Of a stretch of 64,000 nucleotides of DNA, positions 1 through 64,000 are shown in pieces. The notes below the pieces were generated by a model. That model was not told the origin of the DNA, did no database searches, and was given only the letters and a program-made list of their open reading frames with translations. The translations under genes and the position numbers were made by a program. The DNA is from a bacterium (GTDB lineage Bacteria > UBP14 > UBA6098 > 4484-93): contig JAGGUN010000019.1 of the NCBI GenBank assembly GCA_021158465.1, positions 82,796 to 146,795 on the forward strand. Direction: 5' to 3'. Position 1 is the stretch's first letter. Every line of letters starts with the position of its first letter.

Positions 1-1090
1 AGTTGTTCTTTTTGCTATTGCCCTGTGGGGTTGGCACAAGTGGAGCGAGACGAAGAAGCGGCGTTCCTCAGAATACTTCTACTCAGGACTTCTAAAACTC
101 ATCCGCGGAGATAGGAGAGGCGCACTGGTTGACCTGAAACACGCAGCACAGGAATCATCGGATAATATCACCTCATATATTCTTATAGGTGATATACTTC
201 GTGAGGAGAAAAAGCCTGCTAAAGCCCTTCAGGTGCACAAGTCGATAACCATCCGCTCAGATATAAAGGAAAGCGAAAAAGCAGATGCTTACAAGAGCCT
301 TATCCTTGACCAGATAGCTCTCGGTATGCACAAGGACGCACTCCAAACGGCGAAGAAACTGCTCTCCGTCCGCAAAGACGATTGGGCAGTGAATATCTAC
401 CTCGAGGAATTGGAAGCAAACGAAAACTGGGAGGAGGGAATAAACTTTTTGTCGAAGCTGCCCAAAACCGAAAGGAGGGATAAGCTTCTATCCTTCTACG
501 AGGTGGAACTCGGGAAAAAGTTCGTCAGTGAGGGGGAGAACCGAAAAGGGAGGATACACTTCAAGGAAGCGATAAAGCTGAACAAGGAATGCTACCCCGC
601 ATACATTGAAATAGGGGAAGCATATGTGAAAGACGAGCGCATAGATGATGCTATTGCTTGGTGGACAAACTTTTCTGCGCAGTTCCCCGATAAGGCGTAC
701 CTCGTGATAGAGCCGCTCGAGAAGGCGTTCTACGATAGAGGTAAGTTCCAGCAGGTGGTAAACTTCTACGAAACACTCATAAATGAGGGCAAGTCCAGTA
801 GAGAGATATTCTTCGCGCTCTCAAACATCTATGTTAAGATGGGAGATTACGCTTCAGCAATATCTACTCTCGAACGGCTTGATGCGAAAAACAGGGAGGA
901 TAAGATCCAACTTATGTACCTTTACTTCCAGAATCAACAGTTCGACAAAATAGAGGGGCTCATCAAAGAAATCTATGAGGAAACAATTTCTGCAAAGAGG
1001 AAATTCATCTGCAAAAGTTGTGGGTATGAGAGTGAGCGTCCCCTCTGGCGGTGCCCAGGATGCAATGAATGGGATTCATTTAATATTTAG
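1..1090 (+). CDS. LapB/YciM-like protein with TPR repeats and a C-terminal rubredoxin-type zinc ribbon. The 5' end is partial: the reading frame is open from base 2, so the start lies upstream of the window.
   Basis: No stop codon in frame from position 2 to the listed ATG at 233. The upstream in-frame residues (VVLFAIALWGWHKW) look like the end of an N-terminal membrane helix. TPR-like helical repeats follow. The C-terminal CKSCGYESERPLWRCPGCNEW has two CxxC pairs, as in the LapB rubredoxin domain. Confidence 0.55.
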   Translation, partial: VVLFAIALWGWHKWSETKKRRSSEYFYSGLLKLIRGDRRGALVDLKHAAQESSDNITSYILIGDILREEKKPAKALQVHKSITIRSDIKESEKADAYKSLILDQIALGMHKDALQTAKKLLSVRKDDWAVNIYLEELEANENWEEGINFLSKLPKTERRDKLLSFYEVELGKKFVSEGENRKGRIHFKEAIKLNKECYPAYIEIGEAYVKDERIDDAIAWWTNFSAQFPDKAYLVIEPLEKAFYDRGKFQQVVNFYETLINEGKSSREIFFALSNIYVKMGDYASAISTLERLDAKNREDKIQLMYLYFQNQQFDKIEGLIKEIYEETISAKRKFICKSCGYESERPLWRCPGCNEWDSFNI

Positions 1091-1856
1091 CATTATTCTC
1101 CTCCTCTCTTTCGCTTGCTTGGGAGCAGAACCTCCCAAGGTAAACACAGAAGTCGAATACTGGAAGAGGGCATACTCGATTAACGATGACCAGGATGAGA
1201 AGGAAGTTTTGGCTTGTAAGATAGGTAAGTACTATTATTCCAGGGGATTATATAAATCTGCTATAAAATATCTTGATAAAACTACTGAATCCACCTGCTT
1301 TCTCCTGAAGATAAAGACTCTCGTTGTTCTTGGTAGGTTGGATGAGGCGTTTGACCTTGTGGAGAAACTTAAGCCCGATTGGCTAAAATCTATCATCATA
1401 GGGGATATCTGCTTCAAAAAGGGAAAATATCAAGACGCCTATACATTCTATCGGCTTGTTCCGGAGGATGCTGTGTATAAGCCGTTTGTCCTCCTAAAAG
1501 AGGCGGAATGTCTTTCTCTTTTGGGCGAGACCGATGAAGCCCAGCAGATCTACTCTAATCTCGTCGGCGATTTTGAAGGAACATTTGTAGCCGAGGTTGC
1601 AAAGAGGCGGCTGAAGGAAGAGTACAGGGAGCATTACTACATTCAGCTGGGAGCGTTCTCAACAGAGGAGGCTGCCATCTCCTTCAAGGAGAAGCTTGAG
1701 AAGAAGAAGGGGATAAAACTTGACATCGTCAGCAAGACCGAAGGTGAAAGAACGCTCTATTGCGTGAGATACGGTGATTTCCCATCTCGTGCAGGGGCAG
1801 AGAATAAGGCAAAAGAGATCTTTCAGGATACGATCTTCCTTATAGGTTGGGAGTAA
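1065..1856 (+). CDS. Secreted TPR-repeat protein with a C-terminal SPOR (septal peptidoglycan-binding) domain.
   Basis: The internal ATG at 1065 gives a signal-peptide-like N-terminus (MNGIHLIFSIILLLSFACLGA) and avoids a long overlap with the upstream gene. TPR-like repeats follow. The C-terminus (YYIQLGAFSTEEAAISFKEKL...YCVRYGDFPSRAGAE) matches the SPOR fold pattern. Confidence 0.5.
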   Translation: MNGIHLIFSIILLLSFACLGAEPPKVNTEVEYWKRAYSINDDQDEKEVLACKIGKYYYSRGLYKSAIKYLDKTTESTCFLLKIKTLVVLGRLDEAFDLVEKLKPDWLKSIIIGDICFKKGKYQDAYTFYRLVPEDAVYKPFVLLKEAECLSLLGETDEAQQIYSNLVGDFEGTFVAEVAKRRLKEEYREHYYIQLGAFSTEEAAISFKEKLEKKKGIKLDIVSKTEGERTLYCVRYGDFPSRAGAENKAKEIFQDTIFLIGWE

Positions 1857-4462
1857 TGGCGCGGCGGGAAAAGCTTACATTAATGAAGCAGTACAACTCT
1901 ATCAAAGCCAAGTATCCGAACAGTTTGTTGTTGTTTCGTATGGGAGACTTCTACGAGACCTTTGGAGATGACGCAAAGATTGCATCCGAGGTTCTGGGTA
2001 TTACTCTGACCTCTCGTGACCACGGTGAGGGGTCTCGTACACCGCTTGCTGGGATTCCCTACCATTCGCTTGACAGGTATCTCAAGAAGCTTCTCGATGC
2101 TGGTATCCGTGTTGCGATATGTGAGCAGCTGGAGGACCCAAAGCTTGCCAGGGGGCTTGTCAAGAGGGATGTAGTGGAAATTATAACCCCTGGAACGATA
2201 ACCATATCCGAGGCTCTCGATGAAGGCAGAAAGAATTTTCTCCTTGCCCTGTTCCCTGTGGAGGAGAAGTTTGCACTATCCTACATCGATGTTCTCTGCG
2301 GCGATTTCTATACGAAGACTATCCCGCCATCTCGCCTCTCATCTGAGCTTATGATAATCTCGCCCGCTGAGGTACTCGTCCCTGGGAAGATCGACGGCGG
2401 GGTCCTGAAGGTGGTAAAAAGCTATGTGAAGAACATTACTTATGTTGACGACTGGAAATTTGACTATCGGTTTGCTGCAGATACATTAAAAGAGTTCTAC
2501 CATGTGAATAGTCTTGACGGTTTCTCCCAGATACCTGATGAGGAGATCGTAGCAAGTGGGGTTATAATCGACTATCTGAGAGGGCTTAAGAAGGTCGGGT
2601 TTAGGCACATCTCCTTTCCGAGGGGTGGGAAGAGGTCGGACTATCTTGAGCTTGGTGAGTCAACCGTCAGAAACCTTGAGCTTATTCGTTCCTTCACTGG
2701 TCACAAGGAAGAAGGTAGCCTCCTTGGAAGCATAGATGAAACCGTTACCCCGATGGGCAAAAGGTTACTTCGGGAGTGGCTTCTTCGTCCGCTATGCGAC
2801 CGTGAGAAGATAGAGGAAAGACTGTCTGCTGTTGATGAGGCTATCCAGCATCTGGATCTCACCGAGACAATAAGGGAATACCTGTCTGGTATCGGTGACA
2901 TCGAGCGTCTTTCCGGCAAGATAGGCGCGAGGAAAGCAGGTCCCAGGGATATCGCAGTTCTACGCGAGGCGCTTCGCCTCGTGCCGAAGATTAGGAAAAC
3001 CCTTGAACTATTTTATTCGAAGAAACTTGTTGAAATAAGGGAAAATATCGAGGACTTCTCACCGCTCCTGAATGCAATCGAGAGGACTATCCTCCCTGAC
3101 CCGCCTGCACGGATAACAGAGGGTGGTGTAATAAGGGATGGTGTGTCGTCGGAGCTGGACGAGCTCCGTTCGATAAGGGATGATGCCCAGGGTTGGTTGA
3201 AGAATCTTGAGGCATCCCTTCGGCAAAGGACTGGTATCAGCAAGCTCCGTGTTGGCTACAATAAGGTCTTCGGCTACTATATTGAGGTAACAAAAAGCTT
3301 CCTCGACCGCGTTCCCGATGATTTCATCCGCAAGCAGACGCTCGTCCAAGCTGAGAGGTTTATAACACCAGAGCTCAAACAGTTTGAGGAGAAGATCCTC
3401 TCATCATCAGAGAGGATTGTTGAGATTGAGAAGGGTATCTTCGAGGAGCTGCTCCACTTTGTTGAGGGATGGGCGTTCAAATTGCGTAATCTGGCTCAAC
3501 TCTTCTCACAACTTGATCTCCTTCTCGGGTTCGCCACTCTTGCAGTGAAGAAGCGCTACTGTCGCCCTGTCATCCGCGAGGACGACCGCATTATCATAAA
3601 GGAGGGTCGTCACCCGGTAATTGAGGATTTCATTGGAGCCTCAGCATACACCCCAAACGATACATTCCTCTCAAATGATAGAGACCAGATCCTCGTTGTC
3701 ACTGGACCAAATATGTCGGGTAAGTCAACATACCTACGGCAGACCGGACTCATCGTGATAATGGCTCATATGGGCTGCTTTGTCCCGGCAACATCGGCGG
3801 AAATATGCCTTGTCGATAAGCTCTTTACCCGTGTCGGTGCATACGACAACATAGCCCGGGGGCAGTCTACATTTCTGGTGGAGATGGTAGAGGTAGCAAA
3901 TATTCTAAACAATGCAACATCACGCTCGCTCGTTTTACTGGACGAGATAGGTCGAGGGACATCAACATTTGATGGATTATCGATTGCCTGGGCTGTGGCA
4001 GAATGTCTCCATAATCACAAGACCGTTCGACCAAAGACAATCCTTGCTACACACTATCATGAACTGACCGAACTTGCAACCTACCTTCCAAGGGTAAAGA
4101 ACCTGCAGGTGATAGTCAAGCGGGTAGGAGAGAATATCCATTTCACACACAAGATAATGGAAGGTGGCTGCGATGACAGCTACGGAATAGAGGTGGCAAG
4201 GTTGGCAGGGCTACCAGAAGAAACAATCGGACGGGCAAGGGAGATACTCGAAGCCCTTGAAACAGGCAAGTCACCGATAAGCTCAAAAGCAATATTTAAG
4301 AAGAGTAAAAAAGAGAAGTACGGAGGGTATCAGATAAGCCTGTTTGAGCCAGAGTATCATCCACTTATCCAAGCACTGAGGGAACTGGACATCGATAACA
4401 TCACCCCTATCCAGGCACTGGAAATACTCTCCCACTGGAAGGAAAAATGGAAAAGGTTCTGA
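1856..4462 (+). CDS. mutS: DNA mismatch repair protein MutS.
   Basis: N-terminus LTLMKQYNSIKAKYPNSLLLFRMGDFYETF. Walker A motif GPNMSGKSTYLRQ. Motifs TFLVEMVE and DEIGRGTSTFDG. Length about 870 aa. The ATG at 1856 overlaps the upstream stop codon (TAATG). The ORF track's TTG at 1847 is the less likely start. Confidence 0.95.
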   Translation: MARREKLTLMKQYNSIKAKYPNSLLLFRMGDFYETFGDDAKIASEVLGITLTSRDHGEGSRTPLAGIPYHSLDRYLKKLLDAGIRVAICEQLEDPKLARGLVKRDVVEIITPGTITISEALDEGRKNFLLALFPVEEKFALSYIDVLCGDFYTKTIPPSRLSSELMIISPAEVLVPGKIDGGVLKVVKSYVKNITYVDDWKFDYRFAADTLKEFYHVNSLDGFSQIPDEEIVASGVIIDYLRGLKKVGFRHISFPRGGKRSDYLELGESTVRNLELIRSFTGHKEEGSLLGSIDETVTPMGKRLLREWLLRPLCDREKIEERLSAVDEAIQHLDLTETIREYLSGIGDIERLSGKIGARKAGPRDIAVLREALRLVPKIRKTLELFYSKKLVEIRENIEDFSPLLNAIERTILPDPPARITEGGVIRDGVSSELDELRSIRDDAQGWLKNLEASLRQRTGISKLRVGYNKVFGYYIEVTKSFLDRVPDDFIRKQTLVQAERFITPELKQFEEKILSSSERIVEIEKGIFEELLHFVEGWAFKLRNLAQLFSQLDLLLGFATLAVKKRYCRPVIREDDRIIIKEGRHPVIEDFIGASAYTPNDTFLSNDRDQILVVTGPNMSGKSTYLRQTGLIVIMAHMGCFVPATSAEICLVDKLFTRVGAYDNIARGQSTFLVEMVEVANILNNATSRSLVLLDEIGRGTSTFDGLSIAWAVAECLHNHKTVRPKTILATHYHELTELATYLPRVKNLQVIVKRVGENIHFTHKIMEGGCDDSYGIEVARLAGLPEETIGRAREILEALETGKSPISSKAIFKKSKKEKYGGYQISLFEPEYHPLIQALRELDIDNITPIQALEILSHWKEKWKRF

Positions 4463-7395
4463 TTAAAATTTTAATCACCACTCTTCTGCCTTCCGCTGCT
4501 TTCTGCCAGTTCGGGAGAAATAAGCTCCAGATAGGGAATCCTGACTGGTATGAGTGGGATACCGAGCATTTTGAGCTGTACTATCATGCTGGCTACGATT
4601 CCCTCGCCTCTATTGGGAAGGGGTATCTGGACATAGGATACGAGCATCTGACAAGCTCCCTCGGAAGGTCGCCTGACTATCCTCTCCCTGTAATTATGTA
4701 TCCGTCTCCGAATGAGTTTCTTGAGAACAATGTCTCGCTTGAGATCCTGCCGGAGGCAACAGGCGGATTTACTGAGGCTTTCAAAAACCGAATAGTTGTT
4801 CCGTTCAACGGAAGCTATCGTGAATTCTCCCATGTCCTTCGGCATGAACTGGTTCACGCATTCCAGTTCTACTTACTCTTTGGTGGGAATATATCATCCA
4901 TTGTATCTGCCAGCAGGTTTGTTACCCCTCCGCTCTGGTTCATTGAGGGGATGGCGGAGTATCTTTCTCTCGATTGGGATTTCGAGTCTGATATGTATAT
5001 TCGTGATGCAGTAGTTCACGATCATCTCTTGCCTCCAGGTGAGATAGAAGGTTTCCTCGTATACAAGCAGGGGCAGTCAATGGTCAAGTATATCGCCGAG
5101 CGGTACGGTGTGAGAAAGCTTGGTGAGATACTCTCCAAGATGAAGCTTTCACCTTCCGTTGATGATGCGTTTGAGGACGCGATCGGCAGGGACCAAGAAA
5201 AGCTATATGAGGAGTGGAGGAGAGAGATAAAGGAGTATATATGGAGAGAGTTGCCTGGTAGGGAGTTTGCAGATGATTTTGCCACACGGATAACTGACCA
5301 CAGGAGGGAGGGCTCTCATTTCAATGTTCGTCCGGTCTTTTCTCCCGATGGGAACTATATCGCTTACTTCTCCGATGAGAGCAACTATTCCGACCTTATG
5401 CTCGTCTCCGTTTTGAGCAAGGAGAGGCGTCATCTTGTCAAGGGGGAGCGGAGCGGGGATTTCGAGGGGTTTCACTCGTTCTCGAGCGCTCCTGCATTCT
5501 CGCCTGATGGCAGGAGGGTTGCCTATGTTACAAGGCGTAAAACGAGGGATTATATCGCCATTTTTGATATAGAGAGGAAAAAGGTAGTAGAAGAGATCTG
5601 CCCGAGACTGAACGCACTTTTTTCTCCAAGCTTCTTCCCCGATGGTGAACGGCTCGTCTTTTCCGGATTGTCAGGGATGAAGCTTGACCTATATATCTAC
5701 CATTTTGAGAGCGGAAGATTTTCCCGTATAACTGATGACATCTATCCTGACAATGAGCCATCTGTCTCTCCTGATGGGAGATTTGTTGCGTTCGCATCGG
5801 CTCGACCGCTCGATACAGATGATACAACATCGCTTGATAGGCTTGAGAAGAATATATTCATTTACGATGTTGAAGGGGATTCGATATTTCCTGTAACCCA
5901 TGACGGTTTCTCAAGCTCCAGTCCGTCTTGGGGACCGAACGGTAGGCTTGTCTATTCATCCTATCGAAACGGGATATCCAATCTATACCTGTATGATATG
6001 GCTGAGGGGGTTTCTTACCCATTGACCGATGTGGTGACTGGAGCTTTCTTCCCATGTTTCAATCCTGACGGAAGCTCCATAGCGTTCTCTACCTTTCAGG
6101 ATAACGGCTGGGATATATTCATCCTCGAAAATCTCTCGCCAAAGGAGAAGATAGCGGATACACCGTTCAGGGAAGGAGAGCCCGTTTTCAAGCTGCCGGT
6201 AGCGAGGGAAGAGGAAAAGGATACATCCGAGACAGGGGGGATAACCGAAGAGTTTTCAAAATTTGTCTTTGCAAAGGAGCCGAGGAGAGAGAAAAAAGAG
6301 ACGAGGAAGCTCGGGAAGAAGCGCTACACGCCAAGCTTCTCCGCTGACTATGCCACTGCTTCACTTTTCTACGACACATTCTACGGTATCCAGGGGCAAA
6401 CAGTCCTACTTTTCAGCGATATGCTCGGCAACCATAGGATCTTCCTCGCTACAGACCTCTTCAACACAACAGACAACGCCAACTTTTATCTATCATACAC
6501 TTATCTCAAGCGTAGAACAGACATCGGGGGAACTATATTTCACACGAAGAATTATTTTATAGACAATAATGGAAGATTCTTTTCTGACAGGGTGTACGGC
6601 ACCGAGCTCTATGTTGCTTATCCCTTTTCGCAGTTTGTGCGGGCTGAGATGAGCATAGCAGGGCTTTTGTTGAACCGTTGTTTCTATGAACCCCCGTTCG
6701 ACGACAAAAACATCTCCTTCGTTGGAGCAGAGGTCGCATGGGTAAAAGATAACTCCCTTTGGGGAGACACAGGACCTATCAACGGGACAAGGGTAAGGTT
6801 CAAGTTGGAGGGGTTGCCACCCCTCTCTTCTGATTCATACAATTACATAGAGGTTCAAGGAGATGCGAGAAGATACTTCAGGATCTTACACAAATACACA
6901 TTTGCTATGAGGTTGACAGGGGGCGTGGTAACAGGTAAAAATCCGAAGCGTTATTACCTTGGTGGAGCGTCCCAGTGGCTCAACTACCGGGTTGCTACCG
7001 ATGATATCTACTCGGTCAGAGACATGTATCTATCAAGTTACATCTATCCTCTGAGAGGATACAGATTGTTTGACCTTTTCGGGACAAGGTATGCACTCTT
7101 TAACTTTGAGTTCCGCTATCCGTTCATTGAGAAGGTCTCCTTTGGTTTTCCACCGATTGAGATGCGGAACATAAACGGAGCGGTCTTCGTCGATGTAGGT
7201 TCTGCCTGGGATAATGACTATAGCTTTAGACCTGTTATGAACTCAAGGCTTAAGGATATAAAAGCTGGTGTTGGTATCGGCGTTCGGGTGAATCTTGGGA
7301 TGCTGCTTTTCACCTGGGATACAGCGTGGAGCACCAATCTTGTTGACATATCAGCACATCCTGTATATTATTTTACCTTAGGAGCTGAATACTAA
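4447..7395 (+). CDS. Large outer-membrane fusion protein: signal peptide, HExxH peptidase-like N-terminal domain, TolB-like PD40 beta-propeller repeats, and a C-terminal Omp85/surface-antigen-type beta-barrel.
   Basis: Signal peptide MEKVLIKILITTLLPSAAFC. LRHELVHAF is an HExxH motif. Several PD40-type repeats (FSPDGNYIAYFSD, SPDGRRVAYV, FFPDGERLVFSG, SVSPDGRFVAFAS, WGPNGRLVYSS). The C-terminal region is rich in alternating aromatic and Gly residues and ends with an aromatic residue (YYFTLGAEY), as outer-membrane beta-barrels typically do. Confidence 0.6.
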   Translation: MEKVLIKILITTLLPSAAFCQFGRNKLQIGNPDWYEWDTEHFELYYHAGYDSLASIGKGYLDIGYEHLTSSLGRSPDYPLPVIMYPSPNEFLENNVSLEILPEATGGFTEAFKNRIVVPFNGSYREFSHVLRHELVHAFQFYLLFGGNISSIVSASRFVTPPLWFIEGMAEYLSLDWDFESDMYIRDAVVHDHLLPPGEIEGFLVYKQGQSMVKYIAERYGVRKLGEILSKMKLSPSVDDAFEDAIGRDQEKLYEEWRREIKEYIWRELPGREFADDFATRITDHRREGSHFNVRPVFSPDGNYIAYFSDESNYSDLMLVSVLSKERRHLVKGERSGDFEGFHSFSSAPAFSPDGRRVAYVTRRKTRDYIAIFDIERKKVVEEICPRLNALFSPSFFPDGERLVFSGLSGMKLDLYIYHFESGRFSRITDDIYPDNEPSVSPDGRFVAFASARPLDTDDTTSLDRLEKNIFIYDVEGDSIFPVTHDGFSSSSPSWGPNGRLVYSSYRNGISNLYLYDMAEGVSYPLTDVVTGAFFPCFNPDGSSIAFSTFQDNGWDIFILENLSPKEKIADTPFREGEPVFKLPVAREEEKDTSETGGITEEFSKFVFAKEPRREKKETRKLGKKRYTPSFSADYATASLFYDTFYGIQGQTVLLFSDMLGNHRIFLATDLFNTTDNANFYLSYTYLKRRTDIGGTIFHTKNYFIDNNGRFFSDRVYGTELYVAYPFSQFVRAEMSIAGLLLNRCFYEPPFDDKNISFVGAEVAWVKDNSLWGDTGPINGTRVRFKLEGLPPLSSDSYNYIEVQGDARRYFRILHKYTFAMRLTGGVVTGKNPKRYYLGGASQWLNYRVATDDIYSVRDMYLSSYIYPLRGYRLFDLFGTRYALFNFEFRYPFIEKVSFGFPPIEMRNINGAVFVDVGSAWDNDYSFRPVMNSRLKDIKAGVGIGVRVNLGMLLFTWDTAWSTNLVDISAHPVYYFTLGAEY

Positions 7396-7410
7396 TTGAG
7401 GGAGAGATGA

Positions 7411-8799
7411 ATGGTCAGAATACTCGTAGTGGACGATGAGGAGAGTATGTGTAAGTTTATGCGGATAATGCTCTCCAAGAGCGGTTATGAGGTAGCTACT
7501 GCCTTATCTGCGAAGGAGGCGCTTGCTCTCCTTGATAAGTCCAGTTTTGATATAGCGATACTGGACATTAAGATGCCTGAGATGTCCGGGGTTGAGCTCT
7601 TGCGAGAGATCCGGAAGAAAAATCAGACGATCAGTGTGATAATGATGACGGCTTATGCCTCACTTGAGACAGCGATCGAGGCTCTGCGGGAGGGTGCGAG
7701 CGACTATATCACCAAGCCGTTCCAGATAAGCGAGATAAGACATTCCATCAAGAGGATCTTGGAGGAGAGGGAACTTCGTGAGGAGAATGTATTGCTAAGA
7801 GAACAGGTGAGTGAGGGCGCATCCATCGACGAGTTTGTCGGGAGTTCCCCAAAGATTCTGGAGATGAAAGAGCTTATCAAGACGATAGCACCGACCGATA
7901 GCACTGTTCTCATCCTTGGGGAATCAGGCACAGGTAAGGAACTTGTGGCGAGGGCGATCCACCGCCTGAGTGGAAGGGCGGATGCTCCTTTTATCTCCGT
8001 TAACTGTGGTGCCTTGCCGGAGCAATTGCTAGAGAGCGAGCTGTTCGGACATAAGAAAGGGAGCTTCACAGGCGCTGTCAGGGACAAAGAAGGGCTTATG
8101 AAGGCGGCTGACCGCGGGACATTATTCTTGGATGAAATAGGAGACACATCTATGGCTATCCAGGTAAAGCTTCTGCGAGCAATCGAGGAGAAAGAGATAA
8201 TACCGATCGGCTCGACCTCATCTGTGAAGGTGGATGTGAGGATTATAGCAGCAACAAATTCCAACCTCGAGGATATGGTTAGAAAAGGGGCGTTCCGGGC
8301 AGACCTATACTATCGATTAAATGTTTTCCCAATATCCATTCCTCCGCTCCGGGAACGGAGGGAGGATATTATACCGATAGCGGATCACTTCTTGAAAAAA
8401 CTTGTCAACAGGATGAATGACAAAAGAGAGGTGCATTTCTCGGAAACAGCGAAGAAGCTTCTCAAGAAAGCTTACTGGGCTGGAAATGTCCGCGAGTTGG
8501 AGAATGTTATCGAGAGGGCATACTTTCTGAGCAAGGATGGGGTGATAACCGAAAGGGAGCTTCCTGAGCACATAAGAAAAGGGGAACAACCGATCGCCCA
8601 GAGGCGGAAACAAAGCCTTGTCGGTGGTATCCTTCCTCTTGAAGAGATAGAAAAGGCTTACATCTTTTACACATTGAACCGGGTTGGTTGGAAAAAGACG
8701 GAGGCGGCGCGAGCGCTCGGTATTGACCCGTCAACACTCTATCGAAAGATTGAAAAATATAAACTTACACCCCAGAAGACCTATGAGGAAAATCCTTGA
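7411..8799 (+). CDS. Sigma-54-dependent response regulator, NtrC family: receiver domain, AAA+ sigma-54 activator domain, Fis-type helix-turn-helix.
   Basis: Receiver domain with the conserved Asp (DIAILDIKMPEMSG). Walker A GESGTGKELVARAIH. The GAFRADLYYRLNVFPISIPPLRERREDI motif. C-terminal HTH (KTEAARALGIDPSTLYRKI). Confidence 0.9.
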   Translation: MVRILVVDDEESMCKFMRIMLSKSGYEVATALSAKEALALLDKSSFDIAILDIKMPEMSGVELLREIRKKNQTISVIMMTAYASLETAIEALREGASDYITKPFQISEIRHSIKRILEERELREENVLLREQVSEGASIDEFVGSSPKILEMKELIKTIAPTDSTVLILGESGTGKELVARAIHRLSGRADAPFISVNCGALPEQLLESELFGHKKGSFTGAVRDKEGLMKAADRGTLFLDEIGDTSMAIQVKLLRAIEEKEIIPIGSTSSVKVDVRIIAATNSNLEDMVRKGAFRADLYYRLNVFPISIPPLRERREDIIPIADHFLKKLVNRMNDKREVHFSETAKKLLKKAYWAGNVRELENVIERAYFLSKDGVITERELPEHIRKGEQPIAQRRKQSLVGGILPLEEIEKAYIFYTLNRVGWKKTEAARALGIDPSTLYRKIEKYKLTPQKTYEENP

Positions 8800-8823
8800 C
8801 TTTCACGTTCCATTTCCTAAAAT
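8796..8823 (+). promoter_or_regulatory. Candidate sigma-70-type promoter (TTGACT, 16-nt spacer, TAAAAT) upstream of the large secreted protein gene.
   Basis: TTGACT at 8796-8801 and TAAAAT at 8818-8823, about 33 nt upstream of the ATG at 8857. Found by eye only. Confidence 0.3.
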
Positions 8824-8856
8824 AAAATGTGCTATAAAAAGGGGAGTTCAAAAGAT

Positions 8857-11800
8857 ATGAGACGATTTTTTATCTCTTTGTTCATTACATCGCTTCTTGT
8901 TGTAGCCGCTGATGCTGACTATGGCACGAGGAAATCTATCTATGGACGCTGGAGTGGTGATGGAAAACTAACCTATTCCCGCCATGGTATCCGTGTCTGC
9001 GTCGACAACGAAGATGGTCGCTTTACCGAGGGTTTAACAACGGGGGAGCGCCTTCTGTTCGGTTTCCCTGGTGAGGGGTCCACATCACATACAAACTTCC
9101 GTGTTGATGGAAGGTTATACTCAAACTACAACTGGATTACGGGAGCTACCTATGTTACCTGTTCGGCTATTCCACACATTGTAGACACATCCGTCGTCTG
9201 TGCCTGGGATATAACAGGCGTGAGGGTTGAGCAGGTTTTGACCCCTGTTGAGATTGTACCTGGACTTGGGACCCTCCTCATCGAGTATTACTGCACGCCA
9301 ACGGATGGCGGATCTCATACGGTCGGGATACTACTCGAGCTGGATACGATGATAGACGACAACGACGCAGCGCCCCTTTCAACCGCCTTTGGATATGCAG
9401 AGGCTCCTGGTTCCTCCGGACGTGAGCAAGATTTCCGAGCGCCCTATATGCCGAACTACTGGCAGGCTTTCGAGGTCGGCCCTGACCAACCGCCGGAATA
9501 CCTCGTCGGGCAGGGGATACTCTATGGTTGGGGAGCGACTATGCCTGATCGGTTCTGTGTCGGTTCCTGGCCTGTCTATGTCGATGTTGCGTGGGACTAC
9601 ACCGCAGACACGCTCCACAACACTTACTGGGACAGTGCTGTTCTCCTATGGTGGTATCCCGTGACAATCTCCCCTGGCGATACATTCCGGGTAGGGACAT
9701 ATTACGGCCTTGGCGATCCAACCGTCTCTATCGGGGAGTTAACCCTCTCGTGGGACCTACCGGGTGCTCTCACCTTCGAGGACTGCAACTACTCGCCGAA
9801 CCCGATTGAACTCACCGTCAATGTGCAAAATATAGGTGATACGACCGTCTTCAATACCCACTGCGTACTCCATCTTCCGGATATGATGAGCGTTGCAGGC
9901 GATGACACGATCAGACTTACCACCCCTTCAACACTCGATACCAATGAAACAGGGACGGTTTCATGGACAATAGATGTCGAGCCATATCCTAATGATACCG
10001 TGGTCTGCGTGAGTGTAGTAGCCCATGCTGACACTGCTGACTCGAATCTCATCTTTCGGTGTATTGAGCTCCCAGCTTGGAACCTGAATCCACCAACGGC
10101 TTCGATTATAACTCCGCTCCCAGATTCGATAACCTCCTGTGCCGACTATACAATCGAGATACTCGTTACCGATGAGAATTATATTGACGCACCCACCATC
10201 GAGATGACCGTCGACGGGATTGCGTATACCTGGGGTGCGCCCGAACTCGCGTACGACCCTACAACACACAGAATATCGTTTACCCCTTCTACCGGGCATT
10301 ACTATTCCGATGCTTCGACGGTCGATGTTTGCCTCGAGCATTGCGAAGATGTCTATTGTAACGATATAGTCGAGCCTCTATGCTGGAGCTTCGTCGTAGA
10401 CCTCTCCGGTCCTTATGTTGATTGGTTTTCACCAGCCGAGGGAATTGTGACAACAGATGTCCAGATGGATATCGGGTTCCATCTGACGGATGATGTATCG
10501 GGTGTCGATTTTGGTTCCGTAGTCTTTGCTATCAACGATTTGATGCTCTCTGTATATTCTGATGGGGTATATCTTCTTGGTGATACCGTAATCTTTGTTC
10601 CTGAAAGCGTCGGGGTTGATTTCTCCAGTGTCGAGACGGTTTGGGTCCAGGTAATCAGGGCTGAGGATATGCCTTCTTACTGTGACCCGAATCCGCTTCA
10701 GGAGGCACCTTTCAGCTGGTACTTCCTCGTCGCTGACGATGACACCACCGGACCGTTCTTCGACAACTTTGCTCCAACGCTCTGGCCCGCCGATAGCGAA
10801 TTTTATATCGCCTGCGACATCTGGGATACAAGCGGCGTCTACGATGACAATACAGGTCTCGATGGACAGGGTGTTGTCCTTATATGGGATACTGACGGGG
10901 AGTTAGATTTGGACTATGCTGGCGAGATCCAGATGGATTCCATCCCTGGAGCAGGGAGTTTCGGTAGCCGTTTCCAGACAATAACTCCTGTTCCCCCGCA
11001 GGCTGAGGGAACAGATTTTGTCTATCGGGTTAGGGCGTTCGACAACGACTCCGACCTCGGGGCGGAGGATAGGCATATGAACTGGAGCGACGACAGAAGG
11101 GTCCTTATTTACAATGTGGTCGGACCTGAGTATCATCTCCTCGTTCCATACGACAGCGCGTACACCAGTTGCCCACGACAGGAGATAGAGATCTGGCTCT
11201 TCGACGAGAACGGGGTAGATACATCGACCATCTCCTTGACCTTAAACGGGGTCTCATATAGCATCACCTCTGACGAGCTTTCATACTATCCGGAGGAAAG
11301 CCTGCTCGTGTTTGTGCCGTCTTTCAATCTACCTTATGGAGAGAATGTGGTCATACTTGAACCAGTCGCCGATACCATAGGAAACTTCTCCGCAGGGGAT
11401 ACCTGGTCGTTCTTCGTAGACACTCGCCCTCCTACCGTAAGCGATAATCTTCCAGCACAGGGAGCGGTTGTTGATGCACTTCATCCTATTATCTCCTTCT
11501 CCATTGCAGATGAGCTTTCAGGACTTGTTGATTCATCGGTTGTTGTAACAATAAAAGGGAGGAATCTCTCCATCGGCGATTATGGCGTCTCGTTCGACGA
11601 GGTAAGCGGCACGGTCGTTATAAACACTCAGGAGGCTGGGCTCTCCTTCCAGGATGGTGAACTTGTTGCTGTCGATGTTTTCGCATACGACGCTGTTGAT
11701 CCTATCTTCTGTCCACCCAATGAACTCCACACCGGATGGTCATTCCAGATGAACCTTATACCCTGCAAGGAATCTCCGAACCCGATAACCCCAAACAACG

Positions 11801-12051
11801 ACGGTGTCAACGACTATGCGAGATTCGAGTTTCCTAATATGAGGCAGAAGCTACCATCAACGAAGATATACATATATAATATCCGCGGGAGGCTTGTAAG
11901 AACCATCGAGATGTCGGATGTAGTAGGTGATAACTGGCTTTGGGACGGGAGAGATGAGAACGACCAACCTTGTCGTCAGGGGTTGTATTTATATGTAATA
12001 GAGGTAGATGGAGAAAAAGTCTGCAACGGAACTATAAGCATTGCAAGATAA
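8857..12051 (+). CDS. Very large secreted, Cys-containing, repeat-rich protein with a T9SS type-B C-terminal sorting domain (gliding-motility-associated CTD).
   Basis: The start at ATG 8857 (MRRFFISLFITSLLVVAADA) gives a signal peptide. The body is Asp/Thr/Val/Gly-rich, consistent with a beta-sandwich-repeat adhesin-like protein. The C-terminus (SPNPITPNNDGVNDYARFEF...IYIYNIRGRLV...WDGRDEN...GLYLYVIEVDGEK) matches the type-B CTD (CHU_C-like) pattern. Confidence 0.7.
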   Translation: MRRFFISLFITSLLVVAADADYGTRKSIYGRWSGDGKLTYSRHGIRVCVDNEDGRFTEGLTTGERLLFGFPGEGSTSHTNFRVDGRLYSNYNWITGATYVTCSAIPHIVDTSVVCAWDITGVRVEQVLTPVEIVPGLGTLLIEYYCTPTDGGSHTVGILLELDTMIDDNDAAPLSTAFGYAEAPGSSGREQDFRAPYMPNYWQAFEVGPDQPPEYLVGQGILYGWGATMPDRFCVGSWPVYVDVAWDYTADTLHNTYWDSAVLLWWYPVTISPGDTFRVGTYYGLGDPTVSIGELTLSWDLPGALTFEDCNYSPNPIELTVNVQNIGDTTVFNTHCVLHLPDMMSVAGDDTIRLTTPSTLDTNETGTVSWTIDVEPYPNDTVVCVSVVAHADTADSNLIFRCIELPAWNLNPPTASIITPLPDSITSCADYTIEILVTDENYIDAPTIEMTVDGIAYTWGAPELAYDPTTHRISFTPSTGHYYSDASTVDVCLEHCEDVYCNDIVEPLCWSFVVDLSGPYVDWFSPAEGIVTTDVQMDIGFHLTDDVSGVDFGSVVFAINDLMLSVYSDGVYLLGDTVIFVPESVGVDFSSVETVWVQVIRAEDMPSYCDPNPLQEAPFSWYFLVADDDTTGPFFDNFAPTLWPADSEFYIACDIWDTSGVYDDNTGLDGQGVVLIWDTDGELDLDYAGEIQMDSIPGAGSFGSRFQTITPVPPQAEGTDFVYRVRAFDNDSDLGAEDRHMNWSDDRRVLIYNVVGPEYHLLVPYDSAYTSCPRQEIEIWLFDENGVDTSTISLTLNGVSYSITSDELSYYPEESLLVFVPSFNLPYGENVVILEPVADTIGNFSAGDTWSFFVDTRPPTVSDNLPAQGAVVDALHPIISFSIADELSGLVDSSVVVTIKGRNLSIGDYGVSFDEVSGTVVINTQEAGLSFQDGELVAVDVFAYDAVDPIFCPPNELHTGWSFQMNLIPCKESPNPITPNNDGVNDYARFEFPNMRQKLPSTKIYIYNIRGRLVRTIEMSDVVGDNWLWDGRDENDQPCRQGLYLYVIEVDGEKVCNGTISIAR

Positions 12052-12092
12052 TTGACTGAAACATAAGGAGTTAATTAGAAGGAGATAAACCG

Positions 12093-15002
12093 ATGAAAAA
12101 CTGGCGAGTAGGTCTGATCTTATTCACCACTTTACTCGTTTCAGCATCGTTTCCCTTTGCCCAGATTGATATAGGTGCAAGGCCTGATGGGATGGGTGGT
12201 GCCTTTACAGCTGTCTCTAACGATGCAAACGCCCCTCGATGGAATCCAGCAGGGATTGAGCTATTCAAGGAGCGTGCATTGACTGTGAGCTTCACGAAGA
12301 AATACTGGGGGATCGACGGTGATAACCTTATGAAAGGGTATGCCGCCTACATTCATCACCTCGGTAAGAGGGGGAAGTATGGTTCTTTTGCTCTCTCCTG
12401 GGCGGAGTTCTTTTCGAAAACTTACTCTGAGATGGAGCTTTCGCTCTCATACTCTAAGATGCTTTTTGGCTCCCGGCTTGGGAAGAATCTATCCTTTGGT
12501 GTGAGCGGTAAGATGCTAAGATACGGTTTCAATTCGTCTAACTTTGTTGATTTTGATCCTTCCGACCCTGTCTTCTCTGCCAGCTATTCAAGACTCAGCT
12601 TCACTGCCGATGTTGGTCTTCTCTGGAGGGCATCCAGTTGGCTGAGTGTTGGGGCAGTTGCCAAGAACATTACTGAGCCAGAGATGGCTATCTCTGGAGC
12701 GACAGATGGGACAGGTAAGGTACCGATGGAGGTTCGGGGAGGAGTGGCTTTCTGGTTGCCCAAGGGTATAACCTCTACCTTCGATGTCGAGTATGTGAAT
12801 GAGAAGATAGGCAGCTCCAAACAGGTACTTTTCCACTTTGGTGCGGAGAAGAGCTTTGGCAAGGTGTTTGGGCTTCGTGCAGGATACAACAGAAAGGAGG
12901 CTTGTCTCGGAGCATCCTACAACCTCATCCGCGATAAGTTTAACATCCTATTCGACTATGGTTTTCTTTATCCGGTTGCCACTGAACTGTCCGACCTGTA
13001 TGTTACCACCCACAAATTCGGGATAACGGCGTACTTCGCGCCGCCGCCTATTCCTCTGGAGGAGTTAGAGCTTGTCGATGGGAAGGTGGAAATATACCCG
13101 AGGAATGCAGTTCTTGGGCAGGAAGTGACTATCCGCTTTTCTGTTCTGAACCGTGGTGAGAAGGATGAACATAAGGTAAAGTTATCGATTTACTATCGGG
13201 ACAAATCGGGCAACTGGGTTATGGCTTTGCCCGTCCAGAGGTTTGACATATCCGTTGGTGAAAGGAAGGAGTTGGTGTTCAATTGGACCCCGCCTGAGAA
13301 GGGGGCTTACGAGATTTACTGCGCCGTGGATGACGACGGTTCACGGCTTCCTGATATCCACGGCAAGATTGAGGAGGTAGATGAGGACAACAATATAGGT
13401 GTTGGACAGCTCGATGTCTTTTCCAAGCCGAAGGGTTCAGTTATTCCGAAGGACAGGTATCTTAAGGTATCCAAGGTCTCTATATACCAAGAGGAGGAGC
13501 CGATTATACCAGTCGTTTTCTTCGAAGAGGGGAAAACAGAGCTTGACCCAAGGTTCGACAGAATGCTCTCGACGGTTGCCGAACGTATGAAGGAGAACCC
13601 AGATGTAGTGCTCAATGTCAGAGGGTTCTACTCAAAGGGCTCAGATAAAGTGGATGACCAGAATGCTCTTGCCGATAGAAGAGCAGAGGTGGTTAAGAAT
13701 AGGTTGCTTTCTCTTGGAGTACCAGCGAGCCAGATAATGGTGGTAAAAGCAGGCTACGACAAGGGAACTTCACGGTCTGGAACCCCGGAGGAGCAGTTGA
13801 ACCCTACGAGCAGAAAACTCCAGGAGGAAGAGAACCGCCGTGCTGAACTGGAAGCAAGATTGGTAGAAGATAAAGATTTTAAGATTAGTTTGAAACTACC
13901 ATCTGTTTCCATCTCGCCAGAGGCAAGGAACAAGATAGACGCTGGTATTGAGGACATTCAGTCCATACTCGAGCGGAACTCTGAGGTAATCATTCTTGTG
14001 GAGGGGTATTCACCGCCAGATGCCGGCAAGGAGGCGCTTGATATTTCATTCAGGAAAGCTGCGGCGGTTGCTGACTATATAAAGGGGAAACTTCCTGGCA
14101 AACTCTCTGAAAGGGTTTACATACATTCCGATGTAGCAGATGATGCCGTAGGGGATGAGGTTGCAATATTTCCCAACGGTGAGGGTGTGATTTTCCGCCC
14201 GAGAGAGGGAGAACGGGTTATCGAGGATTATGCTGTCGAGGGGAGCGAGGAAAACTATGTTAAGATAGAAGCTTCAGTTGACGCTGGTGTTGACAGCTTC
14301 ACCGTGATGGTTATAGATGAGGACGGGAATCGTGTTAGGCTTCTTGCGGCGGGCAAGGGTCAGATTCCGCAGGGTCTTTCCTGGGACTGGCGTGACGACG
14401 CTGGACAGATGCTCGACTTCGACAAGAAATACTACATTAAGATGGACATCCGTGATAAGCTCGGTGAGATGTTTGTCAGCACATCAGACACGATGGCAAT
14501 CGAGGTGACGAAGAGTGAGAAGAGAGTGGAAACGCTTGTCATTGTGGAGTTTATCTTTAATGAGTATGTCCCACAGTCGAAGTTTCTCGAGAGTCGCGTG
14601 GAGTATGTGGCAAGGCGGTTTATCCGGCGGGCAGAGAGGAAGTATACTAATCTTGAGGCTCTCATCTCCGGGCACACGGACATAATCGGTGCAGAATATG
14701 CTAATCGCCAGCTCTCCCGCCAGCGCGCCGAGCGTGAACTCGACAATCTGCGAAGATATATGATCTACCTGCTCGGGCTCAATACACAGGGTGAACTTGA
14801 TCGTTGGCTTGCCGACCATAACATTAAACTGAGAGCAAAGGGGTTCTGGGAGAAGAACCCTTACACCATCACCAGATGGGTTGATGGGAAGATTGAGCAT
14901 GTTCTTCTCGGAAACAATGAACTCCCGGAGGGAAGAACAATCAACCGCCGAGTCCTGCTCGAGCTTAGGGCTGAAAAAATATCAGAGGAACAGGTCCAGT
15001 GA
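12093..15002 (+). CDS. Outer-membrane multidomain protein: N-terminal FadL/PorV-like beta-barrel, a CARDB-like Ig domain, and three OmpA-like peptidoglycan-binding domains.
   Basis: Signal peptide, then ARPDGMGGAFTAVSNDANAPRWNPAG, which resembles the FadL/PorV-family N-terminal motif. CARDB-like segment (VEIYPRNAVLGQEVTIRFSVLNRG...YEIYCAVDDDG...DEDNN). Three OmpA_C-like segments, for example VVFFEEGKTELDPRFDRML...ADRRAEVVKNRL and the later LISGHTDIIGAEYANRQLSRQRAE. Double RBS AAGGAG upstream of the start. Confidence 0.7.
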   Translation: MKNWRVGLILFTTLLVSASFPFAQIDIGARPDGMGGAFTAVSNDANAPRWNPAGIELFKERALTVSFTKKYWGIDGDNLMKGYAAYIHHLGKRGKYGSFALSWAEFFSKTYSEMELSLSYSKMLFGSRLGKNLSFGVSGKMLRYGFNSSNFVDFDPSDPVFSASYSRLSFTADVGLLWRASSWLSVGAVAKNITEPEMAISGATDGTGKVPMEVRGGVAFWLPKGITSTFDVEYVNEKIGSSKQVLFHFGAEKSFGKVFGLRAGYNRKEACLGASYNLIRDKFNILFDYGFLYPVATELSDLYVTTHKFGITAYFAPPPIPLEELELVDGKVEIYPRNAVLGQEVTIRFSVLNRGEKDEHKVKLSIYYRDKSGNWVMALPVQRFDISVGERKELVFNWTPPEKGAYEIYCAVDDDGSRLPDIHGKIEEVDEDNNIGVGQLDVFSKPKGSVIPKDRYLKVSKVSIYQEEEPIIPVVFFEEGKTELDPRFDRMLSTVAERMKENPDVVLNVRGFYSKGSDKVDDQNALADRRAEVVKNRLLSLGVPASQIMVVKAGYDKGTSRSGTPEEQLNPTSRKLQEEENRRAELEARLVEDKDFKISLKLPSVSISPEARNKIDAGIEDIQSILERNSEVIILVEGYSPPDAGKEALDISFRKAAAVADYIKGKLPGKLSERVYIHSDVADDAVGDEVAIFPNGEGVIFRPREGERVIEDYAVEGSEENYVKIEASVDAGVDSFTVMVIDEDGNRVRLLAAGKGQIPQGLSWDWRDDAGQMLDFDKKYYIKMDIRDKLGEMFVSTSDTMAIEVTKSEKRVETLVIVEFIFNEYVPQSKFLESRVEYVARRFIRRAERKYTNLEALISGHTDIIGAEYANRQLSRQRAERELDNLRRYMIYLLGLNTQGELDRWLADHNIKLRAKGFWEKNPYTITRWVDGKIEHVLLGNNELPEGRTINRRVLLELRAEKISEEQVQ

Positions 15003-15043
15003 AGGCTTTTATTGGTAGGGGAAGGTCTTATCCCTCCTTCGGT

Positions 15044-15901
15044 CTAATCTCCGGAAAGTTCCTCTAATTTTTTATAGAGGGATTCCAGTTCATCGGTTTC
15101 GTCAGGTTCCTGCTCAGCTTCTTCAGCCTCACCTTCAGGAGCAGCTTCCTCTTGAACCTCTTTTCGAGGAACTTCGGCTACCGTCTCGACAGAAGCCTCT
15201 TCCTCCTTAAAAGGCGGTTCGCCAGCAGCTTTTGCTATTTTCCTTATGTCGAAGTGTAGGAGAAGAAGCGTGAGCCACATCAGGAGGAAAAGCAAAACGA
15301 TGAGTATCATTTGGAGTCTCCCATCGGTAGGCATTATAAGATAGTTTTTTAGCGGAGCTTCCCTCTCCACAGTATCCACCGTGCTAACGAAAACCGTCTC
15401 CTTCACGATGACCGTTTCTGGAATGCTCACGGATGTATCTATTATGGCAGTTGTTTCTTCTGGAGGAGTCCATTCAACCCAGTCACCATTCTCCGACCTG
15501 ACGAGGAGTTGAGCTGAGAAATGATGTGTTCGGGTCTTCGTAGCAACAAAGGCTACCCACATATCCTTGCTCGAATGTGGTGGAATCTCCGGAAGGTCAA
15601 AATAAACCCTTCTGTTGGCAGGGTCCTTTGTTGCGTATTCTCTCGGGTTCAACCCTGACCTCCCTTTCCATCTTGGAGACCTAAGCAGTCGAACCCCTGC
15701 TGGGTATCTAACCTCCACGCGCGGGCTCTCGATAGTGAACTCTGTCTCGTTGATGAGTGTAAAGTCATACCAGCGAACATTCCCGCGAGCGATGTAGAGA
15801 GAATACTCATCGGGGTTGATATAGCAACCATCATACCCATAAGCTATGAACGGCAAAAGCAAAAGGGGAATGAACAGCAGAAATCTATAAGCCTTCTTCA
15901 T
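15044..15901 (-). CDS. Hypothetical single-pass membrane protein: signal peptide, extracytoplasmic domain, transmembrane helix, acidic cytoplasmic tail.
   Basis: N-terminal MKKAYRFLLFIPLLLLPFIAYG. Central hydrophobic segment (LQMILIVLLFLLMWLTLLLL). Glu-rich C-terminus. Third gene of a tightly overlapping minus-strand operon. Confidence 0.5.
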   Translation of the reverse strand: MKKAYRFLLFIPLLLLPFIAYGYDGCYINPDEYSLYIARGNVRWYDFTLINETEFTIESPRVEVRYPAGVRLLRSPRWKGRSGLNPREYATKDPANRRVYFDLPEIPPHSSKDMWVAFVATKTRTHHFSAQLLVRSENGDWVEWTPPEETTAIIDTSVSIPETVIVKETVFVSTVDTVEREAPLKNYLIMPTDGRLQMILIVLLFLLMWLTLLLLHFDIRKIAKAAGEPPFKEEEASVETVAEVPRKEVQEEAAPEGEAEEAEQEPDETDELESLYKKLEELSGD

Positions 15902-16625
15902 CTTTTGCGGAGCGCTCTATCTCCAGTGATACAAGTTTTTTCTGCACTTCTATTAAGATGTCTGTTCTCTTCTTCAATTCCTGCCAACGACGGCGGCTCC
16001 TCGCATCTGAAACGAGCAGAAGCAAGAGCAGAAGAACCCAGAGGAGTATCATTACCAAGCTGATTATACCTCCCAACCGAGGGGAAGATTTTGTGGTGGC
16101 TCCAGACATCTCCTCTGAAATGCTTGACGAACTATCGGAACTCAGGAAATGAACGGTCTGTCCCTCTCGTGTGTTCTCATAAAGGAGGGAGTCTCCGCTC
16201 TGCCAGCGGATCGTGTAATCGAATTTCAATTTTCCGTATTTGGTGGCACAGAAAAATGCGTAGAACCTCTCCTCTGAGTTGGCTATCGGATAGGGGAACT
16301 GGAACCTGACGAGACGATTATTGTAGTCGATAAAGTGTCCATCCCAGGGGAAACGGGTAACCTTTCTCTCGTGGAACTTGGCAAGAAGTGGCTCTGTTCC
16401 CTCCGGATAGTGTAACTCGGCAGTAACATTCGACATCCTGTATGCTGTTCGGTTCTTGAAGCGCACCTCGACCATAAATGTGTCTCCTGCGATGTGCTCG
16501 TTATCGAGACCATACTCCTCTACCCTTATCTCCCAGGGACGAGCGACATCACAGAAGGAAACAGCCGGCTTGCATATAAGCAAACCGACTGTCAGAACCA
16601 GCAGATATTTACCCTTACTGAACAC
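15885..16625 (-). CDS. Hypothetical single-pass membrane protein with the same topology as the downstream gene; possibly a distant paralog.
   Basis: Signal peptide MFSKGKYLLVLTVGLLICKPAVS. Transmembrane segment IISLVMILLWVLLLLLLLV followed by the basic stretch RSRRRW. Its start overlaps the upstream 501-aa gene by 11 nt and its end overlaps the next gene by 17 nt. Confidence 0.5.
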   Translation of the reverse strand: MFSKGKYLLVLTVGLLICKPAVSFCDVARPWEIRVEEYGLDNEHIAGDTFMVEVRFKNRTAYRMSNVTAELHYPEGTEPLLAKFHERKVTRFPWDGHFIDYNNRLVRFQFPYPIANSEERFYAFFCATKYGKLKFDYTIRWQSGDSLLYENTREGQTVHFLSSDSSSSISEEMSGATTKSSPRLGGIISLVMILLWVLLLLLLLVSDARSRRRWQELKKRTDILIEVQKKLVSLEIERSAKDEEGL

Positions 16626-18120
16626 GAACCTTTATCTGTTTTGCTATCACCGGCTCACGGCAGGAATCTGTGTTGTTGTCCGTTATAGTGTGATAATTAA
16701 TCCAGTCTCCATGGTCAGCCTGAACCCAGGCATCGCTTCCGGCGTCCAGGTAGGCAAGGATAAGCCATGTCCCGCCACCAGGAGACTCACCGAATATCTC
16801 GTATATCCTGCCACCGGTGTTCACAAGATGGACCGGTCTACTCGGATCCGGGGAATTTTGAATATCCCAGGTCACCTGAAGCCCGCCCATATTCTCATCC
16901 GGCTGATACTCTATCGTTGTGGATTCATCGTTTATATCCCAATAGGTCTTACTCCCTCCTATCTGATGGCTGTAAGCAACTGCAGCCTCGACGGAGCGCT
17001 CCTTTGCATGATAGTAATAGAAGTGCGGGTCCGGGTTGTATGGATAGAACACAAGATAAGCATTATAGCTCAGTGCTGCCTCTGGCTTGGCACCGTTCAC
17101 TGTTGGCGTGAGAACCCCATGCTTATAAACAACTCTCTGTCTGTATGGTGTGTGGGTATATTTGGCTACCAATCGGTTGGTGTAGTGCTTAAGTGCTCCG
17201 GCAGTGTCGGTGGTTCCCCAGTCGACCCAGTAGGCATCAGGCCAGTCAGACCCCTGCTGTAAAGGGTCAACCCTGAAGCGAAGCGTAAACGGTATGTCAG
17301 GATAGAGTATAGGGAGGACACCATCCGGGTTCTGATAGTAGTCTGTTTTATCTTCTACTGTGATCTTGTAGTTGATGAATTGGTCTTCCGATGTATGGAA
17401 TACATACGGGTCAGGGCTTGTCTCTACTACATTTACCTCCAGCTTCCAGTGGTTGCAGAGCGGTTTATACTTTCCAATCCAGTTAACGGCATACTCTACC
17501 TCGGGGGTAACGACATTTTCCCCAGTAACGACGGAGACCAGCACTTTCGAGACACCCGGCTCAAACGACCTTATGATTATCCATGACTGGTTTGAAGCGA
17601 TGTCAATCTTGTCCACCGGTTCACCGGAAGTAGCCTTGAGCCCCTTGACCACCTGCGGCAGGGGAGGGTATACCGGGGTCACTCCCAGCTGGGTTACAAC
17701 CTGGTCGGCAGAAGAGCGAATCTGATTGTCGGGGACGCCTGCCGCCTTTACGATCGATACCTCGACACCGGGTTTGCCGCCGTAATACTCTCTGGCAGTC
17801 TCCATAAACGACCAGCGAACGCCGGTAACCCCCTTGACAACATCCGTGTTCACCGTAGCAACAAGAAGCATCTTCTCACCGTAGGGAAATGCAGCAATGT
17901 TGGCTACAGAGCCGCCCGGTGGAACCGTTTTATTGTCGTGGTTGTGGTTAATATAAAGGTGCTGAAGCTTCCCGGCCGCCACTGCCTTCTGATAGGGATA
18001 TTCATACCCGCTAACCACAATTAGCGGAGCCTTCGAAGGTGAAGTAGCTTCTCCGGCAAACAGCCCAACGACAAACAGCAAAGGCACAGCAAAAAGAACA
18101 AACCTTCCTGTCCCTCTCAT
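16615..18120 (-). CDS. Hypothetical secreted protein of 501 aa, rich in aromatic residues.
   Basis: Signal peptide MRGTGRFVLFAVPLLFVVGLFAG. Strong RBS (AAGGAGGGAGA) upstream of the ATG. No motif I recognise. First gene of a three-gene operon. Confidence 0.55.
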   Translation of the reverse strand: MRGTGRFVLFAVPLLFVVGLFAGEATSPSKAPLIVVSGYEYPYQKAVAAGKLQHLYINHNHDNKTVPPGGSVANIAAFPYGEKMLLVATVNTDVVKGVTGVRWSFMETAREYYGGKPGVEVSIVKAAGVPDNQIRSSADQVVTQLGVTPVYPPLPQVVKGLKATSGEPVDKIDIASNQSWIIIRSFEPGVSKVLVSVVTGENVVTPEVEYAVNWIGKYKPLCNHWKLEVNVVETSPDPYVFHTSEDQFINYKITVEDKTDYYQNPDGVLPILYPDIPFTLRFRVDPLQQGSDWPDAYWVDWGTTDTAGALKHYTNRLVAKYTHTPYRQRVVYKHGVLTPTVNGAKPEAALSYNAYLVFYPYNPDPHFYYYHAKERSVEAAVAYSHQIGGSKTYWDINDESTTIEYQPDENMGGLQVTWDIQNSPDPSRPVHLVNTGGRIYEIFGESPGGGTWLILAYLDAGSDAWVQADHGDWINYHTITDNNTDSCREPVIAKQIKVRVQ

Positions 18121-18165
18121 CTCTCCCTCCTTTGTAAAAGGTTACAATTCTCTTCTCTCTGTGTT

Positions 18166-18195
18166 CAAAATATCAATCGAATTTTAGCTTGTCAA
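18166..18195 (-). promoter_or_regulatory. Candidate sigma-70-type promoter (TTGACA, 18-nt spacer, TATTTT on the minus strand) driving the three-gene operon.
   Basis: On the minus strand, TTGACA corresponds to plus-strand 18190-18195 and TATTTT to 18166-18171, about 45 nt upstream of the start at 18120. The -35 element lies inside an 11-bp palindrome (GCTTGTCAAGC). Confidence 0.35.
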
Positions 18196-18218
18196 GCAAA
18201 AAATCTGTTTTCTTGTGT

Positions 18219-19355
18219 TCAGAAATCTGAAAGTATCGCCTCTTTTACCTCTCTGTCCACATTGAGGATGTCCTCAAGGGATGGGTTATCCTTCGATTTG
18301 TGCTCACCAAGAGCCTTCTCGATTATCCTGAAGATATCCGAAAAGCGGATCCTCCCATCGAGGAAAAGGGAAACCGCCGCTTCGTTTGCAGCATTGAGAC
18401 AGGCAGGATATGTTCCGCCCTTCTTCAGTGACATATATGCAAAATCGAGTGATGGGAATCGTCCTCTATCTGGTGGGTAGAATGTCAGGTGTCCCAGCTC
18501 ATCGAGGTTTAGTTTTTTGATTGGGGATGGGAATCTTGCCGGGTATGTGATGGCATACTGGATGGCGAGTCGCATATCTGGCAGAGACATCTGGGCTATC
18601 TGTGAATGGTCGATGAACTCGACAATTGAATGGACTATCGACTGTGGATGTATGAGCACCTCTATCTGCTCCGGTGGAACATCGAAGAGATAGTGTGCCT
18701 CGATAATCTCGAGCCCCTTGTTCATCATCGTTGCCGAATCCACCGAGATTTTTCTCCCCATAGACCAGGTCGGATGAGAGATAGCCTCATCGACCGTTAC
18801 ACTGCCGAAATCCACATCCTTATTCCAGAGAGGTCCTCCAGATGCCGTCAGGATGAGCCGAGCCACCTCCTTCTGCTTTCCTGCAAATAGCCCTTGAAAG
18901 ATGGCAGAATGCTCCGAGTCAATAGGCAGAAGTTCTCCACCTTGCTTTGCTGCCTCTTTGAAAAGGGGACCAGCTGCCACCAGCGATTCCTTGTTCGCCA
19001 GACACAACCTCTTCCCCATTTTGAGCGTAGTAAGCCCTGGCAGGAGACCTGCTGTTCCGGTGATTGCGTTAATAACTGTATCGCAATCTGTTTCCTCAAG
19101 CATACGCAGGACTCCGTCGTTACCACAGAATACCCGCGGGAATATGGACCTAAAATCCTCACAGGCGGAGGCGTCTACGATGGCGACGAGGTCGGGCGAA
19201 AACTCTTCTACCTGCTCCATCAGAAGCTCGGTATTTCTGTTTACGGCAAGCCCGACCACACGAACAGGATACCCCTTATGATTGAGAAATCTAACAACAT
19301 CTAAGCTCTGGCGTCCGATAGAGCCTGTGCTACCCAGGAGCAATACCTTTCTCAT
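18219..19355 (-). CDS. dxr: 1-deoxy-D-xylulose 5-phosphate reductoisomerase.
   Basis: N-terminal NADPH-binding motif MRKVLLLGSTGSIGRQSLDVV. Hallmark DSEHSAIFQ motif. Length about 380 aa. The start is set at the internal ATG (MRKVLLLG) rather than the ORF track's upstream extension. Confidence 0.9.
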   Translation of the reverse strand: MRKVLLLGSTGSIGRQSLDVVRFLNHKGYPVRVVGLAVNRNTELLMEQVEEFSPDLVAIVDASACEDFRSIFPRVFCGNDGVLRMLEETDCDTVINAITGTAGLLPGLTTLKMGKRLCLANKESLVAAGPLFKEAAKQGGELLPIDSEHSAIFQGLFAGKQKEVARLILTASGGPLWNKDVDFGSVTVDEAISHPTWSMGRKISVDSATMMNKGLEIIEAHYLFDVPPEQIEVLIHPQSIVHSIVEFIDHSQIAQMSLPDMRLAIQYAITYPARFPSPIKKLNLDELGHLTFYPPDRGRFPSLDFAYMSLKKGGTYPACLNAANEAAVSLFLDGRIRFSDIFRIIEKALGEHKSKDNPSLEDILNVDREVKEAILSDF

Positions 19356-19447
19356 CTTAAGCAAATTTAAGGTAATCCTGATGGAAATCAACATAAAAAA
19401 ATCGCACAAGCAGTCGATAACCCAGATTAGAAGCAGAGGAGGAAGGT

Positions 19448-20272
19448 ATGCAACGCGACGAAGATTTTGTCCACAAGCTGGTCTGGCTCCCGGAAGGTCA
19501 CAGGAGATTGTGGGATCTCCTTGAAACCCTGAACGATAAGAATCTTCTTAAAATAAGCCTTGATAACTTCTTTCCTAAAGGAAACTTCTACCGAGCAAGG
19601 TTTCTTGAGTTTCTGAGGTTTCGTGGGAAGAATGTAGATAACATCATATTAAATGGTAACTTGTATAACATCGCATCAAAGAATGAGTTAAGGAATGCGG
19701 TTTATTTCCTTTTATTGACTGACATTCTCTTTGATAAGCCGTTACCTCTCAACAAGCCGGAGTTTATCCGTCATTCCCTTAAGGTTGCTCTTCTCTGTGA
19801 GATGCTCATAGAGCTTACAGGAGATGTAGGATACTCGGATTCAGAGAGTTTTGCAGCTGGGCTTTCCCATGATATCGGTGTAATTCTGCTTGCGGGGAAT
19901 TTTCCTGAGCGCTACAAAAGGGCGTTTGGGCACTCGATTATGCTACAGATACCTATGTATGTATCGGAGAGGGAAATATTCGGCTTTGACCATGGCGTGG
20001 TCGGTGGGTGGTTCCTGCAAAACAGGGAACTCCCTCGCTGGATTGTTGACGCTGCAAGGTTTCATCACGATCCTGAGAAATCACCAAAATCAACCAGAAA
20101 GCTTGTCTCTTTGGTTGCCTACGCCAATGAACTTGCCAAGCGCGGAATATATAGCCTCGTCGAAACGAGAGAACACAAGTCCTATCTTCCCACCTCCGTA
20201 GAGCAGGAGCTTATTTCGCGGTCGGAGACGCTTCTCTGTCGGTTCGATCAGGGTATGAGGAAGGTCTCCTGA
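19448..20272 (+). CDS. HDOD (HD-related output domain) signalling protein.
   Basis: GLSHDIGVILLAGNFPERY...FGFDHGVVGGWFLQNRELPRWIVDAARFHHDP is typical of HDOD domains. RBS GGAGGAAGG upstream. Confidence 0.6.
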   Translation: MQRDEDFVHKLVWLPEGHRRLWDLLETLNDKNLLKISLDNFFPKGNFYRARFLEFLRFRGKNVDNIILNGNLYNIASKNELRNAVYFLLLTDILFDKPLPLNKPEFIRHSLKVALLCEMLIELTGDVGYSDSESFAAGLSHDIGVILLAGNFPERYKRAFGHSIMLQIPMYVSEREIFGFDHGVVGGWFLQNRELPRWIVDAARFHHDPEKSPKSTRKLVSLVAYANELAKRGIYSLVETREHKSYLPTSVEQELISRSETLLCRFDQGMRKVS

Positions 20273-20275
20273 TTG

Positions 20276-22183
20276 TTACCTCATTACAACAAACCTTGAG
20301 AATACTTTTCTATTTCCTTCTTTTGCGACAGCAAGATATACTCCAGATGGATACCGCGAAACATCCAATGCTGTTTTATATACTACATCTGGTATTGTTT
20401 CCATTATCTTGCCAAGCTCGTTGTATATCAGCACATTCACCGGGCTTCTTGCGTTGACCTCGATATTTACAGTTGGGTTTGCCGGATTTGGGAAGACAGA
20501 GATGGACAGTTCAGGAATAGATGTTTGTGGCTCTTCCACACCAGGCTCCACAAAGCGGTAAGCCTTGATAATCTCCTTGTTTGGGTCGAGGGTCACCGAC
20601 ATCATCCTGTCAGAGAAGATATACTCGAGATGAGTGGTTCGCTCAGTAATAAACTCTCTATGTATCTCGCTGGAGGTCGTCGATGATATCCTTATATCGA
20701 GGTATGTCTGGAAGATAGGTCCATGCTCCTGAATCTGTGTGATGTCCACATACACCGTGTCGCTCGACTGGTAAGCAGAATACTGGAAAAACGGATACCC
20801 CACATCAAACACCCATTCGTCAAAGAACCAGCTCATATCCTCACCTGTGACATCGTTAACAAGCTCGATAAGGTCATATGTTGTAACGGTGGAGTATTTA
20901 TTCTCTTCATAGTATCTGTGCAGGAGCTCAAAGAAGAGGGAATCTCCTATGGTGTAGCGTAACATATGGATAATCATTGCTCCCTTGTAATAGACCGTAT
21001 AGCCGAGGTAGACATCGGGGTCGTAGACAGGGAATATCCCTTCTTCATCCTCGAAGGCTATGTAATCGTTTACCAGCCTTCGTCGCATCTCGCGGGCGTA
21101 GATCTCGCCCCTATTGAACTGATGGTATAATAGCTCGGAGTAGACTGCCATTCCCTCGTTGAGCCAGAAATCTCGCCAGTCAGCTATTCCAACAGCGTTC
21201 CCCCACCACTGGTGCGAGAACTCGTGAACAAACACCGATTGGTAATGTCCCATGCCAGTTATGAGGGAATCGGAGAGAAAAACTATATCCTGATGCTCCA
21301 TTCCGCCTATCCAAGTGGGCAAAGCCACGAGCACCTGTCCAAACTTGTCAAACGGATACTCTCCAAAATCGGCGATAAAAAGCGATTCCACATATTCGAC
21401 AACACTCAAGTCATCATAGACCAACTCGACCATCGATGGAGGAAAATGGTACGAGAATATATTCCCTGTCTCCGATGTGTCCACGATCGTCTCAAAATTA
21501 CCACTGGCAAAGCATATATTGTATGTGCATATAGGATAATTCTCCTCCCATCTGTATCTTGTTGCCCCCGGGAGATACTCGACTTCTGTAAGAACGCCGT
21601 TGCTTACAAGGATCTCATCTTCTGGGACTATCACCTCGACGGTAGATCTTGCCTTATCCTTGGGGTGGTCAACACACGGAAAGAGGTAGCGTGCGTTGGA
21701 TGGCCACGATAGAGTGAATGTTGAAAGGTCTCCAAACCTGCCAGCCTGACGGTAGAAATAAGCCCTCGTTGGTGTAGCAGAGTAGAAGATGTCATAGACA
21801 AGGGTATCACCGGCGGCATAATACCTATCCAAAGCAAATCTAATTGAAGCAGAGTCCTGCGTGAAGCTCACCTCGGAGTCGACCTCGGCATCGTGGAACA
21901 GAACCGAATCTATCGTGAGACTGCAGGCGTCGAAGACAACACTCTCCACAAGGTAGGCTGTCATAACAATGGTAATCTTTGCTTCCCCAATAATTGAGCC
22001 GGGGAGGGACACAATGTCAAACTTGAGGTCATACTCCACAACATCGTATTCTTCCAACGGGTTTGCAGCGGACGGTGCCGGTAGATAGACATCCGTCTTC
22101 TCAATTGGCGCCCAAGGGTTGCCCCAAACAGCTCCTGCAATCGATAACAAGAATAAAACCGCCATCAATCCTTTCATACTCAC
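20276..22183 (-). CDS. Secreted M1-family zinc aminopeptidase (aminopeptidase N-like) with a T9SS type-A C-terminal sorting domain.
   Basis: Signal peptide MSMKGLMAVLFLLSIAGAVWG. Gluzincin motif VFVHEFSHQWWGNAV...WLNEGMAVY (HExxH followed by E). The C-terminal tail (VFPNPANPTVNIEVN...VLIYNELGKIM...SGVYLAVAKEGNRKVFSRFVVMR) matches the Por secretion tail pattern. Confidence 0.85.
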   Translation of the reverse strand: MSMKGLMAVLFLLSIAGAVWGNPWAPIEKTDVYLPAPSAANPLEEYDVVEYDLKFDIVSLPGSIIGEAKITIVMTAYLVESVVFDACSLTIDSVLFHDAEVDSEVSFTQDSASIRFALDRYYAAGDTLVYDIFYSATPTRAYFYRQAGRFGDLSTFTLSWPSNARYLFPCVDHPKDKARSTVEVIVPEDEILVSNGVLTEVEYLPGATRYRWEENYPICTYNICFASGNFETIVDTSETGNIFSYHFPPSMVELVYDDLSVVEYVESLFIADFGEYPFDKFGQVLVALPTWIGGMEHQDIVFLSDSLITGMGHYQSVFVHEFSHQWWGNAVGIADWRDFWLNEGMAVYSELLYHQFNRGEIYAREMRRRLVNDYIAFEDEEGIFPVYDPDVYLGYTVYYKGAMIIHMLRYTIGDSLFFELLHRYYEENKYSTVTTYDLIELVNDVTGEDMSWFFDEWVFDVGYPFFQYSAYQSSDTVYVDITQIQEHGPIFQTYLDIRISSTTSSEIHREFITERTTHLEYIFSDRMMSVTLDPNKEIIKAYRFVEPGVEEPQTSIPELSISVFPNPANPTVNIEVNARSPVNVLIYNELGKIMETIPDVVYKTALDVSRYPSGVYLAVAKEGNRKVFSRFVVMR

Positions 22184-23118
22184 TACCTCCTTTTAATCTC
22201 GTCATATTTCTCATAGATTATTTTCAGGATGACCTGCCCCACCTTCTCGAGGCTCTCAGGTGAACATTTGTCCGGTGTGTCCTGCGATGTATGCCACCAA
22301 GGGTAATCGAAGTCGATTATGTCCACCGTCTTTATCCCCGCCTCGTTCAGTGGAAGATGGTCATCGATGATGTATTCGTCCATCTTCTTATTCTCAAATT
22401 CCTCTATCCCGAGCTCCTCAGCTGTCTTCCAGATAAGGTCCACCACATCCGATGCATACTTGAGTGAATACCTTTCCTTCTTTATAGAAAGGTCCTTATC
22501 GCCTACCATATCAAGCAAGATACCGAACCTTGCTCTGTATCCGCCGAGATTCCGAGCGAAGTAGCGCGAGCCAAGAAGGTAATTGTCGTAGTCACCCTCG
22601 TAACCATAGTCCTCAGCATCAAACAGGACAATGTCAACCCCAATAGGAGGAGGTTTTTTGTGCATAATCTCTGCCAAACGCATAAGTATTGCAACGCCGG
22701 AGGCACCATCGTTTGCTCCGGGAGTCGGTGTATCGACATTCGCCGAGTCAGGGTCGTTCTCTGACCTGGGACGGGTATCCCAGTGGGCGCAGAGAAGTAT
22801 CCTATCCTTATCCTCCGGACGAAATGAAATGATAAAGTTCGTGCTTGGAAAGAACTGTCCATTATACCCCAGAAAAGAGAACCTCTGCAACTTTACATTC
22901 TTGCAATACTTCTGGAAAAACCCTCTAAAGAAATCTACTGCCTTTTCGTGTCCCTCGCTTCCTGGTTCCCTTGTCCCGAGCTCAACCTGGGCAGTAAGGT
23001 ATTCATACGCTATATCCCCACCAAAGCTTGGAGCTTCTTTCTTTGCTTTTTTGCTGCACCCTGAAACAAGAAACACCGCTGATACAAAAATCAGCAGTCT
23101 CCTCATTCTTTGACCCAC
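22183..23118 (-). CDS. M28-family zinc peptidase (aminopeptidase-like) lipoprotein.
   Basis: Lipoprotein signal (LLIFVSAVFLVSGCSKK). M28 motifs (LLCAHWDTRP, DGASGVAILMRLAEIM, DIVLFDAEDYGYEG). Its stop overlaps the start of the downstream M1 peptidase gene by one base, which implies translational coupling. Confidence 0.75.
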   Translation of the reverse strand: MGQRMRRLLIFVSAVFLVSGCSKKAKKEAPSFGGDIAYEYLTAQVELGTREPGSEGHEKAVDFFRGFFQKYCKNVKLQRFSFLGYNGQFFPSTNFIISFRPEDKDRILLCAHWDTRPRSENDPDSANVDTPTPGANDGASGVAILMRLAEIMHKKPPPIGVDIVLFDAEDYGYEGDYDNYLLGSRYFARNLGGYRARFGILLDMVGDKDLSIKKERYSLKYASDVVDLIWKTAEELGIEEFENKKMDEYIIDDHLPLNEAGIKTVDIIDFDYPWWHTSQDTPDKCSPESLEKVGQVILKIIYEKYDEIKRR

Positions 23119-23141
23119 CTGGGAATTAATGTTGAAATATC

Positions 23142-23153
23142 TTGAAATTTCAA
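23142..23153. promoter_or_regulatory. Perfect 12-bp palindrome TTGAAATTTCAA in the divergent intergenic region between the M28 peptidase and glycosyltransferase genes. Candidate operator.
   Basis: Read directly from the sequence. The palindrome sits inside a 78-nt divergent promoter region (23119-23196). Confidence 0.2.
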
Positions 23154-23196
23154 TATATTAAATTGTTTTGATTTCGCAATACCAAAAAGAGCTTTT

Positions 23197-24315
23197 ATGG
23201 GGAAATCTGTTTGCATATTGACATCAACACACCCAGCAACGGATGTGCGGGTTTTCTACCGGGAGGCGAGAACCTTAGCGAAACGGGGTTTCCAGGTCAG
23301 TGTATTCGCCGATTGGGATAGGGAGGAGAACAGAGATGGAGTGAGAATTTATCCTGTCAGGAAGCCGAAGAACCGTTTTGTCCGAATACTTTTGCTGTAT
23401 CGCTTCCTTATAAAGGGGCTTTCTTACCCTGCTGATATCTATCATTTTCACGAACTGGAGCTTGTTCCGTTTATGATAATCCTGAGGATGCTCTCCAGGA
23501 AGCCTGTCATCTTCGACATTCACGAGGATTTTGAGGTGCAGTATAGAAAGGCTCGCTGGCTTGTTGGGCGACCGATGAGGTCCTTTCTTGTATCGACATC
23601 GAGACTGCTTCTCTTCATCTCCCGCGTATTTGATGGAACAGTTCTCGCTTTCGACTACCGAAAGAGATACCTCTTCGACGAGAAACCGCTCTGTGTACTT
23701 AGGAACTATCCAATAAAGGATATGTTCTCCCGCTTTCCGGCCTCTGAGGATGAAAAAGGCGATTATGTTCTTTATACGGGTAGCATCTCACGGCGCAGGG
23801 GGATAGAGGAGATGATAGAAGCGGTTCGCATAGCGAGCAAGGAGGTAGATGTAAAACTTCTCCTCCTTGGCAAGCCGATTGAAGCAGGAATACTTCCGCT
23901 TCTCGAAGCGAATAGAGATATTGTGGACTACAGAGGCTTCTTTGATTGGAAGAAAGCAGTGGAAATCTATCGTATAGCAAAAGCTGGATTGTACATCGTC
24001 CATCCGACTCCTGGACTCTCCGGGAACCTCCCGAATAAGGTATTCGAGTATATGGCTATGGGCATACCTATAATTGCATCTGGAGAAGAGAGCTGGAGAC
24101 GGTACATAGAGGAGACAGATTCAGGTTTCATCATTGATGGCTTTGAACCGACTTGCTACGCGGAAAAAATTGTGTATCTTCTTAAGAACAAGGACGAAGC
24201 GAAACGGCTCGGCGCAAACGGGAGATATGCGTTTGAGACACGTTTCAACTGGGAGGTAGAATCGAAGAAGCTGCTGTCGCTCTACCACAGGATACTCAAA
24301 GGAGAAGGTGTATGA
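23197..24315 (+). CDS. Family 4 (GT-B fold) glycosyltransferase.
   Basis: C-terminal GT1/GT4 signature (NKVFEYMAMGIPIIASGEESWRRYIEETDSGFII). N-terminal GT4-like region (CILTSTHPATDVRVFYREARTLAKRGFQV). Confidence 0.75.
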   Translation: MGKSVCILTSTHPATDVRVFYREARTLAKRGFQVSVFADWDREENRDGVRIYPVRKPKNRFVRILLLYRFLIKGLSYPADIYHFHELELVPFMIILRMLSRKPVIFDIHEDFEVQYRKARWLVGRPMRSFLVSTSRLLLFISRVFDGTVLAFDYRKRYLFDEKPLCVLRNYPIKDMFSRFPASEDEKGDYVLYTGSISRRRGIEEMIEAVRIASKEVDVKLLLLGKPIEAGILPLLEANRDIVDYRGFFDWKKAVEIYRIAKAGLYIVHPTPGLSGNLPNKVFEYMAMGIPIIASGEESWRRYIEETDSGFIIDGFEPTCYAEKIVYLLKNKDEAKRLGANGRYAFETRFNWEVESKKLLSLYHRILKGEGV

Positions 24316-24986
24316 CCAGAAGGTTTATAGTTGGTCTTCTTTTGCTTCTGATCTCTGTTGGAAGCGTCTTCTCAGAGGAAGAAGCAGGTCAGAATAGGGT
24401 GACAATTGCCCGCTTGAAGTACAGTGGCGGAGGAGACTGGTACTATGGTCCAACACAGCTTCCCAACCTAATTGATTTCATTCGTGAGAATAGCAACATC
24501 CCGGCGTACTATAACGGGAAATATGTTGAGCTCACCGACGACGACCTGTTTAACTATCCGATCCTATATATGACGGGACACGGTAGGATAAAGCTGAGTG
24601 ACAAGGAGATAGAGCGCCTCCGGGAGTATCTCGAAGACGGAGGGTTCTTGCTTGCCAACGATGACTATGGACTTGACAAATCCTTCAGGGAAATGGTAAA
24701 AAGGCTGTTCCCGAATAAGGAACTGGTTGAGCTACCGTTCTCCCATGAGATATACCATTGCTTCTATGATTTTCCGAACGGTCTCCCAAAGATACACGAA
24801 CATGACGGCAATCCCCCACAGGGATTTGGTGTTTTTTGTGGCGGAAGGCTTGTTATCTTCTACGACCACGAATCGGACATCGGCGACGGCTGGGAGGACC
24901 CGAATGTCTACAACGACCCGGAAGAGAAGCGTGAGGCAGCGTTGAAGATGGGGTTGAACATAGTATTTTACGCTCTAACACATTGA
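24312..24986 (+). CDS. Secreted protein, DUF4159-like.
   Basis: Signal peptide MTRRFIVGLLLLLISVGSVFS. Segments IARLKYSGGGDWYYGP...NYPILYMTGHGRIKLSDKEIERLREYLEDGGFLLANDDYG resemble the DUF4159 family as I remember it. Proteins of that family often occur near MoxR/VWA/Bat loci. The assignment is from memory only. Confidence 0.45.
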   Translation: MTRRFIVGLLLLLISVGSVFSEEEAGQNRVTIARLKYSGGGDWYYGPTQLPNLIDFIRENSNIPAYYNGKYVELTDDDLFNYPILYMTGHGRIKLSDKEIERLREYLEDGGFLLANDDYGLDKSFREMVKRLFPNKELVELPFSHEIYHCFYDFPNGLPKIHEHDGNPPQGFGVFCGGRLVIFYDHESDIGDGWEDPNVYNDPEEKREAALKMGLNIVFYALTH

Positions 24987-27900
24987 TGCAAATGAAAATA
25001 ACAGAAATACTTAAAGCGGGTCAAGAGAAAATTGCTATAGCAAATGCTATTTTCGGCACATCCCTGTTTTTAACCACTGTTACCTCTGGCTTCGTTCTCT
25101 TCATTATACTTAACTCCATTGTCTTCTTCTCAAAAACTGCAACATCTATATATTTCTTTCTGTGGATTGCGCTTTCCGCTGTCTCATTTCTCTTTTTCGT
25201 CGTTCTACCGCTTATCCGCAGGGTATCATTTCGGGAGGTTGCTATCCGCTTCGAGAGAGCCTTTCCGCATCTTAAGAACCGGCTCATCTCTGCTTGGGAC
25301 CTTGTCTCGATGGACACAGAGTCGCTTGGATACTCGCAGGGGCTCATCGACCGTGTTGTCGAGGAAGCGGAGGCTCAGCTCCAATCCCTCGATCCAAGAA
25401 AACTTGTCTCCCTCCAGAGAATAGGGCAAGGTTTTATGCGGTTCTTTCTTTCGGTGCTCGTTATTCTCCTGGTATTTTTCGTATCGCCTCTCTCGTTTCA
25501 TAACGGGGTTTTAAGGCTATTCCACCCGTTCGAAAGCGTCACAAAACCGCTCGCAACAACAGCCGTTGTCTCCCCAGGTGATACCACCGTCACCAAGTTC
25601 TCGAATCTGACGATACAGGTTAAGACATCCGGCAAGCTCCCGCGGAGGGTATCACTCTTCCGCAAGGTCGAAAGCGGGAAGCTCATCGAGTTCCTATTTC
25701 GGCAAACAGACGAAGGAAGGTTCCAGTATAGGTTCGAGCATATAAATACCCCGTTCACATATTTTGTCAGGGCGAACGACTATATATCCCCAGTCTATAC
25801 TGTGAATGTGGTGGACAAACCGAGGGTGATAGACATAAAGCTCACGCTTCAACCTCCCGGATACACCGGCTTCCCGAGGGAGACCATCGACGAGAACGAT
25901 GGAAATATAGATTGTATAAAGGGGACCTATGTTCGATTGGAGATACTGACCAGTAAGAATATCACGGATGGATGGCTCGTATTCGACAAGGGGGACAGCT
26001 TGTCTATGGCGGTATCAGGACGCACCGCTGATGCTTCCTTCAGGGTTATGAGTTCAGGTAGCTACTTCATCCATGTAGTAGATGAGGATGGAAACCACAA
26101 CGAGGAACCGATCGTCTATTACATTCATGCCAGCACAGACGAACCCCCTCTTGTCTCGATAGAAAGACCAGGTGTTGATGTCGACATAACAGAGGATATG
26201 CTCCTTCCTATCACCATCCGTGGCACTGACGACTTCGGCTTTTCATCGTTCTACCTTTTCTGGAGTGTGAAAGGAGACACAGGCTATCAAAAGCTCCCGT
26301 TCAACCTGTTCGGTGAGAAGGAAGTGATGTTCGACTATGTCTGGAAACTTACCCCGCTCGGACTTCTGCCAAACGATGTCGCTACCTACTGGGTCACCGC
26401 ATATGACAACGACAATGTCTCTGGTCCGAAGATGGCAGAGAGCAAGCATTTCTCTGTTAGGTTCCCGTCGCTTGAAGAGATAGCTGAAAATCTGGTAAAG
26501 GAGCAGGAGGAAATAGGAAAAACCGTTCAGGATGTCTCGAGCTCGGAAGAGGATATGATAGAAAAAATGAAGAACCTCACCAAGGAACTCCAGCAGGTGC
26601 AGGAGAAGACACCATGGGAGAAAAAGGAGGAGTTGCAAGATATTCTGAAGAAACAAGAAAAGGCAATCGAGAAGCTCGAAGAGGTGTCCCAAAAGATATC
26701 AGAGGTATCAGAGAAGATAGAGAAGAACAGGCTTGCAACCTTATCCATCCTTGAGAAGATGGCGGAGATCCGGCAGATACTCGAGGATATAGCAACCCCC
26801 GAGATGCGTGAGGCGATGCAGAAACTTCAGCAAGCTCTCGAGAGCATGTCTCCTGAGATGCTTCGTGATGCTATGAAAAGGTTTCAGATCTCGCAGGAGG
26901 AGATGCTCCGGAAACTTGACAGAACACTCTCACTGTTGAAAAGGATACAGATAGAGCAACGCTTAAAAAACCTGACAGAGCTTGCATCTCGTCTTGCCGA
27001 ACAGCAGAAGAAGATAAACGATGAGCTGGCAAACTCGTCATTATCTGCCCTCGAGCGCCAGAGACTAAAACGGGAGGAAGAAAAGCTTAAGCAGGAGTTT
27101 GAAAGGGTAAAGGGTGAGGTGGAAAACCTCGCCGATATGATGAGTGAATTCCCTGATATGCCTTCGGAGGAACTGGACAAGCTTTCAAAGGAGCTCGATG
27201 CTGAGAACCTCTCTTGGCAGATGCAGGAGATGGCAAACCAGATTCCAGAATCTCCCAAGGGGGCTCGCAAGAGGGGAGCCGGTATACAGAAGGCTCTGGA
27301 GAAGCTTGCAGAGAAGCTGAAGGGAATACAGGATATGATGCAAAGTATGATGCTTGCCGCTCTGGACGCAGATATGAGGGAAGCAATCCTCTCACTGTTC
27401 TTACTCTCCAACAAGCAAGAGCAGGTATACACACAGCTTGCTGTTTTACCTCGGCAGGATGAAAAACTCCAGCAACTCGCCAGGGAAGAGGGAAAGATAG
27501 GAGAGATGCTGAAGCGCGTCACAGATGAGATTATGGAAATATCAGGGAAGACGGTATTCCTTACGAGCGGGGTCGCAAAAAGCCTTGGACTCGCCATCGA
27601 ACGGGTGGAATCAGCCGCAAGGGAAACCGCTATGAACCGCAACCCGCGTGATGGTGCTAAAAACTCAGTGGAGGCACTTGCCTATATAAATCAGGCGATC
27701 GAGCTCTTAATGCGTTCGAGGGAAAAAATGGCGAACTCATCATCGGCGACAGGTGCCGAGCAGTTCTTCCAACAGATGCAGAGCCTGTGCAACAGACAGC
27801 AGGGATTGAACCAGAATATGATGATGCTATTCGGACCAAACGGTGCTCAGGGGCAACTCACTATGGAACAGCAGGCAGCTTTGCAAAGATTGGCTGCCGA

Positions 27901-28306
27901 GCAACGGGCAATAAAGGAGGCACTTGAAGAGCTGGAAAAAGAATACGGAGAGCGCGAAAATCTTTTGGGCGATCTCAGCGAGATTGCAAAGGAAATGCAG
28001 GAAGTTATTGAGAGGATGAAGAGTAAGAATGTTGACCAGCAGCTAATCGAGAAGCAGGAGCATATACTATCCCGAATGCTCGACGCGCAGCGCTCCATCC
28101 ACAAGAAGGACTATACAGAAAAGAGAGAAGCTCGCACAGGTAAAGATATTGTCAGAAAAAGCCCCCCAGAAGTCAGCCTAACCGAGCAGGAAAATTGGAT
28201 AAGAACCGAAATGATGAAAGCCCTAAGTTCCAAATATCCAAGAGAATACGAAGAGATTATAAAAGCTTACTTTAAAGCATTACTGGAATCGCGAGGAAAA
28301 GAATGA
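24983..28306 (+). CDS. Large (1107 aa) membrane protein: three N-terminal transmembrane helices, a beta-rich middle domain, and a C-terminal coiled-coil region of about 600 aa. Possibly a DUF4175-like partner of DUF4159.
   Basis: Hydrophobic helices at residues about 25-50, 60-85 and 150-172. A long heptad-like, Glu/Lys/Gln/Leu-rich C-terminal half. Translationally coupled to the upstream DUF4159-like gene (4-nt overlap) and to the downstream TPR gene. Confidence 0.6.
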   Translation: MMQMKITEILKAGQEKIAIANAIFGTSLFLTTVTSGFVLFIILNSIVFFSKTATSIYFFLWIALSAVSFLFFVVLPLIRRVSFREVAIRFERAFPHLKNRLISAWDLVSMDTESLGYSQGLIDRVVEEAEAQLQSLDPRKLVSLQRIGQGFMRFFLSVLVILLVFFVSPLSFHNGVLRLFHPFESVTKPLATTAVVSPGDTTVTKFSNLTIQVKTSGKLPRRVSLFRKVESGKLIEFLFRQTDEGRFQYRFEHINTPFTYFVRANDYISPVYTVNVVDKPRVIDIKLTLQPPGYTGFPRETIDENDGNIDCIKGTYVRLEILTSKNITDGWLVFDKGDSLSMAVSGRTADASFRVMSSGSYFIHVVDEDGNHNEEPIVYYIHASTDEPPLVSIERPGVDVDITEDMLLPITIRGTDDFGFSSFYLFWSVKGDTGYQKLPFNLFGEKEVMFDYVWKLTPLGLLPNDVATYWVTAYDNDNVSGPKMAESKHFSVRFPSLEEIAENLVKEQEEIGKTVQDVSSSEEDMIEKMKNLTKELQQVQEKTPWEKKEELQDILKKQEKAIEKLEEVSQKISEVSEKIEKNRLATLSILEKMAEIRQILEDIATPEMREAMQKLQQALESMSPEMLRDAMKRFQISQEEMLRKLDRTLSLLKRIQIEQRLKNLTELASRLAEQQKKINDELANSSLSALERQRLKREEEKLKQEFERVKGEVENLADMMSEFPDMPSEELDKLSKELDAENLSWQMQEMANQIPESPKGARKRGAGIQKALEKLAEKLKGIQDMMQSMMLAALDADMREAILSLFLLSNKQEQVYTQLAVLPRQDEKLQQLAREEGKIGEMLKRVTDEIMEISGKTVFLTSGVAKSLGLAIERVESAARETAMNRNPRDGAKNSVEALAYINQAIELLMRSREKMANSSSATGAEQFFQQMQSLCNRQQGLNQNMMMLFGPNGAQGQLTMEQQAALQRLAAEQRAIKEALEELEKEYGERENLLGDLSEIAKEMQEVIERMKSKNVDQQLIEKQEHILSRMLDAQRSIHKKDYTEKREARTGKDIVRKSPPEVSLTEQENWIRTEMMKALSSKYPREYEEIIKAYFKALLESRGKE

Positions 28307-30033
28307 AAAAGATAATCTTTGCAGTTATCTTCCTCTCTTTCTCCTCTGCTTTCGCCGGCAGTTATGAGCACAATCTGGAGCTGGCAAGGCGCCTGCTCGC
28401 AATAAAGAAGTATGAAAAGGCAGAGGAGGTTCTGGATGGACTCCTACATGAGCGGCCAGACGACCCTGCTCTCGTTCCCATTATGAAGGAAGTATATACT
28501 AACCTCAAGCAGTACGATAAGTTAATAGGGGTTCTTCGCAAACAGCTTGATGCAAGTCCAAATAGCACATTGCTAAACATAGAACTTGGCGATGCTTACC
28601 TTGCCACGGGGAGGCTCGATTCGGCGAAGGCGTCCTTTTGGAGGGCGATAAAGCTTACCCCGGAAGACGATATGATATACCGAACGGTGTATCAAAAGTT
28701 CTCCACCCGTGGCTATGTGGACGAGGCGATAGAGATTATCGAGAGGGCGAGGAAGCGATCTCCTGACCCATCCGGTTTTTTGATTGACCTGGCGAACTGC
28801 TATGAGATAAAGGGAGATTACGATAAGGCGGTTGAACTGTATATCGATTATCTTTCCGAGCATCCCGACCAGGTTCGTGTTGTGGAGTCTCATCTGAATC
28901 TGCTTGGCCGCACTCGTGCAGATGTTGAAAAACTGGAGAAGGCTATAGCATCCGCTTTGAGGAGGAGGAAGAGCCTGTTTTTGTATAGTTTCCTTGTGAA
29001 TGTTCTCGAGCGTGAGGCAAAGTATAGAGAGGCTTTTCAATGGGCAGTTAAGCTTTGGCGGGAAAAGGGCGGAAATGAACCGAGGATGTTGAGTATCGGC
29101 AGACTTGCTTACAATTCTGGCGATTATGAGACGGCTCTGGAGGTGTTCAGCTTTCTAAAGGAGAATGTCCCGCTGAACGCCTTGGGTTTTGAACCGCAGC
29201 TTTACTCTGCCCGCTCTCTTGCGGCTATTGGCAGGCTCGATGAGGCAAAAAGGGAGTATAATTCCCTTATGGAGAAGGGGGACAATGAAATCAAAGCGAA
29301 GGTTAGGTGCGACCTTGGGACGCTTGCCCTAAAACAGGGGAACCCTGGCGAGGCGCTGGAGGATTTTCAGCAGGCAACAGAGCTAACCAAGACTCCGGAG
29401 ATCGTGGTCACATCAGCTGTTGGTTATGCTCATGCTCTTATGATGACAGGCAAGCTGAAACAGGCAAAAGAGTTTCTCGCTAAGTATCTTGAGCGCTATC
29501 CAAACTCTGACCGTATCGTGTACGAATACGGGCGACTGTTGTTCGTGGTGGGTGATTATGATAGCTGTACCGCTATATTCAAGGATTTCTTCACCAGATT
29601 CCCGACAAGCCTGTATGAAAACGATGCGATCCGGCTAAGGCTCATCGTAGCTGACTATAATGAAGACAAGGAGACCCTCAAAAAACTCTCCGCTACCGAG
29701 CTAAGCGAGCTCGCAGGGGACTACCGCTCTGCTCTTTCTGTTCTCTGTGAGATCAAGAACCCTGATGAGCAAATCCTGTTTATGAAGGCAGAACTCTTTT
29801 ATTCTCTCGGCGATCTCCCTGAGGCTCTTGATACATACAGAAAGATAATTCAGGACTATCCGGAAGGGTTCTATGCACCGCTTGCGTGTGAGCGGATGGG
29901 GGATATCTATCTCAAGACGGGCGAGCTCCCTCTTGCAAGAGCAAGTTACGAGAAGCTTTTGACCGACTATCCAGATGCGCTCAACTCCCAGAGTGTCAGG
30001 GAGAAAATAGACAAGCTCGAAGGAAAGATTTGA
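28303..30033 (+). CDS. Secreted TPR-repeat protein.
   Basis: Signal peptide MKKIIFAVIFLSFSSAFAG. Multiple TPR-like repeats (LGDAYLATGRLDSAKASFWRAIKL and others). Confidence 0.65.
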   Translation: MKKIIFAVIFLSFSSAFAGSYEHNLELARRLLAIKKYEKAEEVLDGLLHERPDDPALVPIMKEVYTNLKQYDKLIGVLRKQLDASPNSTLLNIELGDAYLATGRLDSAKASFWRAIKLTPEDDMIYRTVYQKFSTRGYVDEAIEIIERARKRSPDPSGFLIDLANCYEIKGDYDKAVELYIDYLSEHPDQVRVVESHLNLLGRTRADVEKLEKAIASALRRRKSLFLYSFLVNVLEREAKYREAFQWAVKLWREKGGNEPRMLSIGRLAYNSGDYETALEVFSFLKENVPLNALGFEPQLYSARSLAAIGRLDEAKREYNSLMEKGDNEIKAKVRCDLGTLALKQGNPGEALEDFQQATELTKTPEIVVTSAVGYAHALMMTGKLKQAKEFLAKYLERYPNSDRIVYEYGRLLFVVGDYDSCTAIFKDFFTRFPTSLYENDAIRLRLIVADYNEDKETLKKLSATELSELAGDYRSALSVLCEIKNPDEQILFMKAELFYSLGDLPEALDTYRKIIQDYPEGFYAPLACERMGDIYLKTGELPLARASYEKLLTDYPDALNSQSVREKIDKLEGKI

Positions 30034-30866
30034 GGATAGCAGAAGCCCTCTCCGCAGCAACAGAGAAACTCTCATCCGTAGACAGCCCGAGGCTCTCAGC
30101 AGAGATACTGCTTTCTTATGTACTCTCCTGCCCGAGGTACAAGCTTATAACCGAGCGAGACAAGGAGCTTTCACCTGAAGATGCAAAGAGATTCTTTCGG
30201 TTGGTGGAGAAAAGGGGCAACCATTTCCCGTTACAATATCTGACCGGAAAGACGGAGTTCTACGGGATTGAGCTCAGAATTAGAGAAGGGGTTTTTATCC
30301 CCAGAGCGGAGACCGAGCTTCTCGTGGAGGAGTTGATTAAGATACTAAACAAGGGAGATATCTTTCTCGACATAGGCACAGGTGCAGGTTGTATCCCGGT
30401 GGCTGTTCTTAGGAATAAACCTGCTGCTTTCTGCTTTGCAACAGACATAAACCCAACAGCGCTTCAGGTTGCCCGGGAGAATATCCGGATGTATGGACTG
30501 GAAGGAAGATGCCAACTTTTTGAGGCTGACATCTTTCCACCGGTGGATAAAAGGTTCGACATTATCGTTTCAAATCCACCCTACATAAAGAGATCCTTGA
30601 TTCCCTCTCTCCAGGAGGAGGTCAGGTATGAGCCTCTCTCAGCCATCGATGGCGGAGAGACAGGACTCGATGTATATCGGAGGATACTCTCTGGTGCACC
30701 TATGTATCTTAGGGAAGAAGGTTATCTCCTCCTCGAGACAGACCCATCGGTTATGACTGGGTTACTGGAGCTTGCTGAAAGCTCGTTCAAGCCCTTGGGC
30801 ATAAAAAGGGATATTCAAGGTCTGGAACGTGTAATCCTCCTCGAGTGCAAGGGCACTGGTGTCTGA
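30030..30866 (+). CDS. prmC: Release factor glutamine N5-methyltransferase (PrmC/HemK).
   Basis: NPPY motif (IIVSNPPYIKRS). SAM-binding motif (FLDIGTGAGCIPVA). PrmC-like N-terminal helical domain. Confidence 0.85.
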   Translation: MRIAEALSAATEKLSSVDSPRLSAEILLSYVLSCPRYKLITERDKELSPEDAKRFFRLVEKRGNHFPLQYLTGKTEFYGIELRIREGVFIPRAETELLVEELIKILNKGDIFLDIGTGAGCIPVAVLRNKPAAFCFATDINPTALQVARENIRMYGLEGRCQLFEADIFPPVDKRFDIIVSNPPYIKRSLIPSLQEEVRYEPLSAIDGGETGLDVYRRILSGAPMYLREEGYLLLETDPSVMTGLLELAESSFKPLGIKRDIQGLERVILLECKGTGV

Positions 30867-31061
30867 TTATGTTCCTCTCCTTCCACGCGTGCTTCCCCAT
30901 CTGAACTTGTTCAGCTTTCTGTGTTCCCTTGCTATCTGTTTTGCCTTCAATCTGTCCCTGGCAACCTTCTTCAGCTGTTCCTCTCTTTTCTTCTCAAGAA
31001 AGTCAAGCTCCTCCTTGATTTTCTTCTTTTTCTCTTCATCTGTTGGCTGTTCATCCGCCAT
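30867..31061 (-). CDS. Small (64 aa), highly charged Lys/Glu/Arg-rich protein, predicted helical.
   Basis: Strong RBS on the minus strand (AAAAGGAGGTAAGAGT before the ATG). Sequence MADEQPTDEEKKKKIKEELDFLEKKREEQLKKVARDRLKAKQIAREHRKLNKF. Lies in a gap between convergent genes. Confidence 0.4.
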   Translation of the reverse strand: MADEQPTDEEKKKKIKEELDFLEKKREEQLKKVARDRLKAKQIAREHRKLNKFRWGSTRGRRGT

Positions 31062-31172
31062 ACTCTTACCTCCTTTTGCTCTTATCTTACCGACAAAGTG
31101 GTGTCCGATCTTTCGGCAAGGGTCCGCAGTATCGGCAGGTTGGTGTCATCCTCTCTTTTGTTCAACCGCTCC

Positions 31173-32411
31173 TCACTTTATAAATGTTACCTTCTCAGAA
31201 GCGGTTCTGTTTCCCAATGTTGCCTTGACAATATATACCCCCGATGGAACTGACTTCGCTGGTCTCCAAACAGCTTCTGTCCTGTTCAAACTCCACTGAA
31301 CCTCCTGCAATTCTATCCTCTCGCCTTTTATGTTGAATATTTCAACATGGATTTCCCCGCGGGTTTGGTGGGGAGTATCGACCGAGATATAGCAGGCGGA
31401 GTTGAACGGGTTTGGGTACATCGAAATCGAGATTTGATCAGGGTGCAAGACCGCCGTCTCCTCCACCGGTGAGTGTCCCTCGATCGGGAGCCAGGCTACT
31501 ACCCATTCACTCGTTACCTCAAGATCGTCCAGTAGGACCCACTCGTCTGGCTCACTCTCATACAGATTTGGTATATAGAAGAAACCGTTGCTTCCGTAGA
31601 AAAACTCCGCTGTTCCAAACCATGGTGTATCGTTACAGGCATCTCCTGTCATCATATACCAGAAGGGTCTGCGGTGCGATGAGCCAAACTCTGTTACATC
31701 CGAGACATCTGCCCTTGCCTGAATATCTTCCATAGTACCAAGCGAACCCGTGAACATTGTTGCTTGCAGGTATATAAATATCTCCGCCTCACCTCTGTCT
31801 CCATAGTAGAGTGAATCTCCTGTTATCTCGTTACAGATGCCGATGTAGAATGTGGTGAATGTTGAATCACGGAGCCATAGCGTGTCCTGCCTCATCGACT
31901 TGAATTCGTATACTGTACCTCTTCCACCCTCAGCTTTCCTCCTCAGATGATGAATTTCCCCATCTGGATAGAATACAGGAGCGGTATTGGCATAGTTTGG
32001 TGGGATGCTGCCGTATCCTGGTATCCCGGGGCGATACTCTCCGACCGTCCCGGGAACGATTGTGCAGTGATGCTCTCTGGCGAGGATTGATATCGTATCG
32101 AGAATCGCCGCTATTCTCTCCCCGTATTCCCCAACAGGAACCCAGGATACATCTCCCATAGCGCCGAAAAACTCGACATAGGTGGTGAAACTGTACCCTG
32201 CGTTGACCATAAGTCCAAACTCTGGGGCTATTACCATATCGCAGTCCGGATGTTCCATAAGAACTGCTTTTATCCGCTCAAATATACCGTCCATTGCTGG
32301 GTAACTCCCCATCCACCGAACGGATGCAATCTTCACACTACCAGGAAGGTTGACTGAATGGAGAGAGATAATGGCGAGCGACAGAACAGTTTCTATGATC
32401 TTATGCGTCAT
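31173..32411 (-). CDS. Secreted protein with an N-terminal carbon-nitrogen hydrolase-like domain and a T9SS type-A C-terminal sorting domain.
   Basis: Possible Glu-Lys-Cys triad context (DMVIAPEFG ... K ... YIGICNEITGD) with spacing similar to the nitrilase superfamily. This is a low-confidence call. The C-terminal tail (MYPNPFNSACYISVD...IFNIKGERI...SGVYIVKATLGNRTASEKVTFIK) matches the Por secretion tail pattern. Confidence 0.55.
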   Translation of the reverse strand: MTHKIIETVLSLAIISLHSVNLPGSVKIASVRWMGSYPAMDGIFERIKAVLMEHPDCDMVIAPEFGLMVNAGYSFTTYVEFFGAMGDVSWVPVGEYGERIAAILDTISILAREHHCTIVPGTVGEYRPGIPGYGSIPPNYANTAPVFYPDGEIHHLRRKAEGGRGTVYEFKSMRQDTLWLRDSTFTTFYIGICNEITGDSLYYGDRGEAEIFIYLQATMFTGSLGTMEDIQARADVSDVTEFGSSHRRPFWYMMTGDACNDTPWFGTAEFFYGSNGFFYIPNLYESEPDEWVLLDDLEVTSEWVVAWLPIEGHSPVEETAVLHPDQISISMYPNPFNSACYISVDTPHQTRGEIHVEIFNIKGERIELQEVQWSLNRTEAVWRPAKSVPSGVYIVKATLGNRTASEKVTFIK

Positions 32412-33387
32412 TCCCTTTCTGCCTCAACCAGATGCTCAAAAGTTTATCCCTACCTTCTTCGATTCTCTCCTTTGGACACCCTTTTGAAAGGAACTTTTCA
32501 TAAGTAATGTTTTGCATCTCGAAATCCGAGCATATAAGGACGATGTTATGCCCTGCAACGACAGCAGACATTGCCGCCTCTGGCATATCGTCACGAACTG
32601 CGCCCATCATCAAATCATCGGTGAGTATCATCCCGGTATAATGCAACTCCTTACGCAGAAAGTCGATTATCCTGTATGAAAAGGTTACAGGAGAGCTATC
32701 CCATTCAGGGACGAGGAGATGTGAAGTCATAATGAACTCAACCCCAGATGAGATCGCCTCTCGAAAGGGTGGAATATTTTTGTCCAAAAACTCACTCAAA
32801 GGTAGGTTTATCTTTCCGAGGGTTTTGTGCGGGTCGAACTCTGCATCCCCCAACCCAGGGAAATGCTTGGCACAGGCAAGGATTCCAGATTTCTTCATAC
32901 CCGATATCGCTTCCCTGACCGAACGGGTTACCACATCTGTTTTGCCGGAAAAAGACCTCTTGTATAAAATATTGTCCACAGTAACCACATCACAGACAGG
33001 AGCGAGGTTGACATCGATACCAAGTTTCACAAGCTCGGCAGATGAGCGAAAGTATGCGTCCTGTATCTCGACACCTTTCTCTTGCATCTCCCTGTTCGAC
33101 GGATGTGTGTAGATCCCCTCCTTAATGCGGTTCTTCTCGCCACCTTCCTGGTCGATATAAACCAGAAAGGGCGGAGGAAGCTCCCTTCTTAGGAGGGCTA
33201 TCAATTCCTTTAGGTCCTTTGTGTCCCTGAAATTATGAGGGAAAATTATCACTCCTCCGAGACCAATTCTCCTTCCAAAGCGGGTAAAATCATCGAGGGA
33301 GACGGTTCTATCGATTCCAAAGATGAAAAGATGCCCAAGCTTACCGCTCACAACATTTATAATATCAATTTCCGCTTTTTGTGTCAA
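32401..33387 (-). CDS. Glycoside hydrolase family 3 N-terminal domain protein (NagZ-like beta-N-acetylhexosaminidase). The start is uncertain.
   Basis: Motifs KHFPGLGDAEFDPHKTLGKINLP, LAPVCDVVT, GMILTDDLMMGA and GHLFIFGIDR. The ORF track's starts at 33630 and 33474 would overlap the divergent nnr gene, so I place the start at the in-frame TTG at 33387. That codon could be wrong. Confidence 0.7.
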   Translation of the reverse strand: MTQKAEIDIINVVSGKLGHLFIFGIDRTVSLDDFTRFGRRIGLGGVIIFPHNFRDTKDLKELIALLRRELPPPFLVYIDQEGGEKNRIKEGIYTHPSNREMQEKGVEIQDAYFRSSAELVKLGIDVNLAPVCDVVTVDNILYKRSFSGKTDVVTRSVREAISGMKKSGILACAKHFPGLGDAEFDPHKTLGKINLPLSEFLDKNIPPFREAISSGVEFIMTSHLLVPEWDSSPVTFSYRIIDFLRKELHYTGMILTDDLMMGAVRDDMPEAAMSAVVAGHNIVLICSDFEMQNITYEKFLSKGCPKERIEEGRDKLLSIWLRQKGNDA

Positions 33388-33451
33388 GTTATAACTTGAA
33401 AAATAGATAATTCTTCTTATTTTAGGGTTTCCAGCATTAGGAGGGAGAGAT

Positions 33452-34999
33452 ATGGAGATAGTAACCAATAGCATAATGAGAGCACTCGATAGAAAAGCAA
33501 TAGATGAAATAGGTATCCCTGGTGAGCAGTTGATGGAAGAAGCAGGTAAGGGTGTTGCCGATGTAGCAGATATGTTTCTCAAAGAGATAGGTGGTAAGAA
33601 GGTCGCCATCTTCTGCGGAAAAGGGAACAACGGTGGAGATGGGTTCGTTGCAGCGAGGCATCTTGGAGGGAAGGGGTATTCCGTTGATGTCTTCCTGGTT
33701 GCCAGGATGGACGAACTTAAAGGGGATGCAAGGCTGAACCTTGAAAGGGCAGTAAAGCTTGGAATACCGGTCCATGAGATAGATACCCCCCCTGTTAAGC
33801 TGGATTTTGAGATGATAATAGACGCTATGTTCGGTACGGGGTTTAAGGGTAAGGTAAAAAACCCTTACCGGAATATAATCGACAAGATAAACAATGCAAA
33901 TATACCCGTTGTTTCTGTGGATATACCATCGGGTATCGACGGCGACACAGGGCAGGACGGAGGGACAAGCGTTTACGCCGATGCCACTGTGACATTTGCC
34001 TATCCCAAGCTGGGGCATATCTTCTACCCGGGAAGAGAAAGGACTGGCGAGCTTTATACTGTTGATATTGGAATCCCGCCAGAGCTTATTGAGGAGACCT
34101 CGCCCCGCTTCTTCGTCGACGAACCAGAGGAGGTAGCATGTCTTTTGCCTCGACGCTTCCCTGATATGCACAAGGGGGATGCGGGGAAGGTGCTTATTGT
34201 TGCTGGCTCAAAAGGTATGACGGGAGCGGCACATCTCTCTGCTATATCCTGTCTTCGTTCAGGTGCGGGGCTTGCTTATCTTGCTGTGCCGGAAGGGCTT
34301 GCTCCTGTGCTTGAAATGAAGGCGACGGAGGCTGTTAAGGTGTATCTGCCGAATATCAAAAATAAATTCACTATCTCGCTCCGCTCCCTCGGCGTGATAT
34401 ATGAATATCTCTCCTCTGTTGATGCCCTCATCATCGGACCTGGTCTCGGCAGGCACCATGAGACACGGGAGGTTGTGCTTCGCGTCGCGGAAAGGACAAC
34501 AATACCAACATTATTCGATGCCGATGCACTATTTGCGCTGGCAAAAGAGAGAGGAATCTGGGAGAAGATCAAAGCTCCATACATTATAACCCCTCATTCG
34601 GGTGAGTTTGCACGGATCATTGATGTTCCAGTTGAGAAGGTATCTGCCAATCGACTAAGATCTGCACTCGAGTATAAAGATATGTTCGCTGGTGGTGTTC
34701 TACTTCTCAAGGGTAATCCAACAATAATCGCTCAAGGGGACAAGGTTTATCTCAATCCAACCGGCAACGATGGTATGGCTACTGCCGGAAGCGGAGATGT
34801 TCTATCGGGGCTTATTGGGGGATTTCTTGCTCAAGGGTGTTCACCACTTGATTCTGCCCGACTTGGGGCCTACATTCACGGGCTGGCAGGTGATATCGCC
34901 GCTGAGCGGTTAACCGCCCGCGCGATGATTGCAGGAGATATTGTGCTCGCCATATCGGATGCCTTCGCCAAGATTGAAGAGCTGGCATCAGAGGGATAA
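33452..34999 (+). CDS. nnr: Bifunctional NAD(P)H-hydrate repair enzyme Nnr (epimerase plus ADP-dependent dehydratase; YjeF N- and C-terminal domains).
   Basis: YjeF_N motif CGKGNNGGDGFVAARHL. The C-terminal carbohydrate-kinase-like domain (HSGEFARI, LLKGNPTIIAQ, GMATAGSGDVLSGLIGGFLAQG). RBS GGAGGGAGAGAT upstream. Confidence 0.9.
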   Translation: MEIVTNSIMRALDRKAIDEIGIPGEQLMEEAGKGVADVADMFLKEIGGKKVAIFCGKGNNGGDGFVAARHLGGKGYSVDVFLVARMDELKGDARLNLERAVKLGIPVHEIDTPPVKLDFEMIIDAMFGTGFKGKVKNPYRNIIDKINNANIPVVSVDIPSGIDGDTGQDGGTSVYADATVTFAYPKLGHIFYPGRERTGELYTVDIGIPPELIEETSPRFFVDEPEEVACLLPRRFPDMHKGDAGKVLIVAGSKGMTGAAHLSAISCLRSGAGLAYLAVPEGLAPVLEMKATEAVKVYLPNIKNKFTISLRSLGVIYEYLSSVDALIIGPGLGRHHETREVVLRVAERTTIPTLFDADALFALAKERGIWEKIKAPYIITPHSGEFARIIDVPVEKVSANRLRSALEYKDMFAGGVLLLKGNPTIIAQGDKVYLNPTGNDGMATAGSGDVLSGLIGGFLAQGCSPLDSARLGAYIHGLAGDIAAERLTARAMIAGDIVLAISDAFAKIEELASEG

Positions 35000-35129
35000 G
35001 CAAGTGATATAGCAGAGTTACTGCATTCACAAAGGTTTGAAGGCTTATGAACTTGCTCATCTTGCTCAATCTTCAGCTGGTTATATTACTGATAGTGAAT
35101 AGGCAAAAACTCGACATTTCCTTTTTCGG

Positions 35130-35157
35130 TTGCTAATCGACTATTTTTGAATATATA
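35130..35157 (+). promoter_or_regulatory. Candidate sigma-70-type promoter (TTGCTA, 16-nt spacer, TATATA) for the tRNA-Arg gene.
   Basis: TTGCTA at 35130-35135 and TATATA at 35152-35157. The tRNA 5' end at 35168 is about 10 nt downstream of the -10 element. Confidence 0.35.
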
Positions 35158-35163
35158 TAAACT

Positions 35164-37842
35164 ATGTGCGGCAGTGGCTCAATGGATAGAGCGGCAGATT
35201 CCGGATCTGCAGGTTGGAGGTTCAAGTCCTCTCTGCCGCACATCCTTCCCCTTGTTGTTCTCCTTTTCTCTTGCTTTACGGTCTATGCCGGCAAACCTGA
35301 ACCGGGCAAGATCGGTGTCATAGCGTACATCCTACCAAGACCGGACTATGACTCGCTTCAGGGGCAAACCCCATCCCGGATAATATCGCATCTTAAGCAA
35401 CTTGCTTCATCCTCGCAGGCGCAGGTCATCAGCTTCCTCCAGCAAAGAAGTGAAGAGGTTGACACCTTTATCTCCTTATGGACGATAAATGCAATATACA
35501 TTATGACCACACAGGATGTCGTCAGTGCGCTTGCCGAGAGAGAAGATATAGAGAAGATTGTGCCCGACCGTGAGCGGAGGCTTGGTGAGCCTATCTTGTC
35601 TGATGCGAAGGATGCCTGGGACAATATCGGTGCAATCCGGGCTGACGAGGTTCACTCGGAGCTCGGCATCGATGGCACGGGTGTTATAATCGGCAGTATG
35701 GATTCTGGCGTCGACGGCTTTCATCCGGATCTTGAGGGGAATTTTCTTGGTAATGTCGAGCCTGGAAGGGTTGCTTGGTTTGACCCGACAGATGAGTACC
35801 CGCTCTATCCACAGGACGGACACGGACACGGGACGCATACGATGGGGACGGTCTGTGGACAGGGTGGAACAGGTGTTGCTCCAGGCGCACTCTGGATGGC
35901 GGTGAAGATATTCAGGGACAACTCGACATCGAGGGACTTTATCATACATTCTGGCTTCCAGTTCATCGCTGACCCGGATGACAACGCCTATACGGATGAT
36001 TTCCCGAGGCTTGTTAATAACTCTTGGGGCGAGCTCTTCTGCCGTGAAGGGATGCTATACTACGATGATGTCAGATTGTGGCGGCTCCTGGGTATAATAC
36101 CCGTTTTTGCCATTGGGAATGATGGACCGGAGGCATCCTCGACAACTCCTCCAGGGAACTACCCGAATGTCATATCAACAGGAGCAACGGACGCTTCGAA
36201 CAACATCGCATATTTCTCAAGCCGTGGACCTGCGCCTTCAGGCTCCCCATGGTTCGGAGCAACAAAACCGGACTTCTCAGCGCCGGGTGTTGGCATTCTA
36301 TCAACTGAGGCTGGGACAGGTGGCTACACTCTGATGAGCGGAACGAGCATGGCATCCCCGCATATAGCGGGCACCATCGCACTTATGCTTTCTGCCAACC
36401 CGACACTCGATTACGATGATGTCTACCGTATCCTGTCGGAAACCTCAGTGGACATAGCCGATCCAGGAATGGATAATATCTCTGGCTATGGTCTGGTCGA
36501 TGCGTACCGGGCGGTTCAACTTGCTATAGAAATGCGAGCACCGAGAATATACCATACTCCAATCACTGACAGAGAATCCGCCAATGTGACATTTGTGGCA
36601 ACAGTTGTTTCACCAACATCGCCTCTGGATACATCGTCGGTTGCGCTTATTCTGACATTTAGCGGGATACCAGACACCATCCCGTTCATACCCTCAGGTG
36701 ATTCGTTTTTCTGTGAGGTTTCGTTTCCTGGCGAGGGGGATGTCCAGTATTTTATACAGGCAGCAGACTCATTGGGTAGATTGGGTTGCCTCCCAAAATC
36801 TGCTCCTGATTCTGTCTTTTCGTTTCACATTGGAAGAGACTCAATCCCTCCTATCATAGAGTTCACGCCTATAGACTCCGTGCTATCCTATCTCATGTTT
36901 CCGCAGGACATCTCGGTTGAGGTAAGCGACAACGGGGAGATAGATAGTGTCTGGATTGAGCTGACAGATGAAGCGGGAACGAGAAGTATCCCTCTCGAGT
37001 ACGACCCACTGTGGGGGGTATATTCTGGAGAGATTGATTTAGAGCCGATTGGTGAGTTTTTCTACAGGATTGTAGCTATGGACAGAGCCTCAAATCTGTC
37101 CAGCTATCCACCAGATTGGGACAGTCTCCGCGTTGAGGTAGTTGACGATGGCACAATTGATCTTCTGTGGAGCACAGTAACGGAGATACCCGATTTTATT
37201 CCACCGTATTATGATCAGGAGACATGGAGCGTATTGGAGGTTCCCTGGCACTGTCGGGTCGAGTCAGTAAAAACGAGGGTTCATCTTACTTATCCGAGGA
37301 TGAGGAATATTGTGGCTGTACTCTACTCACCATCCGGCACAGAGGTATATCTCCACAACAGGGCATCACTTACCGACAGTGTGAACATCTGGTATCCGGA
37401 CGACAGGAGCGAGGATGGTCCGGGCTCTCTTTCAGATTTTACTTACGAGGATGCAGCGGGTGTATGGTATCTATATGTCGCAGATAGAAACGAGATGTAT
37501 CATGGCTACTATGGGACGCTTTTTGAGTGGGAGCTTATGCTGTTCTGCTCATCTATTGCAGAGGTGGAAGAAAAAAGTGCTCTGCCTGGGAGGTTTAAGC
37601 TTTCCGCCTATCCGAACCCGTTCAATTCGACAACCAAAATTTTATACAGCATACCTGAAACCGAGAAGAAGGCGGTTATTGAAATTTACAACATATTGGG
37701 AGAAAAGGTAGATAGCTTCTGCGCTGAACCAGGGCTGCACACCATCCTCTGGGATACAAAGAAACTTCCATCGGGAGTCTACCTCTGCCTGCTGAAGGGG
37801 AAGACTACCTCCGCATCTTTGAAGCTCTCACTTTTGAGGTGA
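35164..37842 (+). CDS. Secreted subtilisin-like S8 serine protease with an N-terminal propeptide and a T9SS type-A C-terminal sorting domain. The only in-frame start codons lie within or just before the tRNA-Arg gene.
   Basis: Catalytic triad contexts: Asp (IGSMDSGVDGFHPDL), His (HGHGTHTMGTV), Ser (GTSMASPHIAGTIAL). Inhibitor_I9-like propeptide. C-terminal tail LSAYPNPFNSTTKILY...EIYNILGEKV...SGVYLCLLKGKTTSASLKLSLLR. The predicted signal peptide is MDRAADSGSAGWRFKSSLPHILPLVVLLFSCFTVYA. Confidence 0.8.
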   Translation: MCGSGSMDRAADSGSAGWRFKSSLPHILPLVVLLFSCFTVYAGKPEPGKIGVIAYILPRPDYDSLQGQTPSRIISHLKQLASSSQAQVISFLQQRSEEVDTFISLWTINAIYIMTTQDVVSALAEREDIEKIVPDRERRLGEPILSDAKDAWDNIGAIRADEVHSELGIDGTGVIIGSMDSGVDGFHPDLEGNFLGNVEPGRVAWFDPTDEYPLYPQDGHGHGTHTMGTVCGQGGTGVAPGALWMAVKIFRDNSTSRDFIIHSGFQFIADPDDNAYTDDFPRLVNNSWGELFCREGMLYYDDVRLWRLLGIIPVFAIGNDGPEASSTTPPGNYPNVISTGATDASNNIAYFSSRGPAPSGSPWFGATKPDFSAPGVGILSTEAGTGGYTLMSGTSMASPHIAGTIALMLSANPTLDYDDVYRILSETSVDIADPGMDNISGYGLVDAYRAVQLAIEMRAPRIYHTPITDRESANVTFVATVVSPTSPLDTSSVALILTFSGIPDTIPFIPSGDSFFCEVSFPGEGDVQYFIQAADSLGRLGCLPKSAPDSVFSFHIGRDSIPPIIEFTPIDSVLSYLMFPQDISVEVSDNGEIDSVWIELTDEAGTRSIPLEYDPLWGVYSGEIDLEPIGEFFYRIVAMDRASNLSSYPPDWDSLRVEVVDDGTIDLLWSTVTEIPDFIPPYYDQETWSVLEVPWHCRVESVKTRVHLTYPRMRNIVAVLYSPSGTEVYLHNRASLTDSVNIWYPDDRSEDGPGSLSDFTYEDAAGVWYLYVADRNEMYHGYYGTLFEWELMLFCSSIAEVEEKSALPGRFKLSAYPNPFNSTTKILYSIPETEKKAVIEIYNILGEKVDSFCAEPGLHTILWDTKKLPSGVYLCLLKGKTTSASLKLSLLR
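35168..35240 (+). tRNA. tRNA-Arg, anticodon CCG.
   Basis: A cloverleaf folded by hand. Acceptor stem GCGGCAG/CTGCCGC. D-arm GCTC-AATGGATA-GAGC. Anticodon stem GCAGA/TCTGC with loop TTCCGGA (U33, anticodon CCG, purine 37). Variable loop AGGTT. T-arm GGAGG-TTCAAGT-CCTCT. Discriminator A. CCA is not encoded. Length 73 nt. Confidence 0.85.
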
Positions 37843-38107
37843 CCTTCCTTGTTGTATGTTTCGTTTTCCTTGATGGAACACCCTTCTTTCTTGTTCTGCT
37901 CTTCTTTTCTATGCGGTCGTTTATACCGTTCCTGTCTTTATCGATGAAGTAGTCGAATAACCTGATAGAGGAGCTGGGTTTCTTCTTTTCGACCTTCTCT
38001 TGCTCCACTTCCGTTGTATCCCTGTCGCCTTTTTGCTCGCCCGCCGATGCAGAAGCAAATAATAGCACAAGTGTACTCACCACGATCGGTATCAGATACC
38101 TTCTCAT
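37805..38107 (-). CDS. Small (100 aa) secreted protein with a polybasic Lys/Arg/Ser/Thr-rich tail and an EF-hand-like DKDRNGINDRIE motif.
   Basis: Signal peptide MRRYLIPIVVSTLVLLFASASA. RBS on the minus strand (AAGGAGAGGGAGA). C-terminus KKSRTRKKGVPSRKTKHTTRKVTSKVRASKMRR. Its 3' end overlaps the convergent protease gene by 38 nt. Confidence 0.45.
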   Translation of the reverse strand: MRRYLIPIVVSTLVLLFASASAGEQKGDRDTTEVEQEKVEKKKPSSSIRLFDYFIDKDRNGINDRIEKKSRTRKKGVPSRKTKHTTRKVTSKVRASKMRR

Positions 38108-38108
38108 C

Positions 38109-39014
38109 TTATCTCCCTCTCCTTATCAGTTTCACACGGGTTGAACTTCCCCGAGCAGCTGTTGCTCTGAAGGAACCTTTGCTTGAGTATCCTATCGACG
38201 ACCTCTTGGTGATAGGACCCTTTGAAGGGTTCTTGCTTTTGATCTTGGTGGATTTGACCTCTTTATCATCCTTCCTCAGAAAAAACAAATTCTGTCTTCC
38301 CTTTTCAGGAATTTTTTTCTCCTTGGAACGCTCCGTCAGGGATTTCTTATTTCTCTCCAAGCCGATTGGTGAGTTTTTTCTCCTTCTCAGTGTTGTCGAG
38401 TTATCCTTTTTATGTTTCTTCCTTGTGCTGTTTTCCGTGGAGGTTTTCTCTATTATCTTCGCTACGCTTCCTGTACTTTTGCTCTTTGGCAGTATCTTTC
38501 TACCACCGACGGCACTGGCGACCTGCGTTACAGAGGAAGCAACCCTGCTTCCTGTATATCTTTTGACTTCGGCACTTCTATATTTCGCTGGTAAAAGCGA
38601 TGTCGATTCCCCCGGTTCCCTGAACAGCCCTCTTCTCCTCGTTATCCGGTATCCCGAGGTGGTGTAGCTGCCTCGATATCTGACCGGAGGTGGTTCATAG
38701 TAATAAGGGTAATAAGGATAATAATAGGGTGGGGAAGGGGGAGGCAGGTACCAGAGGAGAACTACCGGATGCCAGAAGCATCGGCAGTGCCAGCAGTAGG
38801 TGTCCAACCACCAATGGTCACAGCAAAGATGCCAACAACAGCAATCATCCCACCACCAGTCACAGCAGCAACAACAGCAGTCGTCAACAACAATGTCCGG
38901 TGGATCGGCAATGACCACACGGGAATGTGTTCTAAGCACTGTTTGGCAGCCGGAAAGTATGAGGGCAAAAACTACTACTGCACCGACCGCCATTATACCT
39001 TTATAATATCTCAT
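38109..39014 (-). CDS. Lipoprotein of 301 aa with an extreme Cys/Trp-rich tract, a Pro/Tyr-rich tract and a polybasic tail of about 200 aa predicted to be disordered.
   Basis: Strong RBS (AAGGAGGG, then 5 nt, then ATG). Lipobox MRYYKGIMAVGAVVVFALILSGC. The tract DDCCCCCCDWWWDDCCCWHLCCDHWWLDTYCWHCRCFWHP has 14 Cys and 6 Trp in 40 residues. This is followed by YLPPPSPPYYYPYYPYYYEPPP and then a Lys/Arg/Ser/Thr-rich C-terminal half. The start overlaps the upstream gene's stop by 14 nt. Confidence 0.5.
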   Translation of the reverse strand: MRYYKGIMAVGAVVVFALILSGCQTVLRTHSRVVIADPPDIVVDDCCCCCCDWWWDDCCCWHLCCDHWWLDTYCWHCRCFWHPVVLLWYLPPPSPPYYYPYYPYYYEPPPVRYRGSYTTSGYRITRRRGLFREPGESTSLLPAKYRSAEVKRYTGSRVASSVTQVASAVGGRKILPKSKSTGSVAKIIEKTSTENSTRKKHKKDNSTTLRRRKNSPIGLERNKKSLTERSKEKKIPEKGRQNLFFLRKDDKEVKSTKIKSKNPSKGPITKRSSIGYSSKGSFRATAARGSSTRVKLIRRGR

Positions 39015-39813
39015 TTTTGCCCTCCTTGTTATAAAGCTTTATCCTTTTATTTGTCCTTTCCCTCAGCTCCGGGTTGCCGGTGTCCGTCTGATAAGCCCAC
39101 TCGAACTGAACATAATCCGGGGTAACTTCTATTATCCATATCTTGGCAAAATGGTTGTCGCAGGTCCAGATAACATATCCCCAGCCAGGGTGTATCTCAA
39201 CCGTTGCCCCAGGTATATACCCATCTTCCGGTGCGTAGTCTATATCCTCGAACGAATATATCTGCCCGTAAACGAGAATATCCGTCATAGAGTTTGCACC
39301 GGAGAGCCAGTACATACCGTCGTAGTTGAAATATATATCAGCAGAGGGGTAATCCCACGGGACGAGCGAATACTCGGAGAAATCATACCCCGAATCATCC
39401 GGATAACGGTCCGCATCCCAGAGGATCGCAAAACCTTCGGGTCTCGGCGTGTCGAACACGAGGTCATCCGAGAGCTCCGATTCCACCCCAGACCACGAGA
39501 CAGAAGAGACTGCATAATAGTATGTCTTACCGTTTTCGGCAGAGAAATCAATAAAGTAGCTCGACAAGGTCTCACCGATAAGATAGTAATATCCCGTCTC
39601 ACTGTACCCGCGATAAACCCGGTAGCTCCAGGCTCCACAGGGGGTCCAGTAAAGATAGACCCGGTTGTCACCCGTCACCGAGTGCACATTCGTTGGAACA
39701 GGGGGAGGATAATCTCTACGAGCATGATAACAATAATCATCATAAACAACCACATCACACCCGAAGAATGCAAGGAGCGAGAGAAGAACATCTATGATGA
39801 CTACCCTCTTCAT
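39001..39813 (-). CDS. Lipoprotein with an FN3-like domain followed by an aromatic/Asp-rich beta-sandwich region.
   Basis: Signal and lipobox-like MKRVVIIDVLLSLLAFFGC. FN3-like segment (PPVPTNVHSVTGDNRVYLYWTP...YRVYRGYSETGYYYLIGETLSSYFIDFSAENGKTYYYAVSSVSWSGVESELS). First gene of the three-gene minus-strand operon. Confidence 0.55.
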   Translation of the reverse strand: MKRVVIIDVLLSLLAFFGCDVVVYDDYCYHARRDYPPPVPTNVHSVTGDNRVYLYWTPCGAWSYRVYRGYSETGYYYLIGETLSSYFIDFSAENGKTYYYAVSSVSWSGVESELSDDLVFDTPRPEGFAILWDADRYPDDSGYDFSEYSLVPWDYPSADIYFNYDGMYWLSGANSMTDILVYGQIYSFEDIDYAPEDGYIPGATVEIHPGWGYVIWTCDNHFAKIWIIEVTPDYVQFEWAYQTDTGNPELRERTNKRIKLYNKEGKNEIL

Positions 39814-40029
39814 TTTTCATCCCCTCTACAAACTTTGAAGCAAATAATATGCCATATAAGGCAACTCTTTACGTTTCAATCGGTTACGCGAGAAAACGAG
39901 GGAAAATATTCCACGAAATTGCACATTTCTCGTGCAATGAGAGCAGCAATTTTGTGCAAAACCGGTTGCGCAAGAAGATAATTCGGATTATATTTAAAAC
40001 GGCAGGATGTAAAAATTAAGGAGGGGGAA

Positions 40030-40395
40030 ATTTATCTTTTAACGGCAAAAGGTGGTTTCTCTGCTGCACATTGGGTAAGAGGGTACCCGGGGAAATGCTC
40101 TCACCTACACGGACATAACTGGCAGGTTCAGCTAACCGTTAGGGTAGATGAGCTGGATTCACTCGGTATGGGGATCGACTTCTCCGAGCTAAAGGGCATC
40201 CTGAAGGAGATAACCGACCTTTTAGACCACACCTGCTTGAACGAGCTTCCGTTTTTTTCGGAGACGAACCCGACAGCCGAGAACATCGCAAGGTTTCTAT
40301 TCTACGAGGCAAAAAAGAGGCTCCCAAATGGTGTTAAACCCTATGAGCTGAAGCTCTGCGAGAGCGATAACAGCTGGATAACATACAGGGAGTAA
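40030..40395 (+). CDS. queD: 6-carboxy-5,6,7,8-tetrahydropterin synthase (QueD). No ATG, GTG or TTG start codon is available upstream of the conserved N-terminus, so the start is tentatively placed at an ATT codon.
   Basis: The in-frame translation upstream of the listed ATG at 40168 reads ...IYLLTAKGGFSAAHWVRGYPGKCSHLHGHNWQVQLTVRVDELDSLGMGIDFSELK. This carries the QueD zinc-binding Cys-x-His-Gly-His motif and the F-x-AAH motif. An in-frame TAA stop sits at 39979-39981. The RBS AAGGAGGGGG ends about 8 nt before ATT at 40030. Confidence 0.7.
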   Translation: MYLLTAKGGFSAAHWVRGYPGKCSHLHGHNWQVQLTVRVDELDSLGMGIDFSELKGILKEITDLLDHTCLNELPFFSETNPTAENIARFLFYEAKKRLPNGVKPYELKLCESDNSWITYRE

Positions 40396-41033
40396 TGCTC
40401 ATAAGCGAGATTTACAAGAGTATAAACGGTGAGGGAAGGTTCGCAGGCTTTCCAACCTCGATTGTGAGAGTAGCAGGTTGCAATCTTAGATGTTCCTGGT
40501 GCGATACAACCTATGCCTTAACAGGTGGAGAAAGGGTTTCTCTCGATGAAATAATGAGCAAGATACGGGAGTTCAACACCCGTCGTGTTCTCATAACCGG
40601 TGGTGAGCCTCTTCTACAAGAGGAAACCTATGAACTTGCAATGAGGCTACTTAAGGCAGGCTACCACACGCTTGTTGAGACAAACGGCTCGCTTCCGATA
40701 AACACACTCACCGAGGGGATTTTCCGGTGCGTCGATATAAAGACACCGTCATCGGGCGAGTCTGGAAAGAATCTGCTCGAGAATATAGAGTACCTCCTCC
40801 GTACCGACGATGTGAAGTTTGTTATAGCAGATAAGCACGATTTTGACTGGAGCCTCGATTTTACAAGAAGTTTCGACCTTACATCGAGGTGTGATGTACT
40901 CTTTTCTCCTGTCTGGGGCAAGCTCTCTCCTGATGTACTTGCCAGATGGATACTTGACTCCGGTATGGACATAAGGTTAAACCTCCAACTCCACAAACTC
41001 ATCTGGAAGGACAGGGAGGAGGGGATAAGGTGA
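40395..41033 (+). CDS. queE: 7-carboxy-7-deazaguanine synthase (QueE), radical SAM enzyme.
   Basis: Radical SAM cluster motif VRVAGCNLRCSWCDTTYA. Length about 210 aa. Sits between queD and queC with overlapping stop and start codons. Confidence 0.9.
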   Translation: MLISEIYKSINGEGRFAGFPTSIVRVAGCNLRCSWCDTTYALTGGERVSLDEIMSKIREFNTRRVLITGGEPLLQEETYELAMRLLKAGYHTLVETNGSLPINTLTEGIFRCVDIKTPSSGESGKNLLENIEYLLRTDDVKFVIADKHDFDWSLDFTRSFDLTSRCDVLFSPVWGKLSPDVLARWILDSGMDIRLNLQLHKLIWKDREEGIR

Positions 41034-41677
41034 AGGCTATTATTCTTCTTTCTGGTGGGCTGGACAGCACAACGACGCTTGCTGTCGCAATTGACAGAGG
41101 ATTCGAGATACTGCCGCTGCACTTAAACTATCGACACCGAGCGGAAAAGAAGGAGCTTGAGGCTTTCGATGCAATCCTCAACCACTACGGCATAGAAAGA
41201 AGGCTCGTCGTGGAGCTACCTTTCTTTTCCCGGTTTGAAAAGAGGGGGCTTGTCAACCCGGAGCTTGACCTGTCGGCTGAAAGCTATAACGATTCTCGCC
41301 TCTCATACCTCCCGTTCCGGAACGGTGTGATGCTCGCCATAGCTACAGCTGTTGCCGAGGAGGAAGAAGCGGAGGCAATATTTACAGGTGTTATGGAGGA
41401 GGATTCGTCCGGCTACCCCGACTGCCGTGAGAAGTTTATTCAAGACTTCCAGAAAGCGATAAGCTCAGGAACAAAAAAGGGAAACATAACGGTTATAACC
41501 CCTATCATTCACATGAAGAAGAGCGAGGTGGTGCTTCTGGGTAAAAGACTTGGTGTCCCGTTTCATCTTACCTGGTCCTGCTATGAGGGTGGTGAAAGCC
41601 CCTGTGGAAGGTGTGCAAGCTGTCTTCTGAGAAGGTCTGCATTTGAAGAGGCTGGCGTGAATGACCCGCTCATTTAA
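41030..41677 (+). CDS. queC: 7-cyano-7-deazaguanine synthase (QueC).
   Basis: PP-loop motif MKAIILLSGGLDSTT. C-terminal zinc-binding motif CGRCASCLLR. Confidence 0.9.
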   Translation: MKAIILLSGGLDSTTTLAVAIDRGFEILPLHLNYRHRAEKKELEAFDAILNHYGIERRLVVELPFFSRFEKRGLVNPELDLSAESYNDSRLSYLPFRNGVMLAIATAVAEEEEAEAIFTGVMEEDSSGYPDCREKFIQDFQKAISSGTKKGNITVITPIIHMKKSEVVLLGKRLGVPFHLTWSCYEGGESPCGRCASCLLRRSAFEEAGVNDPLI

Positions 41678-41716
41678 TTTTGCCGTTTTGACAAAAATTT
41701 TGCCATTTTGACAAAA
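41677..41716 (+). repeat. Tandem direct repeat, two copies of 20 bp (AATTTTGCCGTTTTGACAAA and AATTTTGCCATTTTGACAAA). Each copy contains TTGACA. It begins at the queC stop codon, upstream of the CheY-like regulator and htrA. Candidate regulatory site.
   Basis: Read directly from the sequence. Two adjacent 20-mers differ at one position. Confidence 0.6.
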
Positions 41717-41818
41717 ACCTTCGCACTGCAAAACTGTCAAATCCTGACAACCCTTTATAGCAAAGGGGTTACACTGGGTCTGGTTTTTTGGCATAAAATA
41801 TGCTTTTACCTTCTTGCG

Positions 41819-42193
41819 ATGCAGAAGAAGATACTTGTTGTCGACGATGACGCTTTGACACTCGAGACCATAGGCGAGTTCCTCTCATCCAAGGGGTATA
41901 AGCTATTTCTGGCAAGAACAGGTTCAAAGGCGGTGCAGATTGCGAGGAAGGAAAAGCTTGATGCGACGATACTCGATGTTAATCTCCCGGATATGGACGG
42001 GTTTGCTGTATTAGAAGAGATAAGAAGGTTGAGTGCTAATCTCCCGGCGATTATGATGTCGGCAAAGAACGAGAGTGAGTGTCGGGCTCGCTCGCTTGAG
42101 CTGGGAGCTAACTTTTTCCTACCAAAACCTGTAAAGCTTTCGCTCCTTGAATGGGAGCTGAGAGAAATATTCCAAGAGGGGGTGAACAGATGA
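41819..42193 (+). CDS. Single-domain CheY-like response regulator receiver protein.
   Basis: MQKKILVVDDDALTLETIGEFL...DATILDVNLPDMDGFAVLEEIRR...AIMMSAKNE has the conserved acidic pocket, phospho-acceptor Asp and Lys. The start is set at the internal ATG 41819 (MQKKILVVDDD). Its stop overlaps the htrA start (ATGA). Confidence 0.8.
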   Translation: MQKKILVVDDDALTLETIGEFLSSKGYKLFLARTGSKAVQIARKEKLDATILDVNLPDMDGFAVLEEIRRLSANLPAIMMSAKNESECRARSLELGANFFLPKPVKLSLLEWELREIFQEGVNR

Positions 42194-43659
42194 GAAAGGC
42201 GTATCTATACATAGTTCCACTTATTGCTGGGGCGCTGCTTGGGCTCCTCGTGTCCGCACAGCTTAACATCACGAACAGATCCGACGCAGGGGAGAAGGTT
42301 GATGTCAAGGAGGTAGCTTCCAACAACTCTGGCGATGTCCTTGATATTGTCCCAACAGGGAGGGTGTTAAACGAGATAGCAAAGGGGGTAAAACCATCCG
42401 TTGTTTCCATCACCTCGGAGAGGATATACAGGCTCAGGACAACACCGTTCCCGTTTGAGGATGACTTCTTCCGTTTTTTCTTCAACTACCCTCCGACATT
42501 CGAGCGGGAGTTCAAGGAGTTCGGACTTGGCTCAGGTGTTATTGTAACCGAGGACGGATACATTCTGACAAACAACCATGTGGTCAGGGGTGCTGACAAG
42601 CTAACAGTGCGAGCTGGTGATAAGAAGTATAAGGCTGAGGTTGTTGGAATGGACGAGAAGACGGATATAGCAGTTGTGAAGATAGATCCAGGTGGCGAGA
42701 AGCTTCACCCAGCGAAGATAGGTGATTCGGATAAGCTCGTTGTCGGTGAGTGGGTTGTTGCCATCGGAAACCCGTTCAGGCTGGAGCAGACAGTGACTGC
42801 TGGCATTGTCAGTGCGACGGGACGCTCCAATATCGGGCTCACAGAATACGAGAACTTCATCCAGACTGACTGCGCAATAAACCCAGGAAATTCTGGCGGA
42901 GCACTTGTGAATCTGAAGGGGGAGCTTGTGGGGATAAACACAGCTATCATCTCGCGCTCGGGTGGTTCCGAAGGTATCGGGCTTGCCATACCTATCAACA
43001 TCGCCAAATCGGTTATGCAGTCCATCATCACAAAAGGGTATGTATCACGTGGCTGGCTCGGTGTGTACATTCAGGACATAAATGAGAACCTGAAAAAGGC
43101 GTTCGGGCTCGACACAGATAAGGGCGTTCTCGTGTCAAGCGTTGTAGAGGGTTCCCCTGCAGAGGAGGCGGGAATAAAGCCCGGCGATGTCATCCTTAAA
43201 ATAGACGGCAAGGAGATAGAGAACAGCTTGGAGCTGAGAACGAAGATAGCGTCCTCTTCTCCAGGAACCAAGGTCACCATTACTCTCCTGAGGGACGGCA
43301 AAAAGAAGAAAGTTGATGTTATTCTCGGCGAGATGGAGCACGAAGAGATAGCAGAGAATAAGACATCCGGAGAAAAGCTCGGGCTTGTTGTGGAGAACAT
43401 AACCTCTAAGATAGCAAGAAGCCTTGATATTCCAGAGGGTACAGAGGGGGTCGTTGTCACCGATGTTGAGCCTGGCTCGAGAGCAGAGGATGCAGGACTG
43501 CAGAAGGGCGATATAATCAAAGAGGTCAACAGACATCCAATCACCAATGTTAGAGAGTTCACAAAAAGGATCAAAGAAGCGGATGGAGAAAATGTTATAC
43601 TCCTTCTGATAGAAAGGGATGGGGCAGACTTTTTCGTTGCTATCCCAGAGGAGGAATGA
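42190..43659 (+). CDS. htrA: Periplasmic serine endoprotease HtrA/DegP family: trypsin-like domain plus two PDZ domains.
   Basis: Catalytic triad contexts TNNHVV (His), DIAVVKID (Asp), GNSGGALVN (Ser). Two PDZ-like segments. N-terminal membrane or signal helix (MRKAYLYIVPLIAGALLGLLVSA). RBS GGGGGTG upstream. Confidence 0.9.
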   Translation: MRKAYLYIVPLIAGALLGLLVSAQLNITNRSDAGEKVDVKEVASNNSGDVLDIVPTGRVLNEIAKGVKPSVVSITSERIYRLRTTPFPFEDDFFRFFFNYPPTFEREFKEFGLGSGVIVTEDGYILTNNHVVRGADKLTVRAGDKKYKAEVVGMDEKTDIAVVKIDPGGEKLHPAKIGDSDKLVVGEWVVAIGNPFRLEQTVTAGIVSATGRSNIGLTEYENFIQTDCAINPGNSGGALVNLKGELVGINTAIISRSGGSEGIGLAIPINIAKSVMQSIITKGYVSRGWLGVYIQDINENLKKAFGLDTDKGVLVSSVVEGSPAEEAGIKPGDVILKIDGKEIENSLELRTKIASSSPGTKVTITLLRDGKKKKVDVILGEMEHEEIAENKTSGEKLGLVVENITSKIARSLDIPEGTEGVVVTDVEPGSRAEDAGLQKGDIIKEVNRHPITNVREFTKRIKEADGENVILLLIERDGADFFVAIPEEE

Positions 43660-43660
43660 T

Positions 43661-44578
43661 ATGGTCGAGGCAGTTTCTCTCGTCAAGCGGTTTGGTGAGG
43701 TCACAGCGGTTGACAATCTGAGCTTCCGCGTTGAGAAGAACGAAGTGCTCGGCTTCCTCGGACCGAACGGTGCAGGGAAGACAACCACGATGAGAATGCT
43801 GACAGGATACTTCACACCGACATCAGGGGAGGTGTATATAAACGGTATCAGTATGGTGGAGAACCCGAGAGAAGCCAAGCGGTTCATAGGCTACCTGCCG
43901 GAGCACCCTACCCTTTATCCTGATATGAGAGTGGAGGAATATCTGCGGTTTGTAGCGGAGCTTCACGGTGTGAAGAGGATGAAGGAGAGGCTCGACTATG
44001 TCCGGGAAGTCTGCTCGCTTTCGCCTGTGTGGAGCAGGCTTATCTCCCAGATTTCCAAGGGGTTCTGTCAGCGGGTAGGACTGGCGATGGCGATAGTGCA
44101 TAATCCATCTGTGATTATCCTTGACGAGCCAACAATCGGGCTCGACCCGGAGCAGATTATAGAAACAAGAAACCTCATAAAAACCCTTGGTAAGGAGCAT
44201 TCTGTCATACTCTCGACCCATATACTCTCAGAAGCGAATATGACCTGCGACCGTGTTATGATTATAAACAAAGGAAGGCTGGTTGGTGAAGGGACACCTG
44301 AAAGGCTTTCAGAGAACCTACGGAAGAAACGGAATATCAGTCTCGTCGTCGGCAGCGAAGTAGCTAAGACCCTCTTCTCCGGAATTCCAGTCGAAATTCA
44401 GAAGCAGGAAAAACTCGATGATAAGTTTAGGCTCGAGCTCTCGTTCCCAGCAGAGGAAGACCTCTGTCCCGAGCTCGTCAGGAGAATAACAGAAGCAGGA
44501 ATAAGCCTCTATCAAATGCAAGAGAAGAAACCGACCCTCGAGGAGATATTCCTCTCCCTTGTTAAGGAGGCGTTATGA
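43661..44578 (+). CDS. ABC transporter ATP-binding protein (GldA-like, ABC-2 type).
   Basis: Walker A GPNGAGKTTT. ABC signature and Walker B (LDEPTIGLDP). RBS GAGGAGG. The start overlaps the end of htrA. Confidence 0.85.
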   Translation: MVEAVSLVKRFGEVTAVDNLSFRVEKNEVLGFLGPNGAGKTTTMRMLTGYFTPTSGEVYINGISMVENPREAKRFIGYLPEHPTLYPDMRVEEYLRFVAELHGVKRMKERLDYVREVCSLSPVWSRLISQISKGFCQRVGLAMAIVHNPSVIILDEPTIGLDPEQIIETRNLIKTLGKEHSVILSTHILSEANMTCDRVMIINKGRLVGEGTPERLSENLRKKRNISLVVGSEVAKTLFSGIPVEIQKQEKLDDKFRLELSFPAEEDLCPELVRRITEAGISLYQMQEKKPTLEEIFLSLVKEAL

Positions 44579-45360
44579 GAGGAATTGGACCAATATACAA
44601 GCGAGAGATTAACTCCTACTTTACATCACCCGTGGCTTATGTCATCATAACGGCGTTCCTCTTCATTGCCGGGTTCATCTTTTACAACCTGCTGTCGTAT
44701 TTTGCCCTGCAGTGTATCCAGAGCGTTAGATATGCTCAGCTTTATCGTATGGTTCCGCCCCCAATGAACGTAAACAGCTGGGTTGTGACGCCCTTTTTGC
44801 AGAACCTTGCATTCATATTTCTCATAGTCATTCCGCTTTTGACAATGAGGCTATTTGCCGAGGAGAAGCGCCAGGGGACAATGGAAATGCTGCTTACCGC
44901 TCCAATCTCCAGCTGGGAGATAATTCTTGGCAAGTTCTTCGCCGCGACGACGGTCTTCCTTGTAATGCTCGCTCTGACATTCATTTACCAGATTATGCTT
45001 ATCATTCATGGTGAGCCAGACATTCCTCCCGTTCTCAGCGGATACCTCGGAATATTCCTCTTCGGACTTACCTTTATCGCACTGGGGATGTTCATCTCAT
45101 CCCTCACCAAAAACCAGATTGTGGCTGCCTTCGTCTCGATTGTTCTGTTTCTTTTCCTGTGGATTATCAACTGGTCATCCATATTTACGACGAAAACAGC
45201 CGTTCAGGATACCCTTAGTTATCTCTCCATCACCGAGCATCTCAGAGAGTTCATCAAGGGGGTAGTGGATACAAAAAGTCTTATCTTCTTCCTGTCGCTT
45301 ACATTTTTGGGGCTTTTTCTAACGGACAAATCATTGCAAATCTGGCGATGGAAGGGGTGA
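44575..45360 (+). CDS. ABC-2 family transporter permease (GldF-like).
   Basis: Six predicted transmembrane helices. ABC-2 permease-like N-terminus (IYKREINSYFTSPVAYVIITAFLF). Coupled to the upstream ATPase gene by a 4-nt overlap. Confidence 0.7.
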   Translation: MRGIGPIYKREINSYFTSPVAYVIITAFLFIAGFIFYNLLSYFALQCIQSVRYAQLYRMVPPPMNVNSWVVTPFLQNLAFIFLIVIPLLTMRLFAEEKRQGTMEMLLTAPISSWEIILGKFFAATTVFLVMLALTFIYQIMLIIHGEPDIPPVLSGYLGIFLFGLTFIALGMFISSLTKNQIVAAFVSIVLFLFLWIINWSSIFTTKTAVQDTLSYLSITEHLREFIKGVVDTKSLIFFLSLTFLGLFLTDKSLQIWRWKG

Positions 45361-45361
45361 T

Positions 45362-46858
45362 ATGAAAAGGATAGTTCCGCTTATAGGTGCGATCGGAGTC
45401 GTTCTCCTTATAGCCGGCATCGGGCTTGTCTACATCTCTGCTGGGATAGTGGCATACATTCTCACCGGAGCAGGTGGGGCAGCGCTTATTGCCTCTCTCG
45501 TCCTAAGGATTTTGGAGGTTGCCAGAATACATGAGGGAACTCGCCCAAGAAAGGAGAGGATGAGTCTTGTTCTTCTCATCGTGATAGTTCTGGTGATTGT
45601 GGGGATACTGAACTTCCTCGGGATAAGGCACAGCGCAAGGTTTGACCTCACAGCTAACAAAAAATACTCACTCGCTCCACAGACAGTAAAGGTCCTGCAA
45701 GGACTTGAAACTGATGTTACAATATCTGTCTTTGACAAGAAAGATTCGCCGCTTATCTCCAAGGCAAGGGAGCTTCTGAAAGGATACAGGCACTATTCGA
45801 GCAAGATAAAGGATGTTTACATCGACCCTGACAGGCAGCCGGATAAGGCGCGGGAGATGGGGGTGAGCGAGTACGGTACTGTAATCGTTCAATCAGGCAA
45901 CAGAACAGAGAGGCTAAAGAAGCTCGAGGAAAACGAGATAACAAACGCTATTATCCGAGTAACAAGCGAACGGCAGAAGAGGATATACTTTTTAACCGGT
46001 CACGGTGAGCACAATATAAACGACGAAGAAGGGGCGGATGGATATGGGCTGGCGAGAAAGGAACTGGAAAACAGTAATCATACTGTAGACGAACTTATGC
46101 TACTTGCGGAGGTGGATATTCCCGATGACTGTGACCTGCTCGTTGTCGCAGGACCGAAAAGGGAGCTTCTAACACCTGAAAGGGAGAAGATAAAGGAGTT
46201 TCTCGATAAGGGAGGTTCACTCCTCTTTATGTGTAACCCGAGGGAAGCAGATTCAACTGTCGCTTGGCTCGAGAACACGCTCGGAATCGATATCGGTAAT
46301 GACATCGTAGTGGATGTCAGTATGGTCGGCAAGATATTTGGAGCAAACGAGTTTATGCCCATAGCCTCCGAATATTCCAAAACCCATCCGATAACGGAGG
46401 AAATGGGGAACAACGCCACAGTTTTTCCACTCGCTCGATCTGTATCCGCCGATACCACAGGGTTTGAGGAGATTGTGAAGACACTTCCTCGCTCCTGGGG
46501 GGAGACAGATATTGATAACGAACAGTTCAAATTCGAGCCTGATAAAGATGTCCCGGGACCCGTTCCGCTCGCTATTGCAGGGACGATGAAATCGAGGGCG
46601 AGGGTTGCTGTCTTTGGTGACTCCGATTTTGCCTCCAATACATACATATCCTTTATGATGAACAAGGACCTCTTCCTTAACACCATCAGCTGGCTCGTCG
46701 AGGAGGAAAACAAGATAGCCATCCGCCCAAAGCAGGAGGAGGATAGGAGAATCACCCTCACCAGAGGGCAGAGCAGAACAATATTCTATATATCGGTCAT
46801 TGCCCTGCCCCTTGTCGCATTGCTTGTAGGCACCGTCATCTGGTGGAGGAGAAGATGA
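45362..46858 (+). CDS. ABC-transport auxiliary component, GldG-like: N- and C-terminal transmembrane anchors flanking a large periplasmic domain.
   Basis: Its topology (two N-terminal TM helices, one C-terminal TM helix with RRR) and its position after an ABC ATPase and ABC-2 permease mirror the gldA-gldF-gldG arrangement. The family assignment rests on architecture and gene context. Confidence 0.55.
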   Translation: MKRIVPLIGAIGVVLLIAGIGLVYISAGIVAYILTGAGGAALIASLVLRILEVARIHEGTRPRKERMSLVLLIVIVLVIVGILNFLGIRHSARFDLTANKKYSLAPQTVKVLQGLETDVTISVFDKKDSPLISKARELLKGYRHYSSKIKDVYIDPDRQPDKAREMGVSEYGTVIVQSGNRTERLKKLEENEITNAIIRVTSERQKRIYFLTGHGEHNINDEEGADGYGLARKELENSNHTVDELMLLAEVDIPDDCDLLVVAGPKRELLTPEREKIKEFLDKGGSLLFMCNPREADSTVAWLENTLGIDIGNDIVVDVSMVGKIFGANEFMPIASEYSKTHPITEEMGNNATVFPLARSVSADTTGFEEIVKTLPRSWGETDIDNEQFKFEPDKDVPGPVPLAIAGTMKSRARVAVFGDSDFASNTYISFMMNKDLFLNTISWLVEEENKIAIRPKQEEDRRITLTRGQSRTIFYISVIALPLVALLVGTVIWWRRR

Positions 46859-48498
46859 AAAGGTTCGCCATACCGATCGTAATCCTCGTTTCGCTTACGG
46901 CGTTCCTATTCTTCTTTGAGATACCAAGGGGAAAGAAACAAGCGTTAGAACAGCATCTCATTCCAGAGCTTTGTCTTACCGAGGTTAACCAGTTCGAGAT
47001 ATCATCTCGAGAGGTGAACGCAAAGCTCGTAAAGGATACGCTCGGTATCTGGTGGATAAAGGACCCCATCGAGACAAGAGCGGACTCTGCCACGATCACT
47101 CGGATCCTCACGGCGCTTGATACAGCAAGGATTGAGGAGGTGATCGAGGCAACCGACAGACCGACGAAATTTGGGCTGGATGAGCAGAACCGAATAACCT
47201 TCGTCCATCAAAAGGATACACTGCTTGTCGGCAGAAGCAATCCAACAGGAAGATTGTGCTATGTTAAGAGCTCGAGAAAAGAGAATCTGTTGCTCGTTCC
47301 TGATGTTGTCAGACGAAGCCTCACCAAAACCCTATACGACCTAAGGGACAAATCGGTATTCCACTTCGACCCGAAGGATGCTGTCAAGCTTGAGATAGCA
47401 AGACCCTCCGATACAATCAGAGCAGAAAAATCCCCAGACGGCACCTGGAGAGTCGTTGAGCCAGAGAATTTCATCTGCGAGAAGGCACAGGTTATGCTCA
47501 TCCTGAACGCAATTGCACATATGAAAGCGAAGAGCTTTGTGCGCGAGACGGCGGACTCGCTGGGAAGATACGGTCTCCTTAAACCAGATGTGAAAGCAGT
47601 GGTTCGGCTCAAGGATGGAGAGGAGAGGACCTTCCTGATCTCGAGCAAGCAATCAGAAGCAAAATACAATTACGCAGAAAACCCCGAGATGGGAAAGATT
47701 ATCACGGTCAGCCCAATTGTTTTCAAAAGGTTAACGGTCGAACCTGACCAACTGCGGATAAAAACGCTTCTTACACTTTCCGATATCGATTCTATAAGGA
47801 TCGAAGGAAAGCATACCCTTCTGATCAGGAACAGATTCGGCAGGTTTAGCATAGAAGGTCAAGCAAGGACAGATCAGGGTATTGTTCAATCTATGATAAG
47901 GAAATTCACAAACATAAAGGCAGACTCCCTCCTGCGAAATGTTATGTGCGAACGGACAGGCAAGAGAATAAGCTTCTTCTCGGGAAAAGAGTCCGAGCAT
48001 TTCCTGCTCTGCGGTAAGAGGGGAAACCACATTCTCATTAAGAAGAAAAATGAGAAAATATTATATCTTATGCCAGCCTCGATGGCGGATTGGTTCGATA
48101 AATCAGCAGACGATTTCCTCGACAAGCGTTTCCTCACCTTCGATAAGGAAGAGATAAGTAAGGTCACACTGCTGGTGAACGACACCACATTCGAGGCTGT
48201 GAAAGGGGAAAAGGGTTGGCAACTAACTTTACCTCGTAAGAAGAAACTTAAGGATGACAGTGTGCGACACCTCGTCGACTATGTTGGCGAACTCAGCTGG
48301 AACGAGCTACTCCCCGACACTACAGAGATAGGGGAGATAAGTATCATTGCCCAAATAGCAAGCAAGAGTGGCGAAGAAATAACGATACAATTCACAGGGG
48401 CTGCTACCTCCAGTGCAATATTTGAGGGAAAGAAATATTCCGTCGACTACTATAAAATCGGAAGAGTAAGAAGTTGGTTCGAGGAGGAAATAAGATGA
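46855..48498 (+). CDS. Membrane-anchored protein, DUF4340-like. This family commonly follows gldG-like genes.
   Basis: N-terminal TM helix (FAIPIVILVSLTAFLFFF). The rest is soluble beta-rich repeats. The assignment rests on gene context and recollection of DUF4340 neighbourhoods. Confidence 0.4.
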   Translation: MKRFAIPIVILVSLTAFLFFFEIPRGKKQALEQHLIPELCLTEVNQFEISSREVNAKLVKDTLGIWWIKDPIETRADSATITRILTALDTARIEEVIEATDRPTKFGLDEQNRITFVHQKDTLLVGRSNPTGRLCYVKSSRKENLLLVPDVVRRSLTKTLYDLRDKSVFHFDPKDAVKLEIARPSDTIRAEKSPDGTWRVVEPENFICEKAQVMLILNAIAHMKAKSFVRETADSLGRYGLLKPDVKAVVRLKDGEERTFLISSKQSEAKYNYAENPEMGKIITVSPIVFKRLTVEPDQLRIKTLLTLSDIDSIRIEGKHTLLIRNRFGRFSIEGQARTDQGIVQSMIRKFTNIKADSLLRNVMCERTGKRISFFSGKESEHFLLCGKRGNHILIKKKNEKILYLMPASMADWFDKSADDFLDKRFLTFDKEEISKVTLLVNDTTFEAVKGEKGWQLTLPRKKKLKDDSVRHLVDYVGELSWNELLPDTTEIGEISIIAQIASKSGEEITIQFTGAATSSAIFEGKKYSVDYYKIGRVRSWFEEEIR

Positions 48499-49397
48499 GA
48501 TCGATTGTTCTGCTGGCACTTTTGTTGCTCTCACCGACGCTCGTTATTGCTCAACCGGATACAACACAGGTCACCACAGACAACCTAACCGTCTCATCCG
48601 AGGTGAACAAAACAGCCCTCCCGCAGAACGATACCCTCATCTTAACCGTTAGCTTCCGTGTCAGCGGAGATATTGACAACTACATCTTCCACGAGATAAA
48701 GCCACCCACCGTCTCTAATCTGAAGCTCTTCAAAACATCATCTGCAAACAGAACAGCCGAGGAGAGCGGAGAGCTTATCACATACAGGGAATACAGATTC
48801 TACTACCTCCCTGTTTCTGTAGGTATGGGCTATATTGACCCCGCTATCCTCTCATACGATTTCGTTCCCGCGGGAACAACTCGCAGACTTGCGACGGCAA
48901 GGATCGAGGTTGAGATAAAAGAGCCTGTAAAGGTTAAGAAAGGTGGCTTCCCCATCTGGATCCTCGCGGTAATAATAGCTGTGGTTCTGGCTATCGTATC
49001 GGCTTATATTATCATCCACAGGCGCAGGAAAACCCCGAAAGAAGAAGAAGAGATACAGGTTCCGCTTGAAGAAGAACTGCTGGAGAAGCTTAAGGAGACA
49101 AAACAGCTACAAAAGGAGGACCCAGATGAGTTTATCGCCAGGATATCAATGCTCACGAGAAGATACATAGCGAGGAAATACAATATCCCTGCTGAGATCG
49201 CCTCGAGAGAGGAATTGGTGCAGGCTTTGAGCGAGCTTGGAGCTCCGAGCTTCTCCAAGTTCGAATGGATACTTAACAGGCTTGACGAGATAAAGTTCGC
49301 CAGGCGTAAACTCCAGACCACCGAAACAGAAGAATTATATGGAAAGCTTGAAGCCATACTGGAAGAGAATCTTCCCAAAGGAGGGGATAATGAATGA
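48495..49397 (+). CDS. BatD-like single-pass membrane protein, first of three BatD-family paralogs in this locus.
   Basis: Signal peptide (MRSIVLLALLLLSPTLVIA), beta-rich ectodomain, TM helix (IWILAVIIAVVLAIVSAYIII) followed by HRRRK. The cytoplasmic helical tail contains FIARISMLTRRYIARKYNIP. This tail resembles the 310-aa paralog (FTQLSDILREYLEARFDVP) and the BatD C-terminus (LISETLEKYISERLLIP). Confidence 0.45.
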   Translation: MRSIVLLALLLLSPTLVIAQPDTTQVTTDNLTVSSEVNKTALPQNDTLILTVSFRVSGDIDNYIFHEIKPPTVSNLKLFKTSSANRTAEESGELITYREYRFYYLPVSVGMGYIDPAILSYDFVPAGTTRRLATARIEVEIKEPVKVKKGGFPIWILAVIIAVVLAIVSAYIIIHRRRKTPKEEEEIQVPLEEELLEKLKETKQLQKEDPDEFIARISMLTRRYIARKYNIPAEIASREELVQALSELGAPSFSKFEWILNRLDEIKFARRKLQTTETEELYGKLEAILEENLPKGGDNE

Positions 49398-50379
49398 GGA
49401 GATTGTAAAGCTGAACGCTGAAATTGAGAAGGAGAGCGAATTCATTGACAGGATTCGTGAGGCAATTCACAAGAGGATAATCGGTCAAGAGGTACTAATC
49501 GACAGGCTACTGATAGGACTTTTATCCGATGGGCACATCCTACTCGAGGGTGTGCCTGGGCTTGCTAAAACACTCGCTGTCAGAACCCTCTCAGATGTTA
49601 TCAACACAAACTTCCAGAGGATTCAGTTCACACCAGACCTCCTTCCAGCGGACATAATCGGTACCCTTGTCTATAACCACCAAACAGGTGAGTTCATCAC
49701 CAAAAAAGGACCGATATTCTCCAACATCATCCTTGCTGATGAGATAAACCGCGCACCAGCAAAGGTACAGTCAGCACTACTCGAGGCAATGCAGGAACGA
49801 CAGGTAACCATCGGTGACGAGACTTTCAAGCTCGATTCGCCGTTCCTTGTTATGGCAACCCAAAACCCTATCGAACAGCAGGGAACATACCCGCTTCCTG
49901 AAGCACAGATCGACCGATTTATGCTGAAGGTGATCATAGATTATCCAAAGAGGGAAGAAGAGAAACAGATTATGAAACTTTACTCAGAGAAGAATTTTAT
50001 CCCTCTCGAACCCGTAGTCGAGCCAAAGGAAATACTCGCCGCAAGAGAACTGGTCAAGAAGATATATGTAGATGAGAAGATAGATAACTACATTCTCGAC
50101 ATCGTATTTGCCACACGACATCCAGAGAAATACGGAATGGAAGAGTTATCCGACCTTATTGCCTGGGGGGCATCACCGAGAGCAAGTATATACCTCAAGA
50201 AGGTTGCTCGTGCCCATGCCTTCATCAAGCACAGGGGGTATGTCACGCCAGAGGATGTCAGAGCAATGCTCTTCGATGTATTGAGGCACAGGGTTATCGT
50301 CACTTATGAGGCGGAGGCAGAGGAGTTGACATCCGAGGATATTATCCGCAAGATAGTCAACAGGATAGAGGTTCCATAA
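49390..50379 (+). CDS. MoxR-family AAA+ ATPase.
   Basis: IIGQEVLIDRLLIGLLSDGHILLEGVPGLAKTLAV (Walker A variant), LADEINRAPAKVQSALLEAMQERQVT and VMATQNP are all typical MoxR motifs. The start is set at ATG 49390 with RBS GGAGGGG. Confidence 0.9.
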   Translation: MNEEIVKLNAEIEKESEFIDRIREAIHKRIIGQEVLIDRLLIGLLSDGHILLEGVPGLAKTLAVRTLSDVINTNFQRIQFTPDLLPADIIGTLVYNHQTGEFITKKGPIFSNIILADEINRAPAKVQSALLEAMQERQVTIGDETFKLDSPFLVMATQNPIEQQGTYPLPEAQIDRFMLKVIIDYPKREEEKQIMKLYSEKNFIPLEPVVEPKEILAARELVKKIYVDEKIDNYILDIVFATRHPEKYGMEELSDLIAWGASPRASIYLKKVARAHAFIKHRGYVTPEDVRAMLFDVLRHRVIVTYEAEAEELTSEDIIRKIVNRIEVP

Positions 50380-50380
50380 T

Positions 50381-51256
50381 ATGATACCGAAGGAGATACT
50401 GAAGCGGATAAGGCGGATCGACCTCAAGACACGTCGACTCGTCAACGACATATTCTCCGGTGAATACCACAGCGTCTTCAAAGGCAGAGGTGTTGAATTC
50501 TCAGAGGTAAGGGAATACGCCGTTGGCGATGATATAAGAACGATAGACTGGAATGTCACTGCTCGGATGAACCGCCCGTATGTCAAGCTGTTCGAAGAGG
50601 AACGCGAGCTGACAGTTATGCTACTGTTCGACATAAGCTCATCCGGTGAGTTCGGCTCTGTCTCACGCCTGAAGCGAGACATCGCAGCGGAGATATGTGC
50701 CGTGCTTGCATTCTCCGCCATCCAGAACAACGACAAGGTTGGACTCATCCTCTTCACTGACACAATCGAGAAGTTCATCCCTCCAAAGAAAGGGAAAAGG
50801 CATATTCTCAGAATCCTGAGAGAACTTTTATACTATAAACCGCAGGACAAAAAGACCGATATTGCAGCCTCCCTTGAGTTTCTCCTTAGAGTGACACAGA
50901 AACGGACTATTTCTTTCCTCGTCTCAGATTTTATCGCAGAAGGATATGAAAAGCCGCTCGCTATAGCCAGCAAGAAGCATGACATAATCCCTGTGGTCAT
51001 AACCGACCCAAGGGAAATAAGCCTCCCATCTATCGGGCTTATTGAGCTTGAGGATGCAGAGACAGGCGAGATGCTGCTGCTCGATACCAAGGATATGAGC
51101 ATTATCAAACAGTTCTCGGAGAGCGCCGTTGCCTCGATAGAGAAGAGAAAAAATATCTTTAACTCCGTCGGGCTGGATACAATAGAAGTTTCAACCGACA
51201 CCGACTACCTGCCAAAGCTTGTGAGCTTCTTCCGCAGGAGGGAAAGAAGGCTTTAA
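50381..51256 (+). CDS. DUF58-family protein, the usual VWA-like partner of MoxR ATPases.
   Basis: VFKGRGVEFSEVREYAVGDDIRTIDWNVTARMNRPYVKLFEEERELTVMLLFDISSS is characteristic of DUF58. Confidence 0.85.
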   Translation: MIPKEILKRIRRIDLKTRRLVNDIFSGEYHSVFKGRGVEFSEVREYAVGDDIRTIDWNVTARMNRPYVKLFEEERELTVMLLFDISSSGEFGSVSRLKRDIAAEICAVLAFSAIQNNDKVGLILFTDTIEKFIPPKKGKRHILRILRELLYYKPQDKKTDIAASLEFLLRVTQKRTISFLVSDFIAEGYEKPLAIASKKHDIIPVVITDPREISLPSIGLIELEDAETGEMLLLDTKDMSIIKQFSESAVASIEKRKNIFNSVGLDTIEVSTDTDYLPKLVSFFRRRERRL

Positions 51257-51267
51257 AAGGAGGAAAG

Positions 51268-52185
51268 ATGGACAACAAACTTCTCAATATTGTTGCTATT
51301 GCTCTCCTCGTTCTAATATTCTTATTCTCCGTTCTAACCTGGGTCTCCGTAAGGGGGACCAAGGAAGAAAATTTATCTACTCTGATAAGCTATGCAAGTA
51401 GGCTCAGGGATTCGGGTCTGTATAAACAGGCTATCGAGACATACGAGAAGCTTCTGGAAAAGGGCAAGCTTAATAAAGAGAAAGCAGAGAACATAATCTA
51501 CACGATCGGGGCGATTTATATGGATGACCTACGAGATTACTCCAACGCTCTTGCTCAATTCTTGAAATTGCGAGAGCTATACCCAAAATCTAACCTCTTA
51601 TCCGATGCACAGAAGAGGATCGTTACCTGTCTGGAGCATATAGGAGAATCAGCGCAGGCGCAGAGAGAGCTTGAGAGAGCAACATCTGTGGGGAGGACAG
51701 AGGAGATCCGCCCAGGTGATATTGTTGTCGCTGAGATCGGTAAGAGAAGAATATCTCTCCGAGAGCTGGATAAGGCTTACAATAACCTCCCTGAACAGAT
51801 GAAGAAGCAGTTTGCAGGAAAGGCAGGGAAGAAGCAGTTCTTGTCGAGCTATGTTGCCCAAGAGCTTGTATATGATGCTGCTGTTCGAGCCGGGCTCGAT
51901 CAGGAACCAGAAATCGCAGAAACCATAGAAAACATCAAGAAGCAGATCCTTCTTCAGGAATACTATAAGAGAAATATAGGGAAGGAGATAAAACCGACGG
52001 AGTCCGACCTCCGGCTTTATTACGATGCACACAAGGATGAGTTCGAAGGGAAAGGCTTCAACGAGGTAAGAGAGACGGTGAAGCAGCGTTATACAGAGGA
52101 AAAGATAAAGGAGAAGGAACAGGAGCTTCTCTCAAAGATGCTCCAGTCACAGGATGTGAAGATATACCCTGATAGCGTAAGGTAA
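51268..52185 (+). CDS. Membrane-anchored protein with a TPR-like region and a SurA/PpiD N-terminal-like chaperone domain.
   Basis: N-terminal TM helix (LLNIVAIALLVLIFLFSVLTWVSV). TPR-like helices. A later segment (ISLRELDKAYNNLPEQMKKQFAGK...QFLSSYVAQELVYDAAVRAGL...KQILLQEYYK) resembles SurA N-terminal domains. Confidence 0.45.
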   Translation: MDNKLLNIVAIALLVLIFLFSVLTWVSVRGTKEENLSTLISYASRLRDSGLYKQAIETYEKLLEKGKLNKEKAENIIYTIGAIYMDDLRDYSNALAQFLKLRELYPKSNLLSDAQKRIVTCLEHIGESAQAQRELERATSVGRTEEIRPGDIVVAEIGKRRISLRELDKAYNNLPEQMKKQFAGKAGKKQFLSSYVAQELVYDAAVRAGLDQEPEIAETIENIKKQILLQEYYKRNIGKEIKPTESDLRLYYDAHKDEFEGKGFNEVRETVKQRYTEEKIKEKEQELLSKMLQSQDVKIYPDSVR

Positions 52186-52190
52186 AGCGT

Positions 52191-53123
52191 ATGAAAAGGG
52201 TTGCTCTCATACTGGCGATGGTTTTCACGGCATCGGCTCTCTACAGCGGGATCTCCGTATCGACCGAGGTAAGCAGGTCGGAGATAACTATCGGGGATAC
52301 CATCACATATGTAGTCCATATAGAGTATGATACGACACTTTCAGTCGAGCCACCTTCAGCAGCCGAGAACCTCGGGCAGTTCGAGATACGAGACTTCAAC
52401 ATAAGCGAGCCAGAAACACTCGGCAGCAAGGTCAAGCAAGAGTTCGCATACATCATCTCCACATTCGACATAGGAGAGTTCGAGATACCACCTATCGGGG
52501 TACTCTACAAAACCACTGACGACACAACCCTCAAGGCTATTATGACCCAGCCTGTCAAGATAACCGTCAACAGAATATCACCTGAAAACGCGACAGAAAT
52601 AAAGGATGTGAAAGACCCGGAAAGCTTGCCCTTCAACTACCGGAAGGTTATCATAATCTCCACCACCATCATTGTTGCTCTCCTTGTTGTTGGCTTTGTT
52701 CTCTACTACATAAAGCGGAAGAGAAAAAGGGTATCAATGCTTGGGTTCGCAGCTCCACATAGACCACCCGATGAGGTTGCACTCGAGCGTCTCCTCTCGC
52801 TCGATGAGTCAGAACTCCTTAAAAGAAAAGAATATAAGCAGTTCTTCACCCAGCTTTCGGATATACTCCGGGAGTATCTCGAAGCTCGCTTCGATGTTCC
52901 CGCCCTCGAGTCGACAACAAGCCAATTACTCCAACTTCTTGCTGACATTGATGAAATTGACAGAGATGTAATAGATAACATCACACAAATTCTGCAACTC
53001 TCTGATTTAGTTAAATTTGCAAAGTATATTCCTCTTGACGAAGAGGTTTCTGGGGTAATCGATGATGTTCGCTCGATAATCGAACAGACAAAAAGGGAAA
53101 AAGTAGTAGATGTCGCAGCTTGA
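52191..53123 (+). CDS. BatD-like single-pass membrane protein, second paralog.
   Basis: Signal peptide (MKRVALILAMVFTASALYSG). Ectodomain. TM helix (VIIISTTIIVALLVVGFVLYYI) followed by KRKRKR. The cytoplasmic helical tail shares a motif with the other BatD-like proteins. Confidence 0.45.
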   Translation: MKRVALILAMVFTASALYSGISVSTEVSRSEITIGDTITYVVHIEYDTTLSVEPPSAAENLGQFEIRDFNISEPETLGSKVKQEFAYIISTFDIGEFEIPPIGVLYKTTDDTTLKAIMTQPVKITVNRISPENATEIKDVKDPESLPFNYRKVIIISTTIIVALLVVGFVLYYIKRKRKRVSMLGFAAPHRPPDEVALERLLSLDESELLKRKEYKQFFTQLSDILREYLEARFDVPALESTTSQLLQLLADIDEIDRDVIDNITQILQLSDLVKFAKYIPLDEEVSGVIDDVRSIIEQTKREKVVDVAA

Positions 53124-54105
53124 TTTCCAGAACCCGTATATACTGTTTCTGATTCCGCTGGCGGTGCTCCTTTTTTGGCTCCTGGGGAAGCGTCGTGGAG
53201 GAGCGATCCGGTTCTCCTCGCTTAGGTTCATTAGAACCGATGGGAGGAAACCAAGTAAAAGGGTTGTCCTATATCCGCTTCTGAACATCTTAAGGTTGAT
53301 TATAATTCTTGTCATAATAGTTGCTCTTGCGAGACCCCGCTTTGGCAGGCAGGAGGAGAATGTCTACACGGAGGGGGTCGACATAATGCTCGTGTTTGAT
53401 GTCTCCTCGAGTATGAAGGCAGAGGATTTCAAGCCCAAAAATAGGATAGAGGCTGCAAAGGTTGTTGCCGAGGAGTTTATCAAAGGTAGAACGAATGACC
53501 AGATTGGGCTCGTAGTATTCGCTGCAAAGAGCTTCACGCAATGCCCGCTCACGATCGACTACGGTATAGTGATTAATTTCCTCAGGCAGACATACATCGG
53601 TATGATAGAGGATGGAACCGCAATCGGGACGGCAATCGCCACCGCAGTCAACCGCTTGCGCCACTCGAAGGCAAAGAGCAAGGTGATAGTCCTTTTGACA
53701 GACGGAGTAAACAATCGTGGAGAGATCGACCCAATAACAGCAGCTAAGCTCGCAAAGGCAATGAATATAAAAATTTATACCATCGGGATGGGCAGGAAAG
53801 GGTATGCTCTTTATCCCGTGGAGGACCCGATATTCGGTAAGAGGTATGTAAAGATGCCGGTGGAAATAGATGAGGAAACACTTAGACAGGTTGCATCCAT
53901 AACGGGTGGGCAGTATTTCCGAGCAACAGATGAAAACAAGCTCCGTGAGATTTATAAGCAGATAGACGAAATGGAAAAAACAAAGATCGAGGTTCAGAAA
54001 TTCGTTCGATACAAGGAGCTGTTCCCATACCTTGTCGGTCTGTCGGCTATCCTCCTGGTTCTACTGCTCATACTTGAGAACACATATTTGAGGAAACTGC
54101 CATAG
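53110..54105 (+). CDS. batA: BatA: aerotolerance-operon von Willebrand factor A (VWA) domain membrane protein.
   Basis: N-terminus MSQLDFQNPYILFLIPLAVLLFWLL. VWA MIDAS motif (IMLVFDVSSSM). C-terminal TM helix. Confidence 0.85.
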   Translation: MSQLDFQNPYILFLIPLAVLLFWLLGKRRGGAIRFSSLRFIRTDGRKPSKRVVLYPLLNILRLIIILVIIVALARPRFGRQEENVYTEGVDIMLVFDVSSSMKAEDFKPKNRIEAAKVVAEEFIKGRTNDQIGLVVFAAKSFTQCPLTIDYGIVINFLRQTYIGMIEDGTAIGTAIATAVNRLRHSKAKSKVIVLLTDGVNNRGEIDPITAAKLAKAMNIKIYTIGMGRKGYALYPVEDPIFGKRYVKMPVEIDEETLRQVASITGGQYFRATDENKLREIYKQIDEMEKTKIEVQKFVRYKELFPYLVGLSAILLVLLLILENTYLRKLP

Positions 54106-54117
54106 GGGAGGATAGAT

Positions 54118-55149
54118 ATGTTCAGGTTCGCGAACCAAGAGATGCTTTATCTACTTGTGCTGGTGGTGTGTTTGCCTTTTCTGTTTCACATCTTCGACAG
54201 ACATGCGAAAAGGCTCCTTGAACGGTTCGCTACTGGCAAGGCACTATCGGTTATTATCGACAGCGTTAACTGGAGGTCGAGGAGAATAAAGCGGGTCCTC
54301 TTTACTGTGGGTCTTTTCTTCCTTGTTCTCGCTCTTGCTCGCCCACAGTTCGGGACAAAGATCGAGGAGGTGAAGCGAAAGGGAATGAACCTTATCGTTG
54401 TGCTCGATGTCTCGAACTCGATGCTGGCGGAGGATGTCAAACCGAACAGACTAACCCGCTCCAAGATGGAGGTCTCAAGCATAATAGACAAGCTCAAGGG
54501 AGATAGGATCGGTATTGTTCTGTTTGCAGGCGAGGCTTTCCCTTATTGCCCTCTGACGCTTGACTATGAGGCTGCCAAGATGTTGCTTGCTGGGGCAGAC
54601 ACAAGAAGCATCTCTGCTCAGGGAACGAACATAGCAGCAGGCATCAACAAGGCAATTGAGATGTTCCCGAAACGAGAAAAGAAACATCTTGCTATCCTTG
54701 TGATAACCGACGGCGAGAATCTGGAGGGTGACCCCGAGGAGGCTGCGAAGCGCGCCGCAGAACAAGGTGTAAAGATATTCACCGTCGGGATAGGTTCACC
54801 TGCCGGTGAGCCTATACCTATCTGGAGTAAGGACGGTAAGAAGATCGGCTACAAGCGGGACGAGAACGGTAGCATCGTTACATCCAAGCTGGACGAGACG
54901 ACCCTGCAGAAGATTGCTCTCATCACCGACGGAAAGTACTATCGAGCAAGCCCAGGACAGGCTGAGCTGGACAAAATCTTCTCCGAGATAGAGAAGATAG
55001 AAACAGAAGAATTTGCATCGAAGAAGTTCACAACCTATGAGGACAGATATAGGTATCCTCTCACATTAAGCGGGCTACTTCTGCTCGCAAGTTTCCTGTT
55101 GAACGACAGAAAAAGAAGGAGAAAACAGTGGACTGGAGAGCAGTTTTAG
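54118..55149 (+). CDS. batB: BatB: VWA-domain membrane protein.
   Basis: N-terminus MFRFANQEMLYLLVLVVCLPFLF. MIDAS motif (LIVVLDVSNSM). C-terminal TM helix. Confidence 0.85.
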   Translation: MFRFANQEMLYLLVLVVCLPFLFHIFDRHAKRLLERFATGKALSVIIDSVNWRSRRIKRVLFTVGLFFLVLALARPQFGTKIEEVKRKGMNLIVVLDVSNSMLAEDVKPNRLTRSKMEVSSIIDKLKGDRIGIVLFAGEAFPYCPLTLDYEAAKMLLAGADTRSISAQGTNIAAGINKAIEMFPKREKKHLAILVITDGENLEGDPEEAAKRAAEQGVKIFTVGIGSPAGEPIPIWSKDGKKIGYKRDENGSIVTSKLDETTLQKIALITDGKYYRASPGQAELDKIFSEIEKIETEEFASKKFTTYEDRYRYPLTLSGLLLLASFLLNDRKRRRKQWTGEQF

Positions 55150-55808
55150 CGGTTGCTCTTCTTCTTTGCCCGTTTTATGCTCTTTATGCCGATTCTCCGA
55201 GAAAAACAAACGAGGATGGAATAGAACTTTACAAGCAGGAAAGGTTTGACGAAGCTCTTGAACGGTTCCGTTCAGCTCAGCTGGACAAGCCAGAAAGCCC
55301 CATACTCCACCATAATGTTGGCGTCTCACTGTATAAGATGAAAAAGTATGACAAAGCAATAGAGGAGCTCAGCAAAGCTATACCTGAGGCGAAAGACTCT
55401 TTACTTACCTCAAAGATCTACTATAATATAGGAAACTGCTATTTCAAGATGGACAGCCTTATGAACAGCATATTCTTCTATCAGCAAGCACTGAAACTGA
55501 ACCCGAATGACGAGGACGCAAAATATAACCTTGAACTTGCGCTGTCACTTCTGAAGCAGAGCTCCAAAAAGAAGCAGATACAAGGTCAGCAACAACAACA
55601 GCAACAACAGCAGCAACAACAGCAACAACAGCAACAACAGCAGCAAGGGCAAAAGGGACAGCAGGGAGAACAGGAGAAAAAAGAGGGCGAGATATCAAGG
55701 GAGGAGGCAGAGCGGATCCTTGACGCCCTGGAAGAGCAGGAAAAAGAGACGCAAAAGGAACAGGTAAGGCAACTCCCGGGGAGAGGGATACCTGGTAAGG
55801 ACTGGTAA
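55128..55808 (+). CDS. batC: BatC-like TPR protein containing a poly-glutamine tract.
   Basis: Signal or TM N-terminus. TPR repeats (YYNIGNCYFKMDSLMNSIFFYQQALKLNPNDEDAKYNL). A 24-residue Q-rich run, then an acidic coiled tail. It follows batB with a 22-nt overlap. Confidence 0.7.
   Translation: MDWRAVLAVALLLCPFYALYADSPRKTNEDGIELYKQERFDEALERFRSAQLDKPESPILHHNVGVSLYKMKKYDKAIEELSKAIPEAKDSLLTSKIYYNIGNCYFKMDSLMNSIFFYQQALKLNPNDEDAKYNLELALSLLKQSSKKKQIQGQQQQQQQQQQQQQQQQQQQQGQKGQQGEQEKKEGEISREEAERILDALEEQEKETQKEQVRQLPGRGIPGKDW
55587..55646 (+). repeat. (CAA/CAG)n simple-sequence repeat of about 60 nt encoding polyQ within batC.
   Basis: Read directly: cagcaacaacaacagcaacaacagcagcaacaacagcaacaacagcaacaacagcagcaa. 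Confidence 0.9.
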
Positions 55809-55809
55809 G

Positions 55810-57612
55810 ATGAAAAATCTCGGAATAAGGATTGCTGTTCTTTTGATGCTTCTGCCGGTATCACTCTTATCAGGGGATATAAGCTTCACTGCCTATGTAT
55901 CGCAGAAGCAGATTTCTCTCGGAGAGGCTATCCAGCTGACACTCTCCCTCCAAGGAGACCTACCATCGAGGCTACCTCAGCCTGAAATACCTGATCTGGA
56001 AAATGAGTTCTCAATTCTCGGCTCATCGTCGTCAACATCAAGCAGCATAAGTATCATCAACGGCAAAGTCACAAGCACAAAAACAAAAAACTTCATCTAC
56101 TATATCCAGCCAAAGCATGAAGGGAAATTGACCATACCATCCGCAAGAATAAATATCAAGGGGCGGACCTACAAAACAGAGCCGATAACTGTCACTGTGT
56201 CCAAAGGGGCAGCCGCTCCCAAGACAACAGGTCAGGGTGCCTCTCCACCTACACATCCCACGCCGAGGGCATCAGGCAAGGATATCTTCGTCTCCGCTTA
56301 TGCCGACAAAAAGACCGCTTATGTCGGTGAGCAGATAACCGTCTACTTCACGCTCTACACCAGGCTGTCAGTTGCAAGGCTATCTGTTGATACTGAACCG
56401 AGATTCGAGAACTGTTGGACAAAGGATATCTTCCAGGCAGAGAAGCTCAGCTACAGGACAGAGGTTGTTGACGGTATTAGATATAATGCAGCCCTACTAA
56501 GAAAGACTGCGGTTTTTCCGATAACCGATGGGACTATAACGATAACCCCGATGCAGCTTGTCGGAGAGGTATATACTCGCTCGAGGGGGTTCTTTGACTT
56601 CTTTGGAACAACCCGCAGTGTATCCATCGTCGGAAACCCGTTGAAGATTAAGGTATTGCCGTTACCAAGTGAGGGGAAACCATCCAGTTTTTCGGGTGGC
56701 GTCGGGCAGTTCTCTATATCCAGCTCGCTCGACAACCCAAATGTAAAAACAAATGAGGCTTTCACGCTTCGGGTTAGAGTAAGGGGAACGGGAAATATAC
56801 ATTCAATACCGCCACCAAAGGTCAATTTGCCACCAGACCTTGAGCTATTCGATACACAGACCAAGGATAACATAAAAATCGAGGGGAACAAACTCACAGG
56901 TAGTAAGCTATTCGAGTTTATCATAATTCCGCGTTCGGAGGGTGAGTTCGAAATTCCACCTGTTCTGTTCTCCTATTTCGACCCCAAGAGTAAAAGCTAC
57001 AGAACAATAAAGACACGCTCTCTCACGGTGATGGTAGAGAAGGGAGAGAAGATAGCGCAGGGGGAGAGGATATTCCTTCCAACAAAATCAGGTGTCAAGA
57101 CCCTCGGGAAGGATATCGAGTTTATCAAACCAGACAAGGAAAAACTGACATCCTATCCTCTTTACCCACGGTATACCGACCTGATTTTCGTTGCCGTTGC
57201 CGAGGTCGCCTTGCTCTTGCTTTCCTTTTTCATTGCCAGAAGGAGGAGACGACTCCTTGAGGATGAGGTTTATGCGAAGCTATCTCGGGCGTACTCGAGG
57301 GCAAGAAAGGGGCTGAAAAAGGCGCAGGAACTTGCCAGAAAAAGGGAAATTGATGCTGCGTACGGGCTCATCTCCGAGACCCTCGAGAAATACATATCTG
57401 AGAGATTACTCATCCCTTGGACGAATTTCAATGAGGTTGCCAGCCGTATGGAGGAACAAGGGTTCACGAGAGAGGAGACAGAGAGGCTCAGGCATATTAT
57501 AGACGGCTGCTATGCCTCCAGGTTCTCGCCAGGTGCATCGGATGAGGCAAAACTCGACCAACTCATCAAGTCCGCTAAACAACTCATAAATTGTATCGAG
57601 AAGCGAGCATGA
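55810..57612 (+). CDS. batD: BatD: 600-aa protein with signal peptide, large ectodomain, TM helix and cytoplasmic helical tail.
   Basis: Signal peptide MKNLGIRIAVLLMLLPVSLLSG. TM helix (LIFVAVAEVALLLLSFFIA) followed by RRRRR. C-terminal helical domain. Its position between batC and batE matches the Bat operon order. Confidence 0.7.
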   Translation: MKNLGIRIAVLLMLLPVSLLSGDISFTAYVSQKQISLGEAIQLTLSLQGDLPSRLPQPEIPDLENEFSILGSSSSTSSSISIINGKVTSTKTKNFIYYIQPKHEGKLTIPSARINIKGRTYKTEPITVTVSKGAAAPKTTGQGASPPTHPTPRASGKDIFVSAYADKKTAYVGEQITVYFTLYTRLSVARLSVDTEPRFENCWTKDIFQAEKLSYRTEVVDGIRYNAALLRKTAVFPITDGTITITPMQLVGEVYTRSRGFFDFFGTTRSVSIVGNPLKIKVLPLPSEGKPSSFSGGVGQFSISSSLDNPNVKTNEAFTLRVRVRGTGNIHSIPPPKVNLPPDLELFDTQTKDNIKIEGNKLTGSKLFEFIIIPRSEGEFEIPPVLFSYFDPKSKSYRTIKTRSLTVMVEKGEKIAQGERIFLPTKSGVKTLGKDIEFIKPDKEKLTSYPLYPRYTDLIFVAVAEVALLLLSFFIARRRRRLLEDEVYAKLSRAYSRARKGLKKAQELARKREIDAAYGLISETLEKYISERLLIPWTNFNEVASRMEEQGFTREETERLRHIIDGCYASRFSPGASDEAKLDQLIKSAKQLINCIEKRA

Positions 57613-58382
57613 GTATGAAGAGAGTAGTTCTGTCAGTGGTTTCCCTTTTGATAGCTGTTCCTGTATTTGGTGAATCTGCTGTTGAGAAGTACAACCACGG
57701 CAACGCCATGTATCGTCAGGGAAACTATAAAGAAGCAGTGAGGTTATACGAGGAAGCTCTTGCATCAGGGGTGCATAGTCCTGAGCTTTACTTCAATCTC
57801 GGCAACGCTTACTTCCGGTCAAAGAACCTTGGAAAGGCAATTCTCAGCTATCGCCGGGGGCTAGTATTCTCACCCAGAGACAAGGAGCTCCGCTACAATC
57901 TTCAGTTCGCCACCGCTTACACAAAGGACAAGATACCATCCATATATGAAGGATTCTTGGGCAGGATGTATCGTAAGATAATAGAGTTTGCCAGCTTTGC
58001 CGAGCTGTTCAAGCTTCTCATACTGGTGTCTGTCATTCTGACCGTCAGCGCCATCCTGTATATCTTCCGTCGCAAGGGGATAGCCCCTGTGATTTGCTTC
58101 GGGATAATTTTCCTTCTGGTTGCTGCTGTTTTCCTCCTCAAGATGTCAGACAAATGGGAGACACAGGCTGCCGTCGTCCTCAGCCCAAAGCTCGATTGTT
58201 TCTCCGCTCCGACCACAACCTCTGAAATACTATTCACAATCCATGAGGGAACAACTGTTGCACTGGAGGAGTCACGAGGAGACTGGTTCAAAATTTCGCT
58301 CACCGACAATCGTGTAGCCTGGGTCCCACAGGATTCAGTTGAAGCAGTAATACCCAAGAACAGCCAGTTTTCAACTCCCTGA
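57609..58382 (+). CDS. batE: BatE-like protein: TPR repeats, TM helices and a C-terminal bacterial SH3 domain.
   Basis: TPR repeats (YNHGNAMYRQGNYKEAVRLYEEAL, YFNLGNAYFRSKNLGKAILSYRRGL). Two TM helices. SH3b-like C-terminus (AAVVLSPKLDCFSAPTTTSEILFTIHEGTTVALEESRGDWFKISLTDNRVAWVP). Confidence 0.7.
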   Translation: MSMKRVVLSVVSLLIAVPVFGESAVEKYNHGNAMYRQGNYKEAVRLYEEALASGVHSPELYFNLGNAYFRSKNLGKAILSYRRGLVFSPRDKELRYNLQFATAYTKDKIPSIYEGFLGRMYRKIIEFASFAELFKLLILVSVILTVSAILYIFRRKGIAPVICFGIIFLLVAAVFLLKMSDKWETQAAVVLSPKLDCFSAPTTTSEILFTIHEGTTVALEESRGDWFKISLTDNRVAWVPQDSVEAVIPKNSQFSTP

Positions 58383-58450
58383 AAGGTTAACCACGCACGC
58401 AGGGGAGAGGAAAGCTTTTCAAGCTGCGAAGTAATTTAACATAATATATC

Positions 58451-59686
58451 TTATCGGACATTAAACAGCCGGAACGCCTCACCAACTGTATAGTGAGAGC
58501 CTGTCACAAGAAGCCTTTCAAAGCGTGAGACTGCATAACTTAAAGCAGACGATACATCCTCGATAACGAGGCTTTCCTTTCGTGGAATTGATGAGAGAAC
58601 CTGTGGCTTAACGGCTCGTGGCGTGTTTGGGCGAACGAAGATAAAGCGGTCTGCTACCGGCTCAAGACGGCGAATCACCCCTCTATGATCTTTATCTCGC
58701 ATCATCCCGAGAACTATTGTCATCGGTTTTCCAACAAGTGTCCAAAGGTTACGGGCGAGGTTGGCGGCACTTGCTGGATTGTGAGCAACATCGAGAATAA
58801 CGAGCGGAGAGCTTGATATAACCTGAAAGCGCCCTGGCCAGTCAGTTTTTCTTATCCCCTCGAGAAAATCTGCATCGGAGATTGAATATCCATATTTATC
58901 GAGAACCTGTTTTGATAGGAGGCAAATCTTCAACAGATTTCTTATATGAAATCCAGTAAGTTGGGTATCCACAGTCAGATTTGCTATTTGGTGCTTGCTG
59001 CCGCTTAGATTCATTGAAATAGTCTTTGAGCGTAACTTACCAGCATTCAGGGCAATTACATTGTTTTTATGGAAGAAATCCTCGAACGATTTTATCAACT
59101 TCCCGCTAACTCCGGAAATTATCAGTTCTTTTCCGTGTCTTACAATGCCAAGTTTGTCATCAAGTATTTGTTTAAGTGTTCTTCCCAATCTTTCGGTATG
59201 GTCGAGTGATACACCAGTTATCACGGAGAACAAGGGTTCAACGACATTGGTAGCATCGTATCTTCCGCCCAGACCAACCTCCAAGATTGCAATATCTATC
59301 TTTTCGTTTGCAAACCAGTTGAGTGCGAGCCCTGTGGATGTCTCGAAGAAGCTCATCTTCTCGGTTTCAATGAACTTCTGATTCTCTTTAAGGAAATTCG
59401 CTATGTATTTGTTGTCTATGAAGTTATCCCTTCCGGTTCTTATTCTCTCGTTGAAGCGAACGAGATGTGGCGATGTAAACAGACCGACCTTATATCCTGC
59501 TTCCTGAAGGATTGATGTCAAGAAGGCGGCGGTTGTACCCTTTCCGTTTGTGCCGCCGACAAGAACGGTCGCAAACTGTTTTTGTGGATTCCCAAGGTAA
59601 GTGAGGAATCTTCTTGTCCGCTCCAGTCCTGGTTTTATCCCGAACTTGTGTAGTGAGAAGAGGAAATCAATATACCTGTTCACCAT
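58451..59686 (-). CDS. folC: Bifunctional folylpolyglutamate synthase/dihydrofolate synthase.
   Basis: Mur-ligase ATP-binding motif LVGGTNGKGTTAAFLTSIL. N-terminus typical of FolC (FGIKPGLERTRRFLTYLGNPQ). Length about 410 aa. Confidence 0.85.
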   Translation of the reverse strand: MVNRYIDFLFSLHKFGIKPGLERTRRFLTYLGNPQKQFATVLVGGTNGKGTTAAFLTSILQEAGYKVGLFTSPHLVRFNERIRTGRDNFIDNKYIANFLKENQKFIETEKMSFFETSTGLALNWFANEKIDIAILEVGLGGRYDATNVVEPLFSVITGVSLDHTERLGRTLKQILDDKLGIVRHGKELIISGVSGKLIKSFEDFFHKNNVIALNAGKLRSKTISMNLSGSKHQIANLTVDTQLTGFHIRNLLKICLLSKQVLDKYGYSISDADFLEGIRKTDWPGRFQVISSSPLVILDVAHNPASAANLARNLWTLVGKPMTIVLGMMRDKDHRGVIRRLEPVADRFIFVRPNTPRAVKPQVLSSIPRKESLVIEDVSSALSYAVSRFERLLVTGSHYTVGEAFRLFNVR

Positions 59687-60198
59687 TTTCTACGGCGGCT
59701 CGAACAGTTCTCTGTCGGGTTCCAGAGTCCCCTGCCGTTCTCTTCTGCCTCACCTTCAGCCGAGCGAAGGAGTTCCTCATAGTCAGGGCGAATGGGGTAT
59801 TCGTCATACACCATGCTCCACCCGGCACGGACTATCTCCACATTCAGGCAGGTGGAATCAGGGAGGATATGAACGAAGGCAAGTGTTCTACCGTAGCGGT
59901 CGAGGGAATCACCAACAGAAGTATTGTAGACAAGGTAGCAATCCTTTCCACCTGCAAGCGAGTCAACGAATGCAGTTGCTTCTGGTGCGCAGAGTTCGGG
60001 TTGCCCGGACGGATAGTTCATCTCAGGCGTATTGACGCCGACAAGACGGATGTACTCATCGCCGTCAAGCACAACGGTGTCACCATCCACAACCCGTTTC
60101 ACATGTCTAACGATCCTGCTGTCAGGGATAACAGGGGGGATATTCCTTTCACAACTGAGCACAGCAAGGATAACGGCAAAAAGCACTAACCGCTTCAT
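59680..60198 (-). CDS. Secreted thermonuclease (staphylococcal nuclease/SNase-like) lipoprotein.
   Basis: Signal and lipobox MKRLVLFAVILAVLSC. SNase motifs (VKRVVDGDTVVLDGDEYIRLVGVNTPE, RTLAFVHI). Confidence 0.8.
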   Translation of the reverse strand: MKRLVLFAVILAVLSCERNIPPVIPDSRIVRHVKRVVDGDTVVLDGDEYIRLVGVNTPEMNYPSGQPELCAPEATAFVDSLAGGKDCYLVYNTSVGDSLDRYGRTLAFVHILPDSTCLNVEIVRAGWSMVYDEYPIRPDYEELLRSAEGEAEENGRGLWNPTENCSSRRRKW

Positions 60199-60845
60199 TT
60201 CGCCTCCGATTTCCTGAAGTAAAACGGCTCGAGAGCCACCAAATCATCCCCTCCCTGCCTGGAAAATTTCTCCATCCCGAGCTTCGCAACAACAATAGGG
60301 TCGGGAATGTTATCTTTGGCAATGTTCGATGGGAACTCTGTGTGAAGGAGATGCGCATCGTAACCTGTAATTACAAAAGCTTCGCGGCTGAATCTTGAAA
60401 TCTCACTGACCAACTCCTCAAATCCGTACAACCTTTTGGGGAACAGCTCCTCTCTTGTCCCGTATTTATACCCGGCGGCGAAAAGCTCACTCTTCTTTGC
60501 GTCGATAACAGGAACAACAAGCTTTGCTTTTCCCCTATGCGGATAGCAATAGACCTCAAATGTATCGACGGAGACAACTGGGGTAGTAAGTGCAAAGGAG
60601 AGTGCCTTGGCAAATGTGACTCCGACCCTCAATCCTGTGAACGAGCCTGGTCCACGGGAAACAGCGATGAGTTTGATGTCACTCTTTTTGATACCTGTGT
60701 GTGCAAGAAGCTCATCGACGATCGCCGGCAGGAGCGTGGAATGCTGTTCAGTGCCTCTTGGGGCTATAGAGTGTCGGATAGATTTCCCGTCATAAAGGGC
60801 AACTCCGGTAACCTGTGTGGATGTCTCTATACCAAGTGTTATCAT
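60195..60845 (-). CDS. tsaB: tRNA threonylcarbamoyladenosine biosynthesis protein TsaB (YeaZ).
   Basis: N-terminus MITLGIETSTQVTGVALYDGK and overall length about 215 aa. The start is set at the internal ATG 60845 rather than the ORF track's upstream extension. Confidence 0.8.
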   Translation of the reverse strand: MITLGIETSTQVTGVALYDGKSIRHSIAPRGTEQHSTLLPAIVDELLAHTGIKKSDIKLIAVSRGPGSFTGLRVGVTFAKALSFALTTPVVSVDTFEVYCYPHRGKAKLVVPVIDAKKSELFAAGYKYGTREELFPKRLYGFEELVSEISRFSREAFVITGYDAHLLHTEFPSNIAKDNIPDPIVVAKLGMEKFSRQGGDDLVALEPFYFRKSEAK

Positions 60846-62680
60846 TCTACTGTAACGGATTTCGCAAGGTTTCTCGGCTGGTCTATGCTGCACCCTCTCA
60901 ACACTGCGGTATAATAAGCGAAGAGCTGCATAGGGATGACAGTCAGAAGCGGCGATAGGAGATAATCGGTCTCAGGAATGTACACAACATCGTCGGCGTA
61001 CCTTCTGATTTCCTCGTTTCCCAGTGTTGCAATAGCAATCACTTTCCCTTTCCTGCTCCTTACCTCCTCGATATTGCTTACCACTTTTTTGTACATCAGG
61101 TCATCGATAGCGATGAAAAATACCGGCATATTCTCATCGATGAGCGCTATTGGACCATGCTTCATTTCCGCTGCCGGATACCCCTCGGCGTGGATGTAAG
61201 AGATCTCCTTCAGTTTCAGTGCCCCTTCCAGCGCAACAGGGAAGTTTATCCCCCTGCCAAGGAAGAGGGCATTGTTTTTCTTATGGTACTTCTCGGCAAT
61301 CTTTTTTATGTTCGCTGTCTGGCTGTCGAGTATCCATTTAATCTTCTCAGGTATCTTGGCAAGATGTGAGGCAAGCTCATATCCTCTTTCGGTGCTCACT
61401 ATTCCTCTCCTCCTACCAAGCATAAGGGCAGTGAGGGCAAGCACTGTAATCTGAGAGGTAAAAGCCTTTGTTGATGCGACGCCTATCTCGGGACCTGCGT
61501 GGATATAAACGCCTGCGTCCGTTTCACGGGCAATTGTCGAGCCTACCACATTCACTATACCGAACACGCTAACCCCTTGATTATGCGCCTCTCTCAGTGC
61601 GGCAAGTGTATCTGCCGTCTCGCCCGATTGGGAAATAACAAACACGGCTGTTCCATCATCGAGCACGGGTGAGCGGTAGCGGAACTCCGAAGCATACTCC
61701 ACCTCGACAGGTATTCTGGCAAGTTCCTCAATAAGGTACTCACCGATGAGTGCTGCATGCCAGGATGTCCCGCAAGCGGTTATCACTATCCTTTTGAGTT
61801 TTTCAATTACATCGAGGTGGCTTTTAAGTCCGTTCAAGCGGGCGGTTCCCATCTCCAGGTTCAACCGACCCCGGAAGGAGTTCCTCACAGTAGCCGGTTG
61901 TTCGAATATCTCCTTGAGCATAAAGTGAGGATACCCTCCCTTCTCCAGCTCCTGCAGCGTCATCGTTAGCTTCTGGACCTCGGGCTTTACCCTATCCTTT
62001 CTCAGTGTGAATATTTCAAACCCATCATCCGTGACCTCTGCCACCTCGCCCTCGTTTAGGTATATTACCCTATTGGTGTACCGTATGATTGCTGCTGCGT
62101 CGGAGGCAACAAAGTTTTCTTTCTCCCCCTTTCCGATTATCACGGGGGAACCGTGCCTTGCTGCATAGAGCTTGTTTGGCTCGTCAGCATTGAGGATTGC
62201 CAAACCGTATGTCCCCTCTATCTGGAGCAGCGCGGATGTCAGAGCATCGATAAACGGAATATCCTTCTTGTAATATTCCTCTATCAGGTGGGCAATAACC
62301 TCTGTGTCGGTCTCCGTTGTGAAGCGGTGTCCCTGTTTCTGAAGATATTTTCGCAGGGCACGGTAGTTCTCGACGATTCCATTGTGAACAACGGCAATAC
62401 GACCTGTGCAGTCGAGATGTGGGTGAGCATTCTTTTCGTTTGGTTCACCGTGGGTTGCCCATCTTGTGTGGGCGACACCGATGTGACTTTCAGCGTCGAC
62501 ATCCTGAAGCTGTTGCTCAAGTCGAGCAATCTTACCCATTGACTTCACCGCAACGATCTCTCCGTCCCTGATGTAGGCCAGACCGGCTGAATCGTATCCC
62601 CTATACTCCATCCGCTTCAGCCCATCAATGAGAACAGGAACTACCTTCCTCTTCCCGATATATCCTATTATACCACACAC
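60842..62680 (-). CDS. glmS: Glutamine--fructose-6-phosphate aminotransferase (isomerising).
   Basis: N-terminal Ntn catalytic Cys (MCGIIGYIG). Two SIS domains. C-terminal ...AKSVTVE. Length 612 aa. Confidence 0.95.
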   Translation of the reverse strand: MCGIIGYIGKRKVVPVLIDGLKRMEYRGYDSAGLAYIRDGEIVAVKSMGKIARLEQQLQDVDAESHIGVAHTRWATHGEPNEKNAHPHLDCTGRIAVVHNGIVENYRALRKYLQKQGHRFTTETDTEVIAHLIEEYYKKDIPFIDALTSALLQIEGTYGLAILNADEPNKLYAARHGSPVIIGKGEKENFVASDAAAIIRYTNRVIYLNEGEVAEVTDDGFEIFTLRKDRVKPEVQKLTMTLQELEKGGYPHFMLKEIFEQPATVRNSFRGRLNLEMGTARLNGLKSHLDVIEKLKRIVITACGTSWHAALIGEYLIEELARIPVEVEYASEFRYRSPVLDDGTAVFVISQSGETADTLAALREAHNQGVSVFGIVNVVGSTIARETDAGVYIHAGPEIGVASTKAFTSQITVLALTALMLGRRRGIVSTERGYELASHLAKIPEKIKWILDSQTANIKKIAEKYHKKNNALFLGRGINFPVALEGALKLKEISYIHAEGYPAAEMKHGPIALIDENMPVFFIAIDDLMYKKVVSNIEEVRSRKGKVIAIATLGNEEIRRYADDVVYIPETDYLLSPLLTVIPMQLFAYYTAVLRGCSIDQPRNLAKSVTVE

Positions 62681-62683
62681 TAT

Positions 62684-63160
62684 TTATTCCTCCTGCGACT
62701 GGATCTTGATAAACTCAACTGGAATTCCTGCTTCTCTCAACATCTTTTCTGCCAGCGTATCTGGGTATCTTTCGACAACAACAATCCGAACAATCCCGGC
62801 GTTTATCAGCATCTTTGAGCATGTGATGCACGGTTGAGTGGTGCAGTAGAGTGTTGCTCCAACGGTCGATACGCCAAAGCGGGCAGCCTGGATTATTGCA
62901 TTCTGCTCCGCGTGGAGCCCTCGGCATATCTCTTGCCTTTCACCCGATGGAATACCGAGCTGGTCGCGCAGACACCCGACCTCAAGACAATGCTTAATGC
63001 CTGTTGGTGCGCCGTTGTATCCGGTCGATATTATCCGTCTGTCACGAACGAGAATCGCACCGACCTTTCGGCGAAGGCAAGTCGAGCGTGTGGATACAAG
63101 GTAAGCCAGGTGCATAAAATACTCATCCCAGCTCGGACGCTTGTACCCATCATTTTCCAT
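62684..63160 (-). CDS. dCMP deaminase (cytidine/deoxycytidylate deaminase family, ComEB-like).
   Basis: Zinc-binding motifs HAEQNAI and [14 protein letters not shown]. Length about 158 aa. Confidence 0.85.
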
Positions 63161-63188
63161 TTGACAATCCCTTCTGTTTAGCTAAATT
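63161..63188 (+). promoter_or_regulatory. Candidate sigma-70-type promoter (TTGACA, 16-nt spacer, TAAATT) upstream of the small membrane protein ORF.
   Basis: TTGACA at 63161-63166 and TAAATT at 63183-63188, about 32 nt upstream of the ATG at 63221. Confidence 0.25.
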
Positions 63189-63220
63189 TATAAAAAATTC
63201 CGAAATGCGAAAGGGGAAAA

Positions 63221-63403
63221 ATGAAAAAATCTCTTGAAATCATCCTCATCATCATCTACGGGTTGATACCTGCACTTCTGACTGTCGTCTGTGGGTTCTC
63301 GATACAAACTATGGTAATAATGTATTTCATATTTGCCGTAGGGATAACAGCTTTCTACTCCTATCAGTATAAGAACTACATAAAGAAAAAAGAGGAATTA
63401 TAG
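63221..63403 (+). CDS. Small (60 aa) hypothetical membrane protein with two TM helices.
   Basis: RBS AAAGGGGA. Sequence MKKSLEIILIIIYGLIPALLTVVCGFSIQTMVIMYFIFAVGITAFYSYQYKNYIKKKEEL. No homolog that I recognise. Confidence 0.35.
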   Translation: MKKSLEIILIIIYGLIPALLTVVCGFSIQTMVIMYFIFAVGITAFYSYQYKNYIKKKEEL

Positions 63404-64000
63404 CAACCTCTCCGCTATCTGAATAGCGTTCAGGGCTGCTCCTTTCCTCAAGTTGTCTGCCACTATCCATAGAAGAACAATCCTGTCCGAGAACATAGCT
63501 TTCCTTATTCTACCCACGAATACATCATCTTTACCGTCTGCATCCCTCGGTGTTGGGATATTATCGGTAACGGAGATACCTGGGGCATCGCCCAGGATGT
63601 TGCGAATCTCCTCTATTGATACCTCATTCTCGAATTCGACTGTTACCACCTCGCTGTGGGCGTTCCTAACGGGAACACGAACGGTTGTCGCAAGTAGCTT
63701 CAGTTCCGGCTCACCGAGTATCTTTCTTGACTCGAATATTATCTTTCGTTCCTCCTCACAGAAACCATCAAGGGAAAATTCCCCTATCTGTGGAATCAGG
63801 TTCTCGAATATATCCTTCTGGAAGGGCGACTGTGAGTAGCCCTCGATAAACATTGCAGATAACCCTCTTCTCCCTGCACCTGATGTTGCCTGCATGGTTA
63901 CGACATCGACCCGAACCAGAGGGGAAAGCTTCCTCAGGTAGTGAAGGACAAGCACCAGCTGTATGGTCGAGCAGTTCGGATTGGCAATCAATCTGTCCGA
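63398..64000 (-). CDS. asd: Aspartate-semialdehyde dehydrogenase, C-terminal part. The gene continues past the window end.
   Basis: Active-site Cys motif IANPNCSTI and the following QATSGAG motif. The reading frame is open to the window edge. Confidence 0.85.
   Translation of the reverse strand, partial: SDRLIANPNCSTIQLVLVLHYLRKLSPLVRVDVVTMQATSGAGRRGLSAMFIEGYSQSPFQKDIFENLIPQIGEFSLDGFCEEERKIIFESRKILGEPELKLLATTVRVPVRNAHSEVVTVEFENEVSIEEIRNILGDAPGISVTDNIPTPRDADGKDDVFVGRIRKAMFSDRIVLLWIVADNLRKGAALNAIQIAERLL

Follow-up and report, generated by a model that had tools for sequence, protein, structure and literature searches.

A tRNA-Arg(CCG) gene nested in the 5′ end of a secreted subtilase reading frame of an uncultivated Zixibacteria lineage

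Organisation of the locus

The protease reading frame described here (35164-37842, + strand, 892 codons) belongs to an uncultivated Zixibacteria lineage and is located in a stretch of 64,000 nucleotides that was analysed as a whole and is called the window below. The predicted product carries a peptidase S8 catalytic domain, a P-domain and a T9SS sorting domain (Table 1), and its domain composition is that of secreted S8 subtilases with T9SS sorting. The I9-like propeptide was recognised by a BLASTP match (E = 1e-17) to the N-terminal prodomain of homologue P0035 (Pfam Inhibitor_I9), and its dN/dS ratio is 0.20-0.24 between the two lineages in which the gene was found. T9SS cargo proteins undergo prior Sec export and need an N-terminal signal peptide; the T9SS tail of the protease thus implies Sec export, for which a signal peptide is required.

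A whole tRNA gene lies within codons 2-26 of this frame, on the same strand. It was called by ARAGORN as tRNA-Arg(CCG) at 35168-35241 and was matched by the Rfam model RF00005 at 35168-35240 over the full model (positions 1-71) with 69.3 bits and E = 7e-14, the gathering threshold being 29 bits. The minimum-free-energy fold is a cloverleaf (-32.3 kcal/mol, z = -2.9) with a 7-bp acceptor and D, anticodon and T arms, as in canonical tRNAs. The preliminary description of this DNA, made from the sequence alone, had placed a canonical 73-nt tRNA-Arg inside the first 26 subtilase codons and proposed tRNAscan-SE or ARAGORN as a check; ARAGORN was run, with Rfam as the second program, and both agree with it. 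The spacer upstream of the tRNA is 164 nt long, and the intergenic spacers of this genome are of ordinary size. Enrichment of CGG codons in the protease, as a link to the tRNA, was not notable (6 of 38 Arg codons compared with 55 of 534 elsewhere).

Table 1. Positions of the features discussed (numbering of the window)
Feature	Position	Strand	Basis or remark
Promoter-like block upstream of the tRNA	35123..35163	+	About 45 nt common to both lineages
In-frame TAA closing the protease frame upstream	35158..35160	+	Also in lineage B
First in-frame ATG, codon 1, candidate start, possibly leaderless	35164..35166	+	Kept in L001, L005 and L006
tRNA-Arg(CCG) gene, 73 nt, no encoded CCA	35168..35240	+	ARAGORN, Rfam, cloverleaf fold
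Second in-frame ATG, codon 7, candidate start, in the tRNA D-loop (A15-U16-G18)	35182..35184	+	
Non-canonical candidate starts: CTG 35233 (codon 24, 3′ acceptor strand) and ATC 35242 (codon 27, first past the tRNA)	35233..35244	+	
Signal-peptide hydrophobic core and cleavage region (ILPLVVLLFSCFTVYAG)	35242..35292	+	Hydropathy, homologue alignment
I9-like propeptide, codons 50-170	35311..35673	+	BLASTP, multiple alignment
ATG of codon 114, NCBI/JGI start	35503..35505	+	P0001 and P0121, 779 aa
Peptidase S8 catalytic domain	35674..36492	+	Pfam PF00082 (Peptidase_S8), E = 2e-48
Proprotein-convertase P-domain	37258..37539	+	Pfam PF01483 (P_proprotein), E = 6e-10
T9SS C-terminal sorting domain	37609..37818	+	Pfam PF18962 (Por_Secre_tail), E = 1e-8

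The promoter-like block contains a -35-like TTGCTA at 35130-35135 and a TA-repeat with a -10-like TATATA at 35152-35157 or 35154-35159. Beyond this block the upstream sequences of the two lineages are unrelated, and in the second lineage (lineage B) the block is duplicated before an inserted 116-aa ORF. A scan for consensus sigma-70 promoters did not call the block at 35123..35163, because the hexamer has no T at position 6. The geometry of the block suggests a transcription start at 35164-35166. The Bacteroidetes-type promoter motif TAnnTTTG occurs once here, at 35142-35149, but it is not enriched across the window (26 copies observed, 29.8 expected) and is of no use for locating the transcription start. 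No terminator-like site was found between the tRNA and the protease ORF, and the two are presumably co-transcribed.

Conservation of the junction

The same tRNA-protease junction is present in at least seven independent contigs, which come from at least five samples and represent two lineages. An identical junction occurs in L002-L004 (two JGI samples), and a diverged one in L001 (Logan SRR21418560), L005 (NCBI NATO01000002.1) and L006 (JGI Ga0164318). The second lineage, Zixibacteria bacterium 4484_93, shares 87% amino-acid identity with the first, at a dS of about 0.6 and with no indels in 892 codons. At this divergence, the junction, the frame and the start codons are common to both lineages. 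An assembly error, named earlier as a possible source of the arrangement, is not what is seen, as the junction recurs in independent assemblies. The comparison rests on these two lineages, the next relatives being too distant.

The tRNA differs between the lineages by two substitutions in 73 nt, as compared with the dS of about 0.6 at neighbouring synonymous sites. Both substitutions are at unpaired positions (position 26, at 35193, and the variable loop, at 35214), which is consistent with the tRNA evolving as a structured RNA, although the power of two events is weak. Codons 1-26 differ by three substitutions, all synonymous, two of them being those in the tRNA; with n = 3, this suggests a dual constraint on these codons. 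Beyond the tRNA, codons 27-113 have a dN/dS of 0.225 in the protease frame (Fisher p = 2e-6), compared with 0.81 and 2.2 in the other frames, which contain stops. Codons 27-43 align with the signal-peptide cores of homologues and codons 45-161 with their I9 prodomain, and protein-level selection reaches up to the tRNA boundary. The dN/dS of the whole gene is 0.11, and this value, together with the absence of indels, excludes a pseudogene.

The protein search returned just two clusters above 45% identity, all members coming from the two lineages and having identical tRNA-derived codons. A further ortholog search gave one locus in genome contigs (L005) and one in metagenome contigs (L006); more distant orthologues were not found in the protein, genome-contig and metagenome-contig databases searched. 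Past the tRNA, the sole diverged orthologue possesses no start codon of its own; a codon of this kind would have spoken against the original account. The upstream gene, yjeF/nnr, has next relatives that are about 50% identical. In these relatives other genes come after yjeF and leave no space for an adjoining tRNA; in L007 and L010 the gene directly after it encodes a T9SS protein. These loci are uninformative on the ancestral locus.

Signal peptide

Codon 27 (35242), one or two bases past the tRNA 3′ end, is the first of the hydrophobic core ILPLVVLLFSCFTVYA, which places the core right where the preliminary description had seen it. The Kyte-Doolittle maximum comprises residues 27-31. In the core region (35242..35292), every substitution relative to lineage B replaces one hydrophobic residue with another, and LLFSCF and AGK are invariant; the signal-peptide codons adjoining the tRNA, with a dN of 0.25, are much less conserved than the tRNA. 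Either a VYA|G-type cleavage site or an LLFSC lipobox-like motif is present and conserved. A charged n-region is present only if translation starts within the tRNA. Such an n-region would comprise 20-26 residues and exceed the MKR/MRR-type n-regions of homologues and neighbours in length; the homologues start just about 3-10 residues before the core (e.g. MKR...). A twin-arginine signal was ruled out, there being a single R only, in WRFK.

Candidate start codons

A codon scan leaves the same two in-frame starts upstream, ATG 35164 and ATG 35182, as had been recognised at the outset, and in four diverged or variant sequences codons 1 and 7 are the sole canonical in-frame starts before codon 114. 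No in-frame ATG, GTG or TTG occurs between 35182 and 35503, an interval that includes the 87 codons (27-113) past the tRNA; given the codon usage of the gene, the probability of such a run is about 0.026. The earlier claim of a long stretch without a canonical start after the tRNA is thus borne out, but the next start is codon 114 and not residue 118 or so.

The first ATG precedes the mature tRNA 5′ end by 4 nt. The ENA and Logan gene callers start at ATG 35182 in P0002, P0124 and P0125. Neither AUG has a Shine-Dalgarno sequence, which many genes in the window possess. Once the tRNA has folded, both AUGs would be buried. In the nascent 37-nt RNA, AUG 35164 is predicted to be unpaired and AUG 35182 to be in a loop; in the full precursor the former is paired with the trailer ACAU.

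The frame-specific selection on codons 27-113 and their alignment with signal peptides and prodomains mean that the translation start must be at or before codon 27 and that the database start M114 is wrong. It is probable, judging from these comparisons, that translation begins at a tRNA-borne AUG on the unprocessed cotranscript and that the 3′ part of the tRNA serves as the n-region of the signal peptide. As no other canonical start lies upstream of the selected codons, we infer that ribosomes pass through the tRNA sequence.

Alternative explanations

One alternative is a non-canonical start at the tRNA 3′ edge. The candidates are CUG 35233, with the T-stem GGAGG (35216-35220) as its Shine-Dalgarno sequence, and AUC 35242; in that case 0-9 nt of the tRNA would be coding, and no tRNA-derived n-region would be made. 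Both codons are kept in the two lineages, the genome uses GGAGG-type Shine-Dalgarno sequences, and the resulting N-terminus would have a homologue-like length. However, the conservation of CTG is explained by the tRNA acceptor stem, and a single Ile codon is uninformative. The GGAGG is 12 nt from CTG and 21 nt from ATC, as compared with about 4-8 nt at other genes in the window. Two further points speak against an edge start: in the bacteria studied so far, CUG and AUC initiate weakly, and the signal peptide produced (MPHILPLVV... or MLPLVV...) would lack Lys and Arg in the n-region. An edge start is therefore considered unlikely. Still less likely is that the sequence is no longer a working tRNA-Arg(CCG), its role being taken by a copy elsewhere, and is kept as a structured 5′ coding or leader element, so that no real competition with tRNA maturation would exist. 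A second tRNA-Arg(CCG) copy is possible, 64 kb of the genome being visible, and the conservation could stem partly from the coding constraint. Against this stand the full-model Rfam score of 69 bits, the perfect cloverleaf, the avoidance of paired positions by both substitutions, and a conservation much stronger than that of the adjoining signal-peptide codons (dN 0.25); a tRNA this good would be an RNase P substrate regardless.

The remaining two explanations place the anomaly in the annotation or in the history of the locus. If the annotation were right, the protein would start at M114 (35503), or the gene would be a decaying remnant, and the open frame over the tRNA would be accidental. The NCBI and JGI product is indeed the 779-aa form; ORFs are commonly extended over tRNAs by mistake in annotation, and this tRNA is open in two of its three frames. 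But codons 27-113 are under the frame-specific purifying selection given above and align with homologous signal peptides and prodomains, M114 falls within the I9-like domain, and a product starting there would have a T9SS tail but no signal peptide. The M114 start is strongly disfavoured by these data, and the explanation as a whole is very improbable. The arrangement resembles a spurious ORF extension in that ORF callers blind to tRNAs reach the first upstream ATG (the 886-aa and 892-aa calls of ENA/Logan); it differs in that here the downstream start is contradicted by selection and homology, and either the extension or a start at the tRNA edge is required. The protease might also be cargo of an island integrated at the tRNA 3′ end, or the junction an assembly chimera. 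Two points favour an island: tRNA 3′ ends are classical integration sites, and close orthologues of the protease are confined to the two lineages. However, the 22-nt tRNA 3′ end has no second match in the 64 kb with up to 3 mismatches allowed, and no GC shift or compositional island was seen across the region. Pfam scans of the larger ORFs sampled at about 23.2-46.9 kb gave housekeeping families or no match and no integrase or mobile-element genes, in accordance with the initial remark that no integrase is nearby. With no att-like repeat in the 64 kb, no integrase among the sampled ORFs and flat GC, the integrated-island hypothesis was rejected, and the same junction in independent assemblies of two lineages argues against a chimera; the probability left to this explanation is very low.

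Proposed mechanism and origin

According to the preferred reading, in which translation starts at an AUG borne by the tRNA, the tRNA-Arg(CCG) gene and the subtilase 5′ end would be one dual-use sequence. The conserved block upstream would act as the promoter and give a transcript starting within a few bases of 35164 and running through the tRNA into the protease ORF. This transcript may have two fates. In one, the cloverleaf would fold, RNase P would cut before 35168 and a 3′ endonuclease such as RNase Z, proposed because no CCA is encoded, would cut after 35240, yielding tRNA-Arg and a beheaded protease mRNA without a start codon. In the other, a ribosome would load co-transcriptionally on AUG 35164 or 35182, before the 3′ acceptor strand exists. 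Loading at 35164 would take place on a leaderless or very short-leader RNA, whereas AUG 35182 lies in the 8-nt D-loop. The ribosome would then traverse the tRNA sequence to produce the pre-pro-protease, the tRNA-derived codons (...SAGWRFKSSLPH) forming the positively charged n-region of the Sec signal peptide and the core following from the first post-tRNA codon. tRNA maturation and protease translation would be mutually exclusive on any one transcript. That a working tRNA doubles as the initiation region and the n-region, each transcript becoming tRNA or mRNA and never both, has about an even chance of being correct.

The arrangement probably arose when, in an ancestor common to both lineages, a protease gene that had lost its own ATG and short n-region was fused to the tRNA 3′ end by a deletion or rearrangement. 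The preliminary description had offered two readings, initiation of the protease inside a tRNA gene and replacement of its native start and n-region by tRNA-derived codons. The evidence fits both together: the second is supported as the origin and the first as the present state, in which a tRNA-borne AUG would be used.

Comparison with known systems

The locus has the features of a nested tRNA, namely same-strand containment and an arrangement kept in diverged relatives (two lineages). In Alphaproteobacteria, selC (tRNA-Sec) is nested in the selB ORF, according to a bioinformatic prediction, and a competition between tRNA folding or processing and translation of the full-length protein has been proposed for selB-selC (Mukai 2021, PMC8124441). 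Both cases concern an entire, apparently functional tRNA in a same-strand bacterial ORF, kept across lineages. In selB-selC, however, the two genes are linked in function, and the tRNA is at the 3′ end, where all that it contributes is a C-terminal extension that can be dispensed with. In the protease locus the tRNA occupies the 5′ end. It would encode the start codon and a part of the signal peptide that the protein needs, no functional link between tRNA and protease is evident, and processing would prevent translation altogether and not just shorten the product. Full-text literature searches gave no bacterial start codon within a tRNA gene, and only the selB-selC report is comparable; as far as could be found, no bacterial start codon in or on a tRNA gene has been described before, and this one would be the first.

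A tRNA-Lys inside cox1 of the Armadillidium vulgare mitochondrion is mentioned as a cited example in PMC8124441. As in such animal mitochondrial overlaps, the tRNA is fully in the coding region in direct orientation, and processing of one product would destroy the other. Those overlaps, however, belong to organelle genomes with extreme compaction and the punctuation model, whereas the intergenic spacers here are ordinary. The E. coli thrU-tyrU-glyT-thrT-tufB operon is a bacterial tRNA-mRNA cotranscript, and dicistronic tRNA-mRNA transcripts are described in plants (PMC8166872). The resemblance to such cotranscripts would be in one promoter, a tRNA followed by a protein gene, and separation by RNase P and 3′ nucleases; but in these, translation of the ORF begins past the tRNA, from a ribosome-binding site and start codon of its own, and here no such start exists for 87 codons.

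If the proposed mechanism is true, two unrelated constraints, those of a cloverleaf and of a signal-peptide n-region, act at once on the same 73 bases, and the level of expression would depend on how fast ribosomes load co-transcriptionally relative to the folding and processing of the tRNA. The locus would offer a natural example of competition between RNase P/Z processing and ribosome loading over the same 80 nucleotides. It would also extend bacterial nested tRNAs, of which selB-selC, at the 3′ end, is the single reported class, to the 5′ end, with all-or-none consequences. The bans on CDS-tRNA overlap in the NCBI and JGI pipelines silently trim the protease by 113 residues, removing the signal peptide and half of the prodomain, and similar trimmed genes may be hidden elsewhere.

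tRNA gene and protease reading frame

The only tRNA found by ARAGORN in the 64-kb window, a tRNA-Arg(CCG), lies inside the 5′ end of the ORF of an S8 subtilase on the same strand, as the preliminary description had proposed. Its sequence is a full-length match to the Rfam tRNA model (69.3 bits, E = 7e-14; gathering score 29), folds into a cloverleaf (−32.3 kcal/mol, z = −2.9) and has no encoded 3′ CCA. Three domains are encoded in the 892-codon ORF: Peptidase_S8 (E = 2e-48), the proprotein-convertase P-domain and a C-terminal sorting domain of the T9SS type. A frame scan agreed that only two in-frame ATG codons precede a long start-free run, and the next start, placed earlier at about residue 118, was located at codon 114. 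Under the codon usage of this gene, a run of 87 codons without ATG, GTG or TTG has a p of ~0.026. The hydrophobic core ILPLVVLLFSCFTVYA begins immediately 3′ of the tRNA, as first described.

Features of the tRNA-protease locus and its surroundings (window positions)
Feature	Position	Strand	Remark
T9SS-tail protein	31173-32411	-	near yjeF
-35-like TTGCTA	35130-35135	+	within conserved block 35123-35163
TA repeat TATATA	35152-35157 or 35154-35159	+	within conserved block 35123-35163
In-frame stop TAA	35158	+	protease reading frame
First in-frame ATG	35164	+	codon 1, 4 nt 5′ of tRNA
Protease ORF	35164-37842	+	892 codons
tRNA-Arg(CCG), ARAGORN	35168-35241	+	
tRNA, Rfam match	35168-35240	+	
Second in-frame ATG	35182	+	codon 7, D-loop of tRNA
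Candidate start CUG	35233	+	non-canonical
Candidate start AUC	35242	+	non-canonical
First residue of hydrophobic core	35242	+	codon 27
Next in-frame ATG/GTG/TTG	35503	+	ATG, codon 114
100-aa ORF	37805-38107	-	convergent, overlaps last 38 nt of protease
301-aa ORF	38109-39014	-	
Queuosine precursor genes	~40100-41700		2-4 kb downstream of the locus

Recurrence of the junction

The protein search revealed only two close clusters, represented by P0001 (100% identical, 779 aa) and P0002 (87% identical, 886 aa, start called at the D-loop ATG). The same tRNA-ORF fusion is present on all contigs encoding them, namely L002-L004 (two JGI samples) and L001 (Logan run SRR21418560). Scanning species-representative genomes added a P0002-type locus (L005) in ‘candidate division Zixibacteria bacterium 4484_93’, a metagenome scan added one further copy (L006), and proteins of 886 and 892 aa sharing the N-terminus are called on additional ENA contigs. 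In every assembly with the junction, codons 1 and 7 are the only canonical in-frame starts upstream of codon 114, so no copy has an independent canonical start between the tRNA and that codon. Neither the protease nor the synteny was found in farther relatives. The annotations of the start differ: NCBI and JGI use Met codon 114 (M114; P0001, P0121), avoiding the tRNA, and the ENA and Logan gene calls (P0002, P0122, P0124, P0125) begin at M7 (886 aa) or at M1 (892 aa).

Selection and homology downstream of the tRNA

The ORFs of the window and of L001, which belongs to a diverged lineage (lineage B), align over 892 codons with zero indels (overall dS 0.61, dN/dS 0.11), all comparisons of this kind resting on two lineages. 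In codons 27-113, which separate the tRNA from the annotated start, 26 synonymous differences on 61 sites and 26 non-synonymous differences on 200 sites give a dN/dS of 0.225 (dS 0.63, Fisher p = 2e-6), the same as in the following 57 codons (0.238); the two other frames of this stretch give 0.81 and 2.2, with 3 and 6 stops. All replacements in codons 27-49 are hydrophobic to hydrophobic (L/V, P/A, V/I, V/I, V/L, Y/F), and LLFSCF and AGK are unchanged. As separate evidence, subtilases of ~40% identity align through their signal-peptide cores (for instance MKRTLLIVILLIVLSCTVFGA and MKRLSFTILALILSCFVTSSVAG) with codons 27-43 and through their I9-type propeptide with codons 45-161; the matched part of P0035 (BLASTP, E = 1e-17) is Pfam Inhibitor_I9. 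The stretch just 3′ of the tRNA is, judging by these patterns, translated. M114 falls in the middle of the prodomain, and a product starting there would carry a T9SS tail without a signal peptide. The T9SS tail requires earlier Sec export. Selection, homology, the position of M114 and the unaccompanied tail together indicate that the NCBI and JGI start is wrong, and that the N-terminus must, on the same sequence evidence, be encoded at or 5′ of codon 27.

Transcription context and RNA folding

The lineages share a conserved stretch of ~45 nt directly 5′ of the tRNA (35123-35163), beyond which their upstream sequences are unrelated. Lineage B has a ~560-bp insertion between yjeF and the tRNA (L001 470-940; also L005 4310-4780, and L006), composed of a second 45-bp promoter-like block, ~25 nt of degenerate sequence from the tRNA 5′ part and then a 116-aa ORF with a GTG start and GGAGG 7 nt upstream. 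A Pfam search with this ORF gave no match. The insertion resembles a duplication of the promoter and tRNA 5′ part through which a small gene was captured or created, and the duplicated block fits a promoter module. The TTGCTA and TATATA elements would place the +1 at ~35164-35166, on or just past the first ATG. A consensus promoter scan did not call the block, and a Bacteroidetes-type motif reading of it is equally unproven. No terminator-like site was detected in the tRNA-ORF interval.

When only 37 nt of the RNA have been transcribed, the predicted fold leaves the ten 5′-terminal bases, AUG 35164 among them, single-stranded and places AUG 35182 in the 8-nt D-loop. After synthesis of the 3′ strand, the leader AUGU (35164-35167) pairs with the discriminator and trailer ACAU (35240-35243), which lengthens the acceptor stem by 4 bp (−37.6 vs −32.3 kcal/mol); in lineage B, a C to T change preserves this pairing through a G-U pair. 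Maturation of the 3′ end of a tRNA without an encoded CCA requires endonucleolytic cleavage 3′ of the discriminator, which here would detach the ORF from any tRNA-borne start codon.

Interpretation of the locus

It is rather probable that the tRNA and the protease 5′ end are one sequence with two uses. Ribosomes would initiate at a tRNA-borne AUG on unprocessed cotranscripts and translate through the tRNA; processing would yield a tRNA for the cell and behead the protease message. From either AUG, a signal peptide with a tRNA-derived n-region is predicted (...SAGWRFKSSLPH), with R and K immediately ahead of the core. Only two substitutions separate the tRNAs of the lineages: G to A at position 26 (35193) and, in L001, T to C in the variable loop (35214). 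Each lies at an unpaired tRNA site and is a synonymous third-position change in the protease frame, as is C to T at 35241; these three substitutions match what dual constraint predicts, a number too small for proof. The arrangement likely arose when, in an ancestor, the protease lost its own ATG and short n-region and had them replaced through a deletion or fusion. The convergent 100-aa ORF, a local comparator, has an ordinary signal peptide (MRRYLIPIVVSTLVLLFASASA), n-regions here normally having 3-4 residues.

Initiation at the non-canonical CUG or AUC is unlikely: the GGAGG of the T-stem lies 12 and 21 nt upstream, respectively, against ~4-8 nt at window genes with GGAGG-type Shine-Dalgarno sequences, and the signal peptide would have no Lys or Arg. 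That the tRNA is a non-working copy kept as an mRNA element appears quite improbable. A true start at M114, or a decaying gene, is very hard to reconcile with the constraint on codons 27-113 and their signal-peptide and prodomain homology. A genomic island or an assembly artefact is barely conceivable. The tRNA 3′ end has no repeat in the 64 kb, the GC content is flat, the ORFs sampled at ~23.2-46.9 kb include no integrase, as had been noted for the vicinity, and at least seven independent assemblies, from the two lineages, share the junction. On these grounds the island reading is rejected.

The only comparable bacterial report found in the literature is that of Mukai 2021 (PMC8124441), where a tRNA-Sec gene is predicted to be nested in the 3′ end of selB. 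Here, in contrast, the tRNA is at the 5′ end, would contribute the start codon together with a functional segment of the signal peptide, and has no evident functional relationship with the protein. Mitochondrial tRNA overlaps and the usual tRNA-mRNA operons resemble the present case less closely.

Neighbouring genes

The 301-aa ORF, for which the JGI copies of the locus have a gene call, is striking for its Cys/Trp/Tyr/Pro-rich N-terminal half (CCCCCCDWWWDDCCCWHLCC..., YYYPYYPYYYEPPP); its C-terminal half is rich in Lys, Ser and Arg. It gave no match in Pfam. Several other T9SS-tail proteins are encoded around yjeF, in the window and in relatives (L007 6577-8076, L010 6586-8076). In ~50%-identical relatives, a T9SS-tail protein with no S8 domain match directly follows yjeF, leaving no room for a tRNA. 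The queuosine precursor genes comprise a PTPS/QueD-like call (JGI copy), a radical-SAM QueE-like gene and QueC; their proximity to the tRNA-protease locus is probably a coincidence.

Follow-up and report, generated by a model that had tools for sequence, protein, structure and literature searches.

A predicted sigma-54-controlled module of one acidic and two basic-tailed exported proteins that recurs across the FCB group

Are three small, unannotated genes packed on one strand of a bacterial contig real, and what do they form together? The stretch of DNA analysed here (the window, 64,000 nucleotides) carries on its minus strand three ORFs that an earlier note had singled out from the sequence as a compact operon of exported proteins. 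The ORFs, the 14-nt overlap between genes A and B and the 1-nt gap between genes B and C are exactly as that note described.

39001-39813, minus strand: gene A, a 270-aa ORF encoding an acidic lipoprotein
38109-39014, minus strand: gene B, a 301-aa ORF encoding a lipoprotein composed of a head and a tail
37805-38107, minus strand: gene C, a 100-aa ORF encoding an exported protein

The remaining elements of the gene models are also in place. Each of the three ATGs is preceded at 7-14 nt by a purine-rich Shine-Dalgarno-like sequence (GAGGGG, AAGGAGGG and GGAGAGGGAG), and the translations contain the lipoboxes LAFFG/C (A) and LILSG/C (B) and the signal-peptidase-I site ASA/G (C). The tight packing suggests that A, B and C are co-transcribed.

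A, B and C are real protein-coding genes under purifying selection, as seen by comparison with L001, a syntenic locus of Zixibacteria bacterium 4484_93 that contains the orthologous A-B-C trio. The dN/dS values are 0.14, 0.29 and 0.29 for A, B and C, respectively, and 0.10 for the housekeeping reference queE in the same comparison. Within B, the aromatic head (residues 24-130) has a dN/dS of 0.10 and the tail one of 0.44; the C core has 0.12, and every segment examined stays below 0.5. Third-position substitutions are in excess in A, the B head and C. All six indels within B (3, 9, 3, 6, 12 and 27 nt) are multiples of 3, a 44-nt run also listed for B being attributed to the longer B-C spacer in L001, and a population variant of B carries an extra 6-nt insertion in frame. 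B is the module's fast-evolving component. Among 5.8 billion sequences, it has only two 90% clusters, itself and its L001 orthologue (60% identity).

An artefact, in which the minus-strand frames arise by chance in purine-rich DNA or the real genes are the plus-strand ORFs 38014-38667 and 38690-39125, is exceedingly improbable. The B tail is of low complexity, and its substitutions are spread almost equally over the codon positions (34, 42 and 42). Against this stand the dN/dS values, the seven independent in-frame indels and a gene order conserved across phyla. The plus-strand ORFs, which the earlier note had named as a possible refutation, are not conserved as ORFs in L001, where they are broken up differently. 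Moreover, C scores 47.7 bits against a profile of 24 C-like proteins taken from other loci, a value reached by none of 2000 shuffled controls (best, 9.3 bits).

Protein B divides into a head and a tail with the following segments.

38751-38885, minus strand: acidic Cys/Trp cluster, B residues 44-88 (14 Cys, 9 Trp and 7 Asp)
38685-38750, minus strand: Pro/Tyr tract YLPPPSPPYYYPYYPYYYEPPP, B residues 89-110
38628-38639, minus strand: RRRG motif at the head/tail junction, B residues 126-129, invariant in 12/12 aligned B-like proteins
38112-38666, minus strand: polycationic Lys/Arg/Ser/Thr-rich tail, B residues 117-301 (pI 11.5, net charge +39)

The B head has 14 Cys and 5 His within 93 residues, and in members of the B-like family similar CCCC/W/D runs come after the signal peptide. 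The Pro/Tyr tract consists partly of a 9-nt in-frame tandem repeat, CCTTATTAC (P-Y-Y; 38700-38724), and takes the place of the β-hairpin core (YYSPCGWYRY...PCxGC...RWVYRR) of the canonical B-like family. The RRRG motif also occurs in the DUF4384-fused partners at L006, L028, L074, L083 and L084. The 185-aa tail is predicted to be disordered and ends in RRGR; in a charge-hydropathy plot, the tails of the module lie far into the disordered side. The Cys/Trp cluster, the Pro/Tyr tract and the basic tails of B and C had been described correctly, whereas the proposed pI above 11 holds for the tails (B, 11.5; C, 12.0) and not for the whole proteins (B, 9.9; C, 10.7).

Protein A is strongly acidic (pI 4.3, net charge -24). 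Its lipobox is followed by a short acidic Cys/Tyr linker, an FN3 domain, an HmuY-like β-sandwich and a conserved C-terminal GNPEL motif. FN3 is the sole match of proteins A-C in a PDB sequence search, and a Pfam search of A returns no HmuY match. At least 1240 clusters make up the A family, which spans the phyla of the FCB group; its members are acidic throughout (median pI 4.19, net charge -25) and share one near-invariant His, H221. A DUF4783 protein that is not basic comes after A in ∼45 loci of Ignavibacteria/Melioribacter; the conserved surface and acidity of A are thus independent of a polycationic partner.

Protein C consists of a signal peptide (residues 1-22), a conserved motif (FIDKDRNGINDRIE, 37907-37948) and a polybasic tail with a pI of 12.0 (residues 69-100) and a net charge of +16 (residues 68-100). 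The EF-hand-like motif that had been proposed for C does not hold up, since the loop DKDRNGINDRIE has Asn instead of a hydrophobic residue at position 8 and lacks a hydrophobic residue past position 12. Judged by its residues, the loop is a DxDxNG-type motif only, and the C family shares it as its conserved core. C-like genes are carried by the window, L001, L085 and 24 further loci, invariably at a downstream position within the module; among 3749 ORFs, they occur exclusively 3′ of A and a B-type gene.

The A-B-C locus is one instance of a module found repeatedly among the phyla of the FCB group. The order of A, a B-type gene and C is seen in relatives of Zixibacteria, in WOR-3, Stahlbacteria, TA06, Cloacimonadota and Hydrothermae, and in unclassified lineages, with partial forms in KSB1 and one Gemmatimonadota-labelled genome. 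All three families have lipoboxes or signal peptides. Wherever A lacks a DUF4783 partner and enough downstream sequence is available, the next gene encodes a basic-tailed exported protein. B-type proteins are exported and have in common a long, disordered, polycationic tail, usually joined through RRRG to a head that varies. Their heads comprise an aromatic/Cys-rich knot (window), FecR+DUF6600 (Hydrothermae) and DUF4384+PEGA, the last being a protein of its own in WOR-3 but, in Zixibacteria-type loci, part of a fusion that includes the aromatic region and the basic tail. Where it is seen, the module sits among housekeeping genes (pyrRBC, hrcA-grpE-dnaK and queDEC).

In other phyla, the position of B between A and C is held by aromatic-rich, basic-tailed proteins, whose last 80 residues have a net charge of +5 to +26 in 24/26 loci (-1 and +2 in the remaining two; background mean, +1.3). 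Sequence homology of window B to these counterparts and the canonical B-like family is weak: its score with the canonical B-like profile is exceeded by 61/2000 shuffles, and pairwise BLAST gives an E value of 7e-4. It is therefore by position and architecture that B is assigned to the same component. The co-occurrence in other genomes and the shared regulatory architecture strengthen the earlier proposal of an undescribed envelope module, and its claim that the trio resembles no characterized system agrees with searches of Pfam, NCBIfam and PADLOC, which return no match for A, B or C.

The module opens with regulatory elements, its full order being TGCAC-N7-GTGCA dyad, -24/-12 promoter, A, B-type gene and C. 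In the window, the regulatory elements are located as follows.

39839-39854, minus strand: sigma-54 (-24/-12) promoter TGGCATATTATTTGCT, starting 41 nt 5′ of the ATG of A
39919-39937, no strand assigned: perfect dyad TTGCAC-N7-GTGCAA, unique in the window, a candidate enhancer (UAS) for an NtrC-type sigma-54 activator
39946-39965, minus strand: conserved block CCGGTTTTGCACAAAATTGC with a further TGCACAA half-site

The pattern TGGCAY-N5-TTGCW has two matches in the 64-kb window, compared with 0.08 expected, and the second (48514) lies within signal-peptide coding sequence. The promoter GG and TTGC are kept in L001, with a different spacer, and an equivalent element is found at -36 to -49 in 21/32 related loci, compared with 0.86% of random 180-nt windows. 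The dyad is centred ∼82 nt upstream of the promoter, occurs once in the window against 0 expected by chance and is conserved in L001. In 22 related loci, TGCAC-N7-GTGCA (consensus TGCACAATTTTTGTGCA) lies 55-123 nt 5′ of the promoter and is absent elsewhere in those loci; among the loci fetched around A homologs, the pair of promoter and dyad in these 22 is always directly 5′ of A. The block at 39946-39965 matches L001 at 19/20 bases within a diverged spacer and is possibly a second activator site. This promoter and NtrC-type dyad ahead of the operon, together with the cross-phylum gene order, are new here. The earlier note had missed both regulatory elements, as well as the HmuY-like domain and strong acidity of A and the fast evolution of B.

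Candidate regulators accompany the module in part of its range. A gene for a REC, sigma-54-activator and HTH_8 protein lies directly 5′ of A in four Zixibacteria-type loci, and a giant HAMP histidine kinase is encoded two genes 3′ of A in 41 loci; at L083, a 1502-aa HAMP histidine kinase is found farther 3′ in the same row. The genome of the window encodes a sigma-54 activator. The cognate activator of the operon is absent from the window, and the HTH of the window's own regulator is unlike that of the regulators adjoining A elsewhere. By comparative genomics, sigma-54 regulons have been connected with the bacterial exterior (PMC3162934).

It is highly probable that these are, jointly, real genes of a conserved module under sigma-54 control whose products are exported. 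The best overall explanation, a tentative one, is an envelope module that is inducible and binds polyanionic envelope material through its disordered polycationic tails. Transcription would require sigma-54 and a two-component enhancer-binding protein, a dependence that would make the module signal-induced rather than constitutive. A, B and C would be delivered to the cell envelope, in the periplasm or at the cell surface. Their action would most likely be electrostatic, with the disordered tails of B (+39) and C (+16) holding polyanions; candidate ligands are LPS or phospholipid head groups, peptidoglycan-associated polymers and extracellular DNA. Lipid-anchored acidic A (-24) is a putative membrane-bound partner or anchor for B and C, and an envelope layer would be stabilized or tethered as a result. 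This tethering mechanism as such is a possibility of still lower confidence.

The three proteins could instead be envelope auxiliaries of the two-component system that controls them, induced by that system and modulating the extracytoplasmic sensor domain of its kinase, a role that is rather unlikely. CpxP modulates the CpxA sensor, and FecR-type proteins relay signals similarly. Partner heads such as FecR+DUF6600 in Hydrothermae are domains frequent in signalling proteins, and DUF4384 is reported to accompany Ser/Thr kinases and orthocaspases as an accessory domain. The HAMP kinases 3′ of A and the response regulators immediately 5′ of it point the same way. However, the window and WOR-3-type loci lack an adjoining kinase or activator, nearly all cases of kinase adjacency belong to a single related clade, the Ignavibacteria, and could therefore reflect inherited synteny, and the 180-aa polycationic tails would be left without a role.

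Metal or haem handling, with the Cys/Trp/His-rich B head binding metal ions or a cofactor and the HmuY-like domain of A binding haem or another tetrapyrrole in the manner of Bacteroidota hemophore-like lipoproteins, is a less probable reading still. It draws on the Cys and His content of B, on four conserved Cys in the canonical B-like core (including the SPCG and PCxGC knuckles) and on CXXCH in WOR-3 B-like proteins and several DUF4384-fused partners; HmuY itself is described as a surface lipoprotein that ligates haem (PMC2671838). Yet window B reads CWHCRC in place of CXXCH, its poly-Cys region has a modelled pLDDT below 50, and the WOR-3 and Cloacimonadota counterparts are Tyr/Trp/Asp-rich without a Cys run. 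A offers just H221 and no Pfam HmuY match, and no TonB-dependent receptor is found beside the operon in the window or L001. Very unlikely is the release of polycationic fragments from B and C by cleavage at multibasic sites (such as RRRG), perhaps by a neighbouring P-domain subtilase, to act extracellularly, for example as antimicrobials or in adhesion or the biofilm matrix. RRRG is invariant at the junction, the window and L001 have, convergent with C, a gene for an S8 peptidase carrying a P_proprotein domain and a type IX secretion tail, and the canonical B core (CWRRIIRIYYSPCGWYRY...) presumably resembles Arg/Trp/Tyr/Cys-rich β-hairpin antimicrobial peptides. The peptidase adjacency is nevertheless limited to these two closely related genomes (its cluster, c20, is not beside the module elsewhere), the housekeeping surroundings are unlike bacteriocin loci, and module loci lack immunity and export genes.

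The module as preferred here, an inducible set of envelope proteins with polyanion-binding tails, can be set beside several known systems. The HmuY/Tfo hemophore-like lipoproteins of Bacteroidota show no sequence-level match to A. The haem ligands of HmuY are two His; A lacks a conserved haem-ligand pair, has an additional N-terminal FN3 domain, is under sigma-54 control with polycationic partners and has no adjoining TonB-dependent receptor. For C, the core F-x-D-x-[DN]-x-[DN]-G-[IV]-[DN]-D, repeated at least eight times in a Cloacimonadota version, has the Asp/Asn/Gly spacing typical of DxDxDG calcium-binding loops (EF-hand, thrombospondin type 3 and dockerin). C departs from the canonical EF-hand pattern and lacks flanking helices, and neither C nor the multi-repeat Cloacimonadota protein matches the EF-hand, TSP_3 or dockerin families in Pfam.

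The control region resembles NtrC-activated glnAp2-type promoters, with a GG-N10-GC promoter and a 17-bp dyad (TGCAC-N7-GTGCA) ∼80 nt 5′ of it, and the dyad has the same layout as the E. coli NtrC box, TGCACCAnnnTGGTGCA (PMC8743547). It differs in that the half-sites are TGCACAA rather than TGCACCA, the downstream genes are unrelated to nitrogen assimilation, and the activator adjacent to A, where present, is a generic REC-AAA-HTH_8 protein.

Chlamydial OmcA and OmcB, a small Cys-rich lipoprotein and a Cys-rich partner with a basic polyanion-binding segment, are encoded together, and disulfide-based envelope stiffening has been proposed for them. They belong to a different phylum, have no homology to the module and are regulated differently; the Cys content of the module is not conserved, WOR-3 versions being Tyr/Trp-rich with few Cys. 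In the polybasic-tail surface adhesins HBHA (mycobacteria) and NHBA (Neisseria), as in RcsF with its basic linker, a Lys/Arg-rich disordered segment binds polyanions such as heparan sulfate, DNA or LPS. B and C may act analogously as envelope proteins with such a segment. They have no sequence relationship to these proteins, and the B tail (185 aa, +39) is far longer, is paired with an aromatic/Cys-rich head and shares its operon with an acidic lipoprotein.

Three open reading frames (ORFs) occupy the minus strand at the positions proposed in the earlier note. These genes and the two elements of their control region are arranged as follows.

37805-38107, minus strand: gene C, 100 aa
38109-39014, minus strand: gene B, 301 aa
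39001-39813, minus strand: gene A, 270 aa
39839-39854, minus strand: sigma-54 -24/-12 element TGGCATATTATTTGCT, starting 41 nt upstream of the A ATG
39919-39937: perfect dyad TTGCAC-N7-GTGCAA, centred ~82 nt upstream of the sigma-54 element

A 14-nt overlap joins the A and B genes, and a 1-nt gap separates B from C. A purine-rich Shine-Dalgarno-like sequence precedes the ATG of each gene. The translations of A and B contain lipoboxes (LAFFG-C19 and LILSG-C23, respectively), and that of C contains a signal-peptidase-I site (ASA↓G). Proteins identical to A, B and C were found by protein search in a 152-kb contig labelled 'bacterium', and candidate division Zixibacteria bacterium 4484_93 has orthologues, with A 84% and B 60% identical. 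The syntenic locus of the latter genome (L001) has the layout of the window, in which queD-queE-queC diverge from A, B and C and an S8 peptidase gene converges on the trio from the other side. A codon-level comparison between the window and L001 gave the following dN/dS values, with queE as a housekeeping comparison.

A: 0.14
B, whole: 0.29
B, aromatic head: 0.10
B, tail: 0.44
C, whole: 0.29
C, core: 0.12
queE: 0.10

The third codon position holds most of the changes in A, the B head and C, and the codon-position bias of the B tail is slight. The B tail differs from that of L001 by six indels (3, 9, 3, 6, 12 and 27 nt); a further 44-nt run listed for B is attributed to a longer B-C spacer in L001. 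A population variant of B from another sample carries an extra in-frame 6-nt insertion. The plus-strand ORFs named in the earlier note as competing gene models are not kept as ORFs in L001, which speaks against them as real genes. Judged by this sequence comparison, A, B and C are genes, and there is next to no chance that the minus-strand ORFs are artefacts.

Gene A encodes an acidic lipoprotein of a large family, with at least 1240 clusters at E ≤ 0.001 in the protein search. Named sources include Zixibacteria, KSB1, WOR-3, Gemmatimonadota and Melioribacteraceae, and genome records add Stahlbacteria, TA06, Cloacimonadota, Hydrothermae and Eisenbacteria as well as the cultured carriers Melioribacter, Rosettibacter and Ignavibacterium. 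The family alignment contains 34 invariant columns, including those of DTPRPEG, WTxDNHFAK and FDWAYQxDxGNPEL, and the lipobox cysteine is invariant. No family was found for A in Pfam and NCBIfam scans. The AlphaFold2 model of A (pLDDT 83) consists of two β domains. Residues ~36-122 form a seven-strand β-sandwich that is superposable on solved FN3 domains, and the A-family profile matches the solved FN3 structure 3mpc with an E value of 4.4e-9 in a PDB sequence search; the Pfam fn3 model does not match A. The second domain adopts an HmuY-like all-β fold. Pfam HmuY gave no match at E values up to 1 in A and six homologues, the PDB sequence search with A returned nothing outside FN3, and, of the two axial haem ligands (His/His or Met/Met) expected in HmuY, the C-terminal domain offers only one near-invariant histidine (H221, in DNHFAK). 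No TonB-dependent receptor, such as the haem receptor hmuR, lies beside the operon, where the neighbours in the window and L001 are queDEC and the S8 peptidase gene, and none is found among the annotated recurrent neighbour clusters of A homologs. Because A shows no HmuY sequence signal or adjacent TonB-dependent receptor, and no conserved ligand pair is apparent in the family alignment, the domain is called HmuY-like in fold only. The acidity of the A family is uniform (median pI 4.19, median net charge -25), and Asp or Glu directly follows the lipid-modified cysteine in 20 of 28 members. Acidic residues at this site serve as a surface-export signal for lipoproteins of Bacteroidota (PMC5080379, PMC10319031), a rule that may or may not extend to the phyla of A.

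The Cys/Trp cluster and the Pro/Tyr tract attributed to B by the earlier note are located at residues 44-88 (14 Cys, 9 Trp and 7 Asp) and 89-110, respectively, and the tract is in part a 9-nt in-frame tandem repeat. The pI above 11 given there applies to the tails of B (residues 117-301; pI 11.5, net charge +39) and C (pI 12.0 for residues 69-100, net charge +16 for residues 68-100) but not to the whole proteins (9.9 and 10.7, respectively). Both tails fall far inside the disordered side of the charge-hydropathy plot. By sequence, B is a near-orphan, with two clusters among 5.8 billion proteins. After A in other lineages, however, a protein of similar build (B-type) is always encoded in the loci that lack a DUF4783 partner and extend far enough downstream, in the following forms.

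L003-L005 (three unclassified genomes) and ten metagenome proteins: signal peptide, CCCC/W/D run, conserved core, RRRG and tail
WOR-3, Stahlbacteria and TA06: Tyr/Trp/Asp/His-rich head and basic tail, then a separate DUF4384+PEGA protein
Zixibacteria-type and other loci: DUF4384 (with or without PEGA), aromatic region and basic tail in one fused protein of 330-486 aa
Hydrothermae: FecR+DUF6600 as the B-type head

The last 80 residues of the B-type proteins have a net charge of +5 to +26 in 24 of 26 loci and of -1 and +2 in the other two, compared with a background mean of +1.3. A PDB sequence search with the DUF4384+PEGA and FecR+DUF6600 partners was empty, and no functional study of DUF4384, DUF6600, DUF4783 or Zixibacteria lipoproteins came up in literature searches.

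The proteins of the first form compose the canonical B-like family. Their core reads W.WPPCWRRI.RIYYSPCGWYRYEYY.YPC.GC.YVYVEGRWVYRR, RRRG is invariant, and the Ser/Thr/Arg/Lys tail closes in a basic cluster. B-like genes share contigs with A homologues and lie directly 3' of A in L003-L005. Like this family, B combines a signal peptide and a CCCC/W/D run with RRRG at the junction to a basic tail, but most B-like relatives contain AxA signal-peptidase-I sites rather than the lipobox of the window protein. Moreover, the B-like core (YYSPCGWYRY...PCxGC...RWVYRR) is absent from the B proteins of the window and L001, and the Pro/Tyr tract stands in its place. Against a B-like profile built with the window and L001 proteins left out, window B scored a weak -7.4 bits (shuffled sequences: mean -15.7, sd 3.8, with 61 of 2000 reaching -7.4), and pairwise BLASTP gave an E value of 7e-4. 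Given these values and the replaced core, B is regarded as a fast-evolving positional counterpart and is probably a divergent homologue of the B-type and B-like proteins. A profile of the Cys/Trp-type head retrieved 15 proteins among 1.84 billion representatives, so the recognisable B-head family is small; no fold was assignable to the B head. In the close A homologues P0003, P0009, P0016, P0032 and P0035, the linker past the lipid-modified cysteine is rich in Cys, Asp, Trp and Tyr (e.g. GCDFYCCDDPYYYDHGGCSDCWCDD). This linker is found in genomes whose B-like protein bears the poly-Cys/Trp run, and the match suggests a shared local environment or disulfide partnering.

Gene C encodes a one-motif protein. 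A search for F-x-D-x-[DN]-x-[DN]-G-[IV]-[DN]-D in proteins that begin with a signal peptide and end in a basic tail identified 19 loci, in which the motif is always downstream of A and a B-type gene; it occurs nowhere else among 3749 ORFs. Looser inspection added more C-like genes, among them one in L085 and one from Cloacimonadota, whose product contains at least eight copies of the motif. Window C scored 47.7 bits against a profile of 24 C-like proteins from which the window and L001 proteins were left out, and none of 2000 shuffles reached this score (best shuffle, 9.3); BLASTP against the L004 protein gave an E value of 2e-8. By profile and pairwise comparison, C is thus clearly a member of a small-protein family. 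The motif is like DxDxDG calcium loops in spacing. A canonical EF-hand comprises a loop of 12 residues, hydrophobic at position 8 and Glu or Asp at position 12, between flanking helices. Compared by eye with the PROSITE-type pattern, the C loop DKDRNGINDRIE departs from it, with Asn at position 8 and Lys following position 12. The EF-hand-like motif reported in the earlier note was not borne out, as the canonical loop pattern failed and no Pfam calcium-binding family, EF-hand included, matched C.

The co-occurrence of the three genes that the earlier note had raised was observed elsewhere, as an orthologous trio in L001 and as the gene order A, B-type, C in further phyla. The comparison of loci demonstrates a module of three genes, probably an operon, that encodes proteins predicted to be exported or lipid-anchored and is kept as a unit across several phyla.

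The control region upstream of A is conserved together with the genes. The pattern TGGCAY-N5-TTGCW has two matches in the whole window versus 0.08 expected; the second match (48514) lies inside Leu/Ala signal-peptide codons and was dismissed as a promoter, being probably fortuitous. The dyad is present in a single copy in the window, with 0 expected by chance, and matches the E. coli NtrC box TGCACCAnnnTGGTGCA in its 17-bp geometry (PMC8743547). The promoter, the dyad and a further TGCACAA half-site are all kept in L001, where the surrounding DNA has diverged. A scan for sigma-70 promoters and terminators did not rise above shuffles. When the region from -150 to +30 of the called A start was searched, a high-scoring -24/-12 element was found in 21 of 32 loci with a basic-tailed partner, compared with 0.86% of random 180-nt windows. 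The element lies at -36 to -49 in 19 of the 21 positive loci, and several further loci have TTGT at -12. The dyad (consensus TGCACAATTTTTGTGCA) accompanies the element in 19 of the 21. When every locus fetched around A homologs was scanned on both strands, with the promoter required 40-140 nt after the dyad, 23 matches were obtained in 22 loci, each directly upstream of A. The dyad and sigma-54 promoter make the control region recognisable, so that sequence alone suffices to locate the module and to trace its regulon.

A metagenome scan for the exact dyad returned mostly unrelated contigs, and A operons account for four of the 13 dyad-plus-promoter cases. For the other cases, which comprise an Hsp20/ECF sigma locus and genes for exported proteins, control by the same regulator could not be established. 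The exact dyad TGCACAATTTTTGTGCA and a sigma-54 promoter precede genes for a 134-aa protein, Hsp20 and an ECF sigma factor in metagenome locus L130 (oriented 7483-9150), a ~340-aa exported protein in L098 (5825-7075) and a 203-aa outer-membrane-like protein in L123 (5498-6499). These genes may be further targets of related activators.

Candidate regulatory genes lie near A in some loci. A gene for a REC, sigma-54-activator and HTH_8 protein lies directly upstream of A in four Zixibacteria-type loci. In 41 loci, mostly from Ignavibacteria, the genes after A encode a DUF4783 protein and, next to it, a HAMP histidine kinase of ~1260 aa. In L083 (5001-10822; CP070758, a 5-Mb genome), the genes for A, a basic-tailed DUF4384 partner, a porin of the FadL/Toluene_X type, DUF4783 and a HAMP kinase of 1502 aa form a single row, which joins two partner arrangements seen separately elsewhere. 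The window contains a REC, Sigma54_activat and HTH_8 response regulator (7411-8799) that is 44% identical to the A-adjacent regulator of L082, but its recognition helix differs from those of A-adjacent regulators, which read GIHRNTLRxKIKEY in L009, L053, L063 and L082. It is not supported as the cognate activator, which is thus probably encoded outside the window; rpoN is not within the window. The 982-aa ORF beside 7411-8799 was tested as a relative of the giant Ignavibacteria kinase and found to be unrelated.

Several other features of the window were observed. A row of unusual envelope genes extends over 4447-15002 on the plus strand.

4447-7395, plus strand: Peptidase_MA_2, PD40 and Omp85 fusion
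7411-8799, plus strand: NtrC-type response regulator
8827-12051, plus strand: 1074-aa CHU_C type IX secretion cargo
12093-15002, plus strand: PorP/SprF, CARDB and OmpA fusion

A 1107-aa ORF (24983-28306, plus strand) and a 501-aa ORF (16615-18120, minus strand) have no Pfam match, and the AT skew is unusually high (0.22) in the stretch from 26 to 28 kb. A long same-strand gene row (48496-57612, plus strand), including a BatD-domain protein (55810-57612), comes after a gliding-type ABC transporter auxiliary gene and DUF4340. The queD gene (~40030-40395, plus strand) has no ATG, GTG or TTG for its conserved N-terminal half (..FSAAHW..GKCSHLHGHNW..), as is also the case in L001. Its frame reaches ATT shortly after the Shine-Dalgarno sequence GGAGGGGG, and this non-canonical codon is probably the start. 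The subtilase gene (35164-37842, plus strand) encodes a type IX secretion sorting tail as well as a P-domain of the proprotein-convertase type and converges on C with a 38-nt overlap at the C 3' end, an arrangement that is the same in L001. The listed ATG (35164) of this 892-aa S8 peptidase ORF is overlapped by tRNA-Arg(CCG) (35168-35241, plus strand), and the peptidase must therefore start further downstream. A link between the subtilase and the multibasic RRRG sites is speculative.

The descriptive account of real genes in a conserved module, with export and sigma-54 control predicted, is held with high confidence, and the proposals for function are graded below it. The charges of the module are extreme and opposite (-24 for A versus +39 for the B tail and +16 for the C tail). 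The most economical mechanism, put forward tentatively, is an electrostatic polyanion tether. The module would be inducible and act at the envelope, where polyanionic material would be bound electrostatically by the disordered, positively charged tails, with the acidic lipoprotein A as their anchored partner. Comparative work ties sigma-54 regulons to the cell exterior (PMC3162934), with which the reading as an inducible envelope module fits. The occurrence of A in Ignavibacteria with DUF4783, a non-basic partner, is a caveat to the tether mechanism. On a broader scale, it is possible, although doubtful, that FCB-group bacteria share a multi-phylum system under sigma-54 and NtrC-type control that loads the envelope, on signal, with long polycationic disordered proteins, and this operon would be the first example seen. 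Such proteins would be the protein counterparts of divalent cations or polyamines. The FN3/HmuY-like acidic lipoprotein would be dedicated to holding the polycations, which would cross-link or shield layers of polyanions such as LPS, anionic lipid or extracellular DNA. New small folds would be represented by the DxDxNG loop and by the heads rich in Cys/Trp or Tyr/Trp.

Other functions were weighed against the polyanion tether. Kinase and response-regulator genes adjoin A in the loci described, and the module could be an accessory or feedback component of the two-component system that controls it, which is considered unlikely. Metal or haem handling by the Cys/His/Trp head of B and the HmuY-like domain of A is less likely again. 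In its favour, a CXXCH-like motif, the c-type cytochrome signature, is kept in many B-type counterparts, as C[HY]WCH[HR]F in the WOR-3 type (L007-L065), CYDCH[HWR]P in DUF4384-fused partners and CHDCH in L085; beyond the WOR-3 type, such motifs occur in L006, L060, L070, L083 and L085. Window B, however, contains CWHCRC in place of CXXCH, and the haem or cytochrome idea is therefore set aside for this locus. Processing at RRRG would release cationic peptides, perhaps through the convergent S8/P-domain peptidase, and this is highly improbable. Type IX sorting domains are present in neighbouring window genes, and no Pfam match to them (Por_Secre_tail or CHU_C) was obtained in A, B or C. For anti-phage defence, PADLOC gave no match to the three proteins.

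To our knowledge, the FCB candidate phyla (Zixibacteria, WOR-3, KSB1, Cloacimonadota, Hydrothermae and others) are represented almost only by metagenomes, and their envelopes are unstudied. The module is widespread and cleanly delimited, and its function is a hypothesis. It provides a first point of entry to a sigma-54 regulon of these phyla and ties DUF4384, DUF6600 and DUF4783 to one genomic context. Its parts are tractable, comprising a well-folded lipoprotein, a 100-aa one-motif protein and extreme polycationic tails. If the tails are envelope-binding polycations, the module would organise the envelope in a way not known from model bacteria.

The impression in the earlier note that the genes resemble no characterised system agrees with the Pfam, NCBIfam and PADLOC scans, which gave nothing beyond noise for A, B and C or for their counterparts. 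Of the defining features of characterised systems, only generic ones (lipoprotein, FN3 fold and sigma-54 promoter) are found and no curated family covers A, B and C, so the module is rated as having no characterised counterpart, which reflects missing characterisation and not demonstrated new chemistry. The polybasic tails recall the adhesins HBHA and NHBA and the basic linker of RcsF, and the Cys-rich lipoprotein pair recalls chlamydial OmcA/OmcB, in both cases by analogy and not by homology. Closer likenesses lie in A, which resembles FN3 domains and HmuY at the fold level, and in the control region, which resembles NtrC-activated promoters.

Follow-up and report, generated by a model that had tools for sequence, protein, structure and literature searches.

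A cysteine- and tryptophan-rich tract on the minus strand is genuine coding sequence of a predicted exported lipoprotein encoded in a three-gene cassette

On the minus strand of the 64-kb stretch of bacterial DNA analysed here (64,000 nucleotides in all, hereafter the window), a tract dense in cysteine and tryptophan is, from comparison with its relatives, genuine coding sequence, and it makes up the acidic, low-complexity head, rich in thiols and aromatic residues, of a predicted Sec-exported lipoprotein. The lipoprotein is encoded by the middle gene of a tightly coupled cassette that is conserved in Zixibacteria-like bacteria, and it belongs to a small, previously undescribed family without a database model. 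We are highly confident of this identity, that is, of the coding tract, the lipoprotein, the cassette and the family, and we hold our best explanation as a whole, which joins a mechanism to the identity, with slightly less than even confidence. Bacterial proteins hardly ever show runs of six cysteines beside runs of tryptophan, and the evidence below indicates that this tract is selected coding sequence and not a by-product of a polyQ repeat on the other strand. Beyond the single protein, the gene is part of a three-gene envelope cassette for which neither Pfam nor NCBIfam holds a model. For gene callers, one window with both a real poly-Cys frame and a polyQ antisense frame is a clear example for telling the two apart.

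Around the tract the protein reads ...DIVV DDCCCCCCDWWWDDCCCWHLCCDHWWLDTYCWHCRCFWHP VVLLW YLPPPSPPYYYPYYPYYYEPPP VRYRG... (Table 1). Protein P0001 is identical to the window lipoprotein, and P0002 is its syntenic ortholog in Zixibacteria 4484_93, with 60% identity. A first-pass annotation had placed the tract at residues ~41-80; the tract exists, but the numbering was about 3 residues off (44-83 being correct), and the supports then cited for the frame, namely a ribosome-binding site, a lipobox and an uninterrupted 301-codon ORF, were each found in the sequence, as was the cluster of 14 Cys. At the position matching the Shine-Dalgarno sequence, the ortholog has AAGGAGGA. The N-terminus MRYYKGIMAVGAVVVFALI-LSGC fits the lipobox rule [LVI][ASTVI][GAS]C, as a substrate of signal peptidase II would; the lipobox of the relative P0123 reads LGGC, and most other family members carry ordinary signal peptides. 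Counting the lipobox residue with those of the tract gives 15 Cys in total, and the 40 residues of the tract contain 1 Tyr and 1 Phe besides 8 Trp and 3 His, with CWHC giving a CxxC-type spacing. Charge is laid out unevenly, the head carrying -6 and the tail +35, and the tail, for which AlphaFold gave pLDDT values of ~35-45, has a dN/dS of 0.42. On inspection of the sequence, the signal peptide has no twin-arginine motif, so any cofactor would be acquired after export. Three candidate identities were set aside: a Tat-exported Fe-S protein (no twin-arginine motif), cytochrome or heme binding (no CxxCH motif) and a RiPP precursor tied to the neighbouring radical-SAM gene, which is QueE in a queD-queE-queC cluster.

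Table 1 Features of the lipoprotein gene and its cassette, in window positions
Feature	Position	Strand	Description
Cassette gene 1, FN3 lipoprotein	39001..39813	-	270 aa; FN3 domain and second beta-sandwich; stop overlaps gene-2 start by 14 nt
Shine-Dalgarno AAGGAGGG	39020..39027	-	5 nt upstream of ATG; within 3' end of cassette gene 1
Cassette gene 2, Cys/Trp-rich lipoprotein	38109..39014	-	301 aa, uninterrupted ORF
Signal peptide and lipobox LSG-C, residues 1-23	38946..39014	-	Cys23 is the predicted lipidated residue; invariant in ortholog
Spacer QTVLRTHSRVVIADPPDIVV, lipid anchor to tract	38886..38945	-	Almost unchanged between window and ortholog; P0123 has a similar one
Cys/Trp tract, residues 44-83	38766..38885	-	14 Cys, 8 Trp, 7 Asp, 3 His; net charge -6
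Hydrophobic and Pro/Tyr-rich segment VVLLWYLPPPSPPYYYPYYPYYYEPPP, residues 84-110	38685..38765	-	Aligns to relatives' core YYSPCGWYRYxYYDYPCxGC
Basic motif block VRYRGSY...ITRRRGLF, residues 111-131	38622..38684	-	RYR and RRRG(L/M/F) recur in relatives
Ser/Thr/Lys/Arg-rich polycationic tail, residues 132-301	38112..38621	-	Net +35, pI 11.4; predicted disordered
Cassette gene 3, secreted protein	37805..38107	-	100 aa; FIDKDRNGINDRIE, a DxDxNG calcium-loop-like motif; basic tail; starts 1 nt past gene-2 stop
Antisense 'polyQ' ORF, not a gene	38800..39006	+	68 aa, GTG start; QQQQ and QQQQQQ runs

The composition of the tract is far from that of its surroundings. Cysteine makes up 0.78% and tryptophan 1.3% of residues in the 16 confident genes of the window, and the chance of at least 14 Cys among 40 residues is P ~6e-20. 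Across all six frames of the window, just two stop-free 40-aa stretches hold at least 22 Cys+Trp: the lipoprotein tract and the non-coding antisense of the batC polyQ repeat (55587-55646), whose antisense poly-Cys had been correctly pointed out before.

The comparison with P0002 argues for the Cys/Trp frame. In the codon alignment, the tract region (columns 36-115, tract included) has a dN/dS of 0.083 in a single ortholog pair in which the tract supplies only ~34 synonymous sites; the whole lipoprotein gene stands at 0.29, and the tract has the lowest value anywhere in it. Synonymous differences are flips of the TGC/TGT, TAT/TAC and GAT/GAC type, all five indels of the head region (columns 31-130) comprise whole codons, and the replacements within the tract include four Cys-to-Tyr, two His-to-Tyr and one Trp-to-Tyr. 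The first-pass annotation had allowed that orthologs might conserve the plus-strand polyQ ORF instead. This ORF is present as described, but the corresponding frame in the ortholog (L001) has several stop codons within its Q-rich part. The Cys/Trp frame is the real one, being kept in the ortholog under purifying selection with its indels in frame, and the polyQ frame is not kept. The antisense frame that shares its wobble positions with the tract was considered as well and rejected, its dN/dS of 0.22 being a by-product of the real frame; it is interrupted by 8 stops in the window gene and by 17 in its ortholog. Codon-usage log-odds, trained on the 16 confident genes, slightly favour a plus-strand frame within the tract, but the score is uninformative there, the training genes having few Cys and Trp codons. 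The variant P0133 carries an identical tract, found on six further contigs, so the tract is not an assembly artefact.

The suggestion that a polyQ-type simple repeat is being read backwards was not supported. Tandem Repeats Finder (minimum score 30) called no tandem repeat in 38766-38885, its sole nearby match being a 9-nt YYP repeat at 38700-38724, and the same run detected the true (CAA/CAG)n at 55587-55646; moreover, relatives have similar heads encoded by different DNA. The plus strand is rich in CAR because the TGY and TGG codons of the minus strand produce it automatically. The tract DNA consists of imperfect direct copies 36-42 nt apart and 71-88% identical; it derives from in-frame duplication of 33-42-nt units that has since decayed, and 'simple repeat' is too strong a label for it. 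In the strain variant P0134, 11 codons are missing inside the tract, a gap of the same size as the 33-nt distance between two copies in L001 that are 92% identical. The tract gains and loses length through in-frame duplication and deletion of these 33-42-nt units, each encoding roughly DDCCxCCCxDxWW.

An exhaustive HMMER search of 1.84 billion representatives returned 10 proteins of the same architecture, and synteny walks added members on contigs of Zixibacteria, WOR-3 and Gemmatimonadota. The family was seen only by these two routes: a word-indexed search with the single protein found itself and one ortholog, the same kind of search with a 7-sequence profile found two proteins, and a genome scan found the 4484_93 locus only. 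A 13-sequence alignment backs the common layout, with R126 and G128 of P0124 (in the RRRG motif) invariant, and all class-A relatives have comparable Ser/Thr/Lys/Arg tails. The window protein shows the features of the family, namely a signal peptide, a head of Asp with Cys/Trp/Tyr/His, the RYR and RRRG motifs and a Ser/Thr/Lys/Arg tail with a basic C-terminus. On a KSB1 contig, the downstream gene encodes a DUF4384 domain joined to an RRRG motif and a basic tail, and its product is only slightly enriched in aromatic residues.

A conserved Cys pattern of the kind that metallothioneins would have was not found among the homologs; the 13-sequence alignment holds only a few conserved Cys columns. 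Across the relatives, the best 40-aa stretch of the head contains between 0 and 14 Cys; Cys+Trp+Tyr together come to some 12-25 of 40 in the relatives first collected, the KSB1 protein excepted, and P0124, P0126, P0128, P0129 and L013 also have poly-Cys runs. The range of head Cys and the frequent Cys/Tyr swaps speak for selection on composition rather than on a fixed metal site. Selection keeps the composition of the head and not its positions, with Cys, Tyr, Trp and His, whose codons lie one mutation apart, interchanging, and the window lineage is the Cys-rich extreme of a mostly Trp/Tyr-rich family. A head of the aromatic/acidic type is retained on the Zixibacteria, WOR-3 and Gemmatimonadota contigs. 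Positionally conserved Cys do occur in the relatives' core, at CC-RR, SPCG and PCxGC (the last a CxxC-type spacing), and the window protein has its Pro/Tyr segment in place of this core.

Family genes always lie directly downstream of an FN3 lipoprotein gene, often overlapping it, and the same gene order was found in L001, L004-L006, L009 and L011. The FN3 lipoprotein of the window was modelled with a pLDDT of 84.7 (AlphaFold), gave generic FN3 domain matches only in Foldseek, and has more than 1,240 homologs in Zixibacteria, KSB1, WOR-3, Gemmatimonadota and Ignavibacteria-like lineages. Cassette gene 3 has an ortholog in L001, and a motif gene (DxNxNG or calcium-loop-like) follows gene 2 in 19 of 26 class-A loci as against 0 of 28 class-B loci. 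Cysteines occur in the linker behind the lipobox of the FN3 partner only where gene 2 is aromatic-rich (mean 1.2, compared with 0 in 22/22 class-B loci). The number of linker Cys correlates weakly with that of gene-2 Cys (rho 0.38, p 0.057), and the window partner has just one linker Cys.

For the window lipoprotein, no match was found in Pfam (E<=0.01; DUF4384, PF14326, included), in NCBIfam (E<=1) or among PDB sequences, and nothing meaningful came from searching the same three resources with it, its two cassette neighbours and the 13-member alignment; no biochemical function is supported by a profile match. AlphaFold on a 4-sequence alignment reached a mean pLDDT of 41, with only residues 2-30 (the signal helix) confident and the tract region at ~35. 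Counts of promoters and terminators were not above those of shuffled controls. The surrounding genes are of the housekeeping kind, none of them for metal resistance, and none encodes a modifying enzyme such as a kinase or tyrosinase. In the literature on DUF4384, Cys/Trp-rich lipoproteins, homorepeats and Zixibacteria, we found no earlier description.

As to mechanism, we tentatively propose, while rating it on the unlikely side, that the head serves close to the membrane as a module of thiols and aromatic residues for binding or cross-linking, with the tail as a polycationic anchor. The exported head would lie near the membrane surface as a multivalent module acting via thiols, carboxylates, imidazoles and aromatic rings, with soft metal ions or metal-sulfide surfaces as its likely targets. 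Disulfide or metal bridges might also connect it with the Cys/Asp/Tyr-rich linker of its FN3 partner lipoprotein, and the +35 tail would bind anionic envelope polymers. The free exchange of Cys and Tyr counts against defined metal sites, and tryptophan, which is not a metal ligand, counts against a metal-binding mechanism.

An alternative explanation, which we consider unlikely, is that the head is a metallothionein-like metal sponge whose 14 Cys, with His and Asp, chelate soft metals (Cu, Zn, Cd) at the membrane surface and so detoxify or store them. The high density of these three residues, the poly-Cys runs of several relatives, the CxxC-type spacings (CWHC in the window, PCxGC in the relatives' core) and the origin of the closest relatives in a MAG of hydrothermal sediment of Guaymas type, which we take to be their habitat, are consistent with it. 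Classical metallothioneins are poor in aromatic residues, however, and the tract has 8 Trp in 40 residues; 4 of its 14 Cys are Tyr in the 60%-identical ortholog, and the equivalent head has 0-3 Cys in many family members. The lack of a Pfam or NCBIfam match and of metal-resistance genes in the neighbourhood, noted above, also argues against a sponge.

We think it quite unlikely that the head is a tolerated low-complexity spacer, in which slippage expands linked codons (TGY, TGG, TAY, CAY and GAY) and composition drifts, so that only the RYR/RRRG block, the tail and the partners matter. Such drift would fit the in-frame length polymorphism, the decayed duplications in the tract DNA, the wide spread of head composition in the family and the fact that the enriched residues are all single-nucleotide neighbours in the genetic code. 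It does not fit the tract having the gene's lowest dN/dS, nor the retention of an aromatic/acidic head on contigs of three lineages, and no residues in this genome are rarer or more costly than Cys and Trp.

A disulfide-knotted small folded domain displayed on the lipoprotein is improbable: the conserved core Cys of the relatives could make 2 or 3 disulfides, but the window protein has a Pro/Tyr segment in place of that core, six Cys in a row could not all find partners in a defined knot, the tract positions are not conserved, the region models poorly (pLDDT as above) and the organisms are probably anaerobes of reducing sediments. The weakest reading, effectively refuted and extremely improbable, is that the minus-strand ORF is spurious and the DNA instead a plus-strand polyQ ORF, a non-coding simple repeat or an assembly artefact; polyQ repeats do yield antisense poly-Cys, as batC does in the same window, and the in-tract codon usage leans slightly that way, but against it stand the stops in the ortholog's polyQ frame, 301 open codons with RBS, lipobox, synteny and family-wide homology, the same tract on six further contigs and the absence of a Tandem Repeats Finder call in the tract.

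Returning to the binding or cross-linking module, should the head bind metals or cross-link the envelope, the family would represent extracytoplasmic low-complexity proteins of a new type, and the Cys-to-Tyr gradient over lineages would, if this is true, be a natural experiment on how such a module adapts to redox conditions. A long shot beyond this is that the cassette builds a hitherto unknown envelope matrix of the FCB group, which templates or binds a metal or metal-sulfide mineral, or relays electrons via stacked redox-active Cys, Tyr and Trp at the cell surface; Cys in place of Tyr in the Zixibacteria-like lineage would then be an adaptation to sulfidic hydrothermal sediment.

Among known systems, metallothioneins (bacterial SmtA/BmtA and the ciliate CC/CCC type) resemble the head in very high Cys density, adjacent Cys, His and Asp, and low complexity, and metal binding is plausible. 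They differ in being cytosolic, whereas the lipoprotein is exported and predicted to be lipid-anchored; it is also Trp/Tyr-rich, its Cys positions are unconserved and swap with Tyr, it has no profile match, and it comes with a 170-residue polycationic tail and a three-gene envelope cassette. In the puroindolines and hordoindolines of cereal seeds, which are basic and Cys-rich, a Trp-rich loop binds polar lipids (PMC6008550). The lipoprotein likewise combines a Trp-rich stretch, many Cys and an overall basic charge, and a membrane-surface role of the kind played by that loop is conceivable. There is no sequence relationship to these plant proteins, and the tract, by contrast, is acidic, repetitive and positionally unconserved; puroindolines and hordoindolines have a conserved ten-Cys helical fold.

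DUF4384(+PEGA) envelope proteins (PF14326/PF08308) offer a likeness in gene architecture, as Gemmatimonadota and KSB1 loci encode fusions in which the RRRG motif and a basic tail follow DUF4384. The Gemmatimonadota fusion also carries an aromatic/RYR segment, and in WOR-3 and one Zixibacteria-like locus the cassette itself includes a DUF4384-PEGA gene. The window lipoprotein differs in being without the domain, which is itself uncharacterised. Mussel foot proteins, the spore-coat proteins CotG/CotB and silaffins are low-complexity proteins with Tyr/Cys heads and Ser/Lys/Arg tails. They are not homologous, belong to other organisms and compartments, and the lipoprotein gene has no modifying enzyme near it; the likeness, an analogy only, lies in aromatic/thiol blocks joined to cationic Ser/Lys/Arg blocks and in expansion by repeats.

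A Cys- and Trp-rich tract noticed in the first-pass annotation was confirmed within a minus-strand ORF (gene 2, the target; N-terminus MRYYKGIMAVGAVVVFALILSGC) that stays open for 301 codons without a stop and carries a ribosome-binding site (RBS). The coordinates originally assigned to it (38660-38894) hold and span both the Cys/Trp tract and the Pro/Tyr segment, whereas the residue numbers were about 3 too low. Against a background of 0.78% Cys and 1.3% Trp in 16 confident window genes, 14 Cys per 40 residues has a probability of ~6e-20, and the tract lies far outside chance expectation. Only two stop-free 40-residue stretches with at least 22 Cys+Trp occur in the six frames of the whole window, the other lying antisense to the batC polyQ repeat and being non-coding; the earlier warning about polyQ antisense frames thus had good grounds, and the strand question was a fair one. 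That polyQ run, near-perfect (CAA/CAG)n in the TPR protein at the BatC position, reads on its antisense as 20 Cys in succession, stop-free for >40 codons, and is a natural decoy for Cys tracts.

Coordinates of the features discussed (window positions unless a locus is named)
Feature	Position	Strand	Sequence or remark
Gene 1, FN3 lipoprotein	39001..39813	-	
Gene 2, target	38109..39014	-	
RBS of target	5 nt 5' of ATG	-	AAGGAGGG
Cys/Trp tract, residues 44-83	38766-38885	-	DDCCCCCCDWWWDDCCCWHLCCDHWWLDTYCWHCRCFWHP
Pro/Tyr segment, residues 84-110		-	VVLLWYLPPPSPPYYYPYYPYYYEPPP
Gene 3, small motif protein	37805..38107	-	motif FIDKDRNGINDRIE
PolyQ ORF opposite target	38800-39006	+	VSNHQWSQQRCQQQQSSHHQSQQQQQQ...
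Cassette, window	37805-39813	-	
Cassette, L001 (P0002 contig)	5202-7245		
Cassette, L004	730-3833		
Cassette, L005	4001-6244		
Cassette, L006	4001-6923		
Cassette, L009	4001-6796		
Cassette, L011	2572-4710		
Region of the P0134 deletion	L001 6144-6201		11 codons
queD-queE-queC	40168-41677	+	
Same cluster, Zixibacteria 4484_93	L001 3347-4892		
20-nt repeat unit	41676-41717		AATTTTGCCATTTTGACAAA; 2.1 copies, 95% match
Bat-type operon	49339-58382	+	
TPR protein, BatC position	55128-55808	+	
(CAA/CAG)n of batC	55587-55646		
Cys+Trp stretch, batC antisense	~55589-55708		non-coding
Por_Secre_tail protein	35164-37842	+	
Por_Secre_tail protein	31173-32411	-	

A search of 5.8 billion proteins recovered an identical entry (hypothetical protein J7K18_02350, from an unclassified bacterium) and one ortholog, the 60%-identical P0002 of candidate division Zixibacteria bacterium 4484_93. 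The locus of P0002 has the gene order of the window, with queC, queE and queD to one side, followed by genes for 270, 296 and 101 aa. In the codon alignment of the two, synonymous flips (TGC/TGT, TAT/TAC, GAT/GAC) are plentiful in the Cys/Trp frame, dN/dS is 0.083 over alignment columns 36-115, 0.42 in the tail and 0.29 over the whole gene, and all five indels of the head region (columns 31-130) are whole codons. On the opposite strand, two of three frames gave ratios of 0.9-2.2; the third (0.22) was rejected, with 8 stops in the window and 17 in the ortholog, and looks constrained because it shares its wobble position with the Cys/Trp frame. The plus-strand polyQ ORF was likewise rejected, as it reads CQQ*VSHHQ*S*QQQQSSHQ*S*QQQ in the ortholog, with stops (asterisks) throughout. 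Since the polyQ frame is broken there and the Cys/Trp pattern is conserved, the possibility raised earlier that orthologs keep polyQ fails, and the expected conservation of Cys/Trp is borne out. An assembly artefact, also considered earlier, is contradicted by the variant P0133, a cluster member found on six other contigs with an identical tract and no difference beyond two tail residues. These comparisons show that the minus strand is the one read, the Cys/Trp frame being genuine and subject to selection; a spurious ORF is extremely unlikely.

The suggestion that the tract is a simple-sequence repeat read backwards was not supported: Tandem Repeats Finder, even when run at the lowest threshold, called no repeat within it, while picking up the true batC repeat. 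The plus strand is CAR-rich because it is the complement of TGY and TGG codons. The target is neither a polyQ nor a trinucleotide-repeat locus. The tract DNA instead holds a decayed in-frame duplication, with copies 36-42 nt apart at 71-88% identity in the window and two direct copies spaced 33 nt at 92% identity in the ortholog, matching a peptide unit of approximately DDCCxCCCxDxWW. P0134, a strain variant of P0002 present on two contigs, has lost exactly 11 codons between these 92%-identical copies, an in-frame deletion inside the tract equal to the copy spacing. The tract is thus length-polymorphic through gain and loss of units, always in frame.

Neither the target nor a profile built from its relatives gave a match in Pfam, NCBIfam or PDB sequence searches, and AlphaFold (four-sequence alignment) was confident only for the signal helix. 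Relatives were found via synteny, by inspecting the gene downstream of FN3-gene homologs. They have in common a signal peptide, an acidic head rich in Trp/Tyr/Cys/His, RYR-type and RRRG(L/M/F) motifs, and a long Ser/Thr/Lys/Arg tail with a basic end. A HMMER head-plus-motif profile run against 1.84 billion representatives matched 10 proteins at E<=0.001 (209-324 aa), every one with this layout; most conserve the core WPxCCRRIVxIYYSPCGWYRYxYYDYPCxGCERVYVExRWVYRR...RRRGL well, and several have poly-Cys runs of their own (CCCC, CCCCC). In a 13-sequence alignment the window protein is a divergent member, with the Pro/Tyr segment replacing the SPCG...PCxGC core. The target is therefore not an orphan but a member of an undescribed family within a conserved FCB-group envelope cassette; literature searches returned no prior description of either.

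Apart from the KSB1 protein, all first-collected relatives have ~12-25 Cys+Trp+Tyr in their richest 40-residue stretch, divided 14/8/1 in the window vs 11/7/6 in the ortholog, 2/9/13 in a WOR-3 type and 2/5/17 in another relative. Among the tract replacements between window and ortholog, Cys-to-Tyr occurs four times, His-to-Tyr twice and Trp-to-Tyr once, and the Cys, Trp, Tyr, His and Asp codons (TGY, TGG, TAY, CAY, GAY) are single-nucleotide neighbours. Given the varying split and the swaps, what selection keeps is composition (acidic plus thiol/aromatic), not ligands at set positions, and on these counts the window lineage is the Cys-rich extreme of the family. The earlier metallothionein-like or disulfide-knot idea is thereby weakened in its classical form, while loose multivalent metal/thiol chemistry remains compatible.

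Gene 1 overlaps the target start by 14 nt and a 1-nt spacer follows the target, so that the window cassette genes are very probably co-translated. Gene 1 has >1,240 homologs, in Zixibacteria, KSB1, WOR-3, Gemmatimonadota and Melioribacteraceae, and its predicted structure is an FN3 domain plus a second beta-sandwich (pLDDT 84.7). We inspected 57 metagenome loci of this gene (L012-L091). Class A has a downstream gene of the aromatic-rich, basic-tailed type, in some cases with a DUF4384 domain fused in front of it; in class B this gene encodes a ~150-aa protein of the kind assigned by Pfam to DUF4783 in locus L010, ending ...TQITIN. The third gene, downstream in 19/26 class-A vs 0/28 class-B loci, codes for a small secreted protein whose motif, F-x-D-x-N-x-N-G-(I/V)-(D/N)-D, looks like DxDxDG-type calcium loops. 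The cassette comprises three or four genes (FN3 lipoprotein, aromatic/Cys-rich basic-tailed protein, optional DUF4384-PEGA protein, DxNxNG-motif protein), its core genes match no Pfam or NCBIfam model, and its flanking genes vary between genomes. Just past its lipid anchor the FN3 partner has a short Asp/Tyr/Cys-rich linker, acidic in every case, with Cys limited to loci having an aromatic-class gene 2 (mean 1.2 vs 0/22 class-B loci) and in weak rank correlation with gene-2 Cys (rho 0.38, p 0.057). In many loci, the C-termini of gene-2 and gene-3 proteins tend to consist of a Ser-rich stretch closed by a short basic motif (...RRSK, ...TRSK, ...RRTK, ...SRRRK; RRGR and SKMRR in the window), which could be a common sorting or binding signal.

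Divergent from the cassette lies a 7-deazaguanine/queuosine precursor cluster, in the same arrangement in Zixibacteria 4484_93; the radical-SAM gene adjoining the target is QueE and was rejected as a peptide-modifying enzyme. A short tandem repeat separates queC from a response-regulator gene. Further away, a complete Bat-type operon encodes a MoxR AAA ATPase, DUF58, SurA_N-like, BatD-like, two VWA (one with a BatA N-terminal domain), TPR/polyQ, BatD and TPR+SH3 proteins. Two proteins, one an S8 subtilase with a P-domain, carry Por_Secre_tail domains (type IX secretion C-terminal sorting), which places the organism in a T9SS-bearing (FCB-type) lineage.

The target is predicted to be Sec-exported, because a twin-arginine motif is absent, and lipid-anchored here. 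The anchor is followed by a conserved 20-residue spacer, the head (net -6, pI 4.4), the basic RYR/RRRG block and a 170-residue tail (net +35). Tentatively, the head may be a multivalent module close to the membrane that binds soft metals or metal-sulfide surfaces, or that bridges to the FN3 partner's linker via disulfides or shared metal ions, while the tail would attach to anionic envelope polymers. A dedicated metal sponge would suit the Cys density of the window tract and sits poorly with relatives holding two Cys; we consider it unlikely. That the head is a tolerated low-complexity spacer is quite unlikely, with unit gain and loss on one side and the low dN/dS on the other. A folded disulfide knot, compatible with the conserved Cys of the relatives' core and disfavoured by the poly-Cys runs and the shifting Cys positions of the tract, is very unlikely. 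What emerges is an unusual, verifiable protein family whose role we infer. None of three defining features of metallothioneins (profile match, conserved Cys pattern, few aromatics) was found in the target, which is not a member of that group; nor is it itself a DUF4384 protein, even though that domain occurs in fusion with relatives. Its likeness to adhesive/matrix proteins stops at block composition, and that to puroindolines at being Trp-rich, Cys-rich and basic at once.
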